Assembly (NCBI GenBank): GCA_031368105.1
Contig: JANLQY010000121.1
Coordinates: 7,975 to 71,974, forward strand
Length of the DNA stretch: 64,000 nt
Direction: 5' to 3'
Source: Chitinophagaceae bacterium
Lineage (GTDB): Bacteria; Bacteroidota; Bacteroidia; Chitinophagales; Chitinophagaceae
Below, piece by piece: positions 1-64,000 of this stretch; position 1 is the stretch's first letter; every line of letters starts with the position of its first letter. Below the pieces are notes generated by a model, which ran no database searches, was not told the DNA's origin, and was given only the letters and a program-made list of their open reading frames with translations. The translations under genes and the position numbers were made by a program.

Positions 1-2082
1 TCCGCTGGTTACCTGCATACGGTTGCCCAGGCTTGGCGGCCCCTCAAAAACGTATACCTGAAATTGCTTTGGTGCGTTCGTTCTAAATACAATGCCAGGG
101 TTTTTGTTCTGGTCAATATTACAAGCGGTGTCTTTCAGCCCGTTAATTACAAAAACCGGAGTCCTGTGATAAACAAGATTTCTTACTGAATCCTTAGTAC
201 TGATATTTATAAGCGGTTCAATTACTCTTACATTGAAGAAATCAGTAACATCACTTTGAGGGATATACCTGGCATCATTTGAGGGATAAGCAGGTGTAAA
301 TGCATCAATAGTTACTTTATAAGTGCCTGTCGGCAGCCTCACAGAATAAGAGCTATCGCCTGTGTTGATATTGGCAGTATCTTGAAACGTGGTAACAATA
401 GTACTGTCCTTTCGTTGCAAGATCCCTACAAACTTTATAATTGCAGAACCAATGCGTTTACCAGCCATATCGGTGAGTTTACCAGAAATCAACCTTGTTG
501 AGGTGTCTGAAAAGTTAATATTGGATGTATCATTAGTAATTGTAAAACTTTGCGATGGTGGAACGAACTTGTGGTTTAAAAATGCTGCTGTAAACGTGTA
601 GCTTTGGGGGTCTGCAACGGTAATACCAAAGTACCCGATACTATCTGCCCTTAACGAATCTGAATAAACTGCTGTAACGGTCTGGTCGTTGGACGAAATT
701 TTTACATTCCCAACACCATATGGCCCCCTGGAGCCAAACAGACAACCGTCACATGTTTGTGTAACCCTGCCCGTTATAGAATAAACCGTGCTGTCAATGA
801 AATTGTTGCCTGTAGAGGTGGGGATAATATTTGAAAGGGTTACAGGGTTTCTTGTGGAAAGCTTATGCCCGGCTTTAGAAGCAATAATAGTAAAGCTTAC
901 ATTATCAGGGTCTCCACCTTCTATTGAATTATCACCGTAAAAAATGGGATTTATAGTGTAAGTGCCATCTGATTCGGTTACTTTGGTATATGGGAAGCTT
1001 TGAGGACTACCTTTTAAACTAACTGTTTTTTGAACGGTAATGGTAACTCCCGGAACTGCTGTGATTCCATTTTTACTGGTTACTTTTCCGGAAATAACCC
1101 CGTTCTTTTTACCATTGCCTTGGCTGAATACTTTGATCAAGACTGAATTGGAAGTATTGTTTGTACCGCAACCGTTTATTACTCTTCTGACATACGTATT
1201 GCTCTGTATAGCAGGTATAGGCAGCGTAATCTGGTTGGCCCCAGGCAGTATCGTCCAGATTACATTATCTGTGCTGCTCTCCCAGGAGTAAGTGTAACCA
1301 AAGCCCGTTGGGCTTGTTACATTTGTTATGAAGTCTGTGCCTGCTGGCAATTCTGGAAGGTAAGGTACGGTGTGGGCATTTCCAATAGTTCCAGGTGTGT
1401 AGTCACAGGTATAGAAAATTCTGATTTCGCCCCTGGCACCAGCCTGGTCACCTGATCCGCCACCACCCGGGGCTCCGGCTGCATAATCACCTGTTTTGCC
1501 ACCACCACCGGCACCATCTCCACCATATCCATGAAACCCATCGCCTGCGGTTTGGCCTCCGGCGGCTTCTCCGTTTGTCCTGCCAGATCCGCCACCGCCG
1601 CCCTGCCACCGATTATCAAAGATATTCCTCCAACTCTGCCCGCCAATTCCACCAAAATTGGAAACAGCTACTTCACCTGCTATGGGCGACTTCCGCCGTT
1701 CCAATCCACTTCTATATCCTTCGATTGCAAAACAATTTTCAAAAAAACTGTTTGTGCCGTCCTGATTTAAAGCCCCGCCAACACCCACTTTGTACCCATA
1801 TCCACTTGCCTGTTTTGCGGCCGTCACGATGTAAACAATGCTTTGGGAAAAACTGCTGCCACCGCCGCCGCCCGTACCGTTATAGCCAAATTGACCTTGA
1901 GCCCATTCTGCATTGCCACCGGCACCACCACCCCACAACTGTACATAAAATGATTTCACACCTGGCGGCGGTTTCCACACACCGGCACCACTAGTAAGTA
2001 TTACACTATTCTGCGCTATCAAAAAATGGGTGATTAAAACAAACCCAATGGTGAGTAATGAGTGGAAGTAATATTTTTTCAT
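1..2082 (-). CDS. Secreted glycine-rich-domain protein followed by beta-sandwich (carboxypeptidase-regulatory-like) repeats; the C-terminus lies beyond the window start
   Basis: It is absent from the ORF track because no stop codon falls inside the window. The reverse complement from the ATG at 2082-2080 reads MKKYYFHSLLTIGFVLITHFLIAQN (signal peptide), then VWKPPPGVKSFYVQLWGGGAGG and long GGGG/GGGGGS tracts, then repeats such as GKVTSKNGITAVPGVTITV. The frame stays open to position 1 (2082 nt = 694 codons). Confidence 0.7.
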   Translation of the reverse strand, partial: MKKYYFHSLLTIGFVLITHFLIAQNSVILTSGAGVWKPPPGVKSFYVQLWGGGAGGNAEWAQGQFGYNGTGGGGGSSFSQSIVYIVTAAKQASGYGYKVGVGGALNQDGTNSFFENCFAIEGYRSGLERRKSPIAGEVAVSNFGGIGGQSWRNIFDNRWQGGGGGSGRTNGEAAGGQTAGDGFHGYGGDGAGGGGKTGDYAAGAPGGGGSGDQAGARGEIRIFYTCDYTPGTIGNAHTVPYLPELPAGTDFITNVTSPTGFGYTYSWESSTDNVIWTILPGANQITLPIPAIQSNTYVRRVINGCGTNNTSNSVLIKVFSQGNGKKNGVISGKVTSKNGITAVPGVTITVQKTVSLKGSPQSFPYTKVTESDGTYTINPIFYGDNSIEGGDPDNVSFTIIASKAGHKLSTRNPVTLSNIIPTSTGNNFIDSTVYSITGRVTQTCDGCLFGSRGPYGVGNVKISSNDQTVTAVYSDSLRADSIGYFGITVADPQSYTFTAAFLNHKFVPPSQSFTITNDTSNINFSDTSTRLISGKLTDMAGKRIGSAIIKFVGILQRKDSTIVTTFQDTANINTGDSSYSVRLPTGTYKVTIDAFTPAYPSNDARYIPQSDVTDFFNVRVIEPLINISTKDSVRNLVYHRTPVFVINGLKDTACNIDQNKNPGIVFRTNAPKQFQVYVFEGPPSLGNRMQVTSG

Positions 2083-2175
2083 GTTCAGTTAATTTGCTGT
2101 TTTGTTGGTTATGTTTCTTCTAAAAAATAGTGCGGATTTGCTTCAGGTAATCTTCCGATAATAAAGTTTTCCTTT

Positions 2176-2499
2176 TCATTCCGGGTTAATCCGGTGAAAA
2201 ACGGCATGTCTGCGGCGGCTGACAGAAACAAATTCACCGTTGGTTAATTCAACTGTTTTTGTATGTGTACCGGAAACCCTTTTGATATATAATCTGTTTA
2301 CAAGGTGACTGCGGTGCACCCTTAAAAACATATCAGAAGGTAAGTTTGCTTGTACCAAGTGCAGGACTTTTGATATAACCAATGTTCCTGTCAGATTTGT
2401 AAAATGGATTTTACAATAATTACTGTGAGCCTGTACTCTTATTATGTTCGCCGGTTCAAACAGCATGCACATAGTGTAATGTTTCATATAATTCTTCAT
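2176..2499 (-). CDS. Stand-alone LytTR-domain DNA-binding protein
   Basis: The 107-aa product is essentially one LytTR domain (IIRVQAHSNYCKIHF...FLRVHRSHLVNRLYIKRV...VELTNGEFVSVSRRR). It has no receiver or TM segment. It sits 93 nt upstream of, and co-oriented with, the glycine-rich protein gene. Confidence 0.8.
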   Translation of the reverse strand: MKNYMKHYTMCMLFEPANIIRVQAHSNYCKIHFTNLTGTLVISKVLHLVQANLPSDMFLRVHRSHLVNRLYIKRVSGTHTKTVELTNGEFVSVSRRRHAVFHRINPE

Positions 2500-2810
2500 T
2501 TAAAATAATTAATTTAAGTAGCCTATCATTTTAATTATTTGATGTTTTATTGAAATGATGTTTTCAATCGTTATGCATAAAAAACTACCACCCGTAAAGC
2601 TTTTAGGAAATTATAAACATTTGTTTTCTTTTAGATGTCTGTAATATTTTAAACTTGATTAAAATTATGTCGCACAGATTAACTTCGCTAAAAATACAGG
2701 CGACAAAACCCTGACGGGCACCGGACAAAAAACGGACAAGAGTAAGTCATACATTGATAATCAGTACTTTCCTGTTTGGAGAGAAAAAGCTTTTACAATT
2801 ATTTTTTGTT

Positions 2811-2827
2811 TTTTGTGGCTAACTTTA
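2811..2827 (+). promoter_or_regulatory. Candidate promoter-like motif TTTTG-N3-CTAACTTTA upstream of the OmpA-family gene
   Basis: The same CTAACTTTA block, preceded by TTTTG, occurs upstream of dprA (4855-4869). It loosely resembles the Bacteroidota -7 element TAnnTTTG. Spacing to a -33 TTTG is not canonical. Confidence 0.2.
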
Positions 2828-2843
2828 GTTCTCAATTTCGACT

Positions 2844-4793
2844 ATGAAAAAAATTGATACCGGTTGCACAAAGGCAATTTTCTTATTCCTTATTTCTCAT
2901 TTCTTATTTCTTATTTCTTATTCTCAATGGTACGATCCGGAAAAAGTAAACCAAAAAGCCGCTGACATTTATGCACAGGCTTATGAAGCAGCCAACAAAC
3001 AGCAATACGGAAAAGCCATTTCAAAAATTAATGAAGCCATCAGTATAGAGCCAACATTTGTGGATGCTTATTTATCAAGAGCAGGCATCTATGCCAATTT
3101 AAAAAATTACGATTCATCTGTTATTGATTTTGAAAAAGGCATTGCATTGGATACTGTTTATTCCTCCAATTATTTTTTACCCTACTCTATTTCACTTGCA
3201 GGCAAAGGGCAATTTGATAAAGCACTGATTGCAGTAAATCATTTTTTGCTAAACAGTAAATTAAATCAACAAAGCATTAAGGCTGGCAACTACAGAAAAC
3301 AGGTGTATGAATTTGCTGTGGAGTATGAAAAAAAACATCCTTCCAACAATTATGTTTTTGCTCCGGTAAATTTAGGTGACAGTATCAATTCTGTTCATCC
3401 TGAATATTATCCTTCCATTACTATTGATGGCAAAAAATTAATCTTTACAAGAAGGGTGGAAGGTGATGAAGATTTTTATGAAAGCACTTTGAAAGATGGC
3501 AAGTGGAGCAAGGCTCAGCCACTCGGTGGTAAAGTAAATACCAACTTAAATGAAGGGGCACAAAATATTTCGCAGGATGGTGAATGGATAATTTTTACCG
3601 GTTGCAATTATCCAGAAGGGCAGGGCAGTTGTGACCTGTATATTTCCTACAAAAGAAAAAATGGATGGAGTGAAGCAGAAAATTTGGGCGCTATTATCAA
3701 CACCGATTTTTGGGAATCTGCTCCATCATTATCTCCTGATAAAAGAGATCTTTATTTTAGCAGCAGCCAGCCGGGAGGCTATGGTGGTAAAGACATTTGG
3801 GTTACACATCGCAGTGAAAAAGGTAAATGGAGCAGGGCAGAAAATTTGGGTCCGGATGTAAACAGCAATGCTGATGAAAGCTGTGCCTTCATGTATGCCG
3901 ACAATCAAACACTTTTTTTTAACAGCAATGGACATCCTGGTTATGGACTAACAGATTTATTTTATACAAAGAAACAACCCGACAGCAGCTGGAGTAAACC
4001 TGTAAACCTCGGCTATCCCATTAACACCATTGATGATGAAGGTTCTTTAATTGTGACTGCTGATGGCAAAACGGCCTATTACGCCAGCGAAAGAAAAGAC
4101 AGCCATGGTGCTCTTGACCTCTACAGTTTTCAATTAAGGGAAGATATCCGTCCGCCAAAAACACTGTGGGTAAAGGGGCAGGTATTTGATTCTAAAACAA
4201 AGCTGGGTTTGCCTTCTTCAGTAGAACTAACGGATATCAACAGCCGCCAGTTGATAAGCAAAGTACAGACAGATGAAGACGGGAATTATTTAACCACTTT
4301 ACCAGTGGGAAAAGATTATGCTTTTAATGTAAACAGAAAAGGATATTTATTTTTCTCCGAAAATTATAACCTCAATAACAGCAGCATTGATTCTGTATTT
4401 ACTGCCAACATTCCCCTGCAGCCAATCGAGGAAGGAGCTTCTGTTATTTTAAAAAATATTTTTTTCGATACAAAGAAAATAGAACTGAAACCGGAGTCGA
4501 TGGTAGAACTAAATAAAGTAATTCAGCTGATGAATGACAACCCCAATTTAAAAATTATTATTACCGGGCATACAGATAATGTAGGCAAAGTGCAGGATAA
4601 TATTTCACTTTCCAACAACAGGGCCGTAGCGGTAATTAATTATTTATTGGCCAGCAAACAGATAACCAATAACCGTTTGCAATCAAAGGGATTGGGAGCA
4701 GCCAAGCCAATTGCAGACAATACCACAGAGCAGGGAAGGGCTTTGAACAGGAGGACGGAACTCAGTGTGGTAAGTAATGCCCCTATCCCCTAA
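2844..4793 (+). CDS. OmpA-family protein with N-terminal TPR, PD40/TolB-like beta-propeller repeats, a carboxypeptidase-regulatory-like domain and a C-terminal OmpA peptidoglycan-binding domain
   Basis: A signal peptide is followed by TPR-like helices (AYLSRAGIYANLKNYDSS) and repeated WSxAxNLGxxxNT motifs. The C-terminus reads FFDTKKIELKPES...ITGHTDNVG...LSNNRAVAV...NRRTEL. The last 5 codons and the stop lie inside palindromic element copy 1. Confidence 0.9.
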   Translation: MKKIDTGCTKAIFLFLISHFLFLISYSQWYDPEKVNQKAADIYAQAYEAANKQQYGKAISKINEAISIEPTFVDAYLSRAGIYANLKNYDSSVIDFEKGIALDTVYSSNYFLPYSISLAGKGQFDKALIAVNHFLLNSKLNQQSIKAGNYRKQVYEFAVEYEKKHPSNNYVFAPVNLGDSINSVHPEYYPSITIDGKKLIFTRRVEGDEDFYESTLKDGKWSKAQPLGGKVNTNLNEGAQNISQDGEWIIFTGCNYPEGQGSCDLYISYKRKNGWSEAENLGAIINTDFWESAPSLSPDKRDLYFSSSQPGGYGGKDIWVTHRSEKGKWSRAENLGPDVNSNADESCAFMYADNQTLFFNSNGHPGYGLTDLFYTKKQPDSSWSKPVNLGYPINTIDDEGSLIVTADGKTAYYASERKDSHGALDLYSFQLREDIRPPKTLWVKGQVFDSKTKLGLPSSVELTDINSRQLISKVQTDEDGNYLTTLPVGKDYAFNVNRKGYLFFSENYNLNNSSIDSVFTANIPLQPIEEGASVILKNIFFDTKKIELKPESMVELNKVIQLMNDNPNLKIIITGHTDNVGKVQDNISLSNNRAVAVINYLLASKQITNNRLQSKGLGAAKPIADNTTEQGRALNRRTELSVVSNAPIP

Positions 4794-4800
4794 AGGGGAA
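4775..4800 (+). repeat. GC-rich mirror-arm + hairpin palindromic element, copy 1
   Basis: The sequence is TAATGCCCCTATCCCCTAAAGGGGAA. The hairpin is TCCCC-TAAA-GGGGA, preceded by the mirror arm CCCCT. It is identical over 26 nt to the copy at 32631-32656 (minus strand). Confidence 0.8.
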
Positions 4801-4854
4801 TGACACAGCACATATTTCAAATATCTTCTTTAAGATAAGGTGAATTAATTATTG

Positions 4855-4869
4855 TTTTGCCTAACTTTA
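4855..4869 (+). promoter_or_regulatory. Candidate promoter-like motif TTTTG-C-CTAACTTTA upstream of dprA
   Basis: See 2811-2827. It lies 32 nt upstream of the dprA ATG. Confidence 0.2.
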
Positions 4870-4900
4870 ATTCAGGCATTCATTAATTATTTTTTTCTTC

Positions 4901-6001
4901 ATGATCAACGACCTGCTTTATCAAATTGCCCTCACCCTTGTCCCCAACATTGGCGATGTACATGCAAAAGCATTGGTGAATATTTATGGTGATGCACAAT
5001 CTATTTTTAAAGCAAAAAGAAAAGAACTGGAAAGCATTGAAGGCATTGGCACAATAAGAGCAGGCAGTATTAAAGCATTTCAAAATTTCCAGAGCAGCGA
5101 AGATGAAATTGCCTTCATTGAAAAATACAAAATCACACCGCTTTTTATCACTGATAAAAATTATCCGCAACGATTATTGAATTGTTATGACAGCCCGGCA
5201 TTGCTGTATTACAGGGGCAATGCCGATTTGAATACATCAAAAATAATTGCGGTGGTAGGTACCCGTAATAATTCTGATTATGGCAAAACAGTTTGTGAAA
5301 AAATAATGGAAGACCTTGCAAGCGAAAACATTTTAGTAGTGAGTGGCCTTGCATTTGGCATTGATACCATTGCACATAAAGCTGCATTAAAAAACAACCT
5401 GCAAACAATTGCCGTACTAGCACACGGCTTAGACAGGATTTATCCTACACAAAATAAAACACTTGCTAAGCAAATGATTGAGCATGGTGGATTGCTAACA
5501 GAATTCATCAGCCATACCAATCCCGACAAACAAAATTTCCCTAAACGCAACAGGATCGTTGCTGGTATCAGTGATGCTGTGATCGTAATTGAAACAGGAA
5601 AAAAAGGAGGCTCACTCATCACAGCAGAGCTGGGTAATAATTATAACAAAGATGTGTTTGCCATTCCAGGCAGAGTTACTGACAGTAAAAGTGAAGGCTG
5701 CAATTATTTAATCCGCAACAATAAAGCTGCTTTAATAAACAATGCAGAAGACCTGCTGGAACTGATGAACTGGAAACCTGCAACAAAACATGTTGCAAAA
5801 AAACAAAGAGAATTATTTATAGAACTAAGTCCGGATGAAAAAATAGTGGTGGATATTTTACAAAAACAAGAGAGCATACAGATTGATGAACTCTATTTTA
5901 AAAGTGGCCTCAGCAGCAGCGCCATAGCTGCTGCATTACTGATGCTTGAGATGCAGGGCTTGCTGGCAAGTATGCCGGGAAAGTTGTATAAAATGATTTG
6001 A
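4901..6001 (+). CDS. dprA: DNA-processing protein DprA (Smf)
   Basis: It has an N-terminal helix-hairpin-helix-like region and a Rossmann-type core (VVGTRNNSDYG, VSGLAFGIDTIAHKAAL, NFPKRNRIVAG). The C-terminal winged-helix-like tail is typical length, and the whole protein is 366 aa. Confidence 0.9.
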   Translation: MINDLLYQIALTLVPNIGDVHAKALVNIYGDAQSIFKAKRKELESIEGIGTIRAGSIKAFQNFQSSEDEIAFIEKYKITPLFITDKNYPQRLLNCYDSPALLYYRGNADLNTSKIIAVVGTRNNSDYGKTVCEKIMEDLASENILVVSGLAFGIDTIAHKAALKNNLQTIAVLAHGLDRIYPTQNKTLAKQMIEHGGLLTEFISHTNPDKQNFPKRNRIVAGISDAVIVIETGKKGGSLITAELGNNYNKDVFAIPGRVTDSKSEGCNYLIRNNKAALINNAEDLLELMNWKPATKHVAKKQRELFIELSPDEKIVVDILQKQESIQIDELYFKSGLSSSAIAAALLMLEMQGLLASMPGKLYKMI

Positions 6002-6013
6002 TTGTTTACAAAA

Positions 6014-7276
6014 TTATTTCATCACCCCAATCTTATCCCCCTTCCAATCAGGAAACAAAACAGTATCATTATTAATTTTTAAATGACTGTCAGCTACTTC
6101 ACTAAAGATGCTGCGGAAGTCAGTAGTTACTGCAAGGTCACGGCCATCAGCTAAATTTTCTATTGCCAATGACTGTACATTTCCATGTACTTTTCCCCCA
6201 TTCACATCATTGCCCAGGATGAAGGCACAGCTTGCTCTTCCATGATCAGTACCACCGCTGCCATTTTGTTTTACGGTACGGCCAAACTCTGTGGTGGTCA
6301 TTAGTGTAATATCATCCTGCATGGTTTCTACATCTTTCCAAAAGGCTGCGATGCTGTTGCTAAGGTCGGCCACGTTTCTTGCAAACACACCATTTTCTGT
6401 TCCCTGATTAAAGTGAGTATCCCATCCGCCGCTTTCTGCAAAAGCCACTTCCAGGCCTACATCCATTTTTATCAGTTGTGCAATTTGCTTTAATGAATTG
6501 CCCAAAGGACTGTTGGGGTAGATGGCTCCGTTAGCTGGTTGATAATTCTTTACATCTGTTTTCTGCAGCATCTTCACCGCATCAAAACTTTCCCTGCCTG
6601 TTTTATTCAGCAGTGTTGAACTGGTTTGATCGTAGAGGTCTTCAAAACTTTTAGCGGCAAAATTAGCTCCTGCGGAATTTCCTTTTAGCTGTATGGCGAA
6701 GTCTTTTAGATTACTGATAGCAATGGTTTCATTGTCGCCATAAAAAGAACGGGGCATAGCAGATGTCATACTCACTGCACGGAAAGGTGTGACATCATGG
6801 CCAAGTAAACCCACCGCCCTGTTGAGCCATCCACTGGCAGTTCCTTTGTTAAATGGTGTGCCGCTTTCCATGTAATCCTGTGCATCAAAATGGCTGCGGC
6901 TATTGTTGGGCGAGCCCATTCCATGCACAATGGCCAGGCGTTTTTCTTTAAACAAATTTTCAAATGCAGCCATGGATGGATGCAGCCCAAACTTACCATC
7001 CAGGTCTATCAAAGACTTACCTGTAGCGGATTTGGCAGCATCCATAAACAAGGTAGGCCTTGCTGCTTTTAAGTATGGATCGGTAAAAGGTGTCACTGCC
7101 ATCAGGCCGTCCATTGCCCCACGCTGAAAAATAAAAACCAATGTTTTATTCTTTTTGTATGGGCGCAATAATTTATTACTGCCTGCAGCCTTCGCCAAAA
7201 ATGTTGGCACTCCCCCCACTCCAATAGTAAATAGTGCAAGACCGGCGTGTTTTAAAAATGCTTTACGGGAAGACAT
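6014..7276 (-). CDS. DUF1501 domain protein (sulfatase-fold, Tat-type N-terminus)
   Basis: The N-terminus SRKAFLKHAGLALFTIG resembles a twin-arginine signal. The motifs SHFDAQDYMESG, GGWDTH, TEFGRT and GTDHG are characteristic of DUF1501. It lies immediately downstream of a DUF1800 gene, which is the usual pairing. Confidence 0.85.
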   Translation of the reverse strand: MSSRKAFLKHAGLALFTIGVGGVPTFLAKAAGSNKLLRPYKKNKTLVFIFQRGAMDGLMAVTPFTDPYLKAARPTLFMDAAKSATGKSLIDLDGKFGLHPSMAAFENLFKEKRLAIVHGMGSPNNSRSHFDAQDYMESGTPFNKGTASGWLNRAVGLLGHDVTPFRAVSMTSAMPRSFYGDNETIAISNLKDFAIQLKGNSAGANFAAKSFEDLYDQTSSTLLNKTGRESFDAVKMLQKTDVKNYQPANGAIYPNSPLGNSLKQIAQLIKMDVGLEVAFAESGGWDTHFNQGTENGVFARNVADLSNSIAAFWKDVETMQDDITLMTTTEFGRTVKQNGSGGTDHGRASCAFILGNDVNGGKVHGNVQSLAIENLADGRDLAVTTDFRSIFSEVADSHLKINNDTVLFPDWKGDKIGVMK

Positions 7277-7418
7277 ATTTTAATGGATAATTTTTTGATT
7301 GATAATTGATAATTTTTTGGTATTGAGAGTTTACTTTTTTTGCTTTGTTGCTTTTTGTTTTTGTTGACTTCGCCAAGCTAATCACAAGTACCTTAAATTT
7401 TTTGACTACTGCCTTTAA

Positions 7419-7447
7419 GCCCCTCCTTTGGAGGGGTTTGGGGAGGC
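7419..7447 (-). repeat. GC-rich mirror-arm + hairpin palindromic element, variant copy
   Basis: The minus strand reads GCCTCCCC-AAA-CCCCTCC-AAA-GGAGGGGC. It lies just after the DUF1800 stop, between the DUF1800 and DUF1501 genes. Confidence 0.7.
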
Positions 7448-7452
7448 CGGCT

Positions 7453-9495
7453 TTATCTTCTTTGAAACTCCGGCGAACCTAAAATAATTCCTACCACCTG
7501 CGCCAGCATACTGTTATTGCCGGGAGCACTTGCCATTGCTGCATCACCGCCTTTACCATTTTTACGCAGCATTTGCCTGGCTGCTTTTTCTTCACTGATA
7601 TTTTTATTTTCCTTTTTGTTTGCCTGCATTGCATTGTCCGTCATTTCATCATTGTTCATGCTGGTTTCATTGCTGCCGGCAGAAGACTTTCCTGCTGCTT
7701 CATTTATTTTTTGCTGAATGGCGGGATCATTTATTAATGGAGTGAGCCGCTTGATGGTTGTACTTACATCTCTTTCCGGCATGATGAGTTTGCAATAAGT
7801 TGCCAGTGCTGCTTCGGCACTTTCCGGTTCATGATTATTATTGATGGCTGCAAGATTAAAACTGATACCCGGAATTTTTTGCCCGGCAAAAGCCAATCCA
7901 AAATTCATGCGGTTGAGTAAGGAGCCAGTGTTGATCCAGTAGGGTGCTTTATCCGGAAAACCAGTGGGAGCCTGGTAATAATATAATTTTTGTCCCATTT
8001 TTGATATCCATTGATACAGCATAAAAGGAGCTTTTACTTCTGCATCTAAAGCTCTCACGGCACTGATGGCTAATTCAAAAGGTGATTTTGTTTTTTCCCT
8101 CAACGCTTCTTTCTGCCAAAACTCCTGTGCTGAAACCATGCTGATCAATACCTGTTTGATATCACCGCCATTTTTAGTAAAGCTCGCTACCATTTTATCA
8201 ATCAATGATTGTGATGGATTATCATTTACAAAACGCACTGCCAGTTTCCGGCAAATAAATTTTGCTGTAGAAGGATGATGTGCCAGCAGGTTGATGAGCT
8301 GTATCCCTTCATCATATCCACCGCTGGCAGAAAATGTTTTTCCTAATACTGTTTTCTCTTTGGTATCATGCCGGGGCATGGCAAAGAAAAAATCACCTTT
8401 GTGTACAAACCCTTTTTCGGCAAGTTTATCTTCACCTACTTTATCAATAATTTTCTGGATCGCTTTTGACGGACCATAGTCACTCATTGGGTAAACCGTC
8501 CACCCTGTAAGTACTTTGGCAGCCTGGGTTACATCCTGCTGTGTGTAGCCTCCATCCACACCCAGTGTATGCAGTTCCATTATTTCCCTTGCATAATTTT
8601 CATTCAAGCCCTGGTTATTTTTATTCTTTTTTATTCTTTGCAACTGCTTCATCTCACTGCTTGAATCTTCAGGCATTCCGTCAGCAGCCCTTTTATCAAT
8701 TAGCTGCTGCAACTTTTGCTGCCGCTTTTCCATGTCTTCATTGATGCCGCTGCTGCTGAAATTATCCAGGTAAAAAAGCATTGCCGGCGATTGTGCAGTG
8801 GCCAGCAAAAGATCAGCAAATTTACCCGTAACATTAGGCCGTATAGCATCTCTTTCATACACGGGAATAAACTGTGCACAATCATTTTTGGTGGCAGACA
8901 CATTAAAATGATTGAACCAAAACTCGGTAAGCACCTGATGCAACTGGTTGTTGCTGTAAGCGGCAGATAAAATTTTTTGGTTGATAAACTGGCGAAGCAA
9001 CTCTTTCTCCGGACGGTAGCCTTTTTCTTTCATGTACGCTTCTATCTTGTCTTTGTATGTTGACCTGTTGGTTTTATCAATAGAATCTTTATTGATGAGC
9101 CCTGCATCCACAGCTTCTTTCAATACTTTTGGCCCTCTTGGGAAATTCTGTAATACCTGGGTATTGCTCATGGTCAATGCATCATATTCTTTCAGCCGCT
9201 CATTCAAATTTGCATCAGCTGCAGCACCCTCTAACTGATCGGAAAACCATTTCTCTAAACCTGTGTTCACTACTTCATCAATGGCTTGCGGTGTAGCGCC
9301 AAATGTAAACCTGTCCAGCAAATGTGCAGCAGCCTGCCTCTCTGTAAGCCCTGCTTTTTTGTACGGCATTTTAAAAACATTGCCCTCTTCATTACTATTA
9401 TAAGATGATAATAAAAAGCTAACCGAAAAAAAAATTACGATGGCAAAAAGAGGTTTATATTTTTTAAGCATAATGTATCGATTGTTTGGCTTCAA
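7453..9495 (-). CDS. DUF1800 domain protein
   Basis: The 680-aa product contains WFNHFNV and MELHTLGVDGGYTQQDVTQAAKVLTGWT signatures and is paired with DUF1501. An alternative start (MLKKYK) lies at 9471. Confidence 0.8.
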   Translation of the reverse strand: MKPNNRYIMLKKYKPLFAIVIFFSVSFLLSSYNSNEEGNVFKMPYKKAGLTERQAAAHLLDRFTFGATPQAIDEVVNTGLEKWFSDQLEGAAADANLNERLKEYDALTMSNTQVLQNFPRGPKVLKEAVDAGLINKDSIDKTNRSTYKDKIEAYMKEKGYRPEKELLRQFINQKILSAAYSNNQLHQVLTEFWFNHFNVSATKNDCAQFIPVYERDAIRPNVTGKFADLLLATAQSPAMLFYLDNFSSSGINEDMEKRQQKLQQLIDKRAADGMPEDSSSEMKQLQRIKKNKNNQGLNENYAREIMELHTLGVDGGYTQQDVTQAAKVLTGWTVYPMSDYGPSKAIQKIIDKVGEDKLAEKGFVHKGDFFFAMPRHDTKEKTVLGKTFSASGGYDEGIQLINLLAHHPSTAKFICRKLAVRFVNDNPSQSLIDKMVASFTKNGGDIKQVLISMVSAQEFWQKEALREKTKSPFELAISAVRALDAEVKAPFMLYQWISKMGQKLYYYQAPTGFPDKAPYWINTGSLLNRMNFGLAFAGQKIPGISFNLAAINNNHEPESAEAALATYCKLIMPERDVSTTIKRLTPLINDPAIQQKINEAAGKSSAGSNETSMNNDEMTDNAMQANKKENKNISEEKAARQMLRKNGKGGDAAMASAPGNNSMLAQVVGIILGSPEFQRR

Positions 9496-9636
9496 TGTAA
9501 ATGTAAGGTTGTTAGGATACTTTCATTTGGTAAAAGTTTAATAATTATCCAAAGAAAATTATTCCGCTATTGTTGCTGATTTTGGATAAAAATAAAAGCA
9601 GTCATTTTTCAGAAACCATTTTTCTTATCTTTGCCT

Positions 9637-11130
9637 ATGGCAATAAGAAATATCCCCATCAGGAACAATAACTCCAACAAAAATTTCGTAGAAGGATTAA
9701 CATTTGATGATGTGCTTTTGCAGCCAGCATACTCCTCTGTATTGCCTAGGGATGTGGACATTAGCGCCTTTCTTACAAAAACTATTCACCTCAATGTGCC
9801 CATGCTGAGTGCAGCCATGGATACGGTAACAGAAGCATCGCTGGCCATTGCATTGGCAAGGCAGGGTGGGCTTGGCATTTTACATAAAAACATGACCATT
9901 GAAAAACAGGCCGACCAGGTACGAAAAGTAAAAAGAAGTGAAAATGGTTTGATACTGGATCCTGTTACCCTAAGCCCCGATGCCACTATCGGCGAGGCCG
10001 TCAGGCTGATGAGAGAAAATAAAATTGGCGGCATCCCCATTGTAAATGCACAACATAAATTGGTAGGCATACTCACCAACCGTGACCTACGCTTTGAAAC
10101 CCATTACAAAGAAAAAGTAAGTACGGTGATGACCAAAGATAACCTCATCACTGCACCGGAAGGCACCGACCTGAAAAAAGCAGAACTCATTTTCAAGAAA
10201 AATAAAATTGAAAAATTACCAGTGGTAAATAAAGCCGGTGTATTGATCGGGCTGGTAACCTTCGGTGATATTTTAAAACTCACAAGCTATCCCCACGCCA
10301 TCAAAGATTCTTTCGGAAGATTGCTGGTAGGTGCCGGTGTGGGCATTACAAAAGATACACTGGAAAGAGTAGCAGCATTGCATCATGCAGGGGTAGATGT
10401 TATTTGTCTTGACAGTGCCCATGGCCATACCAAAGGCGTGATTGATACACTGAAAGCAGTAAAGAAAAGTTTTAAAAAAATACAGGTTATTGCCGGCAAT
10501 GTTGGAACAGGGGCAGGTGCAAAAGCCTTGGCAGATGCAGGTGCCGATGCGGTAAAAGTGGGCATTGGCCCGGGTTCTATCTGCACCACTAGAATTGTAG
10601 CAGGTACGGGTGTTCCGCAGATTACTGCTGTGATGGAAGCTGCTGCTGCATTAAAAAATAAAAATGTGGGCATCATCAGCGATGGCGGTATCCGCTATAC
10701 TGGCGACATGGTGAAGGCATTGGCAGCAGGTGCCACCTGTGTGATGATGGGCAATGTATTCGCAGGGACAGAAGAAAGTCCGGGGGAAACAATTATTTAT
10801 GAAGGCAGAAGATTTAAGCAATACCGTGGCATGGGTTCATTAGGAGCAATGGCACAAGGCAGCAGCGACCGCTATTTCCAGGATCCTGAAGATGACATCA
10901 AAAAATTTGTACCCGAAGGCATTGAAGGAAGGGTGGCATTTAAGGGCCCGGTTAAAGATATTGTACATCAGTACACCGGCGGGCTCAGAGCAGGTATGGG
11001 TTATTGCGGTGCACAAAATATCAAGGCACTGCAACAGGCTATTTTTATAAAGATCACCAACGCCGGCATGAAAGAAAGCCATGCACATGATATTGCCATT
11101 ACTAAAGAGGCTCCGAATTACAGCAGGTAA
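9637..11130 (+). CDS. guaB: IMP dehydrogenase
   Basis: It has [10 protein letters not shown], a CBS pair (GGIPIV...LTNRDLRF; KLPVV), the catalytic loop [11 protein letters not shown], and GGIRYTGD. The track start at 9631 is a TTG, so the first ATG (9637) is used here. Confidence 0.95.
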
Positions 11131-11284
11131 AGCTTTGCTTTTTTTACTACCTTGTCATAGCAAATGGTTCAGTTTATTTATGTTGATAACAATAGTTTCT
11201 TTATTTGAAAATACCTATCGGTCTTATTCTTTAAAAGTTTATTTTTACAAGACATCTTTACAAGACAAATTAAAATATCGGTTT

Positions 11285-14200
11285 ATGAAAAAAATTTTTA
11301 CAAGCGTCCTGATTTCGTTTTTACTGATAACAGCCCAGGGCCAGGTAGGTACCAATGTGGTCATCAGCCAGGTATACGGTGGTGGAGGAAACGCTGCCGC
11401 TGCATTTCAAAATGATTTTATTGAATTATTCAATCCTACACCAGTTGTCCAATCGCTTAATAACTGGAGTGTGCAGTATGCAAGTGCCACCGGCACAAGC
11501 TGGCAGGTAACAAAGCTTACCAACTTTATGCTGCAGCCCGGCCAATATTACTTAGTAAAATTAGCCAGCGGCGGTGCTGTTGGTGCAGTATTGCCAACTG
11601 AAGATGCTCTTGGAACATCTAACATGAGTGGTACCAATGGTAAGGTTGCCTTATCCAATGATACCTTTGCAATAACCAGTTGTTTACCTAACCCGGCTAT
11701 TGTTGATATGGTAGGCTATGGTACCGGCAATTGTTTTGAAGGTGCTGCTGCAGCGCCAACATCTGGAGGTAATACCAATAGTGTAATGCGTGCCAGCAAT
11801 GGTTGCCAGGATGGCAATAACAACAGCTTAGATTTTACCGGCACTGCTGCCAATCCAAGAAACAGCAGCTCGCCTTTGAGCACCTGCGGTGCAGCTTCTC
11901 CGGTTTTGTTTTCTCAACCCGGAGTATTAAATATCAGCACCTCTGCAGGAACAGCCTCTGCCGTTAGTTCCTACAATTTATCAGGAACCACCCTTGCACC
12001 TTCAGCCGGAAACATCACTGTTACAGCAGGAACCGGTTTGGAAATATCATTAAGCAATAGCGGGCCATTTGGTGCTTCCGTATTGGTACCGTACAGTGGC
12101 GGTATATTAACAGCCACACCTGTTTATGTAAGGATAGCTGCTTCAGCGCCCCTGGGTGCTTTTAGCAGCAGTACTACCAATAGCGGTGGCGGTGCCACTA
12201 ATATAACCGTTCCTGTTAATGGTGGTGTGTACCAAAACTATTATAACACTAAAGCAAATCTTGGATTAAATAATTTGGGTACTTGGAGCAGCACATTGAA
12301 CGGCAGTGGAGCTTCACCTGCAGCATTTGCAGATGCTTACCAGTATTTCAATATTGTTAACCAAACCAATGCTACTTATACAGGAATATGGGATGTAAGT
12401 AATGCAGGCAACAGCAGTCATATTGTGGTAGGTGATGGCGTTAACCCCATCAGCTTTACTGTGCTACCGGATGCAGATTCTGTTACACAGGCTTCAAGGG
12501 TAGATATAATGAACAATGGCACACTTGTAATAGCAAATCTCCGCAAGCCATTTATCAATACCCTGAATGTTGGTTCTACGGTTGATTTTGCAGTAACAGG
12601 AACATCAGCTACTGATACCGTACGCATTCCTTCATTATCTTATTCCAATCTTAAATTGACCAATGGTTTAAAATATCTTTCAACAGGCACTACTACTGTA
12701 AGAGGTAATTTTATAATGGATGGAGTGGTAAGTTTTAATGGCGCCAGCACTTCTGTTTCAAAACTAAATGTGATGGGCAATATCAATTGTCTTAGTCAAA
12801 GTACTTTTGATGCTTCTGATGCAGGCCGCATCAGCATTGCAATGAACGGAGGCTCGGGTACGCAATCATTTAATGGTAACGGTACAGAATTCAAATTATA
12901 CCGTATTCAAAGAGATACCACTACATCTCCTGATGTGATAACACTTGGGGCCAACACTACCCTTACACTAGGTACGAGCGCCGGGGGTGGTATACAACTT
13001 AGCCAGAGTGGTACCAATACCACCACATTAAATATTGCTGGCAATACAATCAATATGAATTCAGCTTCTTTCGTTACTACCTCTACCACGGGATCATTAA
13101 ACAGCAATGGCGGTACTCTCAACATCAATAAAAATACAGGTACCGGCAGTAATGCAGGCATATTAAGGTTTGTACCGGGAGCATTACTCAATACACTCAA
13201 TATTAATTTTGACCCGGCATTTGCAAAAGATACTGTTAACCTGTATGATACCGTAATGGTACAAAACCTCATTCTTAACAGCGGCAAGCTTGTGGTGAAC
13301 TCCAGTACAAATGGTTTACTGGATATGCCCAATGGAGGTATCATTACCGGCGGTTCTGCCACTGCTTATGTAGATGGTAAGATGAGGCGTACAAGCAACG
13401 GTACTGTTACTTATCCTGTGGGCAGCAACAGTAAATATGCTCCTGTAACAGTGGCAGTAACAGCAGGCGGAACCAACAGCTATACAGTTCGCTATTTCTT
13501 TAAACCTTATGGCAATTATGGTATTGATCCAACTACACTGGCAACTTTCCCTACCTACAATGTATCAAGGTTTGAATACTGGACAGTTGACCAGGCAATT
13601 ACTCCCGGCACTGCCGATCTTACTTTCTTCTGGAATGATGCCAACAGCCATATAAGTGATATCACACCTTTAAGAGTTGCTCACTTTGATGCTACTGACT
13701 GGAATGATATAGGCGGCACCGTTACACCTGGCAGCACTACTACCATCGGCAGTATTAAAGCAACCGGTGTTACTACTTTCAGTCCGTTTACACTTGCAGC
13801 TACGCTGTTAAATGTATTGCCGGTAAAATTAGAATATATCCGTGGCCAGCGTAATGGCAGCCGCAATGCACTAAACTGGAAACTTACCTGCACCAGTGCC
13901 AGCATCACCATGGAAATAGAAAGAGCAGCTGATACCCGTAACTTCAGCCGCATTGGCAGCATTACCGCTACACAGGCAAGGTGTGGAATGCCATTTGATT
14001 TTACTGATGCTCAACCTTTACCAGGTCATAATTATTACCGGTTGAAGATGATTGATATTGATGGAAAAATTTCATATTCCCCGGTAGTCCTGGTCAACAG
14101 TAAAAACAACGGTTTGGAAATAGTGGGTCCTTATCCTTCGATCGTAAAAGATGAAACCAATCTCAGCATTGCAAGTGATAAAGCCACTGCAATCGAGACC

Positions 14201-14368
14201 TTCATTACAGACATGAGTGGAAAAAAATTGCAAAGCAATCACCAGTCAATCCCTGCAGGCAGCAGCCTTATCAGGGTAGATTGCACAAGGCTTGCAGCAG
14301 GTATTTACCAGTTAACTACTATTGATGCCAACCAGAATATCAATACAATAAGATTTATAAAACAATAA
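11285..14368 (+). CDS. Large secreted lamin-tail-domain (LTD) protein with a T9SS-type C-terminal sorting domain
   Basis: The likely start is MKKIFTSVLISFLLITAQGQ (signal peptide) at 11285; the track ORF begins 68 codons upstream in the guaB overlap. The LTD signature is VVISQVYGGGGN...NDFIELFNPT. A long T/S/N/G-rich beta-rich middle follows, and the last ~80 aa resemble a Por/T9SS sorting tail. Confidence 0.8.
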   Translation: MKKIFTSVLISFLLITAQGQVGTNVVISQVYGGGGNAAAAFQNDFIELFNPTPVVQSLNNWSVQYASATGTSWQVTKLTNFMLQPGQYYLVKLASGGAVGAVLPTEDALGTSNMSGTNGKVALSNDTFAITSCLPNPAIVDMVGYGTGNCFEGAAAAPTSGGNTNSVMRASNGCQDGNNNSLDFTGTAANPRNSSSPLSTCGAASPVLFSQPGVLNISTSAGTASAVSSYNLSGTTLAPSAGNITVTAGTGLEISLSNSGPFGASVLVPYSGGILTATPVYVRIAASAPLGAFSSSTTNSGGGATNITVPVNGGVYQNYYNTKANLGLNNLGTWSSTLNGSGASPAAFADAYQYFNIVNQTNATYTGIWDVSNAGNSSHIVVGDGVNPISFTVLPDADSVTQASRVDIMNNGTLVIANLRKPFINTLNVGSTVDFAVTGTSATDTVRIPSLSYSNLKLTNGLKYLSTGTTTVRGNFIMDGVVSFNGASTSVSKLNVMGNINCLSQSTFDASDAGRISIAMNGGSGTQSFNGNGTEFKLYRIQRDTTTSPDVITLGANTTLTLGTSAGGGIQLSQSGTNTTTLNIAGNTINMNSASFVTTSTTGSLNSNGGTLNINKNTGTGSNAGILRFVPGALLNTLNINFDPAFAKDTVNLYDTVMVQNLILNSGKLVVNSSTNGLLDMPNGGIITGGSATAYVDGKMRRTSNGTVTYPVGSNSKYAPVTVAVTAGGTNSYTVRYFFKPYGNYGIDPTTLATFPTYNVSRFEYWTVDQAITPGTADLTFFWNDANSHISDITPLRVAHFDATDWNDIGGTVTPGSTTTIGSIKATGVTTFSPFTLAATLLNVLPVKLEYIRGQRNGSRNALNWKLTCTSASITMEIERAADTRNFSRIGSITATQARCGMPFDFTDAQPLPGHNYYRLKMIDIDGKISYSPVVLVNSKNNGLEIVGPYPSIVKDETNLSIASDKATAIETFITDMSGKKLQSNHQSIPAGSSLIRVDCTRLAAGIYQLTTIDANQNINTIRFIKQ

Positions 14369-14389
14369 AAAAAGTTAGCAAAATAAAAA

Positions 14390-14420
14390 GCTCCAAAGAA
14401 TTCTTTGGGGCTTTTATTTT
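14390..14420 (+). terminator. Rho-independent terminator after the LTD gene
   Basis: The stem-loop is GCTCCAAAGAATTCTTTGGGGC (the core CCAAAGAATTCTTTGG is a perfect palindrome) and is followed by TTTTATTTT. Confidence 0.7.
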
Positions 14421-14463
14421 GTCAATATAATATACTTTATTCAGCTATTTTCGTATCATCAAT

Positions 14464-15630
14464 ATGAAAAGAACCTTACATCGGATAATATTTATTTGCA
14501 TTATTGCACCCGTCTGCTTTTTATCCCGGCAGGTATTGGCACAGGATTCTTCCCATTTAAGAATATCGCTTATCACCTGCGGCCCGGGTGCTCCTGATGA
14601 TGAATTGTACACCACATTTGGCCATACCGGAGTTAGAATTATAGACAGCAGCAACATGCAGGATGCCATTTATAACTACGGAACATTTGATGCATTTGAA
14701 GACAATTTTTATTTAAATTTTATTAAGGGCAGATTGAGGTATTATGTTGCGATGGAAAATTTTAAAGATTTTCAAGATTACTATCAAGCAGCTAACAGAG
14801 GTATGACAGAGCAGGTTTTGAATTTAACCAACGCAGAAAAAAAAGCTGTCCATAATTTTTTGAATAATAATATCCAGGTAGCCAACCGGTATTACCAATA
14901 CGATTTTTGTTTTGACAATTGTACCACAAGGGTTAGGGATATTTTCAAAAAAAATCACGATTCTGCTTTTACTCAAAACCCTGCAATGCCTATTGGCACT
15001 ACCTTTCGGCAAGCCATTTATTTTTGCCTCGACAGAAACGACCAGCAATGGAGCAAACTCGGTATTGATCTTTTGCTTGGCAAGCCCTGTGATGCTGTGA
15101 TGACAACTGAACAAATGGATTTTTTGCCAGATAACCTGATGAAAAACATTGACAGTGCCAATCATCCATTTGTGCAGTCTAAAAATAATTTGTATCCAGT
15201 TGCCAAAAATAATTACAAAGTCTCCTTTTTTTCGCCTTTAACTGTTTTTATTATTTTACTTCTTGTGATTATTGCAATAAGCTTTTTAAAAAACAAGTTT
15301 GCCCAAATATTTCTGCAGGGATTTGATGGTTTGTTTTTCTTTTTCACCGGGTTAACAGGCATCCTGTTAATCTTTATGTGGTCTTTCACCGACCACATTA
15401 TGACAAAAGAAAATTTTAATTTACTCTGGGCATGGCCCACACATGCTGCAATTGCTTTTTTTGTAAACAGTAAGAAGCAATGGGTTAAAAAATATTTTGC
15501 ATTTACCGCAGCAGCAATGACCATTGTTTTGCTGGCGTGGTTCTTTTTGCCTCAGCATTTAAACAGTTCCCTCATTGTAATTTGTTTGCTTCTTTTATTC
15601 AGGAGCGTAAGTAAATACATGAGTGTATAA
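14464..15630 (+). CDS. DUF4105 / Lnb-like membrane protein (candidate Bacteroidota lipoprotein N-acyltransferase family)
   Basis: After the signal peptide comes ISLITCGPGAPDDELYTTFGHTGVRI, the typical DUF4105 N-terminal signature. The C-terminal third contains several hydrophobic helices. Confidence 0.65.
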   Translation: MKRTLHRIIFICIIAPVCFLSRQVLAQDSSHLRISLITCGPGAPDDELYTTFGHTGVRIIDSSNMQDAIYNYGTFDAFEDNFYLNFIKGRLRYYVAMENFKDFQDYYQAANRGMTEQVLNLTNAEKKAVHNFLNNNIQVANRYYQYDFCFDNCTTRVRDIFKKNHDSAFTQNPAMPIGTTFRQAIYFCLDRNDQQWSKLGIDLLLGKPCDAVMTTEQMDFLPDNLMKNIDSANHPFVQSKNNLYPVAKNNYKVSFFSPLTVFIILLLVIIAISFLKNKFAQIFLQGFDGLFFFFTGLTGILLIFMWSFTDHIMTKENFNLLWAWPTHAAIAFFVNSKKQWVKKYFAFTAAAMTIVLLAWFFLPQHLNSSLIVICLLLLFRSVSKYMSV

Positions 15631-15641
15631 ATTGAAATGTT

Positions 15642-16442
15642 ATGCTTACAAAAAATTTCAGCTTTCAAAATAAAAAAATTTTTTACCATGTTTACGGTCA
15701 GGAGAAAACAGTTGTATTGCTGCATGGCTTTGGCGAAGACAGCAGCATCTGGCAGCCACAAATAAATTTTCTCCAAAATCATTTTCGGCTTATTGTTCCC
15801 GACCTGCCTGGCAGTGGACAATCTGAATTGATCAATGATGCAAACATTGAAACCTACGCCGAAATAATAAAAGAGATCTGCAATCTTGAATTCCAGTTGG
15901 CAGAAGGGACTCTCATCGGCCACAGCATGGGCGGTTATATTACACTTGCCTTTGCAGAAAAATATCCGCAATACTTAAACGGCTTTGGCCTTTTTCATTT
16001 GTCTGCATTTGCTGACAGTGATGAAAAAAAACTGGTAAGAAAAAAAGCAATTGAATTTATTAAAGAAAATGGAGCCGGTACATTTTAAAAAACAAGTATC
16101 CCCGGTTTATTTACCAAAGAATATGCAGCAAAGCAGCCCGAAAAAATGGAGGAGCTGATTGAAAAGGGAAATGATTTTACAGCAGCAGCACTGATACAAT
16201 ATTACGAAGCCATGATAGCCCGGCCCGACCGGACAGCAGTACTTACTAATTTCAATAAACCAATTTTATTTATCATCGGCGAACAGGATACAGCAGTGCC
16301 TTTGCAAAGCAGCCTTCAGCAATGTTACCTGCCGGCACAATCGCATATATATATACTCGCCAGCTCTGCCCATATTGGTATGTGGGAGGAGGGGGATAAA
16401 GCCAATAAAATTTTGTTCGACTTTTTATCAGGGATTAAGTAA
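15642..16442 (+). pseudogene. Alpha/beta-hydrolase interrupted by one in-frame TAA (16086-16088)
   Basis: ORFs 15642-16088 and 16146-16442 are in the same frame (504 nt apart). Reading through gives ...IKENGAGTF*KTSIPGLFTKEYAAKQPEKMEELIEK... with no other stop. The hydrolase motifs are split across the stop: HGFGEDS and GHSMGG lie upstream, and the acid/His region (GEQDTAVP...SAHIGMWE) lies downstream. Confidence 0.75.
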
Positions 16443-16541
16443 CCGGTAATAGCAAAAACTCACATCCGCTTTTTAACCCGTACAAATAACGGGCAGCCTT
16501 TTCGGATAATTCTGCGTCTATTTATTATTATCTTTATACTG

Positions 16542-19500
16542 ATGAAGACATTTATTATTGCTATACTGTGCCTTATTTCTGTTACCGATATTTTTGCAAC
16601 ACATATTGTAGGGGGTGAGCTTTATTATACTTACCTGGGAGCTGGCTCATCCGCTGGCAGAAGCAGGTACAGTGTTACACTAAGGTTGTTTACAGAATGT
16701 GATCAGCCTTGTGGTGCTGGTACCAGTACCGCCTGTCCACCGACCTCAGTTATTGTTGGCATATTCAATAACAATTCCCCTTTCGACCGGATGCAGAATA
16801 TAACTTTACCGCTTACTGAAAATCCAAGGATTAATTTAACTACCTATTCGCCCTGCCTTACAAGCAATCCAATAATTTGTTATAAAGTAAATACCTATTC
16901 GGCCAATGTTGAATTGGATGATAACAATGCCGGCTATCGATTAAGTTATCAAAATTGCTGCAGGGCAAACACGCTGAATGTTGTTGCAAATGCTCCCACA
17001 ATCAGCAGCATCCCCGGTGCTACTTATGAAACGATCATTCCGGGAACACAACAATTGCCGGCAGGCCATAATTCAAATGCAGTAGTGAGGTTAAAAGATA
17101 CCACACTGGTTTGTAAAGGTAGCCCTATCAGGCTCGACTTTGGTGGCGATGATCCGGATGGTGATTCACTCAGTTATCAATTTGCTGCAGCGTATGATGG
17201 TGGATCTTTCGCTTCAAATTTAGATCAGCAACCTGATATTCCATTATACAACACCGTTACTTATGCTGGTGGCTACTCCGGCTCGTCCCCACTGGGTTCC
17301 GGGGCATTTATTAATCCACAAACAGGATTGATAACCGGGCTTTCTCCCGCTACTCCCGGGGAGTATGTGGTGAATGTAATTGTGAGGGAATGGCGAAACG
17401 GCGTAGTAATAGCAGAACACAGAAAAGATTTTTTGCTTACGGTAAATGACTGTGTTATCCCCTCTGCTAAATCAAATCCATTAGACAAAACCTGTGATGG
17501 TTTTACCAGGAATTTCACCAATAGCGGCAGCAATGCAAATGTACAAACCTGGTTCTGGGATTTTGGAATACCCTTACGCAGAAATGATACATCCAATGTG
17601 CAGAATCCAACTTTTACTTATCCTGATACCGGCGTATTTAATGTAACACTGATTGTAAACCGGGGAACAGATTGCACCGATACAGATGTAGTGGTGATAA
17701 AAGTTTACCCTGGATTTTTTCCGGGCTTTAATGTAAACCCACCTTACTGTAAAGGCGTACCCGTGCAGTTTACAGACCAGACAATAAGCAACTACGGCAC
17801 CCCTACCGGATGGCACTGGAACTTTGGCAACCCTGCTGCCAGCAACGATACCAGTAATCAGAAAAATCCAACCTATACTTATCCGAGTGCAGGCACTTAC
17901 ACTATTAAGCTGGTGGTGAGCAATACCTTTGGCTGCACCGACAGCACCACCCGGGACGTAACCATCAATGATAACCCACCGCTTAAAGTAACACCAAAAG
18001 ATACCACCTACTGCAGCCTTGATTCGGTGACACTAACGGCAACAGGTACAGGCAATTTTAGCTGGACACCTGCCGGCAATATCATCGGCGCCAATACTGC
18101 CAGTCCAACAGTTTTTCCGGCAGTTGCCACTAAATATTTTGTAACCCTTGCTGATAACGGCTGTACAAGCAAGGATTCTGTAAGGGTTAATCCTGTAAAC
18201 AATGTTACCAACAGCATTACTGCTTCTGCCAGTTCCATTTGCGAAGATGATACGCTTACACTTACTGCCAACGGCAATTATACCAACAGCCTTACCTGGC
18301 AGTGGAGCCCTGCAGGTTCTGTGGCAAACAGCACAGCAAAAATCACCAAAGCATTTCCTGCTGTCAATACACAATATACTTTAACCACTCACTGGGGCAA
18401 GTGTGTTGCCACTGCTACGCAAAACGTTATTGTAAAACCATTGGCCATTGCAAAAGCAGGTCCGGCTACTTATATCTGCAAAGGACAGACCACCGCTCAA
18501 CTGCAGGCCAGTGGCGGCATCCGTTATCAATGGATTCCCACCACCGGGTTAAGCGATCCAAATATTGCCAACCCCATTGCATCACCTACCAAAACCACTA
18601 TTTACAAAGTGCTGGTAGGAGTGGCTGGCTGCACTGCCACCAAAGCAGATTCGGTACTGGTGTTGGTAAGGGAATTGCCCGAAGCGAATTTGGTGGATGA
18701 TACATTGATCTGCTCCATTGATACTTTGCAGTTAAAAACAAATCCTGCAGCCAGTTATGTGTGGAGCCCCAATTACAAGATCAGCAGCCTTACTGCTGCA
18801 AGCCCTTTGGTGAGCCCGGATTTACCCACCACTTACTACACCACACTAACGGATGTGTTTGGTTGCATCAATAAAGATTCTGTTTTTGTAGATGTAAAAT
18901 TATTTGTAACCATTGATGCCGGCAGGGACACTACCATTTGCCGTACCGATACATTTTATTTGAGAACAGTGAGTGATGCTCTCAGTTACCAATGGTCACC
19001 TGCTACTTTTCTCAACAGTGATAATATTAAAAATCCCATTGCCACTCCGCTGGATAGTTTTATTACTTACAATGTGATTGGCAATATTGGCAAATGCCAG
19101 AGCAGGGATAATGTAAGGATCAGGACAGTGACCTACCCTGTTGCCAGCATCAACCCCGACCAGCGTATTTGTTTTGGCAGTTCTGCCACATTGCAGGCAG
19201 GCGGTGGCAGCGGCTACAGCTGGCTGCCGGTTAGTTTTTTAAACAACCCCAACCTTGCTGCACCCATATCTGTAAAACCAACTGTGGATACCCGTTATAC
19301 TGTTTCGGTAACCGACACATTCGGTTGCCCCAAACCTGTTACTGCAAGTACATTGGTAAGTGTTCGTTTGCCGGTGCTGGCTAAAACCGGGCTTGGTAGG
19401 GACACCAGCATTGTGATAGGCCAGTCCATACAAATGAATGCCAGCGGGGGCGACCGCTACTTATGGGAACCTGCACGCTGGCTCAGCGACAATGGTTCTG

Positions 19501-19889
19501 CAAGAGCCATTGCTACACCGGAAGACAATATTACTTACAAACTAACGGTAACCCAGCTCCCAGAAAATTGTACCGGGGTTGACTCGGTAAGAATAAAAGT
19601 ATTTTTACTGCCGCCAAGTTTTTATGTACCCACTGCTTTTTCTCCCAATGGCGATGGCAGGAATGATGTACTGAGGCCAATTACGCTGGGCATGAAATCC
19701 ATCCGCTATTTCAGGATCTACAACCGGCTGGGGCAATTGGTATTTGAAACCACCCAAAAAGATAAAGGATGGGATGGAACTTTTAAAGGCAACCCACAAG
19801 ACCCTGCGGCTTATGTATGGATGGCACAGGGAGAAACTTACAAAGGAGAATTGATTACAAGAAAAGGCAGTGCGGTGCTGGTGAGGTAA
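16542..19889 (+). CDS. Large adhesin-like protein with PKD repeats and a T9SS type B (gliding-motility-associated) C-terminal domain
   Basis: It has a signal peptide and PKD-like repeats (WxWxFGxPxxxNDTSNxQNPTxTYPxxGxYxxxLxV). Many repeats of the form CxGxxxxLxAxGGxxYxWxP follow. The C-terminus reads PTAFSPNGDGRNDVLRPI...GWDGTFKGNPQDPAAYVWM. Confidence 0.85.
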   Translation: MKTFIIAILCLISVTDIFATHIVGGELYYTYLGAGSSAGRSRYSVTLRLFTECDQPCGAGTSTACPPTSVIVGIFNNNSPFDRMQNITLPLTENPRINLTTYSPCLTSNPIICYKVNTYSANVELDDNNAGYRLSYQNCCRANTLNVVANAPTISSIPGATYETIIPGTQQLPAGHNSNAVVRLKDTTLVCKGSPIRLDFGGDDPDGDSLSYQFAAAYDGGSFASNLDQQPDIPLYNTVTYAGGYSGSSPLGSGAFINPQTGLITGLSPATPGEYVVNVIVREWRNGVVIAEHRKDFLLTVNDCVIPSAKSNPLDKTCDGFTRNFTNSGSNANVQTWFWDFGIPLRRNDTSNVQNPTFTYPDTGVFNVTLIVNRGTDCTDTDVVVIKVYPGFFPGFNVNPPYCKGVPVQFTDQTISNYGTPTGWHWNFGNPAASNDTSNQKNPTYTYPSAGTYTIKLVVSNTFGCTDSTTRDVTINDNPPLKVTPKDTTYCSLDSVTLTATGTGNFSWTPAGNIIGANTASPTVFPAVATKYFVTLADNGCTSKDSVRVNPVNNVTNSITASASSICEDDTLTLTANGNYTNSLTWQWSPAGSVANSTAKITKAFPAVNTQYTLTTHWGKCVATATQNVIVKPLAIAKAGPATYICKGQTTAQLQASGGIRYQWIPTTGLSDPNIANPIASPTKTTIYKVLVGVAGCTATKADSVLVLVRELPEANLVDDTLICSIDTLQLKTNPAASYVWSPNYKISSLTAASPLVSPDLPTTYYTTLTDVFGCINKDSVFVDVKLFVTIDAGRDTTICRTDTFYLRTVSDALSYQWSPATFLNSDNIKNPIATPLDSFITYNVIGNIGKCQSRDNVRIRTVTYPVASINPDQRICFGSSATLQAGGGSGYSWLPVSFLNNPNLAAPISVKPTVDTRYTVSVTDTFGCPKPVTASTLVSVRLPVLAKTGLGRDTSIVIGQSIQMNASGGDRYLWEPARWLSDNGSARAIATPEDNITYKLTVTQLPENCTGVDSVRIKVFLLPPSFYVPTAFSPNGDGRNDVLRPITLGMKSIRYFRIYNRLGQLVFETTQKDKGWDGTFKGNPQDPAAYVWMAQGETYKGELITRKGSAVLVR

Positions 19890-20024
19890 TTTGCTTGTGC
19901 TGTTTTGAATTGATAATTAAATAAAATTAGTATAAGGGAAGTGCAAATATAAGAGCTGGCGGAAATACTCAAGCAGCCCTCACTTACCATGAATATTTGT
20001 ATTTTTGGTTCAAAGTAATTAAAG

Positions 20025-20597
20025 GTGCTAAATATTTATATAATTGCAGGCTGTAATGGAGCAGGAAAAACTACAGCTTCTTTTACTGTACTCCCTGAGA
20101 TGTTAGATTGCAAAGAGTTTGTAAACGCAGATGAAATCGCAAGGGGGCTTTCACCTTTTCAACCGGAAAGTGTATCCTTTCATGCAGGAAGAATCATGTT
20201 GGAAAGAATAAATGAATTGCTGGATTCAAAAGTTGATTTTGCTTTTGAAACTACTTTGACAACTCTCAGTTATAAAAATACAATTAAGCTTGCAAGAAAA
20301 AAGGGCTACAAGATTACATTATTGTTTTTCTGGTTAAACGATGTAAATCTTGCAATAGAAAGAGTCAAAACAAGAGTTTCAGAAGGAGGTCATAATATTC
20401 CAGAAGAAGTTATCATCAGAAGATATAACAAAGGACTACAAAATCTTACCAAGTTTTTTATCGACATTTGTGATTACTGGATTGTAATAGATAACTCAAA
20501 TACACCTTACAAATTTATTGCTGAAGGTTCTATAGATGACGAAACAAAAATTTACGACAATACAATTTGGGAACTAATTAAAAGTAGAAAGTTATGA
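20025..20597 (+). CDS. Zeta-toxin-family / COG4185-like P-loop ATPase
   Basis: It has a GTG start and the Walker A motif IIAGCNGAGKTT near the N-terminus. FVNADEIARGL, FETTL and ...RVSEGGHNIPEEVIIRRY are typical of the zeta/PRK-like kinase fold. The surrounding DNA is visibly more AT-rich than its neighbours. Confidence 0.7.
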   Translation: MLNIYIIAGCNGAGKTTASFTVLPEMLDCKEFVNADEIARGLSPFQPESVSFHAGRIMLERINELLDSKVDFAFETTLTTLSYKNTIKLARKKGYKITLLFFWLNDVNLAIERVKTRVSEGGHNIPEEVIIRRYNKGLQNLTKFFIDICDYWIVIDNSNTPYKFIAEGSIDDETKIYDNTIWELIKSRKL

Positions 20598-20761
20598 AAA
20601 ATAGTACCCGGGAAAATTCGGAAATTAAAGAACGAGTTAAAAAAGGGCTTGACCTTACTTTTCAAAAATTACTAAAATCTAAACGCCAGTCCAACGGTGT
20701 TCTGGTACTATCTGAAAACGGAATTATAAAGAAAGTAAAAGCTTCTGACTTACCTGATTAA
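20594..20761 (+). CDS. 55-aa ORF overlapping the zeta-like gene stop by 4 nt (ATGA); possible partner/antitoxin-like protein
   Basis: It is below the ORF-track size cutoff. It reads MKNSTRENSEIKERVKKGLDLTFQKLLKSKRQSNGVLVLSENGIIKKVKASDLPD. The ATGA overlap suggests translational coupling. I recognise no family. Confidence 0.35.
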   Translation: MKNSTRENSEIKERVKKGLDLTFQKLLKSKRQSNGVLVLSENGIIKKVKASDLPD

Positions 20762-20860
20762 TAGTACTTACGCCAACAAAAGATTTGCAAAAGCAGGGCG
20801 GACGGAAGATCAATCAGCTGCATATTGATTTCAAGTTACATTTGTACAACAAAATTTACG

Positions 20861-22063
20861 ATGCAAATGACGACCGATCTAAACCACCCCACCTACACTT
20901 TACGGCAACTCGTTTTATATTTTTTAAAATTAGGCACCACTGGCTTTGGCGGCCCGGTGGCACTGGTAGGATATATGCACAAAGACCTGGTGGAAAACCG
21001 CCAATGGATTTCTGAAGAAGAATATAAACAGGGACTTGCTTTGGCTCAACTGGCGCCCGGCCCTTTGGCTGCACAACTGAGCATTTATTTAGGATTTGTA
21101 CACCACAGAATTTTAGGCGCCACGCTGGCAGGGCTTGCTTTTGTAATCCCTTCTTTTATCATGGTGGTTTTGCTGGGCATTGCTTACAAACTGTACGGCG
21201 GGCTTCACTGGATGCAGGCAGTTTTTTATGGGGTAGGCGCTGCAGTTATCGGAATCATTGCCATGAGTTCTTATAAACTCACCGTAAAATCAATCGGGAA
21301 ATTTACACTTGCTTCTTTCAAAACAAACTGGATACTTTGGTTGTTTTTTGCGGCAGCAGCAGCCACCACTTTTATCACAAAACAGGAACAGGTTTTATTA
21401 TTTGTTGCTGCCGGGCTTTTGTACATGTTTATAAAAGCACCGCCAAAATGGGGGAATAAAAATGGGGCAAACAGTTTTGTGCTTTTGCAAATAGGTTTTT
21501 GGAATTACGAAACTTCAACACTTGAAAAAATTGCCATCTTCTTCACCAAAGCAGGTGCATTTGTTTTTGGCAGCGGCCTGGCCATCGTTCCATTTTTACA
21601 TGCCGGTGTAGTTACAGAAAATCACTGGCTTTCGGAGCAGCAATTTTTAGATGCAGTGGCTGTAGCCATGATTACGCCTGGCCCGGTGGTAATTACAGTT
21701 GGTTTTATTGGATTCCTGATAGCAGGTTTTCCGGGGGCTTCGGTTGCGGCACTGGCTACATTTTTACCCTGCTATTTATTTACCGTTATCCCGGCGCCTT
21801 ATTTTAAAAAAATATCAAAGAACATTTCTATCAAAGCATTTGTGGATGGCATAACAGCCGCTGTGGTGGGGGCTTTGGTGGGGGCGGTATTTGTTATCGC
21901 AGTAAATACTTTTACCCAAAATCATTCTGTAACACTTGACATCCCTGCTGTGCTAATTGCCGCTGCCACTATTTTAGCCTTACTTTACATTAAGAAAATT
22001 CAGGAGACTTATATCATTGCCATTGCAGCAATTATTGGTATCCTACTAAAATTATTTTTATGA
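20861..22063 (+). CDS. chrA: Chromate transporter (CHR family, two-domain ChrA)
   Basis: The duplicated CHR signature is LKLGTTGFGGPVALVGYM in the N-terminal half and FGSGLAIVPFL in the C-terminal half, with ~10-12 hydrophobic helices. The first ATG in frame at 20861 (MQMTTDL) is preferred over the track start at 20825. Confidence 0.85.
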   Translation: MQMTTDLNHPTYTLRQLVLYFLKLGTTGFGGPVALVGYMHKDLVENRQWISEEEYKQGLALAQLAPGPLAAQLSIYLGFVHHRILGATLAGLAFVIPSFIMVVLLGIAYKLYGGLHWMQAVFYGVGAAVIGIIAMSSYKLTVKSIGKFTLASFKTNWILWLFFAAAAATTFITKQEQVLLFVAAGLLYMFIKAPPKWGNKNGANSFVLLQIGFWNYETSTLEKIAIFFTKAGAFVFGSGLAIVPFLHAGVVTENHWLSEQQFLDAVAVAMITPGPVVITVGFIGFLIAGFPGASVAALATFLPCYLFTVIPAPYFKKISKNISIKAFVDGITAAVVGALVGAVFVIAVNTFTQNHSVTLDIPAVLIAAATILALLYIKKIQETYIIAIAAIIGILLKLFL

Positions 22064-22785
22064 AAAGAGCAGACTTTTTAAAATCAGGTGTACTGGTTGG
22101 AACAGCTTCCATTATCGGCACTACCAATGCATTTGCACAAAATTTAACCAATAATAATATTGATAAATTGGTTGATGCAAACGGCAATTATATTCAGCAG
22201 GCATTGCCTTACAGTGAAAATTTTTTAGAGCCTTATATGGATGCAGAAACCCTGCATTTGCATTACACGTTTCATCATGGCGGAGCAGTAAAAGCTGCTA
22301 ACAAAGATCTGGCAATGATTAAAAAATCGCTGGACGATAGCAACCTGGAAACGGTTGACTACTGGACAAAAAAATTAGCTTATCATTTTTCATCGCATGT
22401 GCTGCACTCTATCTTCTGGACCAATCTCACCAATAAACAAAACCTTCCCACCGGGAATTTATTAAAACGGATAGAGAAAAATTTTGGCAGTTATGAAAGG
22501 CTGAAATCTTTAATAGCACAGACTTCTAAAAATGTGGATGGCAATGGCTGGGGCATTTTAGCTTACCAGCCTTACAGCGATAGTTTAACTGTGTTACAAT
22601 GTGAGAACCATGAAAAACTCACACAGTGGGGTTGCATTCCTTTATTGGTTATTGATGTTTGGGAACATGCCTATTATCTTAAATACAAAAACAAACGTAC
22701 TGATTTTGTGGATGCTTTATTTAACCTTATCAACTGGGACAATGCTGCACAACGTTTGGCAGATGCACTGAAATTAACAAGATAA
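22060..22785 (+). CDS. Fe/Mn-family superoxide dismutase with a Tat-like signal peptide
   Basis: The N-terminus is MKRADFLKSGVLVGTASIIGTTNAFAQ. The metal-ligand context is LHLHYTFHHGG, HxLHSIFW and DVWEHAYYLKYKNKR. The start overlaps the chrA stop (ATGA). Confidence 0.9.
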   Translation: MKRADFLKSGVLVGTASIIGTTNAFAQNLTNNNIDKLVDANGNYIQQALPYSENFLEPYMDAETLHLHYTFHHGGAVKAANKDLAMIKKSLDDSNLETVDYWTKKLAYHFSSHVLHSIFWTNLTNKQNLPTGNLLKRIEKNFGSYERLKSLIAQTSKNVDGNGWGILAYQPYSDSLTVLQCENHEKLTQWGCIPLLVIDVWEHAYYLKYKNKRTDFVDALFNLINWDNAAQRLADALKLTR

Positions 22786-23010
22786 TTTCTTTGATAACAA
22801 GGTGACGCTTTGCATTTATTGCTGTTTCACTTTTATATAAAAACAAAGCTGCCGCAACGTTTTCTATACTCAGGCAAAGTTTAAAATGTGCAAAAAAAAG
22901 GCTTGCAATCACTGAAAGCATTTTATAAATTCACAGTCCCGTTCTTTCAAATATTCAGTATTTGTACACGGCGTTTAGTAACAATTTTTTTAACAATTAA
23001 AACTTGTTTT

Positions 23011-23292
23011 ATGTACGCTTTAGTTCACCACCAGATTAGTAAATCAGAAGAATTTCTGGGCATTGTTCAATCAGGAGGAAAATTTCCCGAAGGTTTTGAA
23101 GTGCTTGCTTTTTTACCTGATGTTTCTCACAAAGCAGCCACCTGCATTTGGGAAGCCCCTGATGCGACTTCGCTTAAAAATTTGCTGGAGCCCATCTTAG
23201 GCAACACTTCCGTAAATACCTACCAGGTAATTGACGAGGGTATTGCGCTGGGTTTGTCGAAGCTGAAGGAAGCTGAGCTGCACCATGCTTAG
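23011..23292 (+). CDS. Small hypothetical protein (93 aa)
   Basis: The internal ATG at 23011 (MYALVHHQISKSEEF...) is preferred; the upstream part of track ORF 22888-23292 is low-complexity and hydrophobic, and looks non-coding. No family recognised. Confidence 0.4.
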   Translation: MYALVHHQISKSEEFLGIVQSGGKFPEGFEVLAFLPDVSHKAATCIWEAPDATSLKNLLEPILGNTSVNTYQVIDEGIALGLSKLKEAELHHA

Positions 23293-23300
23293 CAGTAAAA

Positions 23301-23325
23301 AGGCGGCCACGATGGTTGCCTTTTT
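23301..23325 (+). terminator. Candidate rho-independent terminator
   Basis: AGGCGGCCA-CGA-TGGTTGCCT forms a stem (with G-U pairs) and is followed by TTTTTATTT. Confidence 0.5.
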
Positions 23326-23447
23326 ATTTATGAGCCAATTCATATCTGCCTGTATAAAATCCTCCCATTGTTTTTAAAAAAATTTCCCGGCAAAGCAGTC
23401 ACTGCCATTAAAAAGAAATAGTTTTTCTTTGCAGCCTTATAAAAGAA

Positions 23448-24095
23448 ATGTTTATGCTGCAACAGATCACTCCTTACTTTGGTTACCTGGCATCACTGTG
23501 CCTTATCATCGCTTTGCTGGTAAGCAATGATTTAAAGTTTCGCTGGTTCAATACTCTGGGCAATGTATTTTTTATTATTTACGCAATCGTTTTACAGGCC
23601 TTCCCGGTGCTGCTTACCAATGTGATATTGCTTGGCATCAATGCATTTTACCTGATCAAAGTATATCGCCGGCAGGAAAATTTTGACATGCTGGAATTTA
23701 ACGGCGATGAAAAAATGGCGCAGAAATTTTTGCAGTTTTATCAAAAAGATATCACTGTTTACTTCCCTGAATTTAAACCGGGGCAAATGCAACAGCATCT
23801 GAATTTTGTTGTGACCCGTGATTTGGTAATTGCCAATATGTTCAGCGCTACGGTATCGGCCAATGGTGATGCAGAAGTGTTGCTGAACTATACACTGCAA
23901 AAATACCGGGACTATAAAGTGGGCCGATTTATTTTTGAAAAAGAAAGAGATTACTTAGTAGCCAAAGGAATTAAACGTATTATTTATAAAAAAGTAGCCA
24001 ACAAAAATCATGAAGCATTTTTAAAAGTGATGGGTTTTACAAAAGAGCTGATCAATACAGAAGAATATTTTATAAAAAATTTAATTACAGTTTAA
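23448..24095 (+). CDS. Hypothetical membrane protein (three N-terminal TM helices, YgjV-like, plus a soluble C-terminal domain)
   Basis: The hydrophobic N-terminus is ITPYFGYLASLCLIIALLV...FFIIYAIVLQAFPVLLTNVILLGINAFYLI, and the C-terminal ~130 aa are soluble. The assignment is tentative. Confidence 0.45.
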   Translation: MFMLQQITPYFGYLASLCLIIALLVSNDLKFRWFNTLGNVFFIIYAIVLQAFPVLLTNVILLGINAFYLIKVYRRQENFDMLEFNGDEKMAQKFLQFYQKDITVYFPEFKPGQMQQHLNFVVTRDLVIANMFSATVSANGDAEVLLNYTLQKYRDYKVGRFIFEKERDYLVAKGIKRIIYKKVANKNHEAFLKVMGFTKELINTEEYFIKNLITV

Positions 24096-24105
24096 TCATC
24101 ATTTT

Positions 24106-25149
24106 TTATAACTCCACTACCTTTTTTTCTTCATTGCTTTTCACAGCGGCTTCTATCAGCTTCATTACATTGATGCCATCATCGCAGGTAACGGGCATAG
24201 CTGTATTATTTGCGATGGCTTTATATACTTCATCATAGTAATAATAATAATTGCCCTGCTCAGTGGCAATTTTTTCTTTGGTAATGATGCCATCTTTGTC
24301 TGTGTACAGGTAGCCGCTTTCTTTATCCGGCTCTATTCCCCAATCATCAACAGTTGGTTTGTTTCCTGCCAGCAATGCGGCTTCCTGCACATCGCCCCTG
24401 CTTTTAATGAACGATCTTTTTGTACCATGCAAAATAAATGCAGGCAGAGGTTCTCTCACAAACATTCCCGACTTCAACGTTATAATACTGGCTGAGTAAA
24501 ATAACTGCAATTCAAACCAGTCGTCCACTTTGGAATTTTCCCTGGTATTACGTACGCTGGCAAAAATGGATTGTGGCATACCAAATAAAACAAGTGCCTG
24601 ATCAATTAAATGTGGCCCAAGGTCGTTCAGCAAACCTGCACCCGGCCCTGCAGCTTCCTTGTGTTGCTTAGGGCCAATGACAGGTTTAAATCTTTCATAA
24701 CTTAAAGCCGCTTCCACTATCTCACCCAACAGGTTGGCATCTTTAATTTTTTTTACTGTTTTAAAATCACTGTCCCACCTGCGGCTCTGGAACACACTGA
24801 TTTTTTTTCCCATTTTTTCTGAGAGCAATTTTAATTCGACTGCTTCTGCCGAAGTGCTGGTAAATGCTTTTTCAACAACTACATTTTTACCGGCCAGCAA
24901 AGCGGCTTTGGTATATTCATAATGGGAGTAGTTGGGAGTATTTACAATTACAAGTTCAATATCATCATCTGTTAAGATGGATTCTAATGTTGGGTAAGAT
25001 ATTACACCGGGATAAATTTCCTGTATTGATTTTTTACTTCTTTCCCATGCACCCATCAGTTGAAACCCTTTGTGGATACTGATAAACGGGGCATGAAAAA
25101 CTTTGCCCGACATGCCGAAAGAAAGTAATGCTGTTTTGATGGGAGGCAT
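24106..25149 (-). CDS. Gfo/Idh/MocA-family oxidoreductase
   Basis: It has an N-terminal Rossmann region (KTALLSFGMSGKVFHAP...VVNTPNYSHYEYTKAALLAGKNVVVEKAF) and a C-terminal alpha/beta dimerisation domain of typical length. Confidence 0.9.
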   Translation of the reverse strand: MPPIKTALLSFGMSGKVFHAPFISIHKGFQLMGAWERSKKSIQEIYPGVISYPTLESILTDDDIELVIVNTPNYSHYEYTKAALLAGKNVVVEKAFTSTSAEAVELKLLSEKMGKKISVFQSRRWDSDFKTVKKIKDANLLGEIVEAALSYERFKPVIGPKQHKEAAGPGAGLLNDLGPHLIDQALVLFGMPQSIFASVRNTRENSKVDDWFELQLFYSASIITLKSGMFVREPLPAFILHGTKRSFIKSRGDVQEAALLAGNKPTVDDWGIEPDKESGYLYTDKDGIITKEKIATEQGNYYYYYDEVYKAIANNTAMPVTCDDGINVMKLIEAAVKSNEEKKVVEL

Positions 25150-25234
25150 AAAAACTATTTAATGATTAAGTGAATAGTCAATTGTGAATGGTGAATGATG
25201 AGTGCTTTAGAATCACAGAATATCATTCACAATA

Positions 25235-26425
25235 TTATTCCGCATTGGTGGCACCCAGCAAAGCCATAATACTCATGCCAATTTCGATTGCATCTTCATC
25301 AATGTTGAAGGTGGGTGTATGCCCGCCGATCGTAATGCCCTTGGCTACATTGCCTGTACCGAGGCGGAAAAAGCAGGCCGGAATTTTATGAGAATAAAAA
25401 GCAAAATCTTCGCCCCCCATTCTTAGTTCTGTTTCTTCTATCTTGTCTTTGCCCATGAAGCCCGCCGCTTTTTTACTGGCAGCAGCACTCAGCTTTTCGT
25501 TGTTAAAAACATGCGGATAGCCTACGTCAATTTTAATATCAATAGCAGCGCCCATGCTTTCCACCAGTTCTGTTGCCAGCTTCTTTATCAACGCATGTGC
25601 TTTAAAACGCCACTCTTCATCCATTGCCCTGAAAGTGCCCATCAGCTTTACTTCTGAAGGAATCACATTGGTGGTATTGCCACCCTGGAAAGAAGTGATG
25701 GATAACACCGACGGATTAAACGGGTTATTATTTCTGCTGATGATTTGCTGCAATGCTACAATTAAATTGGACCCAATTAAAATGGTATCAGCAGTTAAAT
25801 GCGGCTGTGCAGCATGGCCGCCTTTTGCTTTGATGGTAATATAAATTTCATCGGCACTTGCCATTACCATGCCGCCCCTGAAACTAAGCCTGCCTGTTGC
25901 CAGTGACGGATGCACATGCATACCAAAAATGGTTTGTGGTGCAGGATTTTCCAGCACGCCTTCTTTGATTAAGATACTGGCGCCTCCCGGGTTTTTTTCT
26001 TCGCCGGGTTGAAAAATTAATTTCACCGTTCCTTCCCATTCGTCTTTTAGTTCACTCAAAATTTTTGCTGCTCCAAGCAGGCAGGCAGTGTGTGCATCAT
26101 GTCCGCAGGCATGCATAATGCCCGGCTTGGTTGATTTATAAGCCACGTCATTTTCTTCTATAATGGGCAGTGCATCCATATCGGCCCTTAAGGCCACTAC
26201 CCTTTTGTCCGGGTTCTTTCCTTTTATCAAACCAATTACTCCTGTGGTGGCTTTTATTTCAAATGGAATATTATAAGAAGCTAATTTTTGCTGAACAAAT
26301 TTGGAGGTTGCATATTCTTCATAACTCAACTCCGGGTTGGCATGCAGGTGATGGCGGATACCAATAAATTCATCCGCATATTTTTTTGCCAGGTTTTTTA
26401 TTTGCTTCTCTAATGATTCACTCAC
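25235..26425 (-). CDS. M20D-family amidohydrolase (N-acyl-amino-acid / hippurate hydrolase-like)
   Basis: It contains IRHHLHANPELSYEE, ALRADMDALP, MHACGHDAHTA and FQPGEE, and is 396 aa. Confidence 0.9.
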   Translation of the reverse strand: MSESLEKQIKNLAKKYADEFIGIRHHLHANPELSYEEYATSKFVQQKLASYNIPFEIKATTGVIGLIKGKNPDKRVVALRADMDALPIIEENDVAYKSTKPGIMHACGHDAHTACLLGAAKILSELKDEWEGTVKLIFQPGEEKNPGGASILIKEGVLENPAPQTIFGMHVHPSLATGRLSFRGGMVMASADEIYITIKAKGGHAAQPHLTADTILIGSNLIVALQQIISRNNNPFNPSVLSITSFQGGNTTNVIPSEVKLMGTFRAMDEEWRFKAHALIKKLATELVESMGAAIDIKIDVGYPHVFNNEKLSAAASKKAAGFMGKDKIEETELRMGGEDFAFYSHKIPACFFRLGTGNVAKGITIGGHTPTFNIDEDAIEIGMSIMALLGATNAE

Positions 26426-26463
26426 GGGAAATAGTTTTGGGATCTGCTTATTAGTATCATCAA

Positions 26464-26925
26464 TTAATTTGTAATACTGTTGTCTTTATTCTTGTCGGGC
26501 TTTACTTCAATTGTTTCCGGCACCAAGTAAATATTGTTGGTGATCAGCTTGGTCTTGATGAGTTGTTTTCTAAAAGCATCTGCATCTTCTTTAGTTAAAA
26601 AATTTCCAAACTTCAATTTGATATACGGCGGCTGAAAACTCATGTAAACTTTTTGGTCGGTATAGCGCTGTAATAATTGCGCCCTCACCTTCATTGCCAG
26701 CGAACGATCGTTTGTGCTGAGCACCATCAGGCGGTAACCTTTTGATGACTTAACACTAGTTGCCAACGCTTCATTAAATGCAGCTTCTTTCTCCTGCAAT
26801 ACATCCAGGCGGCTGTCTTTTATTACCATTACTTTTCCGGTAACAGCTGAATCAGTTGCTGCAGTTTGTGCCTTTAAGGATACTACTGCAAAACAAATAA
26901 GGGAGATAAAAATTATTCTTTTCAT
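26464..26925 (-). CDS. SPOR-domain protein
   Basis: A signal peptide is followed by a C-terminal SPOR-like repeat: GYRLMVLSTNDRSLAMKVRAQLLQRY...PPYIKLKFGNFLTKEDADAFRKQL. Confidence 0.75.
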   Translation of the reverse strand: MKRIIFISLICFAVVSLKAQTAATDSAVTGKVMVIKDSRLDVLQEKEAAFNEALATSVKSSKGYRLMVLSTNDRSLAMKVRAQLLQRYTDQKVYMSFQPPYIKLKFGNFLTKEDADAFRKQLIKTKLITNNIYLVPETIEVKPDKNKDNSITN

Positions 26926-27288
26926 ATTTTGATATTGTCAAAAACCATTCCTTTTAATTCATGGCAAAAGTATTACTTTTTAAGCCGATATATTCCCTGG
27001 AAAACAAACATACTGAAAGATGACAATAACAGCGGGACACTGCTGACCATTTCTAAAGGCTTAACAAATCGTTAGTGCCGTTTGATTAAACTACTTTTCC
27101 CGCTCTCTATCTGTTGCACAAATAATCTCAATGAAAAGTTTAGTTACAACAGTTTTTGCTTTATTAATATTTGTTATCCTCTTTTTGCTGGTGCCACAAA
27201 AGTTTAAATAAGCCCGACAAACCCTTCCCGTAAAAAATACTACCTTAGCGGCTCACTACTGTTGAAACAACAGCAAACTACTACAAAT

Positions 27289-28392
27289 ATGAAGCAGTCG
27301 CATTTTCAAAAATTTGCCCCGAAAAAAAAGAACAGCGTAATTAAGGAAGAAATAAGACAGAACAAAAAGAAAGCGAAGAAAGAACGTGCTGTTGCTATCG
27401 ACAAACATTTTGAACAAAAAAGAAAACTGAGGGAAGCCGCCAGGGAAGGTGCTTTGAACGCCCCCGTGTCGGCCAATATTACTGCCGGTAAAACAGATAA
27501 AATAAAAACCATTGAAGCCAACTTTAAGCATGCTAATAAAATAAAAAGTATCATCAATGAATTTGCTCCCCCTGCTATCCCTGCTCCAAAGCCTGTAAAG
27601 ATAGGAAAGCCTGTTCCAGTTTCTAACGAATTGATGCCGCTGAATAAATTTGTGGCTCACTGTGGTGTTTGCAGCAGAAGGGATGCAGTGACGGTTATTA
27701 AAAGCGGAAAAGTAAAAGTAAATAACAACGTTGTAATTGAGCCAGCTTTTAAAGTATCTGAAAAAGATGATATTCTTTTCAATGGTAAAAAATTATTTGT
27801 CAGCAAAAACCTTGTGTACATTTTGCTGAACAAACCCAAAGATTATATTACCACCACCGATGATCCGCAGGGAAGAAAAACAGTGTTGCAACTGATTAAA
27901 GCTGCCACTACTGAAAGGGTTTACCCGGTAGGAAGATTAGACAGAAATACTTCCGGTGTATTACTGCTTACCAATGATGGTGAGCTTACACAGAAATTAT
28001 CTCACCCCAGCTACAACATTACCAAAGTATATGAAGCCAAGCTGGATAAGCCTTTAACCAAAACTGATTTTGATAAAATATTAAATGGTATCCAATTAGA
28101 AGATGGTGAAATAAAAGCCGACTCTCTTGCTTATGCAGATGCAAAAGACAAATCAGTGATTGGTATTGAAATACACAGCGGCAGAAACCGTATTGTTCGA
28201 CGCATTTTTGAATCGATGGGTTATGATGTGAAAGGGCTGGACCGGGTAATGTACGCCACCCTTACCAAGAAAAATGTAGAGCGGAGCAAGTGGCGTTTTT
28301 TAAGTGAGAAAGAAGTAAGGCTGTTGAAATACCTGAATGCCTCTTTCAAAAAAACTCCTGCAAAAGAAAAAGAGGAAACAGTAAAAAAATAA
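27289..28392 (+). CDS. rluB: rRNA pseudouridine synthase, RsuA/RluB family, with a long Lys-rich N-terminal extension
   Basis: It has an S4 domain (LNKFVAHCGVCSRRDAVTVIKSGKVKVNN) and a catalytic GRLDRNTSGVLLLTNDGEL. About 125 residues of K/E/A-rich sequence precede the S4 domain. The first ATG at 27289 is used; the track start at 27262 is a TTG. Confidence 0.85.
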   Translation: MKQSHFQKFAPKKKNSVIKEEIRQNKKKAKKERAVAIDKHFEQKRKLREAAREGALNAPVSANITAGKTDKIKTIEANFKHANKIKSIINEFAPPAIPAPKPVKIGKPVPVSNELMPLNKFVAHCGVCSRRDAVTVIKSGKVKVNNNVVIEPAFKVSEKDDILFNGKKLFVSKNLVYILLNKPKDYITTTDDPQGRKTVLQLIKAATTERVYPVGRLDRNTSGVLLLTNDGELTQKLSHPSYNITKVYEAKLDKPLTKTDFDKILNGIQLEDGEIKADSLAYADAKDKSVIGIEIHSGRNRIVRRIFESMGYDVKGLDRVMYATLTKKNVERSKWRFLSEKEVRLLKYLNASFKKTPAKEKEETVKK

Positions 28393-28402
28393 CAGCCCGG
28401 TT

Positions 28403-29143
28403 ATGTCAACACAAAGCAACCCTACTACAAAAAATCACCTGCATATCATTTTTGAAAATGATCAGTTTATTGTTTTGAATAAACCTGCCGGTGTATTGTC
28501 AATCCCCGACAGGACACAATCTGAGCCTTCATTAAAAGACATGCTGATAGAAAAGTATGGCAGCATCTTTACCGTTCACCGCCTGGATAAAGAAACCAGC
28601 GGTATTATTTTATTTGCTAAAAATGAAACAGCCCACCAGTATTTTTCAAAGCAGTTTGAAGACCGCAGCATGGAAAAATATTATCTCGGTCTGGTGCATG
28701 GCACACTGGAGCAAACCGCTGGAAGCATTGATGCTGCTATCATGGAACACCCTGCCCTGAAAGGAGTAATGGTGGTAAATAAAAAAGGTAAGCCTTCTTT
28801 GACAGACTACGAACTGGCAGAAGCATTGGGCAAATTTTCTTTGGTAAAATTCAGGATACATACCGGCCGCACCCACCAGATAAGGGTACATGCAAAAAAC
28901 ATCGGCCATCCCATTGCCTGCGATCCTTTGTATGGCGATGGCAAACCTGTATTGCTTTCCTCCATCAAAAAGAAATACAAATTAAGCAAGCATGATGAGG
29001 AAGAAAGGCCAATACTGAACCGGGTTGCCCTTCACAGTTATGAATTAAAATTTAAAGATGCCACTGGGCAGGAATTTGATTTAACAGCAGAACTTCATAA
29101 AGACATCCGGGCATTGATACAACAGTTGAAAAAGAATTTATAA
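28403..29143 (+). CDS. RluA-family pseudouridine synthase (no S4 domain)
   Basis: It contains LNKPAGVLS, the catalytic HRLDKETSGIILFAK, and TGRTHQIRVH. Confidence 0.9.
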   Translation: MSTQSNPTTKNHLHIIFENDQFIVLNKPAGVLSIPDRTQSEPSLKDMLIEKYGSIFTVHRLDKETSGIILFAKNETAHQYFSKQFEDRSMEKYYLGLVHGTLEQTAGSIDAAIMEHPALKGVMVVNKKGKPSLTDYELAEALGKFSLVKFRIHTGRTHQIRVHAKNIGHPIACDPLYGDGKPVLLSSIKKKYKLSKHDEEERPILNRVALHSYELKFKDATGQEFDLTAELHKDIRALIQQLKKNL

Positions 29144-29195
29144 AGCTTCAATATTTCACTGCAGAGAAGTATTTACAGTGAAAAAATTAGCAATG

Positions 29196-29217
29196 AAAAA
29201 AGCCGCTGAACAGCGGC
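29196..29217 (-). terminator. Rho-independent terminator for the peroxiredoxin gene (hairpin shared between convergent genes)
   Basis: GCCGCTGAACAGCGGC is a perfect 6-bp stem. On the minus strand it is followed by TTTTTT. Confidence 0.6.
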
Positions 29218-29278
29218 CTTGATCTAAAACTCAAATAAAAATTTATACGGTTCAGGTCGCTTTGAGCGCCCCGACCCT

Positions 29279-29917
29279 CTAGTCAATATTCGGCTGTGGT
29301 GTGTAGCGCAAATACGGCTTTATCACTTCCACTCCTTTCGGGAATTTTTTAATTGCATCTTCGGTACTTACTGCCGGCACTACAATTACGTTTTCGCCAT
29401 GCTTCCAGTTGGCAGGTGTGGCTACACTGTAGTTAGCTGTTAATTGCAGTGAATCAACCACCCTTAATACTTCTACAAAATTTCTTCCGGTAGATGCCGG
29501 ATAAGTGATGATCAGCTTTACTGTTTTATCTGGTGCAATGATTACCAGCGAACGAACTGTAGCGGTGGCAGATGCATTGGGATGAATAAAATCATACAGG
29601 GTAGAAACTTCCCTGCTGTCATCTGCTATGATGGGGAAATCTACCGTACAATTTTGTGTTTCATTGATATCACCAATCCAGCCCAGGTGCTTATCAACCG
29701 GATCCACACTTAGTGCCAGTACTTTTACATTGCGTTTGGCAAACTCATCTTTCAGTGCTGCTGTCCTGCCCAGTTCGGTAGTACAAACAGGTGTATAATC
29801 AGCAGGATGTGAGAATAAAATTCCCCATGAATCACCCAGGTATTCATAGAAATTAATTTCACCTAAAGAGGTGGCTGCTTTAAAATTGGGAGCAATATCC
29901 CCTAAGCGTAAACTCAT
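29279..29917 (-). CDS. 1-Cys peroxiredoxin (Prx6-like)
   Basis: It reads MSLRLGDIAPNF...WGILFSHPADYTPVCTTELG, with a single peroxidatic Cys context (PVCTTE). The track start at 29947 is 10 codons upstream; MSLRLG at 29917 matches the usual N-terminus. Confidence 0.9.
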   Translation of the reverse strand: MSLRLGDIAPNFKAATSLGEINFYEYLGDSWGILFSHPADYTPVCTTELGRTAALKDEFAKRNVKVLALSVDPVDKHLGWIGDINETQNCTVDFPIIADDSREVSTLYDFIHPNASATATVRSLVIIAPDKTVKLIITYPASTGRNFVEVLRVVDSLQLTANYSVATPANWKHGENVIVVPAVSTEDAIKKFPKGVEVIKPYLRYTPQPNID

Positions 29918-30014
29918 AGTAAAATGTTTTAGGCTGCAAATATACAATAGTCTATAAAATAAGTAGACTTTTATTTTGATTTTTTTATTTCTATTTTTTA
30001 TTTACCTTAACCGG

Positions 30015-30425
30015 ATGTTATCTAAAAAAACTCAATACGCACTGAAAGCCCTTGGCTACTTAGCCGGCAAATTTGGTGAAGGCCCGGTGCTGATTTCTGA
30101 AATATCGAAGAAGAAGAAAATCCCCATTAAATTTTTAGAAACAATTTTATTAGAATTGAAGCAGGGTGGTATATTGGAAAGTAAAAAAGGAAAAGGTGGT
30201 GGTTATTACTTATTGCAGTCGCCAAAAAAAATTACACTTGCTAAAGCCATTCGTTTGGTAGGCGGCCCCATAGCGCTGATACCCTGTGTAAGCCTGAACT
30301 TTTATGAAAAATGTAAAGACTGCGATGAAGCTACCTGCGGCCTCAACAAAGCCATGGTACAAACAAGAGATGCCACACTAAAAATTTTAGAAAAGAAAAC
30401 TTTGGAAGAATTGATTGACCGGTAG
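30015..30425 (+). CDS. Rrf2-family transcriptional regulator (Cys-containing, possibly Fe-S or redox sensing)
   Basis: The typical Rrf2 N-terminus is MLSKKTQYALKALGYLA (at 30015), followed by a winged helix. A Cys cluster CVSLNFYEKCKDCDEATC is present. The gene is divergent from the peroxiredoxin gene. Confidence 0.85.
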   Translation: MLSKKTQYALKALGYLAGKFGEGPVLISEISKKKKIPIKFLETILLELKQGGILESKKGKGGGYYLLQSPKKITLAKAIRLVGGPIALIPCVSLNFYEKCKDCDEATCGLNKAMVQTRDATLKILEKKTLEELIDR

Positions 30426-30428
30426 CCT

Positions 30429-32546
30429 TTATAATTTCAATTTCCTCACTACCGATTTCACTTCTTTCTTTAACTCATCCAATGCACCCATCTGCTGCTG
30501 GATAAAACTGTTATCTTCCAAACGGCCAAGCACTTTATTCATTTCTTCATTAGTTTCATACACCATTTTACGGAAAGGGTTGCTGTAGTCTTTAGCTCTG
30601 GAATCGTAGATGCCTTTGCACATCCAGCTTCTGGTGGTAACAAACTGTTGCAGTAATTCCTTTAGCAATGCTGGTGTAAATTGTCTTGGAGTAATATTTA
30701 ATATTTCAAGAAGTGATGTGTAAGCATGGTTGAGTTTATTGGTATCATATATTTTTCCCTGCACCACATAAAAATTATGCACTTCCTGCCAGCTGTTTAT
30801 TTTACCGGATTTGATATTGGTGATGAATTTTTTTACATCCTCTTCCTGTATCAACTGTCCGCCAATATTGAGCCACTGACTTCGCTGCAGTTTGGCAGAG
30901 AGTGATTTTTTCAGTTCTTCAAAACTGCTGAATTTACTGCGCCGGATAAGTTTCATTATTTCAACTGCTGCATAATATTGTACCAGCTCTTTAAACAAAC
31001 TTATAGATTGCGGGACTTTTAATATCTCTACCTGGCGGGAAGTATTTTCCCAACCTGTTGTATAAGCCGTACCGGAATCATTTGGCTGCAATGATTGCAA
31101 TAACTGTAATGAATCAAATATTTCATTGATGGTATCCGGTGCTAAATAATCATATTCGATGTACTGCAATTTGGTAGTACGCCTGTCCCTGTCCACATAT
31201 TTCCATGCATTGCGTTCCAGTGCATACATGTTGTACATAAACCAGTAACCCGGCATTACCACCAGCTTATTATTGGTAACATCATTGCTTACCAAACTAA
31301 ATGGAATACTGATATTTAACTCCGCAGGGAAATCGCCTTTGGCCAAAATGGTAAAGGATGCAAACTTGGAATTGTGTTTGAGGCTTACACAGAGACCCGG
31401 CCAAAACCCACGGCCAGCAATGATTTCACCATCCGGGCTGCGGCTGTTATGATTGCTGCCAATGGTGGCGCCTGCCGCAATATTACTTTGTCCCATTACC
31501 AAAGCTGCGCATAAAAATGAATTGTTATGATGCTGTTCATGTGCCGGAAAAATTAAAGAGTTCAACACTTCACAGCAGGAGATGGTGGCATTGTTACCAA
31601 GATAAGAATTGATAAGCCTTGCACCATATTTCAATTGAGAATGAGAAGCCATTACAAACCGAACTGCCTTTACCCCATAAAAAATACGACAGCCATAACC
31701 CACAATACCATTTACAATTTCGCAGCCTTCTCCAATTTGGGAAGTACGGTTTTCATCACTTTTGATGGTAAGGTTTTTTAATTTATTAGCACCCTTCAAA
31801 TAAGCATCAGTACCAATCTTTACATCCTTAATGATCTTACAGTTTTTGATTACCGTGCGGTCGCCAATTTCTGCGTAATGCCCACGGCGGCTGTCAAATT
31901 TTTTATCGGTAAATTCTTTAAATTTATTTATCAGCGCTTCATCAGCAATATACCTGCTCCACAAATGGGCATCGCCGGGCAGCATCCCGTCAAATGGAAT
32001 CACTTGCCTGCCGCCATTTTCATTGCACAATTCCAGCACCACCCGTTGCCTTTCCTCTTCACCATCCGACAGAATTCCATTTCCAAATTTTGCTTTGTCG
32101 GTACTGGCCAATTCATTTACATTGGCTATCATCACTTCATTGCCGATAATGTAGTGGCTTAAATAATTTACATGATCAATACAAACATTGTCGCCAATAT
32201 CACAACTGATGATGGTGCAATTGTATAAACCTACGGGCAATCTTAAATTGTGAAATTCTAAATAATAAGGTTCCAGTTTGCCAATGCGTATCAGTCCATG
32301 AAACTTGCAGTTCCTTACCAGCTCCGGTCGGAAAAATTCTGAAACAAAAATCTTATTCCAGTCATCAGAAGTATTGCGGTTACGCACCAGCACTTCTATT
32401 TCGGTGGAAGTCAGCTGCCTGTAATCTTTGCGGTGGGGGTTTTGTTCAAACCTCAGGTAGTATTCATCTTTACCTGCTGGAAGATATTTAGGTTCTATAA
32501 AATTATAGCCCAATTCATTTACCGGATGTTTGATAATAATATTCAT
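30429..32546 (-). CDS. Large left-handed-beta-helix protein, DUF4954-like (name recalled from memory, not verified)
   Basis: The 705-aa product has a central run of hexapeptide-like turns: IGDRTVIKNCKIIKDVKIGTDAYLKGANKLKNLTI...IGEGCEIVNGIVGYGCRIFYGVKAV...NIAAGATIGSNHN. The C-terminal ~250 aa are helical. It lies directly downstream of glmS. Confidence 0.55.
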   Translation of the reverse strand: MNIIIKHPVNELGYNFIEPKYLPAGKDEYYLRFEQNPHRKDYRQLTSTEIEVLVRNRNTSDDWNKIFVSEFFRPELVRNCKFHGLIRIGKLEPYYLEFHNLRLPVGLYNCTIISCDIGDNVCIDHVNYLSHYIIGNEVMIANVNELASTDKAKFGNGILSDGEEERQRVVLELCNENGGRQVIPFDGMLPGDAHLWSRYIADEALINKFKEFTDKKFDSRRGHYAEIGDRTVIKNCKIIKDVKIGTDAYLKGANKLKNLTIKSDENRTSQIGEGCEIVNGIVGYGCRIFYGVKAVRFVMASHSQLKYGARLINSYLGNNATISCCEVLNSLIFPAHEQHHNNSFLCAALVMGQSNIAAGATIGSNHNSRSPDGEIIAGRGFWPGLCVSLKHNSKFASFTILAKGDFPAELNISIPFSLVSNDVTNNKLVVMPGYWFMYNMYALERNAWKYVDRDRRTTKLQYIEYDYLAPDTINEIFDSLQLLQSLQPNDSGTAYTTGWENTSRQVEILKVPQSISLFKELVQYYAAVEIMKLIRRSKFSSFEELKKSLSAKLQRSQWLNIGGQLIQEEDVKKFITNIKSGKINSWQEVHNFYVVQGKIYDTNKLNHAYTSLLEILNITPRQFTPALLKELLQQFVTTRSWMCKGIYDSRAKDYSNPFRKMVYETNEEMNKVLGRLEDNSFIQQQMGALDELKKEVKSVVRKLKL

Positions 32547-32568
32547 GCCCCTATCCCCTAAAGGGGGA
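32545..32568 (+). repeat. GC-rich palindromic element, copy abutting the DUF4954-like start codon
   Basis: ATGCCCCTATCCCCTAAAGGGGGA sits directly next to the complement of the start codon (CAT at 32544-32546). Confidence 0.75.
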
Positions 32569-32630
32569 TTAAAATTTTAAAATTGTTATTGTATGCAAAA
32601 TAAAAAAGCGTTTTGATTTATGAACTCCGG

Positions 32631-32656
32631 TTCCCCTTTAGGGGATAGGGGCATTA
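32631..32656 (-). repeat. GC-rich palindromic element, copy overlapping the glmS stop codon
   Basis: The minus strand reads TAATGCCCCTATCCCCTAAAGGGGAA, and its leading TAA is the glmS stop. It is in inverted orientation relative to the copy at 32545. Confidence 0.8.
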
Positions 32657-34489
32657 TTCTACGGTCACACTCTTAGCCAAATTTCTAGGCTTGTCTACAT
32701 CCACTCCTTTGGCAATACCTACATAATAAGAAAGCAATTGCAAAGGGATGCAACTCAGCATTGGTGCCAAAATTTCATCTGCAGGCGGCACAAAAAACAC
32801 ATCGTCTGCAAGTCCGGGTATCACTTCATCACCTTCGGTAATGATGGCAATTACTTTTCCTTTACGGGCTTTTATCTCCTGGATATTGCTTACAATTTTT
32901 TCGTGGTAACTGTCTTTAGTTGCAACAAACACCACCGGCAAAGTTTCTGTTACCAATGCAATAGGGCCATGTTTCATTTCTGCAGCAGGGTAGCCTTCTG
33001 CATGGATGTAAGAAATTTCTTTCAGTTTCAATGCTCCTTCCAAAGCAATGGGGAAGTTGTAACCACGACCTAAGAACAATGCATCGTTGGCTCCTTTATA
33101 TTTTTCTGCTATCAGTTTTATTGCATCTGCATTGGCTAATAACGCTTCTACTTTTTCAGGAATTGCTTCCAGTTCAAATAATAATTTATTGTAGCGTTCA
33201 TCTGGTATGCTGCCATTTTCTTTTGCAATCATCAGTGCCATCATCGTAAGCACTGCCAGCTGGCCGGTGAAGGCTTTGGTACTGGCAACGCCAATTTCAG
33301 GACCTGCATGGGTGTATGCTCCACCATGACTGATCCTTGCAATGGAAGAACCCACTGCATTTACAATTCCAAAAATAATTGCACCTTGCTCTTTTGCTTT
33401 TTCAATCGCCACCAATGTATCTGCTGTCTCACCACTTTGTGAAATAGCAATGATGATGTCGCCTTTATTAATCACCGGGTTGCGGTATCGGAATTCTGAA
33501 GCATATTCCACTTCCACCGGTATCCTGCACAATTCTTCAATGACATATTCGGCAACCAGCCCTGCATGCCAACTGGTGCCGCAGGCAACAATGATAATAC
33601 GTTTGGCATTTTTGAATGCTTCAATATTATTCTGCACACCACTAAGCCGGATGATGCCATGTTCCGTATCCAAACGTCCCCGTAAGCAATCATGGATAGT
33701 GCTGGGCTGTTCAAAAATTTCTTTCAACATAAAATGGTCGTAGCCGCCTTTTTCTATTGCTGCCAGTTCCATATCCAATGTGGTGATAAAGGGAGTAATT
33801 TTTTCGTTACCCAAATTTTTAAGAATGAGTTCATTGGGTTTTACGATGGCCAATTCGTAATCATTTACATACACTACTTCCTTTGTGTATTCCAGCATTG
33901 GAGAAGCATCGCTGCCTAAAAAATGTTCGCCTTTGCCCACACCAATTACCAACGGGCTGCCCTTTCTTGCTGCAATGATGGTTTCCGGATCATCCTGATC
34001 GATCAATAAAATACAGTAAGCTCCGGTAATTCTTTTCAATGCAATCCTTACTGCTTCTTCCAGGCTGCATTCATTATTCTTCTTGATGTCTTCTATAAAA
34101 TTGAGCAATACTTCCGTGTCGGTATCGCTGGTAAATGTGTAGCCTTTTTTGCTCAGGTCTTTTTTTATCTGGGCATAGTTTTCAATAATGCCATTGTGTA
34201 TCATGGCCAGTTTGCCACTGGCAGAAGTATGGGGGTGTGCATTGCGGTCGTTTGGTTCGCCATGGGTAGCCCAACGGGTATGACCAATGCCAATATGAGA
34301 GTGCAGGTCGGATCCCACAACAAATTCTTCGAGGTCGGCCACCCGGCCTTTTTTCTTATATACTTTAAGGCCGCCATTCAGCAAAGCCACGCCGGTACTG
34401 TCGTAGCCACGGTATTCTAATCTTTTTAATCCTTTAATTACAATCGGGTAAGCCTCTCTCGGGCCGGTATATCCTACTATTCCACACAT
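32654..34489 (-). CDS. glmS: Glutamine--fructose-6-phosphate aminotransferase (isomerising)
   Basis: It has the MCGIVGY Ntn-amidotransferase start, GHTRWATHG, two SIS domains (ACGTSWHAG, SQSGETADT) and the C-terminal KSVTVE. Confidence 0.97.
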   Translation of the reverse strand: MCGIVGYTGPREAYPIVIKGLKRLEYRGYDSTGVALLNGGLKVYKKKGRVADLEEFVVGSDLHSHIGIGHTRWATHGEPNDRNAHPHTSASGKLAMIHNGIIENYAQIKKDLSKKGYTFTSDTDTEVLLNFIEDIKKNNECSLEEAVRIALKRITGAYCILLIDQDDPETIIAARKGSPLVIGVGKGEHFLGSDASPMLEYTKEVVYVNDYELAIVKPNELILKNLGNEKITPFITTLDMELAAIEKGGYDHFMLKEIFEQPSTIHDCLRGRLDTEHGIIRLSGVQNNIEAFKNAKRIIIVACGTSWHAGLVAEYVIEELCRIPVEVEYASEFRYRNPVINKGDIIIAISQSGETADTLVAIEKAKEQGAIIFGIVNAVGSSIARISHGGAYTHAGPEIGVASTKAFTGQLAVLTMMALMIAKENGSIPDERYNKLLFELEAIPEKVEALLANADAIKLIAEKYKGANDALFLGRGYNFPIALEGALKLKEISYIHAEGYPAAEMKHGPIALVTETLPVVFVATKDSYHEKIVSNIQEIKARKGKVIAIITEGDEVIPGLADDVFFVPPADEILAPMLSCIPLQLLSYYVGIAKGVDVDKPRNLAKSVTVE

Positions 34490-34768
34490 AAATGATATTG
34501 TTTAATATTTTTTAAGACTGCTGTTTGCTGCTGATAACCACATTTGAAAATGCCTTTTTTAATCAAAAAAATAACCGTTGGTTACAAAGCTTACGCAAAC
34601 GCTTGCAAAGTAACGAAATTGTATATACAAATGGTATGCAGGCAATGGTGTAAAATTACAATCTGCCTGCTAGGCTAATATTGGTAGAATACCTTACCGA
34701 TATTTTTTAATCTCTGTAGCTTTATAGACAGCTTTGATTTCTTAATCGTAAATACAATAATAAAAAGG

Positions 34769-35317
34769 ATGAAGCAACTATTAATACTGCTGATAAGTTT
34801 GACAGGGGCAAATATTATTGTTGCCCAAAGCATCCTGCCGTTTACTGCTAATGCAAGGATCTACATTGTTCGCCATGCAGAAAAACAAACCGGTACCGAT
34901 CCGTTACTTACAGTTGATGGCAATAAAAGAGCAGGTGATTTAATGAGAGCATTGCAAAGCAAAAAAATAAAACGAATTTATATGTCAGAATTTCAACGCA
35001 CCCAACATACCGCAGACAGTTTGCGTTTACAACTTGGGATAGATACAGTGCAATCTATTGCAGATACCAGTTGCGTCAAGCTGTTTGCTGCCATCAAAAA
35101 AAATAAAGACCAACGCAGGCACATCCTTATTATTACTCACAGCAACATCATTCCGAAAATTATTTACAAGCTGGGCATTACCAGTTTTCCGCAGCAAAAT
35201 ATTCCCGATACTGAATTTGATAATTTGTACCTGGTAACATTCAAAAATGGTAAAGCCAAACTAAAGCATACCAAATATGGTAAGCCTTCTGCCGCTTCTG
35301 CTGCCATGTCGCAGTGA
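34769..35317 (+). CDS. Secreted histidine-phosphatase-family protein (SixA / phosphoglycerate-mutase-like)
   Basis: It has a signal peptide, an RHxE motif (IYIVRHAEK) and a downstream ITHSN histidine. It is 182 aa. Confidence 0.7.
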   Translation: MKQLLILLISLTGANIIVAQSILPFTANARIYIVRHAEKQTGTDPLLTVDGNKRAGDLMRALQSKKIKRIYMSEFQRTQHTADSLRLQLGIDTVQSIADTSCVKLFAAIKKNKDQRRHILIITHSNIIPKIIYKLGITSFPQQNIPDTEFDNLYLVTFKNGKAKLKHTKYGKPSAASAAMSQ

Positions 35318-35344
35318 CGGCAATATGCAGGCAGTAAAATTTTA

Positions 35345-36493
35345 CTAATTTGAAGAAGCCCTTTTAATTTTAAGTTTACCAAACCTGTTCTTTACATCAT
35401 CAATTGCTTTGTACAAATCTGTTTTTCTTTCTTTGTCATCAAACAATGTGGCTTGTATGGCTTCATGAGTAAGTTCACTTAAACGTACACCCAGCAGGCG
35501 TATGGGCTGGCCTTTTTTGTATAATTGGTGAAACAGTTTTTTTACTACCGGGATGATCTCATCATCGGAACAGGTGTAGGGAATGGTGGTTTGTTTGGAA
35601 GTAGTTTCAAAATCGGGGTAACGAATCTTTACCGCAACACAGCCGACTACTTTTTTATCCTGCCGCAATTCAAACGCAATTTTTTCTGTGAGCCTTACAA
35701 TTTCACTCATTAAAAAATCAAGGTCAGTTTTATTTTCATCAAAAGTATTTTCTGAGGATACTGATTTTGATTCATGGTATTGCAGTACTTCGCTGTTGTG
35801 TATGCCAAAACTTTTATTCCACAAATCAATGCCCCATTTACCAAGTCTTTCCTCCAGCTCTTCTTTGTTTTTTTTACTTACATCGCCAATGGTATAAATA
35901 CCCATTGCCTTCAGCACTTCATGTGTATGCTCTCCCACACCGGGAATTTTATCAACATTAAGCGGTGCTAAAAATTCTTTTTCTTTTCCAAAAGGAATTT
36001 GCAGGTAACCATTTGGCTTAGCTGCATTGGTGGCAATTTTTGCCATCATTTTGTTGCAGGACAATCCGAAAGAAATGGGCAACTGTGTTTCCTCCATGAT
36101 TACTTTACGCAAATCAATTGTCCATTGCAGGGGATTGAAAAATTTTCCCATCCCGGTGAGATCGAGATAAAATTCATCAACAGAAGCTTTTTCAAACAAA
36201 GGGGCTTTGGCTGCAATAATCTGTGTAACCCAACGGGAATAGCGGCTGTATTCTCCACGGGTGCCTTTTACTACAATTGCCTGTGGGCAAAGCTGTAATG
36301 CTTTTTTAGATGGCATACCAGAATGAATACCAAATTTCCGGGCTTCGTAACTGCAGGCAGCCACTACTCCCCTTTCGCTGCCACCTACAAACACCGGCTT
36401 GCCTTTCAGTGATGGATTATTTAAAATTTCTACTGAAACAAAAAAAGAGTCTAAGTCAAAATGGGCTATTATGCGTTGAGGTTCTTTATTCAC
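35345..36493 (-). CDS. dinB: DNA polymerase IV
   Basis: It contains IIAHFDLDSFFVSVE, SVDEFYLDLT, the hairpin-helix IPGVGEHT, and a little-finger domain. Confidence 0.92.
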   Translation of the reverse strand: MNKEPQRIIAHFDLDSFFVSVEILNNPSLKGKPVFVGGSERGVVAACSYEARKFGIHSGMPSKKALQLCPQAIVVKGTRGEYSRYSRWVTQIIAAKAPLFEKASVDEFYLDLTGMGKFFNPLQWTIDLRKVIMEETQLPISFGLSCNKMMAKIATNAAKPNGYLQIPFGKEKEFLAPLNVDKIPGVGEHTHEVLKAMGIYTIGDVSKKNKEELEERLGKWGIDLWNKSFGIHNSEVLQYHESKSVSSENTFDENKTDLDFLMSEIVRLTEKIAFELRQDKKVVGCVAVKIRYPDFETTSKQTTIPYTCSDDEIIPVVKKLFHQLYKKGQPIRLLGVRLSELTHEAIQATLFDDKERKTDLYKAIDDVKNRFGKLKIKRASSN

Positions 36494-36513
36494 TTTACTA
36501 ATTTACAAATAAA

Positions 36514-37038
36514 TTACCTGTAAATATCCAGCAAGCCATCCGGCAAGGTTACAAATACTTTCCTGTTTTTCAAATCAATTTTTTCCAGTGATCCTTCATG
36601 AATGGGTATCAATGCTTCTTTGCCATCCAGTAAAATAGTACACAGAATTTGGTGAGGCTGTTCTATCACTTCCTGTATTTCGCCCAGATCCTGTCCATCA
36701 TTTATCATATTAAAACCAAGCATGGCAATAGGTGATGATTTGGCAGCAAATTTTTTAAAATCGTCTTCTGCTAGCCATATTTCTTTAGGAGTTAATTTCC
36801 TGGCAACTTCTTTATTGTCTATTCCTTCTAATTTTATAAATACCTCTCCGTCGTTTTTTATGGAGGTGGAACTAATAAAATAAGGCATAAAATTGTCTTT
36901 CCCTTCTTCAATAAAAATTGTTTCCAGCCCCTTTAAAGAAGTTTTTTTTCCAAGGTTGTGCTGTAATACCAAATCACCTTTTAACCCATGACTGGCGGCA
37001 AATTTTCCTATTTTAAAATACTGGCTCATGCGGTGCAA
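36514..37038 (-). CDS. rimM: 16S rRNA processing protein RimM
   Basis: It has FKIGKFAASHGLKGDLVL and a PRC-barrel C-terminus. An alternative start (MSQYF) lies at 37029. It is downstream of rpsP, which is the usual order. Confidence 0.85.
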   Translation of the reverse strand: MHRMSQYFKIGKFAASHGLKGDLVLQHNLGKKTSLKGLETIFIEEGKDNFMPYFISSTSIKNDGEVFIKLEGIDNKEVARKLTPKEIWLAEDDFKKFAAKSSPIAMLGFNMINDGQDLGEIQEVIEQPHQILCTILLDGKEALIPIHEGSLEKIDLKNRKVFVTLPDGLLDIYR

Positions 37039-37133
37039 GATAGTTAGAAGCTATTTAAAATAAAGGCATCCCACGCAAAGGCACTAAGTAAATTAAGAGG
37101 CAAAGAAATATTAGTTTGCATCTTTTATGGAAA

Positions 37134-37164
37134 CAAAAAAAGCAACCTCAAATGGAGATTGCTT
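37134..37164 (-). terminator. Weak candidate attenuator/terminator between rpsP and rimM
   Basis: On the minus strand, AGCAA-N13-TTGCT is followed by TTTTTTTG. The stem is short. Confidence 0.35.
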
Positions 37165-37190
37165 GAAAGAATTCACGGAACAGAGGTGAT

Positions 37191-37670
37191 TTATTCTTCT
37201 GTCTTGGTTTCTTCTGCCGGAGCTTCAGGTGCCGGAGCCACTGGTGTTGCTACCGCTTCTACTTTCTTTACTACCGGTTGGTTGCGGCTATCCTGGCGGG
37301 CCTTTCTATGGGCTCCCTGGCGCCTGGCCACATGAGCATCATGCTCAGTACTCCATGCAGTAAATTTTTGCATTGCAGCAGCTTCATCAAAAAGGCCTAA
37401 GCTTACACCTCTCAGCAAATGTTTCAGGAACAATACCCCTTTGAAAGAAAGGATACGGCGTACGGTGTCAGTTGGCTGTGCACCTTTGTGTAACCAGTCC
37501 AAAGCTTTTTGACGATCAATCTGGATAGTTGCAGGAACAGTCAGTGGATTGTACGTACCGAGTTTCTGAATAAATTTGCCATCACGAGGGCTTCTACCAT
37601 CTGCTACAACGATGAAATAGAAGGGTCTTTTTTTAGACCCGTGGCGTTGCAGTCTCATTTTAACAGCCAT
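37191..37670 (-). CDS. rpsP: 30S ribosomal protein S16 with an Ala/Pro/Glu-rich C-terminal extension
   Basis: It begins [42 protein letters not shown]. Confidence 0.95.
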
Positions 37671-38048
37671 AAAAAATAGAAATTTTTTTGGGTTGTGAAT
37701 AAATAGGGTTTATTTCCTTAAATAAGGATGGCGAAGATAATGAGCTAAGCAACAAAATCCAAATATTTGTAAGAGCCGGGGGATAATTCCCGGTTTTGAT
37801 TCTTTTACCAACTCGTTATTCTTTATTTTTTTTCAAAAAGAACGGCACAGGTACTGTTGGTATTACCTTATAAATCAGTAAATATAAAAATATCTTCTGA
37901 TATTCTGAATGATAAATGCAGCTGAAAGCGGCACTGCCAGCTGATTAAAAAAATAATTCACCTCTGAAAATAAAAAGGCATTTGAAGGGATGCAGGAGTT
38001 AGATAAAGTGAACCGGTAAAAACTCATTGACTTTTGCAATTGAAAACG

Positions 38049-38651
38049 CTAATCGGTAAATTTTCCGCCAGCATTTATCCAGTTGGTAATAATGTCTTTT
38101 TCAGACTGGGGCAAAGGACCTGACTGCGGCATGGTACCTTCATCCACCGCCCTTACTTTTATCCTGCCTTTGAACTGTACAATATTACAATCCACTGCCC
38201 AGTTCATCCCGCCATTTTGAACGGTATTGTTGTGGCAGCTCTGCTGGCATTTTGTAGTCATTAAATTTTTAACAGCAGTAAATAATGCCCCTGCACTGCC
38301 CGGTGCAGCCACTGTTACAGCTGCCGATTTTTCACAACCACCAGCATCTTTTGCAAAGACGTTGTAGGTACCAGCACTAACGTTGCTGAATAGCCCGGAA
38401 GACTGGTAGGTACCGCCACTGTTTAATTTATAAGTAAATCCGGCACTTCCAGTAGCCGATGCGGTAATACTGCCATTATCTCCACAGGGAGTAGCTGCCA
38501 CAGGCACAGACGAGACAATAATTGTTTTGCCGGCACAAGGATCAACAGGTGGCGGGGCTGGAACTGTTTCTTTTTTACTGCATGAAATAAAAAAAAGTGC
38601 TGCTGAAAATATCAATAAAAAACTGACTGAAATAAATTTTGAGTGTCGCAT
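38049..38651 (-). CDS. Lipoprotein with one SprB-type repeat and a C-terminal cytochrome-c-like domain carrying CQQSCH (CX3CH) instead of CXXCH
   Basis: It has a lipobox-like FFISCS. The SprB-like repeat is CGDNGSITASATGSAGFTYKLN...LFSNVSAGTYNVFAKDAGGC. The C-terminus reads KCQQSCHNN...MPQSGPLPQSEKDIITNWINAGG, resembling planctomycete-type cytochrome c domains. Confidence 0.55.
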   Translation of the reverse strand: MRHSKFISVSFLLIFSAALFFISCSKKETVPAPPPVDPCAGKTIIVSSVPVAATPCGDNGSITASATGSAGFTYKLNSGGTYQSSGLFSNVSAGTYNVFAKDAGGCEKSAAVTVAAPGSAGALFTAVKNLMTTKCQQSCHNNTVQNGGMNWAVDCNIVQFKGRIKVRAVDEGTMPQSGPLPQSEKDIITNWINAGGKFTD

Positions 38652-38713
38652 AAAGTGGTTTTGTATTGAATCGTTTACTACTTCATAATAGTTGCCTCAC
38701 CCCAAAAATTTAA

Positions 38714-40153
38714 TCAATGTTTTTTAGATGGCTGATATTTGAGACCTATTTGTAAAGCAGTTGAAAATAGCTTTACCATTCCATCTCCAACGCCGGATAT
38801 TGGCACACTAAAAGATGGCTCTGCCAACAGGGAAATTGTGGAAGATAATTTTCTTTCGATACCAGCGGAGAAAGTAAGCATAGAAAATAAGTTTTTGTTG
38901 CCGGTATATTCCCAAAATGTTTCATGGTAAACACTATTCCTTGTATAGTAGTAATTATAATCTTCCTTTTTCATGATATAGGAAGAAATACCCATTGCAG
39001 CATAATAAGCAGTGGCAGGCTTTTGTATAAAATTATATTTCACTGTTAATGGTATTTCATACACCAGGCAGGCCGCATTTACTTTTGTTATCTGTACCAT
39101 ATTCCAGTAAGACCCTTCTTTGGGATGATAATCACCCGGGCCTGCTGTGTATTTTTTATTGGTTATATAAAAACCTGTTTGCACCGCCAGTTTATTATTA
39201 AATTGGCAGCCAATCCCAATTCCATACTTTGGGGTGATGATGCTGTTGGCATAAGAAAATAATTTTACAGATCCTGCATCTGCCCCTGCTGATGCCAGCA
39301 GATACAGGCCTTTTACTTTCTGGTTTTTCTTCTTTACCACAACAGCTTTAACTTTTACAATATTGCTGTCTTTTTTATTTTCGTTTTGCTGCAGTGTTGT
39401 ATTTTTCTCACTATCCTTTTCATTATTTTGTATCACTGATGGTGTGACTACTTTTTCATCCGGTTGATTTTGTCTTACAACTGCTTCGGTTTTACTATTT
39501 TCTTCGACCTCTTTCTTTTTTGATAAAGATGCAAGAATATCAGCTTCCTGTTCTGCAACTATATTTTCTTTACTTACAATTTTGACAGCCGTATTTTTTT
39601 TACTGTAAAATGAAATATTTTTTTTGTCTTTATTTTTTGCCAGCCTATTTCTTTTATCAACTTCAGTGATTGATTTTTCAACTTGTGATGAGACATTAAT
39701 ATCTGCAATCGCCGAAATTATTTTCTGCTTACTTACTGCATTTATTTCCTGTTGAGCCAGCTCATTTACTTTAGCAATATTGCCAGGTTTATTTTCCGGG
39801 GCTTTTACTTTATCCTCTGCTGTTGGGGCTTTGGTATTATCAGCAGCAAATATTATTTTTTCTTGATTGACAGCATTATTTTTTTCCTGGTTGTCGGTAT
39901 TGGATTTAAGAATGCCAGCATCAGTTGTTTGTAAGGATGCTGATGGTTTTAATATTTTATAAGTGCCCCATGTGCCGGCAACAAATAAAGGCAACACAAA
40001 CAACCACCAGAAAAAAGGTCTGCGTTTCTTTTCTTCTTTATCCAATAAAGCCTCCATTTTATCCCATGCCTGCTCATCAAAAGCCTGCTGGCTGTTTTCG
40101 GCAGCCTGCTTTATCCTGTTTTCAATATATTCAAATTGCTTTTTGTTGTCCAT
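38714..40153 (-). CDS. Anti-sigma-like membrane protein with a long K/E/N-rich linker and a C-terminal outer-membrane beta-barrel domain
   Basis: The short cytoplasmic N-terminus (EQAWDKMEALLDKEEKKRR) is followed by one TM (PFFWWLFVLPLFVAGTWG) and ~230 aa of low-complexity linker. The last ~190 aa show alternating beta-strand patterns and end in LQIGLKYQP. The gene overlaps the ECF sigma gene by 23 nt. Confidence 0.55.
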   Translation of the reverse strand: MDNKKQFEYIENRIKQAAENSQQAFDEQAWDKMEALLDKEEKKRRPFFWWLFVLPLFVAGTWGTYKILKPSASLQTTDAGILKSNTDNQEKNNAVNQEKIIFAADNTKAPTAEDKVKAPENKPGNIAKVNELAQQEINAVSKQKIISAIADINVSSQVEKSITEVDKRNRLAKNKDKKNISFYSKKNTAVKIVSKENIVAEQEADILASLSKKKEVEENSKTEAVVRQNQPDEKVVTPSVIQNNEKDSEKNTTLQQNENKKDSNIVKVKAVVVKKKNQKVKGLYLLASAGADAGSVKLFSYANSIITPKYGIGIGCQFNNKLAVQTGFYITNKKYTAGPGDYHPKEGSYWNMVQITKVNAACLVYEIPLTVKYNFIQKPATAYYAAMGISSYIMKKEDYNYYYTRNSVYHETFWEYTGNKNLFSMLTFSAGIERKLSSTISLLAEPSFSVPISGVGDGMVKLFSTALQIGLKYQPSKKH

Positions 40154-40718
40154 ACAATTTTTCTTTTGCCGCTTTCAGCATTTTTTGAATATTCATTCTT
40201 GCTTTTGCAAGGTTCGATTTGGAAGTGCCCACAGAAATATTTAACTGCTGTGCAATCTCTTCATGCTTATACCCATCTATTATATGCAGGTTAAAAACGG
40301 TGCGGTAGCTGGGTGAAAGTGATTGTACCATCCCGATAATTTCTTTGTAAGACATGGAATCAACTGCTGTTTCTAAAGTGTCCGTTATTTCAGCATGAGT
40401 CCCATCTATTTCGCCGGTTAAGTAATTATTTTTATTTTTCCTAAAATGGTCAATAGCAGTATTTATAAGGATTGTTTTCATCCAGCCCATTAATGATGCT
40501 TCATAATTTTCGTGCCGGGGATTAAATGACCCAATATTTTTAAAAACTTTTAAAAACCCATCATTTACCACTTCCATTGCATCATCGTGTGAATTACAAT
40601 AACGCATGCAAATACCCACTGCAAAGCCGTAGTATGAATGATAAAATTCCTTCTGGCTTTGCCTATTTGCTTTTACGCAACCCTGAATGATATGGATGAG
40701 TTGCTGCCGCTCTGGCAA
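40131..40718 (-). CDS. ECF-type RNA polymerase sigma-70 family factor
   Basis: Region 2 reads FYHSYYGFAVGICMRYC...DAMEVVNDGFLKVF and region 4 reads YRTVFNLHIIDGYKHEEIAQQLNISVGTSKSNLAKAR. It appears to start with TTG. Confidence 0.88.
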   Translation of the reverse strand: MPERQQLIHIIQGCVKANRQSQKEFYHSYYGFAVGICMRYCNSHDDAMEVVNDGFLKVFKNIGSFNPRHENYEASLMGWMKTILINTAIDHFRKNKNNYLTGEIDGTHAEITDTLETAVDSMSYKEIIGMVQSLSPSYRTVFNLHIIDGYKHEEIAQQLNISVGTSKSNLAKARMNIQKMLKAAKEKLYGQQKAI

Positions 40719-40852
40719 AATTTTTATTTTTTATGGTTGATCCTTTAATCTTTAATTATTGCTGATTTATTGAAACAATCGAGATTAAAGAGAAAATGGT
40801 TGCTTTTAATGCTAAAATAAAGTTACCATAAATTCGGGGCATTTATGCAAAC

Positions 40853-40880
40853 AAAAACAGCTGGCATTACCCAGCTGTTT
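40853..40880 (-). terminator. Rho-independent terminator after ffh
   Basis: On the minus strand, AAACAGCTGG-GTAATG-CCAGCTGTTT is followed by TTGTTTG. Confidence 0.7.
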
Positions 40881-40903
40881 CTTATTATTATTTATATCTG
40901 ATG

Positions 40904-42226
40904 TTATCTTTTGCCCATTCCCGGCATACGGCCCATTGGCATTTTATTCATCATTTTCATCATTCCTTTCATCTGCTCAAATTGTTTTAAAAACTGATTG
41001 AGCTCTGCAATGTCTTTACCGCTGCCTTTGGCAATACGCTGTTTTCGGCTTGGATTGATTACATCCGGATTTCGTCTTTCCTCCACCGTCATAGAGTTGA
41101 TCATGGCTTCAATGCCTTTAAAAGCATCATCATTAATATCTACATCTTTTATTTGTTTGCCCACTCCCGGTATCATGCCCATCAGGTCTTTCAGGTTGCC
41201 CATCTTTTTTATCTGCTGCAGCTGGATTTTAAAATCCTCGAAGTCAAATTGATTTTTGCGGATTTTCTTTTCCAGTTTGGCTGCTTCAGCTTCATCAAAT
41301 TGTTCCTGTGCTTTTTCTACCAAACTTACAATGTCACCCATCCCCAAAATACGCTGTGCCATCCTTTCAGGATAAAACACATCCAGTGTATCGAGCTTTT
41401 CTCCACTGCTGCTGAATTTGATTGGTTTGTTTACTGTGTACTTAATAGAAAGCGCTGCACCGCCACGGGTATCGCCATCTAATTTGGTCAGTACCACACC
41501 ACTGAAATCGAGCCGTTCATTAAATGCTGCTGCAGTGTTTACAGCATCCTGACCAGTCATACTATCCACCACAAATAATATTTCCTGTGGGTTGATGGCG
41601 GCTTTAATATTGGCCACTTCCGTCATCATCACTTCGTCTACCGCCAGGCGGCCGGCAGTATCAATAATGATAACATTTTTATTTTTCGACTTTGCCTCTT
41701 TAATCGCATTCTGCACAATTGCAACGGTATCTTTATTTTCCCTTTCTGAATAAACATCCACACCAATCTGCCCACCCAACACTTCCAACTGGTCAATCGC
41801 CGCAGGCCTGTAAATATCTGCCGCTACCAGCAATGGTGATTTCCCTTTTTTTGTTTTAAGGTAATTCGCCAGTTTGCCACTAAAGGTTGTTTTGCCACTA
41901 CCCTGCAAACCTGCAATTAAAATGATGGCGGGGTTGCCGGAAATATTAAACTCACTTTCCTTTCCTCCCATCAATTCTGTCAATTCATCCTGCACAATTT
42001 TTATCATCTGCTGACCGGGGTTAATCGACAGCAATACTTTGGCTCCTAAAGCTTTTTCTTTTATTTTATCAGTAAACTCTTTGGCAATTTTATAATTCAC
42101 ATCCGCATCTACCAGGGCACGGCGGATGTCCTTTACTGTATTGGCAATATTCAGTTCTGATATCCTTCTTTCACCTTTGATGTTCTTAAAGGCGCTTTCT
42201 AATTTTTCACTTAAAGAATTAAACAC
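40904..42226 (-). CDS. ffh: Signal recognition particle protein Ffh
   Basis: It has an NG domain with GLQGSGKTT, DTAGR and TKLDGD, and a Met-rich M domain (MKGMMKMMNKMPMGRMPGMG). Confidence 0.97.
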   Translation of the reverse strand: MFNSLSEKLESAFKNIKGERRISELNIANTVKDIRRALVDADVNYKIAKEFTDKIKEKALGAKVLLSINPGQQMIKIVQDELTELMGGKESEFNISGNPAIILIAGLQGSGKTTFSGKLANYLKTKKGKSPLLVAADIYRPAAIDQLEVLGGQIGVDVYSERENKDTVAIVQNAIKEAKSKNKNVIIIDTAGRLAVDEVMMTEVANIKAAINPQEILFVVDSMTGQDAVNTAAAFNERLDFSGVVLTKLDGDTRGGAALSIKYTVNKPIKFSSSGEKLDTLDVFYPERMAQRILGMGDIVSLVEKAQEQFDEAEAAKLEKKIRKNQFDFEDFKIQLQQIKKMGNLKDLMGMIPGVGKQIKDVDINDDAFKGIEAMINSMTVEERRNPDVINPSRKQRIAKGSGKDIAELNQFLKQFEQMKGMMKMMNKMPMGRMPGMGKR

Positions 42227-42252
42227 TTTTTATCTTTTTAATTTCCTGTAAT

Positions 42253-42281
42253 AAAAAAATAGTGAACCTTAAGGTTCACTA
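42253..42281 (-). terminator. Rho-independent terminator after rpoD
   Basis: The perfect palindrome TAGTGAACCTTAAGGTTCACTA is followed on the minus strand by TTTTTTT. Confidence 0.75.
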
Positions 42282-42309
42282 TAAATAAGTTTGCAAATGT
42301 AGGAAATCT

Positions 42310-43185
42310 TTATGCTCCTAAGTATGGTTTTAAAAGCTTGCACCGGGATACTGCCCTTAATTTGGTAATGGCTTTGTCTTTAATTTGCCTTACCCTTTCT
42401 CTTGTAAGGTTATAGCGTTCACCAATATCTTCCAGGCTCAGGGCATGATCTACGCCAATACCAAAAAAATACCGGATCACTTCTTTTTGCCTTTCTGTTA
42501 GGGTGCTTAAGGAACGGTTTATTTCTTCGGCTAAGGATGCACTGAATACCAGGTGCATATCCGTGCTTTCTGAATTCGGATTCTCCAGCACATCAATCAG
42601 TGAACCTTCTTCCCCTTCGGAAAAAGGCTGATCCATACTGATATGCCTTGCGGAGGCACCCAATGTTGCAGCCACTTCTTCTGTTTCTATTTCCAGGTAA
42701 AATGCAATTTCTTCTGCAGTGGGTTCTCTTTCAAATTCCTGTTCCAAATGCGAATAGGCTTTACTGATACGGTTAGTAAGACCCACTTTATTCAATGGCA
42801 GCCTTACTATCCTTGATTGCTCGGCTAATGCCTGCAGGATACTTTGGCGTATCCACCACACAGCGTAAGAAATAAATTTAAACCCACGGGTTTCATCAAA
42901 ACGCTGGGCTGCCTTTATTAAGCCTACATTCCCTTCATTGATTAAATCGGGCAAAGTAAGTCCCTGGTTTTGATACTGTTTGGCTACCGACACTACAAAA
43001 CGCAGGTTAGCCTTAGTTAATTTATCCAATGCCGTCTGGTTTCCCTGACGTATCAGCACTGCTAACTTTACTTCCTCTTCAGGACTAATCAATTCAACTT
43101 TACCAATTTCCTGCAGGTATTTTTCTAAGCTTTGGCTTTCACGGTTGGTAATTGACTTCGTGATTTTCAGCTGACGCATACTCAT
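42310..43185 (-). CDS. rpoD: Primary RNA polymerase sigma factor (short Bacteroidota-type RpoD/SigA)
   Basis: It contains [15 protein letters not shown], region 2 ([28 protein letters not shown]) and region 4.2 ([18 protein letters not shown]). An alternative start lies at 43179. Confidence 0.9.
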
Positions 43186-43449
43186 AAGCCGTTGTATTTA
43201 AGGATTAAAATTAATTTTGGAAAACCATGTATAGTTATTTTTTGTTTAACGCAAATCAGTAAGTGTAATTTAAAGTTATTCTTTATATTAAACAAAAATT
43301 ATTTATCTGTGATCCCGCCACCATTAGAGAAAAGAATATTATGTTTAACTTATTGCAAAAAAGAATAAACAAAAATAATTGAGAAAATATTTTGTTGCCG
43401 CATTTTATTTGTTATTATTGCATTATTGAGGAAAAAATAATTTATTTGG

Positions 43450-43830
43450 ATGAGTAAGAAAGTTTTATATACGCTGGAATACCCCGTTAGATGTTCTCCA
43501 AGAATATTGTACGAATTTTTAAGTACCCCTGCAGGCCTGCAGGAGTGGTTTGCTGATAAAGTAGATGAAAGAGATGGCATATTCAGTTTTTCATGGAACG
43601 GCGCTGAGGAAAAAGCAGAACTAATGGAAGGTGAAGAAGATAAATACATACGTTTTCATTGGCTGCTTTCGCCCAAAGAAGAATACTTTGAACTTAGCAT
43701 TGATAGATCAGAAGTAACCAATCAAACCATACTGATAATAAAAGATTTTGCAGAAAAAAAAGAAGTGAAAGATCAAAGTCAGTTATGGGAATATCAGGTA
43801 AAAGACCTCTTTCACCGCCTTGGGGCTTAA
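43450..43830 (+). CDS. START-like / SRPBCC-superfamily small protein
   Basis: The 126-aa product reads LEYPVRCSPRILYEFLSTPAGLQEWFADKV...FSWNG, the N-terminal pattern of Aha1/START-like domain proteins. Confidence 0.65.
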   Translation: MSKKVLYTLEYPVRCSPRILYEFLSTPAGLQEWFADKVDERDGIFSFSWNGAEEKAELMEGEEDKYIRFHWLLSPKEEYFELSIDRSEVTNQTILIIKDFAEKKEVKDQSQLWEYQVKDLFHRLGA

Positions 43831-44444
43831 CCTGTTTTCAATAGTTTTATTAATTCGTCGAACGTGGTTGTTATAAAAACTTCCGCTTCCTGCCACTGCT
43901 GTAATGGTATCTTTTTTGCAATTTTTACAAACGGCTCACGGCTAACAATAGCCCAAAAATTTTCTTCAGTAAAATTTTGTATTGGCATGTAATTGCTTTC
44001 ATCAAAATGATGTTCCCACAAATCATCGTTTACACATACCCAAAAATTATTTTGTTGCAAATAATTAAAATGGTTCATCAGCCTGGGCAAATAATCATTT
44101 TTATGAATGCCGGATAATTGAAGTGTAACACTGAAAAAATTTCCCCACCAAAAAAATGTACGGATGGCAAAACTATCTTCCTTACTAAAGTATCTTGGAT
44201 AATCCAGCATCACATAAGGAAGCAGTTGATAATTTTCTCCTTTAGAAATTTTAGCCTGGGTGATAAAAACGTCTGTTGGCAACCAACTCTTTTCCCTTTC
44301 CAATTTATTTTGCAGGTGTGGCAACACATCGCCAAAAAGAGTATATACTTTTTGAATTATTATATGCTTGGTTAAAATCCAGTTAGTATTACATACCAAT
44401 TCCAGTTCCTTATCAGAAAGGGCTATTTTTGTGTTTTCAGTCAT
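43827..44444 (-). CDS. Hypothetical protein (205 aa)
   Basis: It is a long ORF with normal composition and is convergent with the START-like gene, overlapping it by 4 nt. No family recognised. Confidence 0.5.
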   Translation of the reverse strand: MTENTKIALSDKELELVCNTNWILTKHIIIQKVYTLFGDVLPHLQNKLEREKSWLPTDVFITQAKISKGENYQLLPYVMLDYPRYFSKEDSFAIRTFFWWGNFFSVTLQLSGIHKNDYLPRLMNHFNYLQQNNFWVCVNDDLWEHHFDESNYMPIQNFTEENFWAIVSREPFVKIAKKIPLQQWQEAEVFITTTFDELIKLLKTG

Positions 44445-44502
44445 TACAAATACAAGATAAACATTACTTTTAATAACCTTGCCTGGCGGCTATTGGGGCA
44501 CT

Positions 44503-45948
44503 ATGATAAAAAAATTAGACAAACTTATACTGAAGTCTTTTATCGGGCCATTTGTGGTTACTTTCTTCATTGCATTATTTGTGCTGATGATGCAGAGCCT
44601 GTGGAAATACATTGATGACCTGGTAGGAAAAGATCTTGACTTCTTCACCATCGGGCAATTTTTATGGTATGCCAGTGCTTCCTTATTGATCCTTGCTATC
44701 CCCATTGCGATATTAATTTCTTCCATTATGACATTTGGAAATTTGGGAGAAAGTTTTGAATTGGTGGCCATCAAATCTTCCGGTATTTCGCTGCTTCGTT
44801 TTATGCGGCCCTTAATTTGGTTTTCCATTTTTCTTTGCGGCCTCAGCTTTTTCTTTGCCAATAATGTGATCCCATTTGCCAACCTGAAATTTAAAACTAT
44901 TTATTACGACATCGTTTATAAAAAACCTGCCCTGGATTTAAAAGAAGGAAGATTTTATACACAAATACCCGGCTACGCCATTAAAGTTGGTAAAAAAGAT
45001 AAAGACCAGAAAACCATTCGCAATGTGGTGATATTTGAACAGCAGGGTCAGTTGCAGGACAACAGTATTGTTGCCGAAAAAGGTACCATGAAAATTTCTG
45101 CTGATAAAAGATACCTGGAATTTAGTTTAGAAAATGGCTACCGCTACCAGGAACGTGGCAACATTGGAGATACCGGCACAGAGTTTATTAAACTGGGTTT
45201 TAAAGAATACAAGAAACTGTTTGATGTATCGTCGCTGCAAATGAAAAAAACATCTGATACTGTTTTCCAGAATGACTCAAAAATGCTGAGCATCCGGCAG
45301 CTGAATAAAAATATTGATTCATTAAAAAAAATTACTGACAGTTTTGCAAAGCGATTAAAGAAAGAAGCCAGTTTGCAACTGCACTATACCAATTCGCCAG
45401 ACAGCGCCTGGAAAAAAGCTGTACCCAGTAACAAAAAAATAAAAAGCGTTGACGAATTAATTCCTGACTCCGCTAAACTTACTGTATTTGAAACAGCCAT
45501 CACTACCAGTAAGAATTTAAAAAGCACTTTCCAGTATATCGGTGCTGAATGGGAAAACAAAAAATTAGACGCCCGTTTTAGTGAGATTGAATGGCATCGC
45601 AAATTTGCATTTTCACTGGCCTGCCTGGTGCTTTTTTTTATTGGTGCCCCACTGGGCTCTATAATCCGGAAAGGCGGTCTGGGTATGCCATTGGTAACAG
45701 CCATCATCTTTTTCATCATCTTTCATTTGCTCAATATTTTTGGGGAGAAATTTGCAAAAGAAAATATCACTTCTGTGTTTTTCGGCATGTGGCTTTCCAT
45801 TTTTGTGTTGATCCCCATAGGCATTTTTCTTACTTACAAAGCCATGCATGATTCCCAATTATTCAACAAAGAATTTTATTACCGCTTCTTGAAACGGTTA
45901 AAAAAAATACCACCCACAGTTGTTAATAAGCAAGACGTTAAGGAATAG
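44503..45948 (+). CDS. LptF/LptG-family (YjgP/YjgQ) permease
   Basis: The typical N-terminus MIKKLDKLILKSFIGPF is at 44503. Three TMs are followed by a large periplasmic loop and three more TMs. The track start at 44479 is a TTG. Confidence 0.85.
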   Translation: MIKKLDKLILKSFIGPFVVTFFIALFVLMMQSLWKYIDDLVGKDLDFFTIGQFLWYASASLLILAIPIAILISSIMTFGNLGESFELVAIKSSGISLLRFMRPLIWFSIFLCGLSFFFANNVIPFANLKFKTIYYDIVYKKPALDLKEGRFYTQIPGYAIKVGKKDKDQKTIRNVVIFEQQGQLQDNSIVAEKGTMKISADKRYLEFSLENGYRYQERGNIGDTGTEFIKLGFKEYKKLFDVSSLQMKKTSDTVFQNDSKMLSIRQLNKNIDSLKKITDSFAKRLKKEASLQLHYTNSPDSAWKKAVPSNKKIKSVDELIPDSAKLTVFETAITTSKNLKSTFQYIGAEWENKKLDARFSEIEWHRKFAFSLACLVLFFIGAPLGSIIRKGGLGMPLVTAIIFFIIFHLLNIFGEKFAKENITSVFFGMWLSIFVLIPIGIFLTYKAMHDSQLFNKEFYYRFLKRLKKIPPTVVNKQDVKE

Positions 45949-45978
45949 TTTGATTAAATTTATACTAAAATATTTTTT

Positions 45979-46713
45979 ATGAAAAAGTCATCGAGGAGAA
46001 AATTTATTATTTCATCTGCAACTGTTGGTATTGGTTCTATGCTTGCCACACCTGCCCTTGGAAAATTATTCGCTGCCGGCACGTCTGCATCAACCATCAC
46101 CAATATTGGTTTCGACCAGCAACCATTGGCCTACGCCTACAATGCACTGGAGCCATCCATTGATGCCATGACAATGGAAATACATTACACCAAACATGCA
46201 GCGGCCTACTGTAAAAATGTAAAAGAAGCTGCATTGGCAGAAAAAGTGGATACAAAAAAAACACTGGAAGAAATGCTGAATAACATTTCAAAATATTCTG
46301 TAAAAATGTGTAATAATGGAGGCGGTCATTACAACCATGAACTATTCTGGAAAAGCCTTACACCAAAAGCCGGCACACAGCCTTCAGAAAAATTACTGAC
46401 TGCCATCAATAAAGAATTTGGTTCTGTGGATGCTTTTAAAACAAAATTTTCGGATGCTGCCAAAGCAAGATTTGGAAGCGGCTGGGCCTGGCTGTTAGTG
46501 AACAGTGATAAAAAATTAATCATCAGCTCCACTCCTAACCAGGACAATCCCCTGATGGATATTACAGAAGTAAAAGGCACGCCACTATTCGGACTGGATG
46601 TGTGGGAACATGCTTATTATTTAAAGTATCAAAACAAAAGGGCGGATTACATTGATGGATTTTGGAAAGTGCTGAACTGGGATTTTGTGTCAGAAAGATT
46701 TAGCAATATTTAA
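45979..46713 (+). CDS. Fe/Mn-family superoxide dismutase with a Tat-like signal peptide (second copy)
   Basis: It begins MKKSSRRKFIISSATVGIGSMLATPALG and contains MEIHYTKH, GGGHYNHELFW and DVWEHAYYLKYQNKRADY. Confidence 0.9.
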   Translation: MKKSSRRKFIISSATVGIGSMLATPALGKLFAAGTSASTITNIGFDQQPLAYAYNALEPSIDAMTMEIHYTKHAAAYCKNVKEAALAEKVDTKKTLEEMLNNISKYSVKMCNNGGGHYNHELFWKSLTPKAGTQPSEKLLTAINKEFGSVDAFKTKFSDAAKARFGSGWAWLLVNSDKKLIISSTPNQDNPLMDITEVKGTPLFGLDVWEHAYYLKYQNKRADYIDGFWKVLNWDFVSERFSNI

Positions 46714-46732
46714 TTGGGCACAATGCAACCTG

Positions 46733-47254
46733 ATGCATAAACATTTTTTTCTTTTTATTTCAATTGGCACATTGGTGATGTTAATTATGATGGCAAAAAC
46801 TGGTGCCACATTAAAAACTGCTGCCACTCCAAAAGGCATACTAGACCTGGAATTTGCTTACAACAGCGATAAAGCAACTACTGTAATAAATACCTGGCAG
46901 GATGATGGCAAAACCGATAATATTGCTGCTGCAAAATTCAATACCAGGTTAGATTTTATTTTCCTTCTTTTTTATGCTGCTTTTTTGTACCATGCCTGCA
47001 AAATGGTTGCAGGAAATTATAAAGGCACCGTAGCTACTGCAGGAATATTACTGGCCTACGGGGGCATTGCTGCAGGCCTATTAGATGTATTTGAAAACAT
47101 CGGGATGCTGCTTACACTTCATGGGCATATCAGCAATTCCATTAGTTTGGCAACCGTTATTTTCTCTGTGGTGAAATGGCTGCTGGTATTGGCTGCACTG
47201 ATTTATTTTGTAATTGGCGGTGGATGGTTTCTTGTTAAGAAAATTATTTCATAA
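46733..47254 (+). CDS. Hypothetical multi-pass membrane protein
   Basis: There are four or five hydrophobic segments. The ATG at 46733 is preferred because the track start overlaps the SOD 3' end. Confidence 0.45.
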   Translation: MHKHFFLFISIGTLVMLIMMAKTGATLKTAATPKGILDLEFAYNSDKATTVINTWQDDGKTDNIAAAKFNTRLDFIFLLFYAAFLYHACKMVAGNYKGTVATAGILLAYGGIAAGLLDVFENIGMLLTLHGHISNSISLATVIFSVVKWLLVLAALIYFVIGGGWFLVKKIIS

Positions 47255-47503
47255 CATTTACAGCACTTCCTTAAATTGACTCAGCCTTTGCAGTAGAAGT
47301 ACATTCTGTACAACTAAAACAAAGGCTGATAAATTGGCAATCAATCTTAAGCAAATATAGTGAGGCAATTATCATTGCAGCAAAAAAAAATCAGTTTTGG
47401 CAAATCTTTTTATTTTACAAAAACTACCTGTTTTGCCTGTTCAAAATCACTTAATTTTACCAGCTCAATATTTCTTTTTTTCAAAAAAATAATTTTCATC
47501 ATT

Positions 47504-48871
47504 ATGCAAGTTTGGAAAGATTACCAGGAAAAAAATAAGGACCGTTTTTTAAATGAATTACTCGACCTGTTGCGGATACCAAGTATCAGCGCCAAGACGG
47601 AGAACAAGGCAGACATGATAACCTGTGCCGAAGCAGTAAAGCAAAGACTGGTGGAAGCAGGCGTTGACAAAGTGGAGATTTATCCTACAGACGGCCACCC
47701 GGTGGTGTATGCAGAAAAAATAATTGACCCTTCCAAACCAACTGTACTGGTATATGGCCACTACGATGTGCAGCCGGCAGAACCTTTAGAGCTTTGGAAA
47801 AGTGGCCCCTTTGATCCGGTAATTATTGATGGTAAAATATTTGCCCGTGGCAGCTGCGATGATAAAGGCCAGGTGTACATGCATGTAAAAGCATTGGAAA
47901 CAATGGTACAGACCAACACCCTTACCACCAATATAAAATTTTGTATTGAGGGTGAAGAAGAAGTTGGATCACCTAACCTGGGTAAGTTTGTAGCAAGCCA
48001 TAAAGAGCTGTTGAAAGCAGATTGTATTTTAATCAGTGATACTGCCATGCTGAGCATGGAGAACCCAAGTATTGATACCGGCGTACGTGGATTGAGTTAT
48101 ATAGAAGTGGAAATAACCGGGCCAAACCGTGACCTGCACAGTGGTGTGTACGGCGGTGCTGTTGCCAATCCAATTACTATTTTAGCAAAAATGATTGCCA
48201 GTTGCCATGATGAAAATAATCACATTACTATACCGGGGTTTTATGATGATGTGGTGATGGCTACAGATGAGGAAAGAAAATTAATGGCGGCTGCACCTTA
48301 TAATGAAAAAGAGTATGCGGCTGATTTGGGTGTGGTAGAATTGTGGGGAGAAAAAGGATTTACCACCAATGAAAGAACCGGCATCCGGCCTACATTGGAG
48401 CTGAATGGCATTTGGGGCGGCTACCAGGGTGAAGGAGCTAAAACAGTGTTGCCAAGTAAAGCATCTGCAAAAATTTCTACCCGGCTGGTACCCAATCAAT
48501 CATCCCAAAAAATAACGGCAAAATTGCTGGAGCATTTTAAAAAAATTGCACCGCCCAATGTTACCGTATCTGCATTTGAACACCATGGCGGCGAACCCTA
48601 CATGACACCGATTGACAGTAAAGCATACAAAGCAGCAGCCAAAGCAATGGAAACAACTTTTGGTAAAAAACCAATTCCTGTTCGTGGCGGTGGCAGCATT
48701 CCTATTTGTTCATTGTTCGAAAAAGAACTGGGAATTAAAATTGTATTTATGGGTTTTGGATTAGACAGTGATAACCTGCACAGCCCGAACGAAAAATTCA
48801 ATATTGAAAACTATTATAAAGGCATTGAAACCATTCCTTATTTCCATCAATATTTTGCGGAGATGAGTTAA
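47504..48871 (+). CDS. M20-family dipeptidase
   Basis: It begins MQVWKDYQEKNKDRFLNELLDLLRIPSISA (at 47504) and contains GHYDVQP, ARGSCDDKG, IEGEEEVGS and HSPNE. The upstream 48 codons of the track ORF look non-coding. Confidence 0.9.
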   Translation: MQVWKDYQEKNKDRFLNELLDLLRIPSISAKTENKADMITCAEAVKQRLVEAGVDKVEIYPTDGHPVVYAEKIIDPSKPTVLVYGHYDVQPAEPLELWKSGPFDPVIIDGKIFARGSCDDKGQVYMHVKALETMVQTNTLTTNIKFCIEGEEEVGSPNLGKFVASHKELLKADCILISDTAMLSMENPSIDTGVRGLSYIEVEITGPNRDLHSGVYGGAVANPITILAKMIASCHDENNHITIPGFYDDVVMATDEERKLMAAAPYNEKEYAADLGVVELWGEKGFTTNERTGIRPTLELNGIWGGYQGEGAKTVLPSKASAKISTRLVPNQSSQKITAKLLEHFKKIAPPNVTVSAFEHHGGEPYMTPIDSKAYKAAAKAMETTFGKKPIPVRGGGSIPICSLFEKELGIKIVFMGFGLDSDNLHSPNEKFNIENYYKGIETIPYFHQYFAEMS

Positions 48872-48919
48872 GCGGATTTTGTTTTCATTTGCTTTGTATC
48901 AAATACCATTTTATTAAAT

Positions 48920-48955
48920 AGCCACTGTCAATGCTGAAAGTGGCTAATTTTTTTT
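48920..48955 (+). terminator. Rho-independent terminator after the M20 dipeptidase gene
   Basis: AGCCACT-N11-AGTGGCT is followed by AATTTTTTTT. Confidence 0.7.
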
Positions 48956-48979
48956 GATCAAGCGTCTAATATTCTAATC

Positions 48980-50020
48980 TTAATCCATCACTTCATACAG
49001 CAGCATCGCCGTCGATTTATTTTTCAAAATCACTTCCCCCACTTTGCGGCAGTTGAATGATTCTTTTACTTTTTGATAAGCCGCTTCATTGATGACAATC
49101 TGGCCTTCTTTAGCAGCCGATTGCAGCCGCTGTGCAATGTTTACGGTGTCCCCAATCACAGTGTAATCGAGTCTTTTCAAATTTGCCGAACCAATATTTC
49201 CAGAAATCATTTCGCCGGTATTGATGCCGATAGAAACCTGCGGTGTAAAAGAAATATTATCAGACAATGCAGGCAAACTTCTTATTTTACTTCTTACTGC
49301 AAGGCAGGCATCAATGGATCTGTCTAAATGATATTCGCCACGAAAAACGGCCATGATGGCGTCGCCAATAAATTTATCAATGTAGCCACCCTGTGCAATA
49401 ATTTCCTTCACCATCACATCAAAATAATTGTTCAGCAGTTTCACCACCACATCCGGCATTTCATTTTCACTGATAGAAGTAAAGCTGCAGATGTCAATAA
49501 AAACCACCGTTGCATCTACCGTTTCATTTGCCATTAATGAAGATTCAAACTCACGTCCACCCATAAATTTCAGCACCGTTTCATCCACATACATTTTAAG
49601 AATATTATTTTCTTTGATTGCTTTGAGTGTTTCTTTTATTTGTGCAACATGCCGGAGTGTTTTATCCATCGTCAGTGAAAGGTCTTCAAAATTGATGGGC
49701 TTGGTGATAAAGTCAAATGCACCCCGGTTCATAGCCGTACGGATATTTTCCATATCGCCATAAGCAGATACGATTACCGATTTTATCAACGGGCTTGTTT
49801 CTCCCAACCGGCTCAGCAATGTAAGGCCATCCATTTCCGGCATATTAATATCACTCAATACAATATCCACATCCGGGTTTTGCTGAATTTTTTCCAACGC
49901 ATCCTTTCCATTTACTGCAAAGATGAATTCATATTGCTGCTCCCTTATCTTTTGGCGGAATTTCTGTTTGATGAGCATTTCCAAATCAGCCTCATCATCA
50001 GCCACTAAAATTTTTGCCAT
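48980..50020 (-). CDS. Response regulator: receiver domain fused to a class III adenylate/guanylate cyclase domain
   Basis: The receiver reads ILVADDE...VLSDINMPEMDG...SAYGD...KP. The cyclase reads ATVVFIDICSFTS...IDKFIGDAIMAVF...IGINTGEMISGNIGS...DYTVIGDTVNIAQRL. Confidence 0.9.
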   Translation of the reverse strand: MAKILVADDEADLEMLIKQKFRQKIREQQYEFIFAVNGKDALEKIQQNPDVDIVLSDINMPEMDGLTLLSRLGETSPLIKSVIVSAYGDMENIRTAMNRGAFDFITKPINFEDLSLTMDKTLRHVAQIKETLKAIKENNILKMYVDETVLKFMGGREFESSLMANETVDATVVFIDICSFTSISENEMPDVVVKLLNNYFDVMVKEIIAQGGYIDKFIGDAIMAVFRGEYHLDRSIDACLAVRSKIRSLPALSDNISFTPQVSIGINTGEMISGNIGSANLKRLDYTVIGDTVNIAQRLQSAAKEGQIVINEAAYQKVKESFNCRKVGEVILKNKSTAMLLYEVMD

Positions 50021-50394
50021 CAGGATATTATTTTAAGTTTTTCTTTTAGTAAAGTAAAGTCAACCGGCTTGGTTAAAAAATCATCGGCACCCAATTGTTT
50101 GGCAATGTTATAATTTTCAGCATCGCCGTAAGCAGTAATCATCATTACAACCGGCGGGGGTTTAGAATATTTCTGTTTGATATGCCCAAGCAGGTCGAGC
50201 CCACTCATGCCCGGCATATTAATATCAGAAAGAATCAGCACTGCTTCATGCTCATGCTGGTTAAGATAGATAAGTGCTTCTTCGCCAGAGAAAGCAAAAA
50301 CAAATTTTATTTCATTGTTCTTGATCTCTTTGCGGAACCTTTGTTCAAAAAGCACCTGTACATCTTTTTCATCGTCAACTACTAAGATTTTCAT
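50020..50394 (-). CDS. Single-domain response regulator (receiver only)
   Basis: It reads KILVVDDEKD...ILSDINMPGMSG...TAYGD...TKP and is 124 aa. Its stop overlaps the start of the cyclase-RR gene by 1 nt. Confidence 0.9.
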   Translation of the reverse strand: MKILVVDDEKDVQVLFEQRFRKEIKNNEIKFVFAFSGEEALIYLNQHEHEAVLILSDINMPGMSGLDLLGHIKQKYSKPPPVVMMITAYGDAENYNIAKQLGADDFLTKPVDFTLLKEKLKIIS

Positions 50395-50410
50395 TTGCTG
50401 AATGTATGAT

Positions 50411-52669
50411 TTATATAGGTAAATTAATAATAAATACCGAACCTTCTCCTTCTTTTGTTTCTACTTTTAATTCTCCGCCGTGCCCCTTGGTAACAATATC
50501 ATAACTCAGGCTCAAACCCAACCCTGTGCCTTGTCCTGTTGGTTTTGTTGTAAAGAAGGGTTGAAAGATTTTATCCATTACTTTTTGTGGAATACCATTG
50601 CCGTTATCGGTAACTCTTATTTCAGCCCCCCTGCCTCCGCTGGTTAGGGGATTCAAAAGCCTTGTACTAACGGTAACAATTGGCTCATAACCGGGAATGT
50701 TTAATTTCTTTTTTTCATCCACCACATAAAAAGCATTGGTGAGCAAATTCAATATTACTCTTCCAATATCCTGCGGAATGATATTTACTTTTCCGATTGA
50801 ATTATCAAAATCAGTTTTCATTGTTGCATTGAAAGATTTGTCCTTTGCTCGTAATCCATGATAACTTAACCGTAAATATTCATCACACAAAGCATTGATA
50901 TCTGTTGGCTCTTTGTGTCCACTGCTGCTGCGGCTGTGTTGCAGCATACCTTTTACAATGGCATCGGCCCGTTTACCATGGTGGTTTATTTTTTCTGAAT
51001 TTTATTCAATGTCATTTGCAAGAGCATTCACCACATTCATATTGCCCTTAATTACTTCACTCCTTAATTCCTTAATTAATTCACTGTTCACTTCGCTAAA
51101 ATTATTTACAAAGTTTAATGGGTTCTGAATTTCATGTGCAATGCCTGCGGTGAGTTCGCCAAGGCTTGCCATTTTTTCTGATTGTATTAACTGAGACTGG
51201 GTTGTCTGCAAGTCTTTGATGGAACCCTCCAATTTTGATTTTTGCAGATCGATCTCCTGCTTCTGCTTTTTAAGAAGATCGTATGATTTTTGCTTTCTCT
51301 GGTTATTCCGGTAAACAATAACTCCAATTACGAGGGCAACAAGTCCAAGAGTTATCATTCCGTACAATCGTAGCTTAGCTGCATATTGATCATCTGATAT
51401 TTTTTTAGCCTGAGCAATATCATCCTCTCTTTGCTGTTCTGCTAATGCCATATTCTGGATCTGCCTGCTGTTCTCATCATTATAAAGAGTTTTATAGGCT
51501 TCAAAACCGATCTGTTGATAATGATAGGCAGAGTCGGTGTTATGTATTTTCTGAAAATACGCTGTTATTAAACTACTTGATTCTGAGATATAAGGTAAGA
51601 AGCCTTTGTCCAATGCAGTACCCAGGCATAACCTGGCATACATTAAACTGGAATCAGCCATTCCCGTTTTATTGAAATACCTAGCAAGGCCAATGGTGGT
51701 GGCACAGTAATTCAAATACTGAATTTGGACTGTTGTAAAATAGACATAACTACGACGCAGGTAGTCTATTGCCAGGCTATCTTTTCCTAATTGATCGTAG
51801 ATCATGCCAAGATCATTCAATACACCGCCATAAACTTTATCCTCACTGCCATAGAATTTTACAGCCAGTTTGTAAGCAAGATCAGCATAATGACTGGCCG
51901 AATCATTTTGCTGCTCCAATAAATATGCTTTCGAAAGATCAACATGAATGAAAATATGTATGAAGGCATTTTTTTCACCGTAATTTTTTGCCTTATAAAA
52001 ATACTCTATAGCCCTTTTAGTATCTTTTGTTTCTCCATAAGTGTGTGCTATCTGGTATAAGGCATTTTCTATGGCTGAACTGTCTTTCTTTTCTTCATTG
52101 AGATGCAATATGACAAATAGAACCTGGAGTGCTTTTGGATAATTACCCATATCAGTGCAGGCTTGAGCAAAAGTGGCCATAAATGCCAATGAGTCTATTT
52201 TATTATCACGGCTTATTGAAAGCATCTTCTCATAGTAAATGAAAAAGGAATCTTTGATAAAATAACCGCTCTCAGAGCTGATATATGTTCTCAATACAGC
52301 AATTTCCTGGTCGGCAAAATGGTGCTGCCTCGATTTATAAAGGGCTTCTTGCAGAAGTAAATGAGCGCTGTCTACATTATGATATTTTGACAATGTAAGT
52401 GCTAATCGCCTCAAACACACAATTTCCTGTTTTAAAAATCCTCTTTCACGGGCTATAGCCAGAGCCCTTTGATATACTATAAAAGCGGTATCATTATTCA
52501 GGAGATCAACCTGGTAATACCTTCCTAATTCCAGTAGTGTTGCCACTTTTATAGAATCTGAAGGAGGGTTTACGATCAGAGCCCTCAGGCTGTCAGATTT
52601 TAAATCCTGCCCGTTTAGTTTCATAAGGATAAGCAACATCATTAGTACACTCCAGGATAATTTTCTCAT
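50411..52669 (-). pseudogene. TPR-type sensor histidine kinase interrupted by one in-frame TAA (51002-51004)
   Basis: ORFs 51002-52669 (signal peptide, TPR-like repeats, TM, H-box) and 50411-50947 (N/G boxes) are in the same frame. Reading through gives [29 protein letters not shown], where intact paralogs have [30 protein letters not shown] (TCC Ser in all three). Confidence 0.8.
50625..50651 (+). repeat. Degenerate GC-rich palindromic element embedded in-frame in the kinase CA domain
   Basis: GCCCCCCTGCCTCCGCTGGTTAGGGGA encodes (antisense) NPLTSGGRGA at the position where the 52672 and 56088 paralogs have a shorter GDKV segment. Confidence 0.5.
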
Positions 52670-52671
52670 AA

Positions 52672-54684
52672 TTAAATATTAGTATTTGGTAAAAGTATTG
52701 TGAATGCAGTTCCATCTTTTTCCATCGTTTCTACTTTTATTTCCCCACCATGTGCTTTTACAATATCATAACTCAATGATAAGCCCAATCCTGTTCCCTG
52801 CCCAGTTGGCTTGGTGGTAAAGAAGGGTTGAAAAATTTTATCCAAAACTTTTTGAGGAATGCCGTTGCCATTGTCCGCAATTTTTATTTCAACTTTATCA
52901 CCGACTTTTTTTGTGCTGATTGAAACAGTTGGTTCATAGTTTTCAACTCCTAATTTCTTTTTTTCATCCACCACATAAAAAGCATTTGTCAATAAATTCA
53001 AAACTACTCTTCCAATATCTTGTGGTATAATATTTACTTTTCCAATGCTGTTATCGAAATCGGTTTTTATAGTGGCGTTGAAAGATTTATCTTTTGCCCT
53101 TAATCCATGATAACTCAATCTTAAATATTCATCGCACAAAGCATTAATATCTGTTGGTTCTTTTTGCCCACTGCTGCTTCTTGAATGCTGCAGCATTCCT
53201 TTCACAATCGCATCGGCACGTTTGCCGTGATGATTTATTTTTTCTGAATTGGACTCAATATCATTTGCAAGAGCTGCCACTTCATCCATGTTGCCCTTAA
53301 TTACTTCACTCCTTAATTCCTTAATTAATTCTGCATTTACTTCACTAAAATTATTTACAAAGTTTAACGGGTTCTGAATTTCATGAGCAATGCCGGCGGT
53401 AAGTTCTCCAAGGCTTGCCATTTTTTCTGATTGGATGAGTTGTGATTGGGTGGACTTTAGTTTATCCAGCGTTTGTTCCAGTTGGTCTTTTTGTTTTTGT
53501 ACCAATCTTTTTGCATGCTGTTCCTTCCTTTTACTGCGCCAAAAAATAAAAGCCAAACCCATTAATACAATTGCCATTGCACTAATAAAATATAATATCA
53601 TCCGGTTTTGAAAAGCAGTTTTCTGCGCTACCAGTTCCTTTTGCCGCTGCATGTCATTATAGGCCATACTTTGTGCCTGTTCTACCACTTTATCACCATA
53701 CAAGCTATCTTTTAAATTATAATAACGTACCAAATAAGAGAGTGTACTATCCGTGTTGGGTAAAGCACGGTAGTATCCGACCATTAAAGCCAATGCGTTC
53801 ATCTGCTCGGTCAAATTTTCTGTTCTTGCAATAGTATAAACCTCGGAGGCAAAGTAAAAGGCAGAATCCATCTTTCCCAATTGCATGTAGTAAGCGGCAT
53901 TGCGGGAAGCTATTCTGCTTTTCATTTCAGAATTTCGAATGGCAAAAGGCATCAGGCTCGCCTGCCGGTAATACTGTAAGTTATTTTCTTTATCATCTAA
54001 ACCACTTAAACTCAAAAGGACAATCGGTATATTAGGTTCAAGATTTTTCTCTACAGCCAAACGATAGCTTTCCAGATAATAGGCTAATGCGGAATCTTTT
54101 TTTTGATCCTGCATGAACATACGGCCTAAATTATTCTGATCAAAGCATGCAAATAAGTAATCATTGCCTTGTCGGGCATACTCCAGGGCTTTTGTCATAT
54201 AGTGCCTCGACATTTGTTTATTGTTTGGATAACAGTTACCCAAATTGTTATAAGCTATGCCAATAGCCTGTGCATTACCTGTTGCTTCCGCCTTTTCCAG
54301 CGACTCATAAATCATTTTAAGTCCCCCGGCTGTATTTCCGTTTCTGGAAGTAATAAAACCTAACTCTGCCATCAATACAGCCTCCAGCACTTTATCTTTT
54401 CTTTTCTGTGCCCCCTCTAAAATATGCCGGTGATAATAGAGAGATTTCTCAGGCGTAAGTTCGTCGGAGTTAGCTACAATATCATAAAACATTGCAATCT
54501 GGTCTGCTGGTTTTGGTGCCATCCATAATAGTAGCAACACACTATCCCGGTTAAGTAGCAAAGGATGGCTGCTTTTTTTAGACAAAGCAACAGCAGTTAG
54601 ACTATCAACATATTTTTTTGGAAAAATTTGAGCTTTTCCAATAATCGTTATCAGCAGAAAGCAGGCAGAGAAAAATAGTTTCAT
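52672..54684 (-). CDS. Sensor histidine kinase: signal peptide, TPR-like extracytoplasmic domain, one TM, HisKA, HATPase_c
   Basis: It starts [19 protein letters not shown]. The TM is [20 protein letters not shown], the H-box is [19 protein letters not shown], and the ATP-binding boxes are [15 protein letters not shown] and [14 protein letters not shown]. Confidence 0.9.
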
Positions 54685-54689
54685 ATTGT

Positions 54690-54880
54690 TTTTTAGTAAT
54701 TGGTAATTGAATAATAAATGTTGTTCCTTCTCCCTCTTTCGTCTCCACTTTTATTTCCCCGCCATGTGCTTTAATAATATCATAACTCAAACTCAATCCC
54801 AATCCTGTTCCCTGCCCGGTGTGTTTGGTGGTAAAGAAGGCTTGAATATTTTATCCAATACTTTTTGTGGAATGTATTTT
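54690..54880 (-). pseudogene. 3' remnant of a fifth histidine-kinase paralog (G2 box to C-terminus), frameshifted
   Basis: The reverse complement reads [12 protein letters not shown], then (after a 1-nt loss relative to the paralog sequence TTCCAACCCTTCTTT) [48 protein letters not shown]. Nothing homologous to the H-box or sensor lies upstream. Confidence 0.7.
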
Positions 54881-54996
54881 TTCCAATTGCAAAATTTGAA
54901 GTTTCAAAATCACCCGTAAAATAGTTACAAAATTTGCACCTGCGGTTTTTTATTTTTATTGCCGATAGCAGTTATTAATTATAATCTATCCATTTC

Positions 54997-55206
54997 AACC
55001 TCAGCACTTCGAATTTGTACTTCAGCACTTCAAAATATTACCTCACAACTACAAATCCATACCTCAGCACATCAAATTAGTTCCCCGGAAGTACAAACCT
55101 GTACTTCAGAACATCAAACTTGTACTTCGGAACATCAAACTTGTACTTCGGAACAATAAATTAGCAGTTCCGAACTACAAATTAGTACTTCGGAACTACT
55201 AATTTG
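54997..55206. repeat. Ten tandem, degenerate 21-bp repeats (consensus about TACTTCGGAACATCAAACTTG)
   Basis: Unit boundaries are at 55018, 55039, 55060, 55081, 55102, 55123, 55144, 55165 and 55186, so the period is exactly 21 nt throughout. Units at 55102, 55123 and 55144 are near-identical. Units at 55081 and 55165 carry the core in inverted form (CCGGAAGTAC, GTTCCGAACTAC). Confidence 0.9.
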
Positions 55207-55283
55207 ACCAATTAGGAGGAATTAGGTATGAAATAAACCGATTTTTTAAATAAAAGTGGGAAAAGTTCATTTTTCAAATATCA

Positions 55284-55306
55284 TAAAAAAACCGCCTTTC
55301 GGCGGT
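55284..55306 (-). terminator. Rho-independent terminator after the 154-aa gene
   Basis: On the minus strand, ACCGCC-GAAA-GGCGGT is followed by TTTTTTT. Confidence 0.8.
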
Positions 55307-55328
55307 AGATTTATAAAGTTATAAGATA

Positions 55329-55793
55329 TTATTTTTTGCGCCTGCCTCCGGGAAAACGCTCTCTTAAATCTTCATAAATAACTTTTGCCCCAGGCTCGTT
55401 TAGCTTGGCAGCTTGTTTTACATTGTTGTAATAAGACAGGCTGGCAATATATGCCTCGCTGCCGGAGAGCATCATGCTGTCGCCAATGTTGGTATATAAC
55501 TGACCAGAGAGATCATACAGCGGCTTTAATACTTCCACCCCTACGTAATCAACCTTTAATTCGGGCACATCTAAAAATTTGGGACAAAACTCCGGATTGG
55601 TATCCGAATAGCTCACCACTTTGCCTACATAGGCCACTGTTTTATCACTCATTTTTGCAATTTCTTGCCGCTCTGCGGGAGTAAGCTGCTCAAGATAAGG
55701 TGCCAGCAGGGTAATGGTTTTAATGATGTTGTCCCTGGCTTCTGCCACCACGGCTGGTGGAATTTTTAAGCTGATTTGAGAATTTTGGCTCAT
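55329..55793 (-). CDS. Hypothetical protein (154 aa) embedded in the kinase array
   Basis: It is a clean ORF with its own terminator. It reads MSQNSQISLKIPPAVVAEARDNI...LTPAERQEIAKMSDKTVAYVGKV...DSMMLSGSEAYIASLSYYNNVKQAAK. It is predicted helical and soluble. No family name recalled. Confidence 0.6.
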   Translation of the reverse strand: MSQNSQISLKIPPAVVAEARDNIIKTITLLAPYLEQLTPAERQEIAKMSDKTVAYVGKVVSYSDTNPEFCPKFLDVPELKVDYVGVEVLKPLYDLSGQLYTNIGDSMMLSGSEAYIASLSYYNNVKQAAKLNEPGAKVIYEDLRERFPGGRRKK

Positions 55794-55815
55794 AATAAAA
55801 TTGTTTTAAGTTGTA

Positions 55816-55835
55816 CAGCGGCGATATTGCCGCTG
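55816..55835 (-). promoter_or_regulatory. Stable hairpin in the leader of the 154-aa gene
   Basis: CAGCGGC-GATATT-GCCGCTG (7-bp GC-rich stem) lies ~20 nt upstream of the start codon. No U-tract follows on the minus strand, so it does not look like a terminator. Confidence 0.3.
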
Positions 55836-56087
55836 AGACTACTAATTTACAATTCATTTACAAATCATTAACAATTAGAATAAAAAATATTTTTTGCATG
55901 TTGAAAAAATGTGAATTTTTTCATTTGTAATGTTTCTGGTTCATGATAGCATTTACAGATGCTGCACCGGGTATTTCAGTTGCAGAAAAAGTATTTATAC
56001 TAACGGCCTGCATTCAGTTATCAATCTTTAAGAATTTAATCAGGGGTTTCGGCTGATAGCGGCTGAATTAAAAAAAATTAGCAGCTT

Positions 56088-58118
56088 TTATGTACAGGGC
56101 AATTGTATAATAAATGTTGAACCCTCACCTTCTTTCGTCTCCACTCTCAATTCTCCTCCATGCCCCTTGGTTACAATATCATAACTCAAACTCAATCCCA
56201 ATCCCGTTCCCTGCCCGGTGGGCTTGGTGGTAAAGAAGGGTTGAAATATTTTGTCTAATACTTTTTGTGGGATGCCGTTACCGTTATCGGCTACTTTAAT
56301 TTCAACCTTATCTCCTAGTTTCTTTGTGCTTATAGAAACAGTGGGTTCATAGTTTTCTATCTCAGCTTTCTTCTTCTCATCTACAACATAAAAAGCATTG
56401 GTGAGCAAATTCAAAACAACTCTTCCAATATCCTGCGGAATGATATTGATGTTGCCGATTGAATTATCAAAATCAGTTTTCATCGTTGCATTAAAGGTTT
56501 TGTCTTTAGCCCGTAAGCCATGATAACTTAACCGTAAATATTCATCACACAAAGCATTAATGTCGGTTGGTTCTTTTACACCACTGCTGCTGCGGCTGTG
56601 TTGCAACATTCCTTTTACGATTGCATCGGCACGTTTGCCATGGTGATTTATTTTTTCTGAGTTGGATTCAATATCGTTTGCAAGAGCTGCCACTTCATCC
56701 ATGTTGCCCTTAATTACTTCACTCCTTAATTCCTTAATTAATTCTGCATTCACTTCACTAAAATTATTTACAAAATTCAACGGGTTTTGAATTTCATGTG
56801 CAATGCCTGCAGTAAGTTCACCGAGGCTGGCCATTTTTTCGGATTGGATCAATTGTTTCTGAGTAGCCTTTAATTCATTAAGCGTTCTCTCTATCTCGCT
56901 ATTTTTCTCCTGTAGTGTTAGATTTGCTTTTTGCTTTTGACGATTGTTGCGGTAAAGTAAGAATCCAATAGTACTAAATACGGCAATCAATGCTATGATG
57001 GCAATTGTTTTTAAGTTACCCTCCTTTTCAATTCTCTTTTGTTCCTGTTGCTGTAAATCTAATTGCTGATTGAATGCCGCCACCTGGAATTCCTGGAGCC
57101 TTTTCTTTTCTATGCTGCCAACACGATCATTTAATAATGTAGCCAGTCTTAAATAAGCAAAAGAACTGTCTGTATTGTTTTGGTCATGATAATAATCTGA
57201 GATCATCCGGTAAGCAATTGTTTTTTCTTTTTCGTAGCCACCCAGTGTAAATGCTTCAATGGCTTTTTTGGCATAAAGAAAAACCGAATCTGCTTCTTTT
57301 AACGACTGATAAAGATTGGCTAACTGAAGACATGCATTTCCCGTATGCCGGGGATTATCGTGCTGCTCACTAACCTGGATGGCTTTTTGGTAATTTTCCC
57401 TGGCAATATCAGTATTTCCCATTTGCTCGTAGATCGTTCCTATGGATGAGTACGTGCCGCCTTCAAATTTTCTATCATCAAAAGTTAACTTTGTATAATA
57501 ATAAAGTGACTTCTGCTGATAGAAGAGGGCTGAATCAAACTTCTTCAGTCTTAAATAATAATCACCTATATCAGGGTATAGTCCAGCAAGGTTAAAAGTG
57601 TCTCTTACGGATTCTAAACGTGTAATTGCTTCATGGGCAATAGCAATTTGCTTTTCATAGTTACCGGCATAGAGGTACAGGCTCTCAAGGGCAGAATATA
57701 GTATGCCGATTACAATACGCCGGTACATTTGCGGTGTTTGTCCTTTTTGCAGATTCCATGTATTTTTTTCGTTAGAAGGATCTTCGGCAATTTTCAATCC
57801 CTGGTTTATTACCTTAAGTGCCTCGGGATAATTTCCCGTCTTCATGAGCGGCCAACCCATAAATGCCAACATCTCAGCCCTGTTCAATTGTAAGTCGAGT
57901 TTTTCGGCGATAGCTATACCCTTGTTACAATAATACAGACCACTATCAACGCTTATATCGTCGTATAATCCCCCCAACATTGAGTAAGCAGCCATACGGA
58001 CTGTATCATTCGCTGCAAGCTGAAGTATCAGATAGGTACTGTCTATTTGCCGCCGGGTCTGAGCTTTGCCTAATGCCGGCAATAATAAAAGCAACACTAT
58101 TTTCAGTAATAATTTCAT
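56088..58118 (-). CDS. Sensor histidine kinase: signal peptide, TPR-like domain, one TM, HisKA, HATPase_c
   Basis: It starts MKLLLKIVLLLLLPALGKAQ. The TM is TIAIIALIAVFSTIGFLLY. The core is nearly identical to the other paralogs. Confidence 0.9.
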   Translation of the reverse strand: MKLLLKIVLLLLLPALGKAQTRRQIDSTYLILQLAANDTVRMAAYSMLGGLYDDISVDSGLYYCNKGIAIAEKLDLQLNRAEMLAFMGWPLMKTGNYPEALKVINQGLKIAEDPSNEKNTWNLQKGQTPQMYRRIVIGILYSALESLYLYAGNYEKQIAIAHEAITRLESVRDTFNLAGLYPDIGDYYLRLKKFDSALFYQQKSLYYYTKLTFDDRKFEGGTYSSIGTIYEQMGNTDIARENYQKAIQVSEQHDNPRHTGNACLQLANLYQSLKEADSVFLYAKKAIEAFTLGGYEKEKTIAYRMISDYYHDQNNTDSSFAYLRLATLLNDRVGSIEKKRLQEFQVAAFNQQLDLQQQEQKRIEKEGNLKTIAIIALIAVFSTIGFLLYRNNRQKQKANLTLQEKNSEIERTLNELKATQKQLIQSEKMASLGELTAGIAHEIQNPLNFVNNFSEVNAELIKELRSEVIKGNMDEVAALANDIESNSEKINHHGKRADAIVKGMLQHSRSSSGVKEPTDINALCDEYLRLSYHGLRAKDKTFNATMKTDFDNSIGNINIIPQDIGRVVLNLLTNAFYVVDEKKKAEIENYEPTVSISTKKLGDKVEIKVADNGNGIPQKVLDKIFQPFFTTKPTGQGTGLGLSLSYDIVTKGHGGELRVETKEGEGSTFIIQLPCT

Positions 58119-58127
58119 CTGATTAAT

Positions 58128-61100
58128 TTAAGCATTTGGTAATTTGATTATGAACTCTGAACCTGCCTGTCCGTCCCGATTGCTATCGGGAAGGCCTTCT
58201 CCATCTTTACTGTTTACAGTTATTTCACCCCCATGCGCTTTTATAATATCATAGCTCAAACTCAAACCCAGTCCTGTTCCTTGTCCTGTGGGTTTGGTGG
58301 TAAAGAATGGCTGAAATATTTTGTCTGCTATTTTTTTAGGAATGCCGTTGCCATTGTCAGCAACTTTAATTTCAGCCCCCCTGCCCCCCGAAGGGGGGGT
58401 CAAAAGCCTTGTACTAACGGTAACAATTGGCTCATAACCGGGAATGTTTAATTTCTTTTTTTCATCCACCACATAAAAAGCATTTGTTAATAAATTCAAA
58501 ACAACTCTTCCAATATCCTGCGGAATGATATTGATGTTGCCAATTGATGTATCAAAATCCGTTTTAATTGTTGCATTAAAAGATTTGTCTTTTGCTCTTA
58601 ACCCATGATAACTCAACCGTAAATATTCATCACACAAAGCATTGATGTCGGTTGGTTCTTTTACGCCACTGCTGCTTCTTGAGTGCTGTAACATTCCTTT
58701 TACAATCGCATCAGCACGTTTGCCGTGGTGGTTTATTTTTTCCGAATTGGATTCAATATCATTTGCCAGTGCAGTCACTTCATCCATGTTGCCCTTAATT
58801 ACTTCATTCCTTAATTCCTTAATTAATTCTGCATTCACTTCACTAAAATTATTTACAAAATTTAAAGGGTTTTGAATTTCATGTGCAATGCCTGCAGTGA
58901 GTTCACCGAGGCTGGCCATTTTTTCGGATTGGATCAATTGTTTCTGGGTAGCCTTTAATTCAGTCAATGCATCTTCTGCTCTTTTCTTTTCTGTTTGCAG
59001 TTTTATTAAATCCTGTTCGGCCTGGCGGCCATATTGCATAGCCAGTTCAACATCAGTATACCGCTGGTAGGTAAGTTCAAATACATTTTTAAAACGCTTC
59101 AATACATTCATCGCCTCTTCATTCAATGGAGTATAAGTACAAAAACCTAATCCGCCCGGGCCTATGGAATAATAATAATAATTAAGAAAAGTGGCTGCAT
59201 CCAGTTTGGGTGCAGGCCGTTGAATTAAATTTTTCAAATGATTACGCCAGTCATCCAGCTCGGCACCTGTAACTGTTATAGAAATAAATTCTTCTTTATT
59301 CTGCCGCATTTTTTTGGCCAGCGATGCAATAAAAGGGTGACTGTTGTATAATATTTCGCCAACGAAACTGATACCATTATTATAGTAATCGTAATTCATG
59401 TAACTCCCTTTGGCATCATTGGCAATGGCAACTTGTGTGTTGCGGATATTTTCAAAACCGAGATGCTGCAGTTCTGTCAATAATGTTTTGCAAACTTCAA
59501 TCAGCTCTTCTGATTTACGCATAATCATTGCCTGCGAACGTATGCGTTCCAGCGAAGCTTCTATTTGAGCTTCTCTTGCCTGTGCTTCTGCCTGTTTCAA
59601 ATCATTAAACCGGGTATAGGTTAAATCAAAAACTTTTCCAAACCGGCTTAAAATGTCGAGTTGTTCATCTGAAAGCTGCACTGGCCCAGAGGCTTCTATG
59701 AAACCAAAATTATTGAACGAGCCCGAAATAATTGTATGTGTTGATGATAAAATTCCGGTTTTCACTGCTTCACTAAGTTGGGAAAGTTCTGTTTCATGCA
59801 GCAGCATTTCATCAATTGATTTTTTTTCATTTCCCTCCAGTACATAAACCCATTTAGGATTTTTTTCTTTCCATCCATTTATAATTGCTTTGTAGTAAGG
59901 ATGATTCAATTGTTTGATAAAAAAACTTTCTGCATTTTTTTTATCTTCTGAATTGGCCATCCATATCCTTGCTGATAAAGTACCAGGATTAAAAATCCAG
60001 ATGATACAGCGGTACAGGATTAAATTAAGTTTTGTGAGCTCTTCAAATAATACAGCTACTAATTCACTTAGCTCTTCAGATTTTTGCATGGCCATAGCTC
60101 TTGCTCTCACTCTTTCCAGTCCCAATTCTATCTGCCCCTCCCTTGCCTGCGCTTCGGCTTTTTGCAGATCGAGAAAACGGGTATAGGTTCTTTCAAATTC
60201 TATTGCAAAGCGTCGGAGTATCTTTTTTTCTTCCTGGTTTAAATCTAGTTGTACCATTACACCAAAGCAGCCATATTTCATAAATGCTTCTACATAATAT
60301 AATCCGCCACGGAAATTTTCAGGTGTTAATGTCTCAACGCCATTGATCAGTTCCTGCCAGGCGGCAAAATAATTTTCCACTCCTTCAGGTGGTACAGCGT
60401 AGGAAACAACAGGCTCATCGCTTTTCCAATCAATGAGACATTGCTTAGTAGCAGGTTCATTCCTGTTGAGCGGATAATTAATGGCTTTATTTTTAAAAAC
60501 GATTGAACCGTTTTCATTCTCTTGCCAGATAGCCCAGAAGATGTGTTGTTTTTTCTCTTCATCAGGCAGCCATAAAAAAGAAAATGCTGAATGGATACCA
60601 AGCAACTGAACCTGTTCGTGAAAAACCCGTAAGGTATCATCCAGCTCTTTTGAATGCTGCATAATCATGCTTTGTGTACGGGTACGTTCCAATGCGGCTT
60701 CAATCTTTGCTTCTCTTGCCTGTGCTTCTGCTTTTTGCAGATCAAGGAAACGGGTATAGGTTTGCTGGAATACTTTTCCAAACCGCATCAGAATGGCATT
60801 CTCTTCATCTGTATAAATAGTACCCGAAAAATTTTCGATGTACAGGCCAACATTTTCTAACAATATAGTAGATGCCCCAAGGCCCGGGCAACTAAAATAA
60901 AATTCCTTCGCTTGTTCCGTCAATCCGGGGATATGCTTTAAAAGATCCTGGTAGAATTTGTTTTTTTCTTCAAAATTCAGATGAGTGGCAAAGAAATCCA
61001 TTCCCTTTTCTTTTGCTTCATTATAACAAATTCCCCATACAGAATCGAAATAAGGAACTGTTATCTCAGCCGGAACTTCGTGCTTGTCAGCTATCCAAAA

Positions 61101-62447
61101 ATGCCAATCACTCTTTGCCTTATAATCCACAACAAATCCTGTATGTTCGATGTGGATATTTAAGTGAACGAATTGTTCATACACCACCTGAATTACCTCT
61201 TTGAGCTCTTCACTTTTTTGCATAGCCATGGAACGGCTTCTTACTTTTTCTAATGCTGTTTCAATCTTTGCTTCTCTTGCCTGTGCTTCTGCTTTTTGCA
61301 GATCAAGAAAGCGGGTATAGGTGCCGTCAAATACTGCGGCAAACCGCTCTAATAATTTCATGGTTTCTTCTGTCCTTGGGTCGGGTGTAGAAATAGAAAT
61401 TAAACCTTTTGAAAAGATCCCTGCATGTACAAACCTATGCCCTTGCAAATCTTCCTGCTTTACCGGAAGTCCGCTTAATTCACTTCTGTAATGCACATAG
61501 TCTTTCAATTCTTTACCAGTGAGATGTATAATAACAGATTTTTTTTGTGCTGCCCATGCAACAAATAGTTTATGCATTAATGTGGGTTCATCAATGCTTG
61601 CTTTATGCAACGTGTTGCCCTTCTTTCCCTGTTGTGTAATATGAAATTCAATAATACGGTATTCTTCATTCATAATACCGATCGTGATTTGATTAGGCGC
61701 TTCACCTAATTCTTTAAACTGCTGAAAAAGAATAGCGGCAGTTTCAGCCAGCTCCTCACTTTTTTGCATTGCCATGGTTCTTGCTCTCACCCTTTCTAAT
61801 GCCAATTCTATTTGTGCTTCTCTGGCCTGTGCTATCGCCAGTTCAATATCCATAAACCTGCGGTAAGCCAGTTCAAATACATTGCGGAAGCGTTTGAATA
61901 AATTAATCTCTTCTTCATTCAAAAAAACATAAGTGGATATACCCAATGCCACAGGGCCAAGTGAATACCAGTAATAACAAAGTGCTGCTGCTTTTTCTAA
62001 ATAAGTATCAGCAAACTGGTTGGTTGTTTTTTGATATTCATACCATGTTTTCACTTCTTTTCCTTCTATGAAAAGTGTAAACAGTTCTTCTGCACCCGTC
62101 AGCATTTGCACGGCAAACTTCTTTTGCAGTTCATGGTTTTTGTAATCTACTTCAGTAACCAGGAGTTTATCATGCTTTGCATAATATTCATAATTAAGAT
62201 AAGTGCCTTTGCTGTCATAGATGATAGCTGTCTGCACATTCCTGATTTCTTTTACATTGAGCAATTCCAGTTGTTGTGAAATGATTTTACAAACACCCAG
62301 CATATCGGCCGGTTCTTTCATGGATAATGCAATGGCTCTTACTTTTTCTAAAGCAGTTTCAATTTCCAGTTCCCGGTTTTTTGCTGCCAGCTCTTTTTCA
62401 AGTGCTGCATTTCTGGCTGTGAGCAATTGTTCCTGTTTACTGTTCAT
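58128..62447 (-). CDS. 1439-aa soluble multi-module sensor histidine kinase (six ~190-aa repeated sensor modules, HisKA, HATPase_c)
   Basis: There is no signal peptide or TM. An N-terminal coiled coil is followed by six modules, each ending in L.RF..VF..TY.RF and a conserved helix (LDLQKAEAQAREAKIE.ALE.VR...M.MQKSEEL). The shared kinase core then follows. Confidence 0.9.
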   Translation of the reverse strand: MNSKQEQLLTARNAALEKELAAKNRELEIETALEKVRAIALSMKEPADMLGVCKIISQQLELLNVKEIRNVQTAIIYDSKGTYLNYEYYAKHDKLLVTEVDYKNHELQKKFAVQMLTGAEELFTLFIEGKEVKTWYEYQKTTNQFADTYLEKAAALCYYWYSLGPVALGISTYVFLNEEEINLFKRFRNVFELAYRRFMDIELAIAQAREAQIELALERVRARTMAMQKSEELAETAAILFQQFKELGEAPNQITIGIMNEEYRIIEFHITQQGKKGNTLHKASIDEPTLMHKLFVAWAAQKKSVIIHLTGKELKDYVHYRSELSGLPVKQEDLQGHRFVHAGIFSKGLISISTPDPRTEETMKLLERFAAVFDGTYTRFLDLQKAEAQAREAKIETALEKVRSRSMAMQKSEELKEVIQVVYEQFVHLNIHIEHTGFVVDYKAKSDWHFWIADKHEVPAEITVPYFDSVWGICYNEAKEKGMDFFATHLNFEEKNKFYQDLLKHIPGLTEQAKEFYFSCPGLGASTILLENVGLYIENFSGTIYTDEENAILMRFGKVFQQTYTRFLDLQKAEAQAREAKIEAALERTRTQSMIMQHSKELDDTLRVFHEQVQLLGIHSAFSFLWLPDEEKKQHIFWAIWQENENGSIVFKNKAINYPLNRNEPATKQCLIDWKSDEPVVSYAVPPEGVENYFAAWQELINGVETLTPENFRGGLYYVEAFMKYGCFGVMVQLDLNQEEKKILRRFAIEFERTYTRFLDLQKAEAQAREGQIELGLERVRARAMAMQKSEELSELVAVLFEELTKLNLILYRCIIWIFNPGTLSARIWMANSEDKKNAESFFIKQLNHPYYKAIINGWKEKNPKWVYVLEGNEKKSIDEMLLHETELSQLSEAVKTGILSSTHTIISGSFNNFGFIEASGPVQLSDEQLDILSRFGKVFDLTYTRFNDLKQAEAQAREAQIEASLERIRSQAMIMRKSEELIEVCKTLLTELQHLGFENIRNTQVAIANDAKGSYMNYDYYNNGISFVGEILYNSHPFIASLAKKMRQNKEEFISITVTGAELDDWRNHLKNLIQRPAPKLDAATFLNYYYYSIGPGGLGFCTYTPLNEEAMNVLKRFKNVFELTYQRYTDVELAMQYGRQAEQDLIKLQTEKKRAEDALTELKATQKQLIQSEKMASLGELTAGIAHEIQNPLNFVNNFSEVNAELIKELRNEVIKGNMDEVTALANDIESNSEKINHHGKRADAIVKGMLQHSRSSSGVKEPTDINALCDEYLRLSYHGLRAKDKSFNATIKTDFDTSIGNINIIPQDIGRVVLNLLTNAFYVVDEKKKLNIPGYEPIVTVSTRLLTPPSGGRGAEIKVADNGNGIPKKIADKIFQPFFTTKPTGQGTGLGLSLSYDIIKAHGGEITVNSKDGEGLPDSNRDGQAGSEFIIKLPNA
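58174..58191 (+). repeat. Perfect 7-bp-stem palindrome inside the kinase C-terminal coding region
   Basis: TCCCGAT-TGCT-ATCGGGA lies within an 11-residue insertion (LPDSNRDGQAG) that is absent from the other paralogs (DGEG[LPDSNRDGQAG]SEFIIKLP versus KEGEGSTFIIQLP). Confidence 0.6.
58375..58399 (+). repeat. GC-rich mirror-arm + hairpin element embedded in-frame in the kinase CA domain
   Basis: GCCCCCC-TG-CCCCCC-GAA-GGGGGGG encodes (antisense) TPPSGGRGA. It has the same architecture as the intergenic elements at 4775, 7419, 32545 and 32631. Confidence 0.6.
59569..61868 (-). repeat. Intragenic ~53-nt repeat recurring every ~545-570 nt (encodes the inter-module helix)
   Basis: Copies start near 59569, 60139, 60709, 61270 and 61815. 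The stretches 60702-60761 and 61262-61321 differ at only 2 positions over ~60 nt. Confidence 0.8.
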
Positions 62448-62516
62448 GTTATTATTAAATGAGTTGGAATGAAGGATAATAATATGCTTGCTGCTGTATT
62501 TTACAGTTACAGAAAG

Positions 62517-63875
62517 TTACTCATCTTTTTTGATGTTAGCCTTTTCCAATTCTGCCGCAATTTCCTTCATCACTTCAAATTGTATCTTTTTATCCTTAAT
62601 CATTTTCATTATTAAAAAAATAAAAGCAAGAATTAAAATAAACAGGCTGATGCCAATAATTTCTTCTTTTGATAAATTGGAAAGCAGCCAGATGATTATT
62701 GCAGTGGCAATTAACGGAATGGTAATGCCTCCGGGAATGGTAAATGTTTTTTCAGCAGCGGCCAATTTTTTAAACCGAAGTTTTATGGTGGCCATTACAA
62801 CACCGAAGTAAATTAATAAGGTGGCAGCGCTTGATAAAATAATGAGTTGCTTTAACCCTCCCAACAGGGCTAACAAAAAACCCAATGCTGCATACACAAT
62901 AATGGCAACATGCGGTGTAAGAAACTGCGGATGTACTTTAGATAAAAATTTTGGCAAAATACCATTTCTTGCACCAGCATATAATATTCTTGGGGTGGCC
63001 AGTATTTCTCCGCTAAGAGCCCCCAGCATGGATATAGCAGTTCCGGCAACGACCAATGTAATACCGAAATTTCCAAAAACTATTTTTGAAACAGCAGCAA
63101 GTGGCGCTTCTTTAAAAGCAATCAACTGATCTCCTAAAACTCCCTGGGTAATTAGTTGAATGGCTATGTAAAGAATTAATACAAACGAAAGCCCCGATAA
63201 AATTCCTAACGGAACTGTTTTGGCTGGATTTTTAAATTCGCCGCCATTGGTTACCGCATTTTCAATACCGAGGAATGCATAAAATAAAATAAGCGTTGAA
63301 GTGCCAACATTATTTATTGTAAGCGAATGCTTCCATTGTAAATTCTCTGCCGAAATATGCCCGGTGCCAAAAGCAATCAACAATAAAAGCGGAATGAGTT
63401 TGGCAATAGTGGCAATTACAATAAACCTGACACCTTCCTTTGCACCACGAACATTAATGAAAGCCAACACGCCAAACAGCAGTAAAAAAAATACTGGCCG
63501 AAAAACTGCGGAATCTATGAAAGGGAAAAAAAGACTTCCTGTTTTTACCAATGCATTGGCTATTGCCGCATCCGACAAGACACAGGAACCAAACCAAAAT
63601 ATATTGTTGGCTAAAAACCCGGCAAAGGAGCCAAAGGCAGTTTCAATGTAAGCGTATGTACCGCCGCTAACAGTTACTTTACTGCCCACTTCAGCAAAAC
63701 ACAGAGCAATTAAAAATATCAGCAGGCCGCAAATAAAAAAACAAACAATGGCAGCAGCTCCTAAATTTTCGGCCACCAGTGCAGGCAATACAAATATGCC
63801 GGTACCAACAGTGATATTGATAACAGCACAGGCCAGCCCAAAAACTCCAATGGTACGTTTCAGGTTTTCCTGCAT
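62517..63875 (-). CDS. APC-superfamily amino acid permease
   Basis: The 452-aa product has ~12 TM helices. The N-terminal pattern is FGLACAVINITVGTGIFVLPA...FAEVGS. Confidence 0.88.
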   Translation of the reverse strand: MQENLKRTIGVFGLACAVINITVGTGIFVLPALVAENLGAAAIVCFFICGLLIFLIALCFAEVGSKVTVSGGTYAYIETAFGSFAGFLANNIFWFGSCVLSDAAIANALVKTGSLFFPFIDSAVFRPVFFLLLFGVLAFINVRGAKEGVRFIVIATIAKLIPLLLLIAFGTGHISAENLQWKHSLTINNVGTSTLILFYAFLGIENAVTNGGEFKNPAKTVPLGILSGLSFVLILYIAIQLITQGVLGDQLIAFKEAPLAAVSKIVFGNFGITLVVAGTAISMLGALSGEILATPRILYAGARNGILPKFLSKVHPQFLTPHVAIIVYAALGFLLALLGGLKQLIILSSAATLLIYFGVVMATIKLRFKKLAAAEKTFTIPGGITIPLIATAIIIWLLSNLSKEEIIGISLFILILAFIFLIMKMIKDKKIQFEVMKEIAAELEKANIKKDE

Positions 63876-64000
63876 GGTTGATTATTTTGGTTGTTATGTT
63901 TTTATACATTCCAAAGCTACATCGGTCCTAAACATATCTCTTGCTTCTTATAATCTACCATGTGCCGAACCTACGGTTCTCATTTTTAGTTTTTGCTACT

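Follow-up and report, generated by a model that had tools for sequence, protein, structure and literature searches.

Between an amino-acid permease gene and an M20 dipeptidase gene, the 64-kb window (the whole stretch of DNA that was analysed) carries an array of histidine kinases with differing sensors and near-uniform signalling ends, placed before two receivers (Table 1). The DNA is that of a soil or freshwater Bacteroidota bacterium, a member of the Chitinophagaceae resembling Ferruginibacter. An initial annotation of this DNA had located the same minus-strand open reading frames, and the peptide stretches it listed as common to the kinases were found in the translations. Its domain calls were borne out by Pfam, which detected HisKA and HATPase_c in all four kinases, TPR in K2–K4, Response_reg in REC, and Response_reg with Guanylate_cyc in REC-cyclase. 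No DNA-binding regulator, HPt or additional receiver, and no further kinase, was found elsewhere in the 64-kb window, and Pfam detected no HPt or receiver domain within K1–K4; the earlier statement that DNA-binding regulators, HPt proteins and hybrid receivers are missing from the window agrees with this.

Table 1. Features of the kinase array and the receiver genes, with positions in the window
Feature	Position	Strand	Description
K1, histidine kinase without TM segment	58128..62447	-	1439 aa; ORF, HisKA and HATPase_c
K2, histidine kinase	56088..58118	-	676 aa; signal peptide, extracytoplasmic TPR region, one TM, shared core
Conserved hypothetical gene, non-kinase, within array	55329..55793	-	154 aa
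Intrinsic-terminator-like hairpin (ACCGCCGAAAGGCGGT, then T7)	55291..55306	-	directly after the 154-aa gene
21-nt tandem repeat, about ten copies	55001..55204		within the K2–K3 gap
3' remnant of a fifth kinase	54685..54890	-	about 65 last codons, G1/G2 boxes to C-terminus; frameshifted
K3, histidine kinase	52672..54684	-	670 aa; signal peptide, TPR region, one TM, shared core
K4, chimeric TPR kinase	50411..52669	-	in-frame TAA 51002-51004
REC, stand-alone receiver	50020..50394	-	124 aa; phospho-acceptor Asp in 'LSDINMP'; Pfam
REC-cyclase: receiver, helical linker, predicted class IIIb adenylate cyclase	48980..50020	-	346 aa; Pfam
Putative conversion tract, K1 with K4	58392..58484 (K1) = 50642-50737 (K4)	-	identical; runs test
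Putative conversion tract, K2 with K3	56677..56750 (K2) = 53264-53337 (K3)	-	identical, 74 nt; runs test
Homogenised stretch, all four kinases	51035..51155, 53281-53400, 56695-56815, 58779-58900	-	part of DHp helix 1 and family-variable DHp loop

The description of the array required correction. The gaps of 2-16 nt reported between kinase genes do not extend to K2 and K3, which lie 1403 nt apart, and of the four kinase genes only K1, K2 and K3 are intact, because the reading frame of K4 is broken by an in-frame TAA. The array is not one uninterrupted run of kinases: a non-kinase gene and a strong terminator split K2 from K3. This 154-aa gene has 82 homologs (38–58% identity), all labelled 'hypothetical'; it matches no Pfam or PHROG family and is absent from the 82 loci compared. 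The hairpin that follows it probably divides the array into two transcription units. The 21-nt repeat in the same gap is found nowhere else in the window. The fifth-kinase remnant, first placed at about 54690-54880, is real: it shows 82% identity by tblastn to core residues 208-258, and in the alignment it has a 1-nt deletion, lacks its own stop codon and runs directly up to the start codon of K3. Loci L006, L026, L041, L079 and L088 contain 3' remnants of a comparable kind.

Receivers and cyclase

Both receivers possess the acidic-pocket Asp pair, the acceptor Asp, the Thr/Ser and the Lys of the receiver fold (Pfam E 5e-22 and 1.5e-23). Every one of 81 orthologs keeps D8, D57, S85 and K107 of the fused receiver; the free receiver has the same motifs, and its conservation is as high. 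The two proteins share an alpha1 pattern, DDExDxxxLxxQxFRxxI, together with the motif SDINMPxMxGLxLL. Their genes overlap by 1 nt, as had been noted, in the sequence TGATG, and REC-cyclase is predicted to be translationally coupled to REC.

The cyclase domain contains the full class IIIb set of two metal Asp, Lys with Thr, Asn and Arg, and these residues align with those of CyaB (3R5G) and OaPAC. All of them, D176 and D220 for metal, K216 and T287 for substrate, N294 and R298, are invariant in the 81 orthologs. Class IIIa cyclases have an Asp in place of the substrate-defining Thr of class IIIb. The closest PDB entries are the class IIIb adenylate cyclases CyaB (3R5G), OaPAC (5X4T), bPAC and CyaC, and residues 125-344 of REC-cyclase align to OaPAC 105-325, including the helical segment that precedes the cyclase. 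Both metal-binding Asp had been recognised at the outset, and the Lys and Thr had been taken to favour ATP; the invariance of these residues and the class of the nearest structures strengthen both points, and ATP is supported as the predicted substrate.

Kinase cores and sensors

Each of the four kinases has an H-box DHp domain and a CA domain with N, G1, F and G2 boxes, and 'AHEIQNPL', 'DNGNGIP', 'FQPFFTTK' and 'GTGLGLS' are present in all of them. HATPase_c is matched with E values of 1e-19 to 1e-24; HisKA also matches, if weakly, and contains an inserted loop. Over the last 1000 nt, identity among the four genes rises from about 40% to 80–98% at a sharp boundary (a 12-residue peptide). Sensor-to-sensor identity, by comparison, is at most 24% among the TPR sensors, and the K1 sensor is unrelated, in keeping with the original contrast between dissimilar sensors and near-identical cores; the four DNA stretches singled out as near-identical have a mean column identity of 93%. 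The sensors of K2, K3 and K4 match TPR_12 and related families. That of K3 is 69% identical to the sensor of another kinase, L014_k2, and K2 has no exact counterpart in other records. K1, which had been described as a six-module protein without TM segments, indeed has none, and aligns as six tandem GAF-like modules of about 185 aa followed by the shared DHp and CA core. The modules are modelled by AF2 with a pLDDT of 91, and by fold they come nearest to GAF domains in the PDB, at TM scores of only 0.47-0.54 and E of about 1e-3; a Pfam search relaxed to E<=10 gave no family, and no PDB sequence matched.

In an alignment of 122 kinases from many families, conservation reaches 90% or more in each of 34 consecutive alpha1 columns of the DHp helices, with alpha2 similar, and core dN/dS among the window paralogs is 0.04-0.11, so that purifying selection accounts for most of the protein uniformity. 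Since paralogs only 68% identical in other genomes retain the same docking helices, the uniformity of the docking surface is attributable to such selection, with conversion unneeded.

Cores in the window are nevertheless more alike to each other (85–92% amino acid identity) than to their best match elsewhere (83–88%), the pattern of paralogs within a genome exceeding orthologs between genomes that is expected of concerted evolution. For core pS, pairs from different genomes have a median of 0.80 and a 1% quantile of 0.64, and none of the six pairs within the window exceeds the latter. Mosaic tracts are supported statistically by both the PHI and the runs tests: PHI gave p<0.0002 (75 informative sites), with three split patterns interleaved 24/21/30. 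The K1–K4 tract comprises 28 consecutive polymorphic sites identical over 96 nt (permutation p<1e-4), the longest identical tract between paralogs; the 74-nt K2–K3 tract is equally supported (permutation p<1e-4), and the runs test for K1–K2 gave p=0.009. Local tracts have a pS of only about 0.10-0.25 (0.10-0.24 for K1/K4). Across the whole core, synonymous divergence among window paralogs is pS 0.50-0.64 (dS 0.8-1.5); the unit is not homogenised in its entirety, and conversion would therefore be confined to short tracts. The variable DHp loop is near-identical in K1–K4 and specific to this genome; locus L081 has four different variants, and sharing of one variant within a genome recurs in L082, L024 and L012. 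Gene conversion thus appears to be real and patchy, and its tracts could be old. The suggestion that conversion keeps the cores uniform for shared receivers holds insofar as tracts exist; the docking surface itself seems to be held by selection.

The stop codon of K4 stands in the segment joining DHp alpha1 to alpha2, at a site where the other kinases encode Ser (TCC), and splits the gene into ORFs of 555 aa and 178 aa; orthologs of the K4 sensor elsewhere are uninterrupted, at 737-764 aa. Sensor (52669-~51200), core (~51200-50528) and tail (50527-50411) differ in ancestry. Nucleotide identity to the L083 ortholog of the sensor is 85–97% up to ~51245 and 51–70% in the variable part of the core, and in 10 of 10 orthologs of the K4 sensor (sensor identity 73–86%) core identity is lower, at 68–82%. 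The K4 core is 87–89% identical to the paralog cores in its own genome, and the tail (50527-50416) is 94–95% identical to that of another, short kinase in L081. K4 is best read as a three-part mosaic, and sensors and cores appear to have had separate histories.

The layout across Bacteroidota

The pair of REC and REC-cyclase is present in at least 580 species-level Bacteroidota genomes, and most loci that carry it have 1-5 kinases of the same core family directly upstream. In 61 of 67 loci no more than 900 nt separate the end of such a kinase from the cyclase gene, and 74 of 75 related loci contain the stand-alone REC. The upstream 10 kb hold 0-5 kinases per locus, with two or more in 34 of 47. 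The operon is therefore not unique to the window, and is one instance of a Bacteroidota-wide layout. Neither a published description of a kinase array with a receiver pair nor a published study of the Bacteroidota receiver-cyclase lineage was found in the literature.

The kinases vary between loci. In Flavobacteriaceae loci, identity is only 68% between paralogs and 96% between orthologs. In L081, with flanks about 95% identical to the window, none of the four kinases next to REC carries an ortholog of a K1–K4 sensor within the 10 kb upstream of the cyclase that the comparison covers; such orthologs could sit farther upstream. Sensor content appears to turn over rapidly, by way of recombination at core boundaries.

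Proposed circuit and related systems

We consider it probable that the locus represents a conserved Bacteroidota operon in which a variable array of kinases with one core feeds a REC and REC-cyclase pair with cAMP as output, and in which sensors are swapped by recombination in the core. The predicted convergence of several sensors on one receiver pair, and from there on cAMP, is well supported by comparison, the wiring being read from synteny (>=580 genomes, 61/67 and 34/47 loci), from the invariant DHp of 122 kinases and from the alpha1 pattern shared by the receivers. According to this model, each intact kinase would respond to a separate cue, K1 through its six cytoplasmic GAF-like modules and K2 and K3 through extracytoplasmic TPR regions, and would autophosphorylate at the His of 'AHEIQNPL'. 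From there the phosphoryl group would pass, by way of a DHp surface that hardly varies, to the acceptor Asp of one receiver or the other. Once phosphorylated, the fused receiver would alter the activity of the cyclase dimer and therefore the level of cAMP, while the free receiver may act as a phosphate competitor or buffer or carry a second output. In evolution, as comparison shows, purifying selection keeps the docking helices constant family-wide, and the cores, because they are so alike, supply homology for recombination, short tracts being converted between array paralogs. Entire sensor segments are swapped where sensor meets core and within the conserved G1/G2-box region, so that the repertoire turns over even among close relatives. 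The K4 chimera with its stop, the fifth-kinase 3' remnant and the foreign gene with its terminator may be scars of this turnover.

The tandem kinases might instead be mostly orphans with regulators elsewhere, adjacent through local duplication and with at most the nearest one cognate. Expansion of histidine-kinase families commonly separates kinases from their regulators and shuffles sensors (Alm et al. 2006, PMC1630713); here a terminator stands between K1–K2 and the receivers, and K4, the nearest kinase, is interrupted. This is unlikely, however, given near-invariant DHp helices in all array members of the window and the phylum, same-strand arrays of 2-5 kinases directly before the receivers in 34 of 47 loci, and the lack of any other receiver in 64 kb. 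It is just as improbable that conversion played no part and that purifying selection, AT-biased codons and a fairly recent core duplication with sensor fusion suffice. The PHI result (p<0.0002, incompatible site patterns interleaved), the identical tracts of 96 and 74 nt (p<1e-4), a family-variable loop near-identical in four paralogs and different in the closest relative, and a K4 core that clusters with the neighbouring cores instead of with those of its sensor orthologs all oppose that history, even though it accommodates the dN/dS of 0.04-0.11, the whole-core pS of 0.50-0.64, the family-wide invariance of the DHp helices, which leaves conversion unneeded, and the Flavobacteriaceae paralogs, 68% identical against 96% for orthologs.

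The window derives from a 91-kb metagenome contig, in which conserved segments are also possible cross-over points for an assembler, and errors of assembly or sequencing could partly account for the mosaic structure of K4, its stop codon and the frameshift. The ancestry switches do coincide with the segments of highest conservation (DHp alpha1, G2 box), and no exact K2 copy is recorded elsewhere. That the mosaic, the premature stop and the remnant were all produced by crossing between co-occurring related genomes at conserved cores is nonetheless quite unlikely: a single genome-specific loop variant runs through all four kinases, unexpected for a mixture of genomes, frames and short intergenic spacings are intact at every junction, the longest identical tract between paralogs is only 96 nt, and remnants, frameshifted kinases and within-genome core likeness are also seen in other assemblies, among them the isolate L043 and the 6.5-Mb contig L082. 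We give equally little credence to a main output other than cAMP, whether through the free receiver as a CheY-like protein-protein switch or through another cyclase product. Conservation of the free receiver equals that of the fused one, 74 of 75 loci contain it, and nothing in the window was identified as a cAMP receptor protein; yet all 81 orthologs keep the Lys/Thr pair, both metal Asp, the Asn and the Arg unchanged, the closest structures (CyaB, OaPAC, bPAC, CyaC) are proven class IIIb adenylate cyclases, and the cyclase gene is apparently coupled in translation to the receiver gene.

The favoured model, a one-core kinase array acting on a receiver pair with cAMP output, has partial counterparts in several systems. 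Kinase-domain families are known to expand within lineages and to gain new N-terminal sensors (Alm, Huang and Arkin 2006, PMC1630713). The kinases of that study are dispersed, often orphan and functionally diverging; here they stand in tandem beside their putative receivers, the docking surface is invariant, paralogs appear to exchange tracts, and orthologs are more identical in sensor than in core. The catalytic domain is that of cyanobacterial CyaC, Pseudomonas aeruginosa CyaB, OaPAC and bPAC, with the same Lys/Thr, metal and transition-state residues. In place of their BLUF, MASE or multi-domain (CyaC) regulators it has a single N-terminal receiver, and it differs from other class IIIb cyclases in belonging to a Bacteroidota lineage always paired with a free receiver and kinase array.

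In Rhs/CDI toxin-tip arrays and pilE/pilS, a constant coding segment provides the homology through which variable modules are swapped, and orphan fragments are present in the Rhs/CDI arrays. By analogy, the kinase cores may act as the constant segment for module exchange, with displaced fragments left as remnants. The polarity is reversed here, the N-terminus being the variable part and the C-terminus the constant one; all genes point the same way and have their full length, with no silent cassettes, and there is no sign of programmed or high-frequency switching.

Many-to-one pathways are exemplified by Bacillus subtilis KinA-KinE, which act on Spo0F/Spo0A, and by Vibrio harveyi LuxN, LuxQ and CqsS, which act on LuxU. 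The likeness lies in kinases with differing sensors acting on one receiver, where signals are integrated, as proposed here (reviews and examples of many-to-one two-component pathways include PMC8749435 and PMC12471899). Unlike the Kin/Spo0 and LuxU pathways, the present system involves no HPt or phosphorelay and has a cyclase as output instead of a transcription factor; its kinases are tandem paralogs with near-invariant DHp in one operon with the receivers, and the set of kinases varies between close relatives.

Organization of the kinase and cyclase genes

The minus-strand histidine kinase genes K1 to K4 are followed by the genes of a free receiver (REC) and of a receiver fused to a class IIIb cyclase (REC-cyclase). 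Pfam searches assigned HisKA and HATPase_c domains to K1, K2, K3 and K4, TPR repeats to K2–K4, Response_reg to REC and REC-cyclase, and Guanylate_cyc to REC-cyclase, and found no HPt or receiver domain within K1–K4; a tblastn search of the 64 kb with the core and the receivers as queries recovered no additional kinase or receiver. The initial annotation, made by inspection of the DNA, proved accurate on the four domain types, on the lack of HPt domains and hybrid receivers, on REC and REC-cyclase as the sole receivers, and on their 1-nt overlap, which reads TGATG and suggests translational coupling of REC to REC-cyclase. Within the 64-kb window, a tRNA scan found no tRNA genes and no Rfam family reached the gathering threshold; a sigma-70 promoter scan, whose model does not cover Bacteroidota promoters, found 46 sites versus 45.3 expected from shuffles.

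Features of the histidine kinase array and its flanks, in window positions
Feature	Position	Strand	Length	Remark
Amino-acid permease gene	62517-63875			array flank
K1	58128-62447	-	1439 aa
K2	56088-58118	-	676 aa
K2-K3 interval			1.4 kb
Conserved hypothetical gene	55329-55793		154 aa	inside kinase array; 82 homologs
Strong terminator-like hairpin	55306-55291	-		at end of 154-aa gene
Tandem repeat, ~10 copies	55001-55204		21 nt per copy	core GTTCCGAAGTACAAGTTTGAT; between terminator and remnant, upstream of K3
K3	52672-54684	-	670 aa
K4	50411-52669	-		interrupted by in-frame TAA
REC	50020-50394	-	124 aa
REC-cyclase	48980-50020	-	346 aa
M20 dipeptidase gene	47360-48871			other flank; convergent with array

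The array had been described as four kinase genes and a remnant. K1, K2 and K3 are intact and the remnant is real, but K4, previously read as one ORF, has a stop codon at 51002-51004 where its paralogs have the Ser codon TCC, which leaves the array with three intact genes, an interrupted one and a remnant. Proteins with a K4-orthologous sensor (79–86% identity) are full-length, at 737–764 aa, which makes the interruption a lineage-specific one. Because the stop separates the two DHp helices, the N-terminal product would lack half of the dimerization bundle, and the possibility that K4 functions as a split kinase was rejected.

Nor do the gaps between kinase genes all measure 2–16 nt, as first reported, for the K2-K3 interval holds a gene, a hairpin, repeats and the remnant. 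The gene matches no Pfam or PHROG family; the sparse family to which it belongs is represented in Bacteroidota, Chlorobiales, Melioribacteraceae and others, and one member adjoins DNA methylase and ResIII helicase genes, which is suggestive, though not conclusive, of an accessory island. The 21-nt repeats occur nowhere else in the window and could be a regulatory or promoter-proximal array, and the kinase array probably forms two transcription units. The remnant, correctly recognized as a kinase piece, represents the final ~65 codons of a kinase core, with 82% identity by tblastn, and, as seen in the alignment, carries a 1-nt deletion and runs directly into the K3 start codon. Stand-alone 3' core remnants are also present at loci of REC-cyclase relatives in other Bacteroidota genomes (L006, L026, L041, L079 and L088).

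When the four kinase genes were aligned over their final 1000 nt, identity rose at a sharp boundary from ~40% to 80–98%, and the four DNA stretches originally singled out as near-identical have a mean column identity of 93%. Identity between TPR sensors does not exceed 24%, and the K1 sensor is unrelated; core identity is clearly above sensor identity, in line with the original description of like cores and dissimilar sensors. Recent whole-gene duplication was rejected as the source of the similarity because of this sensor divergence and the sharpness of the boundary.

The six-module structure proposed for K1 was borne out, as its N-terminal 1170 residues comprise six modules of ~185 aa. A confident AlphaFold model (pLDDT 91) matched GAF domains best, at a TM score of only ~0.5; no Pfam family matched the module even at E<=10, and a PDB sequence search with its profile gave chance matches only. 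The module belongs to a large unnamed family; the six-module profile (58950-62400) matched 2,829 cluster representatives, 1,619 at E<=1e-30, typically proteins of 1,200–3,880 aa that carry 6–17 tandem copies. In a Flavobacteriaceae array (L039), the 2249-aa sensor of kinase k1, about twice as long as that of K1, is built of K1-type modules with 30–36% identity in several registers. No exact-sequence records were found for K2 and P0264.

The cyclase and its operon across Bacteroidota

REC-cyclase is 85–90% identical to proteins annotated from Ferruginibacter, and its nearest solved structures are the class IIIb adenylate cyclases P. aeruginosa CyaB, OaPAC, bPAC and CyaC. The metal-binding aspartates D176 and D220, the substrate pair Lys216/Thr287, Asn294 and Arg298 are invariant in 81/81 orthologs, as are D8, D57, S85 and K107 of the fused receiver. 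The class IIIb relationship and the invariance of the substrate pair and catalytic residues support ATP as the predicted substrate at the level of sequence, as had been proposed.

When one genome per species was scanned, a REC-cyclase relative turned up in at least 580 genomes of Chitinophagaceae, Cyclobacteriaceae, Flavobacteriaceae, Spirosomataceae, Hymenobacteraceae, Sphingobacteriaceae, Saprospiraceae and other families, from which 80 loci were kept for comparison. In 74 of 75 loci a free-receiver gene comes before the cyclase gene, and in 61 of 67 the distance from the cyclase gene to the end of a kinase gene of this core family is at most 900 nt. In the 47 loci with full upstream sequence, the 10 kb upstream held no such kinase in 1, one in 12, two in 16, three in 13, four in 3 and five in 2. 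The array sensors include TPR repeats, Reg_prop/Y_Y_Y propellers, 7TMR-DISM, a short 4–5-TM domain and GAF-like modules. In one relative (L083 12182-14115) a second, divergent REC-cyclase of 378 aa, together with a neighbouring kinase of its own on the opposite strand, lies ~7 kb from the main operon; the output module thus occurs in paralogous copies. FGE-sulfatase-domain proteins adjoin two arrays (L088 1-2327 and L084 5993-7078), one of them fused to a Guanylate_cyc domain (878 aa).

Conversion, selection and array turnover

Several lines of evidence indicate gene conversion among the window cores. The three possible 2+2 site patterns (24, 21 and 30 sites) are interleaved along the core, and the PHI test gave p<0.0002. 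Runs tests (p<1e-4 each) picked out two identical tracts, one of 96 nt shared by K1 (58484-58392) and K4 (50737-50642) and one of 74 nt shared by K2 (56750-56677) and K3 (53337-53264); local pS falls to 0.10–0.25 within them. None of the six pS values within the window exceeds the 1% quantile (0.64) of between-genome pairs, whose median is 0.80. The most telling evidence is the loop between the DHp helices, which is variable in the family yet near-identical in K1–K4. The closest relative (L081) has four different loop variants, and within-genome sharing of the loop recurs at L082, L024 and L012.

The initial annotation had suggested that conversion might keep the core uniform. Conversion tracts do exist, but uniformity of the docking surface has another source. 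The DHp helices form the receiver-docking surface in other two-component systems. In a set of 122 cores from related loci, conservation is at least 90% in each of the 34 columns of DHp helix 1 and in most columns of helix 2, and REC and the fused receiver are strongly conserved, sharing the alpha1 pattern DDExDxxxLxxQxFRxxI. Window paralog cores show dN/dS of 0.04–0.11 with large synonymous divergence (whole-core pS 0.50–0.64, dS 0.8–1.5), and Flavobacteriaceae loci retain the same DHp helices in paralogs with just 68% identity, orthologs being 96% identical. The docking surface is therefore kept uniform by purifying selection, not conversion.

Comparison of their identities shows that sensors and cores have separate histories. 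Compared with its L083 ortholog, the K4 sensor is 85–97% identical at the nucleotide level up to ~51245, and the variable part of the K4 core is 51–70% identical, versus 85–88% to the window paralogs. Across ten K4-sensor orthologs with 73–86% sensor identity, core identity is lower in every case (68–82%), the reverse of the usual pattern, and the window paralog cores are 87–89% identical to the K4 core. Further along, K4 50704-50645 is 93% identical to K1, 95% to the third L081 kinase (L081_k3) and 41–45% to K2 and K3, and its last ~110 nt (50527-50416) are 94–95% identical to the tail of a different, short REC-adjacent L081 kinase. The chief reservation is that these switches of ancestry fall at conserved segments and could be assembly chimeras, the window being part of a 91-kb metagenome contig; as a general explanation, however, chimeric assembly is opposed by the genome-specific DHp loop common to K1–K4 and by the fact that an isolate genome (L043) and a 6.5-Mb contig (L082) show these patterns too.

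Turnover of the array is evident from L081, which is ~95% identical to the window in nucleotide sequence over a stretch that starts within the K4 tail and extends past REC, the cyclase and the dipeptidase. Within the 10 kb upstream of its cyclase gene, the extent of this comparison, its REC-adjacent kinases (757, 797, 1133 and 449 aa) include none with a window-orthologous sensor. Ferruginibacter-like relatives have a REC-adjacent kinase of ~450–465 aa (L081 8261-9610, L082 8219-9610, L088 8213-9610 and L089 8234-9610) with a ~195-aa sensor of 4–5 TM helices. The window has lost this kinase except for its last ~110 nt, now the K4 tail.

Proposed sensor exchange and comparison with known systems

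The locus is best read, on these comparisons, as a conserved design in which many interchangeable sensors share one transmitter family, two receivers and a cAMP output. On this reading the frozen core is the functional plug and also the homology for recombination, and it has given rise to short conversion tracts, to swaps of sensors where they join the core, to chimeric genes and remnants, and to a sensor repertoire that turns over rapidly. Transfer of phosphate from the kinases to the receivers, the sense in which it would regulate the cyclase, and the part played by the free receiver are presumed. More tentatively, and as less likely than not, we propose a widespread, undescribed design for recombination-driven sensor exchange. 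The near-invariant DHp/CA coding sequence would then be portable homology as well as a shared plug into one receiver pair, so that sensor segments acquired from paralogs or from another genome could be spliced onto resident cores and later lost again, retuning cAMP control on a near-species timescale. Since co-expressed paralogs have identical DHp helices, heterodimers between different sensors are possible and might compute combinations of signals. The finding would be of greater interest if plug-in sensor exchange or heterodimers proved true.

Many-to-one kinase pathways, receiver-regulated cyclases and class IIIb cyclases are already known, and cAMP signalling in Bacteroidota is, to our knowledge, almost unexplored. 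A literature search found nothing on this operon, its invariant docking helices or its array turnover, and matched only work on many-to-one pathways and kinase family expansion; the latter, with sensor shuffling, has been described (PMC1630713). If the proposed wiring is true, the locus would offer natural, genetically compact signal integration with plug-in sensors, sensor/transmitter junctions at hand for engineering chimeric kinases, and a way into the cAMP signalling of environmental Bacteroidota. Sensors more conserved than the core between orthologs provide a clear, testable mark of modular recombination. The usual view of paralogous two-component systems is that the interface between kinase and regulator diverges so that cross-talk is avoided. 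The kinase family described here does the opposite across the phylum, with a frozen docking surface to which many interchangeable sensors are attached, and the predicted output of the array is a second messenger, not a transcription factor.

What the first reader, a model, noticed from the sequence alone, without database searches (positions are those of the whole stretch)
58980..62447. Soluble 1439-aa kinase made of six concatenated ~190-aa sensor modules, each closed by the same helix
Seen: after an N-terminal coiled coil there are six modules. Each ends with a conserved L.RF..VF..TY.RF motif followed by an almost invariant helix LDLQKAEAQAREA(K/Q)IE.ALE(K/R)VR...M.MQKSEEL. The DNA encoding this helix recurs near 59569, 60139, 60709, 61270 and 61815, a period of ~545-570 nt. 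Two copies (60702-60761 and 61262-61321) differ at only 2 positions. Modules 1 and 6 are clearly homologous to each other (IRNVQTAIIYDSKGTYLNYEYY... versus IRNTQVAIANDAKGSYMNYDYY...; ...YYWYSLGPVALGISTY versus YYYYSIGPGGLGFCTY), while modules 2-5 are more diverged. Inference: the modules look like small-molecule-binding sensor domains (GAF/PAS-sized) joined by signalling helices. I cannot assign them to a named family by eye. Six in series on one kinase is unusual and may integrate several ligands. The repeated DNA also makes the locus prone to module gain or loss and to assembly collapse.
Basis: partly seen in the sequence, partly recalled or inferred. Interest (0 to 1): 0.65.

Follow-up and report, generated by a model that had tools for sequence, protein, structure and literature searches.

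The report
Kinase with six hidden GAF-like sensors
A soluble bacterial histidine kinase carries six sensor modules that no sequence database names but that are predicted to fold like GAF domains. They are joined by a near-invariant helix, and they belong to a large, undescribed family whose modules are shuffled like cassettes.

Summary
Window 58128-62447 (minus strand) encodes a 1439-aa protein with no transmembrane segment. It has six ~190-aa modules followed by a HisKA/HATPase_c kinase core. Five near-identical linker helices recur every 546-573 nt.

AlphaFold2 models are confident (pLDDT 94.5 and 87.5). Their best PDB matches are GAF domains and, for two modules, the tandem GAFs of CyaB2, phytochromes and PDE6. 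Pfam, NCBIfam and PDB sequence profiles detect nothing.

"Six in series is unusual" is wrong. About 2,900 representative proteins carry the module. In the two high-scoring hit lists examined, arrays run from 6 to 17 modules, so six is the low end there.

New points:
- Modules fall into about 10-15 recurrent types. 119 of 120 relatives have different type orders.
- The syntenic ortholog lacks module 1 and has an extra module, both exactly at linker-equivalent positions.
- The same arrays also end in PP2C phosphatases or class III cyclases.
- The locus ends in a REC-cyclase.

Assembly collapse is unlikely, because the longest exact repeat is 48 nt. Ligands are unknown. I rate this a new variant of a known kind, of moderate to high interest.

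The parts
58128..62447 (-). Whole gene: 1439-aa soluble sensor histidine kinase (six GAF-like modules plus HisKA/HATPase_c)
   Evidence: ORF list; Pfam; no transmembrane segment
62328..62447 (-). N-terminal helix (aa 1-40) ending in a half linker, ELEIETALEKVR
   Evidence: Sequence. Aa 1-30 are identical, and aa 1-33 differ at one residue, in ortholog P0122
61812..62396 (-). Module 1, type C (the type that comes first in 101 of 120 relatives)
   Evidence: Profile match 242 bits; typing
61266..61841 (-). Module 2, type B
   Evidence: Profile match 257 bits; typing
60705..61301 (-). Module 3, type A; modelled, GAF-like fold
   Evidence: AF2 pLDDT 94.5; Foldseek matches to GAF domains
60132..60740 (-). 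Module 4, type F: the most conserved type (73% core identity across proteins), with invariant C670, C727, H610 and H635
59565..60167 (-). Module 5, type E
   Evidence: Profile match 265 bits; typing
59016..59600 (-). Module 6, type C (38% identical to module 1), adjacent to the kinase
61725..61859 (-). Linker helix 1 (aa 197-241), RFMDIELAIAQAREAQIELALERVRARTMAMQKSEEL
61179..61313 (-). Linker helix 2 (aa 379-423); contains one copy of the 48-nt exact repeat (61260-61307)
60618..60752 (-). Linker helix 3 (aa 566-610); contains the other copy of the 48-nt exact repeat (60699-60746). It is the only linker with ERT (LERTRTQS)
60045..60179 (-). Linker helix 4 (aa 757-801)
59478..59612 (-). Linker helix 5 (aa 946-990)
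58911..59126 (-). Last module's C-terminal helix, predicted to run into the DHp (aa 1108-1179). It is not the invariant linker
   Evidence: Sequence. Continuity with the DHp is inferred, not modelled
58668..58910 (-). HisKA/DHp with H-box HEIQNP (His1189)
   Evidence: Pfam PF00512 at 23.1 bits, below the 26.9 cut-off; H-box by sequence; NCBIfam kinase-core matches
58137..58520 (-). HATPase_c catalytic domain (DNGNG, GQGTGL)
   Evidence: Pfam PF02518 at 69.2 bits
56088..58118 (-). Downstream neighbour, 9 nt away: TPR plus transmembrane histidine kinase whose kinase core is 81% identical
52672..54684 (-). Third kinase of the cluster (TPR plus transmembrane segment), core 79% identical
50411..52669 (-). 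Fourth kinase (TPR plus transmembrane segment), interrupted by an in-frame stop codon
50020..50394 (-). Stand-alone receiver (REC) protein
   Evidence: Pfam PF00072; conserved next to such kinase clusters
48980..50020 (-). REC plus class III adenylate/guanylate cyclase: the probable output of the kinase cluster
   Evidence: Pfam PF00072 and PF00211; 67-76% identical copies at the end of the same kind of cluster in six other genomes

Best explanation
The gene encodes a cytoplasmic, probably homodimeric, sensor histidine kinase. Its input region is an array of six very divergent GAF-fold domains, of types C-B-A-F-E-C.

In the di-module model, the C-terminal helix of one module continues without a break, as one helix of about 48 residues, towards the first helix of the next. 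By analogy I infer that the six cores hang on one helical spine that ends in the DHp helix carrying His1189.

The module bodies are type-specific and conserved within a type. I infer that they bind different intracellular small molecules or cofactors. Type F has two invariant Cys and two invariant His, and is the best candidate for a redox, metal or cofactor site. Occupancy would change the packing or register of the spine and so tune autophosphorylation.

The near-invariant linker acts as a standard connector. Any module type can sit next to any other and still couple. This is also the sequence at which whole modules are gained, lost and swapped by in-frame recombination.

The phosphoryl group most likely goes to the receiver proteins at the end of the same gene cluster, a REC and a REC-cyclase. 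The output would then be a cyclic nucleotide. The neighbouring TPR kinases, which have nearly the same kinase core, would feed the same output.

Shown: the module number, the predicted fold, the linker conservation, the module typing and shuffling, the alternative output domains and the conserved gene cluster.
Inferred: dimerisation, ligand binding, the direction of signal flow and the cognate receiver.
For: Fold:
- AF2 of module 3 gives pLDDT 94.5 and pTM 0.87. All top PDB matches are GAF domains: 3k2n, 3ci6, 1mc0, 5w10, 1ykd, 1f5m, at prob 1.0.
- The two-module model gives pLDDT 87.5 with a continuous helix at residues 170-217. Type F has the same order of secondary-structure elements. Best matches are the CyaB2 tandem GAFs (E 1e-9), GAF-PHY and PDE6.

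Homology of types: hhalign of cores gives 90-99.9% probability for most type pairs.

Connector: identity between modules of different types is 62% in the linker and 16% in the core. R21 is invariant in about 1,138 modules.

Type-specific conservation: within-type core identity is 33-73%. Type F has invariant C670, C727, H610 and H635.

Input-domain behaviour: the same arrays are fused to HK cores, SpoIIE/PP2C or class III cyclases.

Module exchange:
- There are 119 different type orders in 120 proteins.
- The syntenic ortholog differs by exact one-module indels at linker-equivalent positions, while the rest is 85-99% identical.
- There is a mild excess of identical codons in the linkers, 0.57 against 0.44 expected. 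One pair reaches 0.72.

Output:
- Four kinases have cores 79-81% identical to each other, followed by REC and REC-cyclase.
- The same cluster occurs in L009, L014, L019, L020, L046 and L079.
- The gap to the next kinase gene is 9 nt.
Against: - No ligand is known, and no known GAF ligand motif is present. There is no NKFDE match.
- Pfam GAF models do not match any module, or any of the 101 related sequences scanned, at E<=1 among the 25 most frequent families. The GAF assignment therefore rests on predicted structure, with TM-scores of only about 0.45-0.6 and 7-16% identity.
- Transmission of a signal through up to 6 serial modules, and up to 17 in relatives, has no experimental precedent. Several modules could be structural.
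- The models are of monomers. Dimerisation and a parallel orientation are assumed. The CyaB2 tandem GAFs dimerise antiparallel (PMC1592074).
- The cognate receiver is inferred from gene order only.
- All sequences compared are from metagenome or genome assemblies, with no long-read check of this locus.
Confidence: 0.6

Rival explanations
1. Only one or two modules are true sensors, for example the highly conserved type F. The rest form a rigid dimeric rod that serves as a spacer, a dimerisation platform or a scaffold for partner proteins.
For: Type F is far more conserved than the others (73% against 33-47% core identity). It occurs at most once in 119 of 120 proteins, and one protein has two. 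Other types are often duplicated within one protein (CC, DD, BB, AA). Serial allostery across 10-17 modules is hard to picture.
Against: 50 of the 120 relatives have no type F at all. The other types are still recognisable across genera and families, which argues for type-specific function rather than neutral spacers. GAF-fold domains in signalling proteins are typically ligand-binding (established knowledge).
Confidence: 0.25
2. The array is mainly a substrate for rapid diversification. The conserved linker DNA promotes frequent recombination, so that populations hold many kinase variants. The exact module order in any one genome matters little.
For: 119 distinct orders in 120 proteins. Exact one-module indels between syntenic orthologs. 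Excess codon identity in some linker pairs and a 48-nt exact repeat. Linker k-mers reach 60-3,700x depth in sediment metagenomes where module bodies sit at 5-10x.
Against: Positional rules exist. Type C is first in 101 of 120, types B or J are last in 88 of 120, and A-F adjacency is enriched 2.3-fold. Linker conservation is mostly at protein level: nucleotide identity is about 57-69%, and codon identity is only modestly above expectation. This reading complements the sensor reading rather than excluding it.
Confidence: 0.1
3. The six-module order in the window is an assembly artefact: a chimera, or a collapse or expansion, at the repeated linkers.
For: The window appears to come from a metagenome. 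Public k=31 contigs of four runs break at every linker and show alternative joints there. No long-read run was found.
Against: The longest exact intragenic repeat is 48 nt, shorter than reads and than large assembly k-mers. All six module bodies are present without mismatch and at the same low depth in run X1. Modules 2, 3, 4, 5 and 6 occur in the same relative order in an independently assembled syntenic ortholog (k141 contig). Complete chromosomes of related MAGs carry arrays of 7-9 modules. The alternative joints are mostly at several-fold higher depth, so they most likely come from other genes or organisms. One of them lies at about the locus depth in runs X2-X4.
Confidence: 0.05

Closest known systems
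Tandem GAF domains of the cyanobacterial adenylyl cyclase CyaB2 (PDB 1ykd) and of PDE2A/PDE5/PDE6
   Same: Two alpha/beta GAF cores are joined by a long connecting helix, N-terminal to a catalytic output domain. These are the best structural matches to the two-module model: 1ykd at E 1e-9, then PDE6. Relatives of this family are also fused directly to class III cyclases.
   Different: Those proteins have two GAFs, not 6-17. Their GAFs are recognised by Pfam and bind cNMP through the NKFDE motif, which is absent here. According to PMC1592074, inter-GAF linkers generally show poor sequence conservation, whereas this linker is nearly invariant.
Phytochrome and cyanobacteriochrome photosensory modules (PAS-GAF-PHY; multi-GAF cyanobacteriochrome kinases)
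   Same: GAF-fold domains strung on a helical spine that continues into a histidine-kinase DHp. They are strong structural matches (8w26, 5c5k, 6ndo). From general knowledge, cyanobacteriochromes can carry several GAFs in series.
   Different: No PAS domain or PHY tongue was detected. No conserved bilin-binding Cys context was tested or seen. The lineage is Bacteroidota/Ignavibacteriota rather than cyanobacteria. The modules are invisible to Pfam GAF models.
Signalling helix (S-helix) of Anantharaman, Balaji and Aravind 2006 (PMC1592074)
   Same: A strongly conserved helical segment of about 40 residues lying between two signalling domains, with charged residues and an E-R-x-R core (LERVR). 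One linker in this protein, and the linker before type F modules in general, reads ERT.
   Different: The defining ERT signature is not met in general. The third position is V in 87% and T in 4% of about 1,138 linkers. Here the helix is continuous with the GAF terminal helices rather than a separate module.
Multi-PAS or multi-GAF soluble histidine kinases in general (for example KinA-type multi-PAS kinases)
   Same: Cytoplasmic kinases with several small-molecule-binding domains in series ahead of DHp-CA (established knowledge).
   Different: Here there are far more modules. There is a fixed vocabulary of module types, a standardised connector, and near-unique module orders from protein to protein.

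Membership tests
GAF domain (fold level) | Alpha/beta fold with a central antiparallel sheet of about six strands, N- and C-terminal helices packed on one face, and structural similarity to solved GAF domains | tested here: met
   The AF2 model (pLDDT 94.5) has the order H-H-E-E-E-H-E-H-H-E-E-H. Twenty-one of the 23 Foldseek PDB hits with E<=1e-3 are GAF domains or GAF-containing phytochrome/PDE modules, at prob 0.99-1.0 and TM 0.45-0.6. This rests on a predicted, not a solved, structure.
GAF domain (sequence families Pfam GAF, GAF_2, GAF_3) | Match to a Pfam GAF profile at or near the gathering score | tested here: not met
   No GAF family at E<=1 for the full protein. None among the 25 most frequent families for the 101 sequences of alignment A2, which are one window module and 100 related proteins. 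Only 2 of 120 relatives carry a precomputed PF13185 hit. PDB profile searches gave no GAF hits.
cNMP-binding GAF (PDE/CyaB type) | NKFDE motif in the binding pocket | tested here: not met
   No NK...F...DE pattern anywhere in the protein. It is also absent from the family consensus.
Any GAF-type sensor | Binds a small ligand or cofactor in the pocket | not testable with these tools
   There is only indirect support: type-specific conservation, and invariant Cys and His in type F.
HisKA-type sensor histidine kinase | DHp with an H-box histidine, plus a GHKL ATPase domain with N, G1 and G2 boxes | tested here: met
   HATPase_c at 69.2 bits against a 26.4 cut-off. HisKA at 23.1 bits is just under its 26.9 cut-off, but the H-box HEIQNP (His1189), DNGNG and GQGTGL are all present. 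NCBIfam kinase-core alignments reach E 3e-42.
S-helix (PMC1592074) | A parallel coiled coil of about 40 residues between signalling domains, with a conserved ERT signature in the central heptad | tested here: not met
   Length and position fit. The signature is E-[RK]-V-R, with V at 87% and T at 4%. The paper states that non-polar residues are discriminated against at the T position.
Tandem-GAF architecture (CyaB2, PDE) | Consecutive GAF cores joined by one long helix | tested here: met
   Continuous helix at residues 170-217 of the di-module model. 1ykd is the top Foldseek hit at E 1e-9.
Two-component pathway with the REC-cyclase as partner | Phosphotransfer from this kinase to the REC proteins encoded at 48980-50394 | not testable with these tools
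   There is only genomic association: the same kinase cluster plus REC plus REC-cyclase occurs in six other genomes.

The most novel reading that the evidence does not exclude
These arrays are a previously unrecognised combinatorial sensing system of Chitinophagaceae and their relatives. A vocabulary of about 10-15 ligand-specific GAF-like cassettes has a standardised, near-invariant connector helix. Cassettes are reshuffled by in-frame recombination to give each kinase, phosphatase or cyclase its own logic for integrating many intracellular signals. This would be a natural plug-and-play architecture for multi-input signalling.
Probability: 0.3. Interest if true: 0.8.

Novelty: new variant of a known kind. 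Interest (0 to 1): 0.62.

Why it matters
A domain family present in about 2,900 representative protein clusters, and often making up more than 80% of 1,400-3,900-aa signalling proteins, currently has no Pfam or NCBIfam model. Its carriers are annotated only as 'ATP-binding protein' or 'hypothetical'. They belong to abundant soil, sediment and wastewater Bacteroidota and to Ignavibacteriota.

Recognising the modules as GAF-fold cassettes with a universal connector has three consequences:
- It allows proper annotation.
- It offers a natural test bed for how signals pass through many serial sensor domains along a helical spine.
- It suggests ready-made, mutually compatible parts for engineering multi-input kinases.

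The exact one-module differences between orthologs show domain shuffling caught in the act.

Tried and rejected
- Pfam and NCBIfam scans of the whole protein found only the kinase core. The weak N-terminal hits (PhiKZ_VTX, DUF3587, DCC1-like, PPDK_N) are all far below their cut-offs. Those that recur across the related sequences (DCC1-like, PhiKZ_VTX) do so in many sequences regardless of module type, which points to the shared helical linker, so I treat them as spurious.
- PDB sequence-profile searches gave nothing. A1 gave 0 hits. A2 gave only chance hits at E about 1.
- Tandem Repeats Finder does not see the array, because the copies are too diverged.
- A megablast search against plasmids found no match.
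- S-helix membership was rejected on the ERT test.
- cNMP-binding GAF was rejected on the NKFDE test.
- A first attempt at a two-module alignment from short fragments (A3) put most fragments on module 3 and was not used. It was replaced by A4, built from real A-F module pairs.
- Logan contigs could not confirm the module order, because k=31 contigs break at each linker. No Nanopore run was found.
- Four literature searches found no description of this family.
- The idea that type F has a different fold, prompted by low hhalign probabilities, was rejected after the di-module model showed the same topology.

Full report
**1. What is there**

The window holds a 4,320-nt ORF on the minus strand (58128..62447) encoding 1,439 aa. 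Pfam recognises only the C-terminus: HATPase_c at aa 1310-1437 (69 bits), and HisKA at aa 1180-1260 (23 bits, just under its cut-off). NCBIfam models align only to aa ~1125-1438, the kinase core and the helix leading into it. The H-box HEIQNP (His1189), DNGNG and GQGTGL are present. Residues 1-1150 have no credible hit in Pfam, NCBIfam or PDB sequence profiles. No 19-residue window exceeds a hydropathy of 1.3, so the protein is soluble. The neighbouring kinases have clear transmembrane segments.

**2. The repeat**

A profile built from the protein's own six segments finds six full-length matches of 232-265 bits each, and nothing else in the 64-kb window.

Each module starts with the second half of a conserved helix (IE.ALE.VR...M.M..SEEL). 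It ends with L.RF..VF..TY.RF.DL..AEAQAREA. Five complete linker helices therefore lie between modules, a half linker sits at the N-terminus, and a different helix follows module 6.

DNA repeat families have spacings of 546-573 nt. The longest exact repeat is 48 nt. Module cores are unrelated at BLASTP level, except module 1 against module 6 (38%).

**3. The fold**

With an alignment of 100 related proteins, AlphaFold2 models module 3 (aa 378-592) at pLDDT 94.5 and pTM 0.87. The elements are a 29-residue helix, a short break, a second helix, six strands interleaved with three helices, and a 45-residue C-terminal helix.

Foldseek against the PDB returns GAF domains almost exclusively. They include 3k2n, 3ci6, PDE2A 1mc0, Lcd1 5w10, CyaB2 1ykd and YKG9 1f5m, at E 4e-5 to 1e-3, prob 1.0, TM 0.45-0.6 and 7-16% identity.

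A two-module model (modules 3-4, pLDDT 87.5) shows a single 48-residue helix joining the two cores. It gives module 4 the same topology. Its best matches are the CyaB2 tandem GAFs (E 1e-9), GAF-PHY modules and PDE6.

Profile-profile comparison of the cores of ten module types gives 90-99.9% probability for most pairs. Type F is the outlier. The model shows that type F is nevertheless the same fold.

The modules are therefore divergent GAF-fold domains that sequence models do not detect. This rests on predicted structures.

**4. The family**

- A word-indexed search with the full protein gives 3,610 hits at E<=1e-10. The best 120 are kinases of 1,400-2,500 aa with 6-13 modules, most often 10.
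- An exhaustive profile search of 1.84 billion representatives gives 2,899 proteins at E<=1e-3, with up to 17 modules in a 3,880-aa protein.
- Six is the smallest count in either list. Both lists are ranked by score, which favours long arrays.
- Carriers are Chitinophagaceae (Ferruginibacter, Terrimonas, Segetibacter, Hanamia, Puia, Lacibacter), other Sphingobacteriia and Saprospiraceae, Cyclobacteriaceae and Ignavibacteriales. They include complete long-read chromosomes.
- The closest match to module 1 is in Ferruginibacter MAGs, at 80%.
- Public runs holding the window's sequence are freshwater-sediment metagenomes.
- Among the high-scoring proteins, some arrays end not in a kinase but in a SpoIIE/PP2C phosphatase or a class III nucleotide cyclase. 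This is the usual behaviour of an input module.

**5. Module vocabulary and shuffling**

1,138 modules from 120 proteins cluster into about 10-15 recurrent types. The window protein reads C-B-A-F-E-C.

| Comparison | Core identity | Linker identity |
|---|---|---|
| Between types | 16% | 62% |
| Within types | 33-73% | 63-83% |

In the linker, R21 is invariant, M27 is 99% conserved and E18 97%.

119 of the 120 proteins have different type orders, yet there are rules:
- Type C is first in 101 of 120.
- Types B or J are last in 88 of 120.
- Type F occurs at most once in 119 of 120.
- A-F adjacency is enriched 2.3-fold.

The nearest relative, P0122 (1,428 aa), sits at the same locus, with an amino-acid permease upstream. 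It shares the first 33 residues with one substitution. It lacks exactly module 1 (window aa 36-219). It carries an extra 189-aa type D module inserted exactly between equivalent linker positions. It is otherwise 85-99% identical.

At DNA level the linkers show only a modest excess of shared codons, 0.57 against 0.44 expected, with one pair at 0.72. Conservation is therefore mainly selective, with occasional recombination.

**6. Assembly question**

Logan k=31 contigs from four metagenome runs reproduce each module body. In run X1 they do so without mismatch, at an even depth of about 7-8. They break at every linker, where depth jumps to 60-3,700x because many genes in the community share those k-mers. 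This neither proves nor disproves the order.

The following make collapse or chimerism unlikely:
- The exact repeat is only 48 nt.
- The module bodies sit at equal depth.
- The independently assembled ortholog has the same relative order for five modules.
- Related MAG chromosomes carry arrays of 7-9 modules.

No long-read run could be found.

**7. Context**

On the same strand, 9 nt downstream, lies a TPR-transmembrane kinase whose core is 81% identical. Two more follow, one of them broken by an in-frame stop. Then come a small REC and a REC-class III cyclase. Clusters of such kinases followed by REC and REC-cyclase (67-87% identical) recur in six other genomes.

Some relatives fuse the array directly to a cyclase. 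Together these points suggest that the pathway's output is a cyclic nucleotide.

**8. Mechanism (inferred)**

I propose a dimeric rod of GAF-like cores on a helical spine. Type-specific pockets sense different intracellular ligands or cofactor states. Type F, with invariant C670, C727, H610 and H635, is the prime candidate for a redox, metal or cofactor site. Conformational changes would travel along the standardised connector into the DHp and set kinase activity towards the REC-cyclase.

Rivals:
- Only one or two modules sense and the rest are scaffold.
- The array is mainly a diversification device.
- The array is an assembly artefact (unlikely).

**9. Comparison with known systems**

The architecture works like tandem-GAF regulators (CyaB2, PDE2/5/6) and like phytochrome GAF-PHY spines. 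It differs in four ways:
- The number of modules.
- The lack of any Pfam GAF signal and of the NKFDE motif.
- The fixed module vocabulary.
- The near-invariant connector. Inter-GAF linkers are described as poorly conserved in PMC1592074.

The linker resembles an S-helix in length and position but fails the ERT test, with V at 87%. Four full-text searches found no description of the family.

**10. Verdict**

The fold guess and the recombination guess were right. The rarity claim and the assembly worry are not supported. I rate this a new variant of a known kind, with an interest score of about 0.6.

Noticed in passing
window 50411-52669 (-), stop codon between 50948 and 51001: The fourth TPR-transmembrane histidine kinase of the cluster is split by a single in-frame stop codon. 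It reads ...[12 protein letters not shown], where the paralogs have Ser. This is either a pseudogene or a sequencing error.
   Followed up: partly
window 48980-58118 (-): Three further kinases have TPR plus transmembrane inputs and kinase cores 79-81% identical to the multi-GAF kinase. A REC and a REC-class III cyclase follow. This many-kinases-to-one-cyclase cluster is conserved in at least six other genomes (L009, L014, L019, L020, L046, L079).
   Followed up: partly
window 55329-55793 (-): A 154-aa ORF with no Pfam match lies between the second and third kinases. Its role is unknown.
   Followed up: no
window 60132-60740 (-), module 4 (type F): Type F modules are unusually conserved, at 73% core identity across proteins whose other modules share 33-47%. 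They have two invariant Cys (C670, C727) and two invariant His (H610, H635), which suggests a metal, cofactor or redox site.
   Followed up: partly
relatives P0123, P0125, P0126, P0142 and others; P0153, P0194: Many longer relatives carry an N-terminal SnoaL/NTF2-like domain (PF13474, PF14534) of about 160 aa before the first module. A few carry TPR repeats instead. The window protein has neither.
   Followed up: no
one search hits such as P0032 and P0078 (same 1.83-Mb contig), P0010, P0076: Many database 'hypothetical proteins' of 250-350 aa are fragments consisting of a partial, a full and a partial module, found inside large contigs. They are probably array genes broken by frameshifts or gene-calling errors. 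The family is therefore under-annotated and fragmented in public data.
   Followed up: partly
window 58236-58971 and the linker-coding segments, in metagenome runs X1-X4: The kinase-core DNA and the linker DNA reach a k-mer depth of hundreds to thousands where the unique module bodies have 5-10. The sediment communities must hold very many paralogous or related genes sharing these segments.
   Followed up: no
L081 15613-17964 (-), next to the ortholog P0122: The orthologous locus carries a Ser/Thr protein kinase fused to a LANC-like domain, and a SnoaL_3-HisKA gene split from its HATPase part. These are absent at the equivalent position of the window.
   Followed up: no
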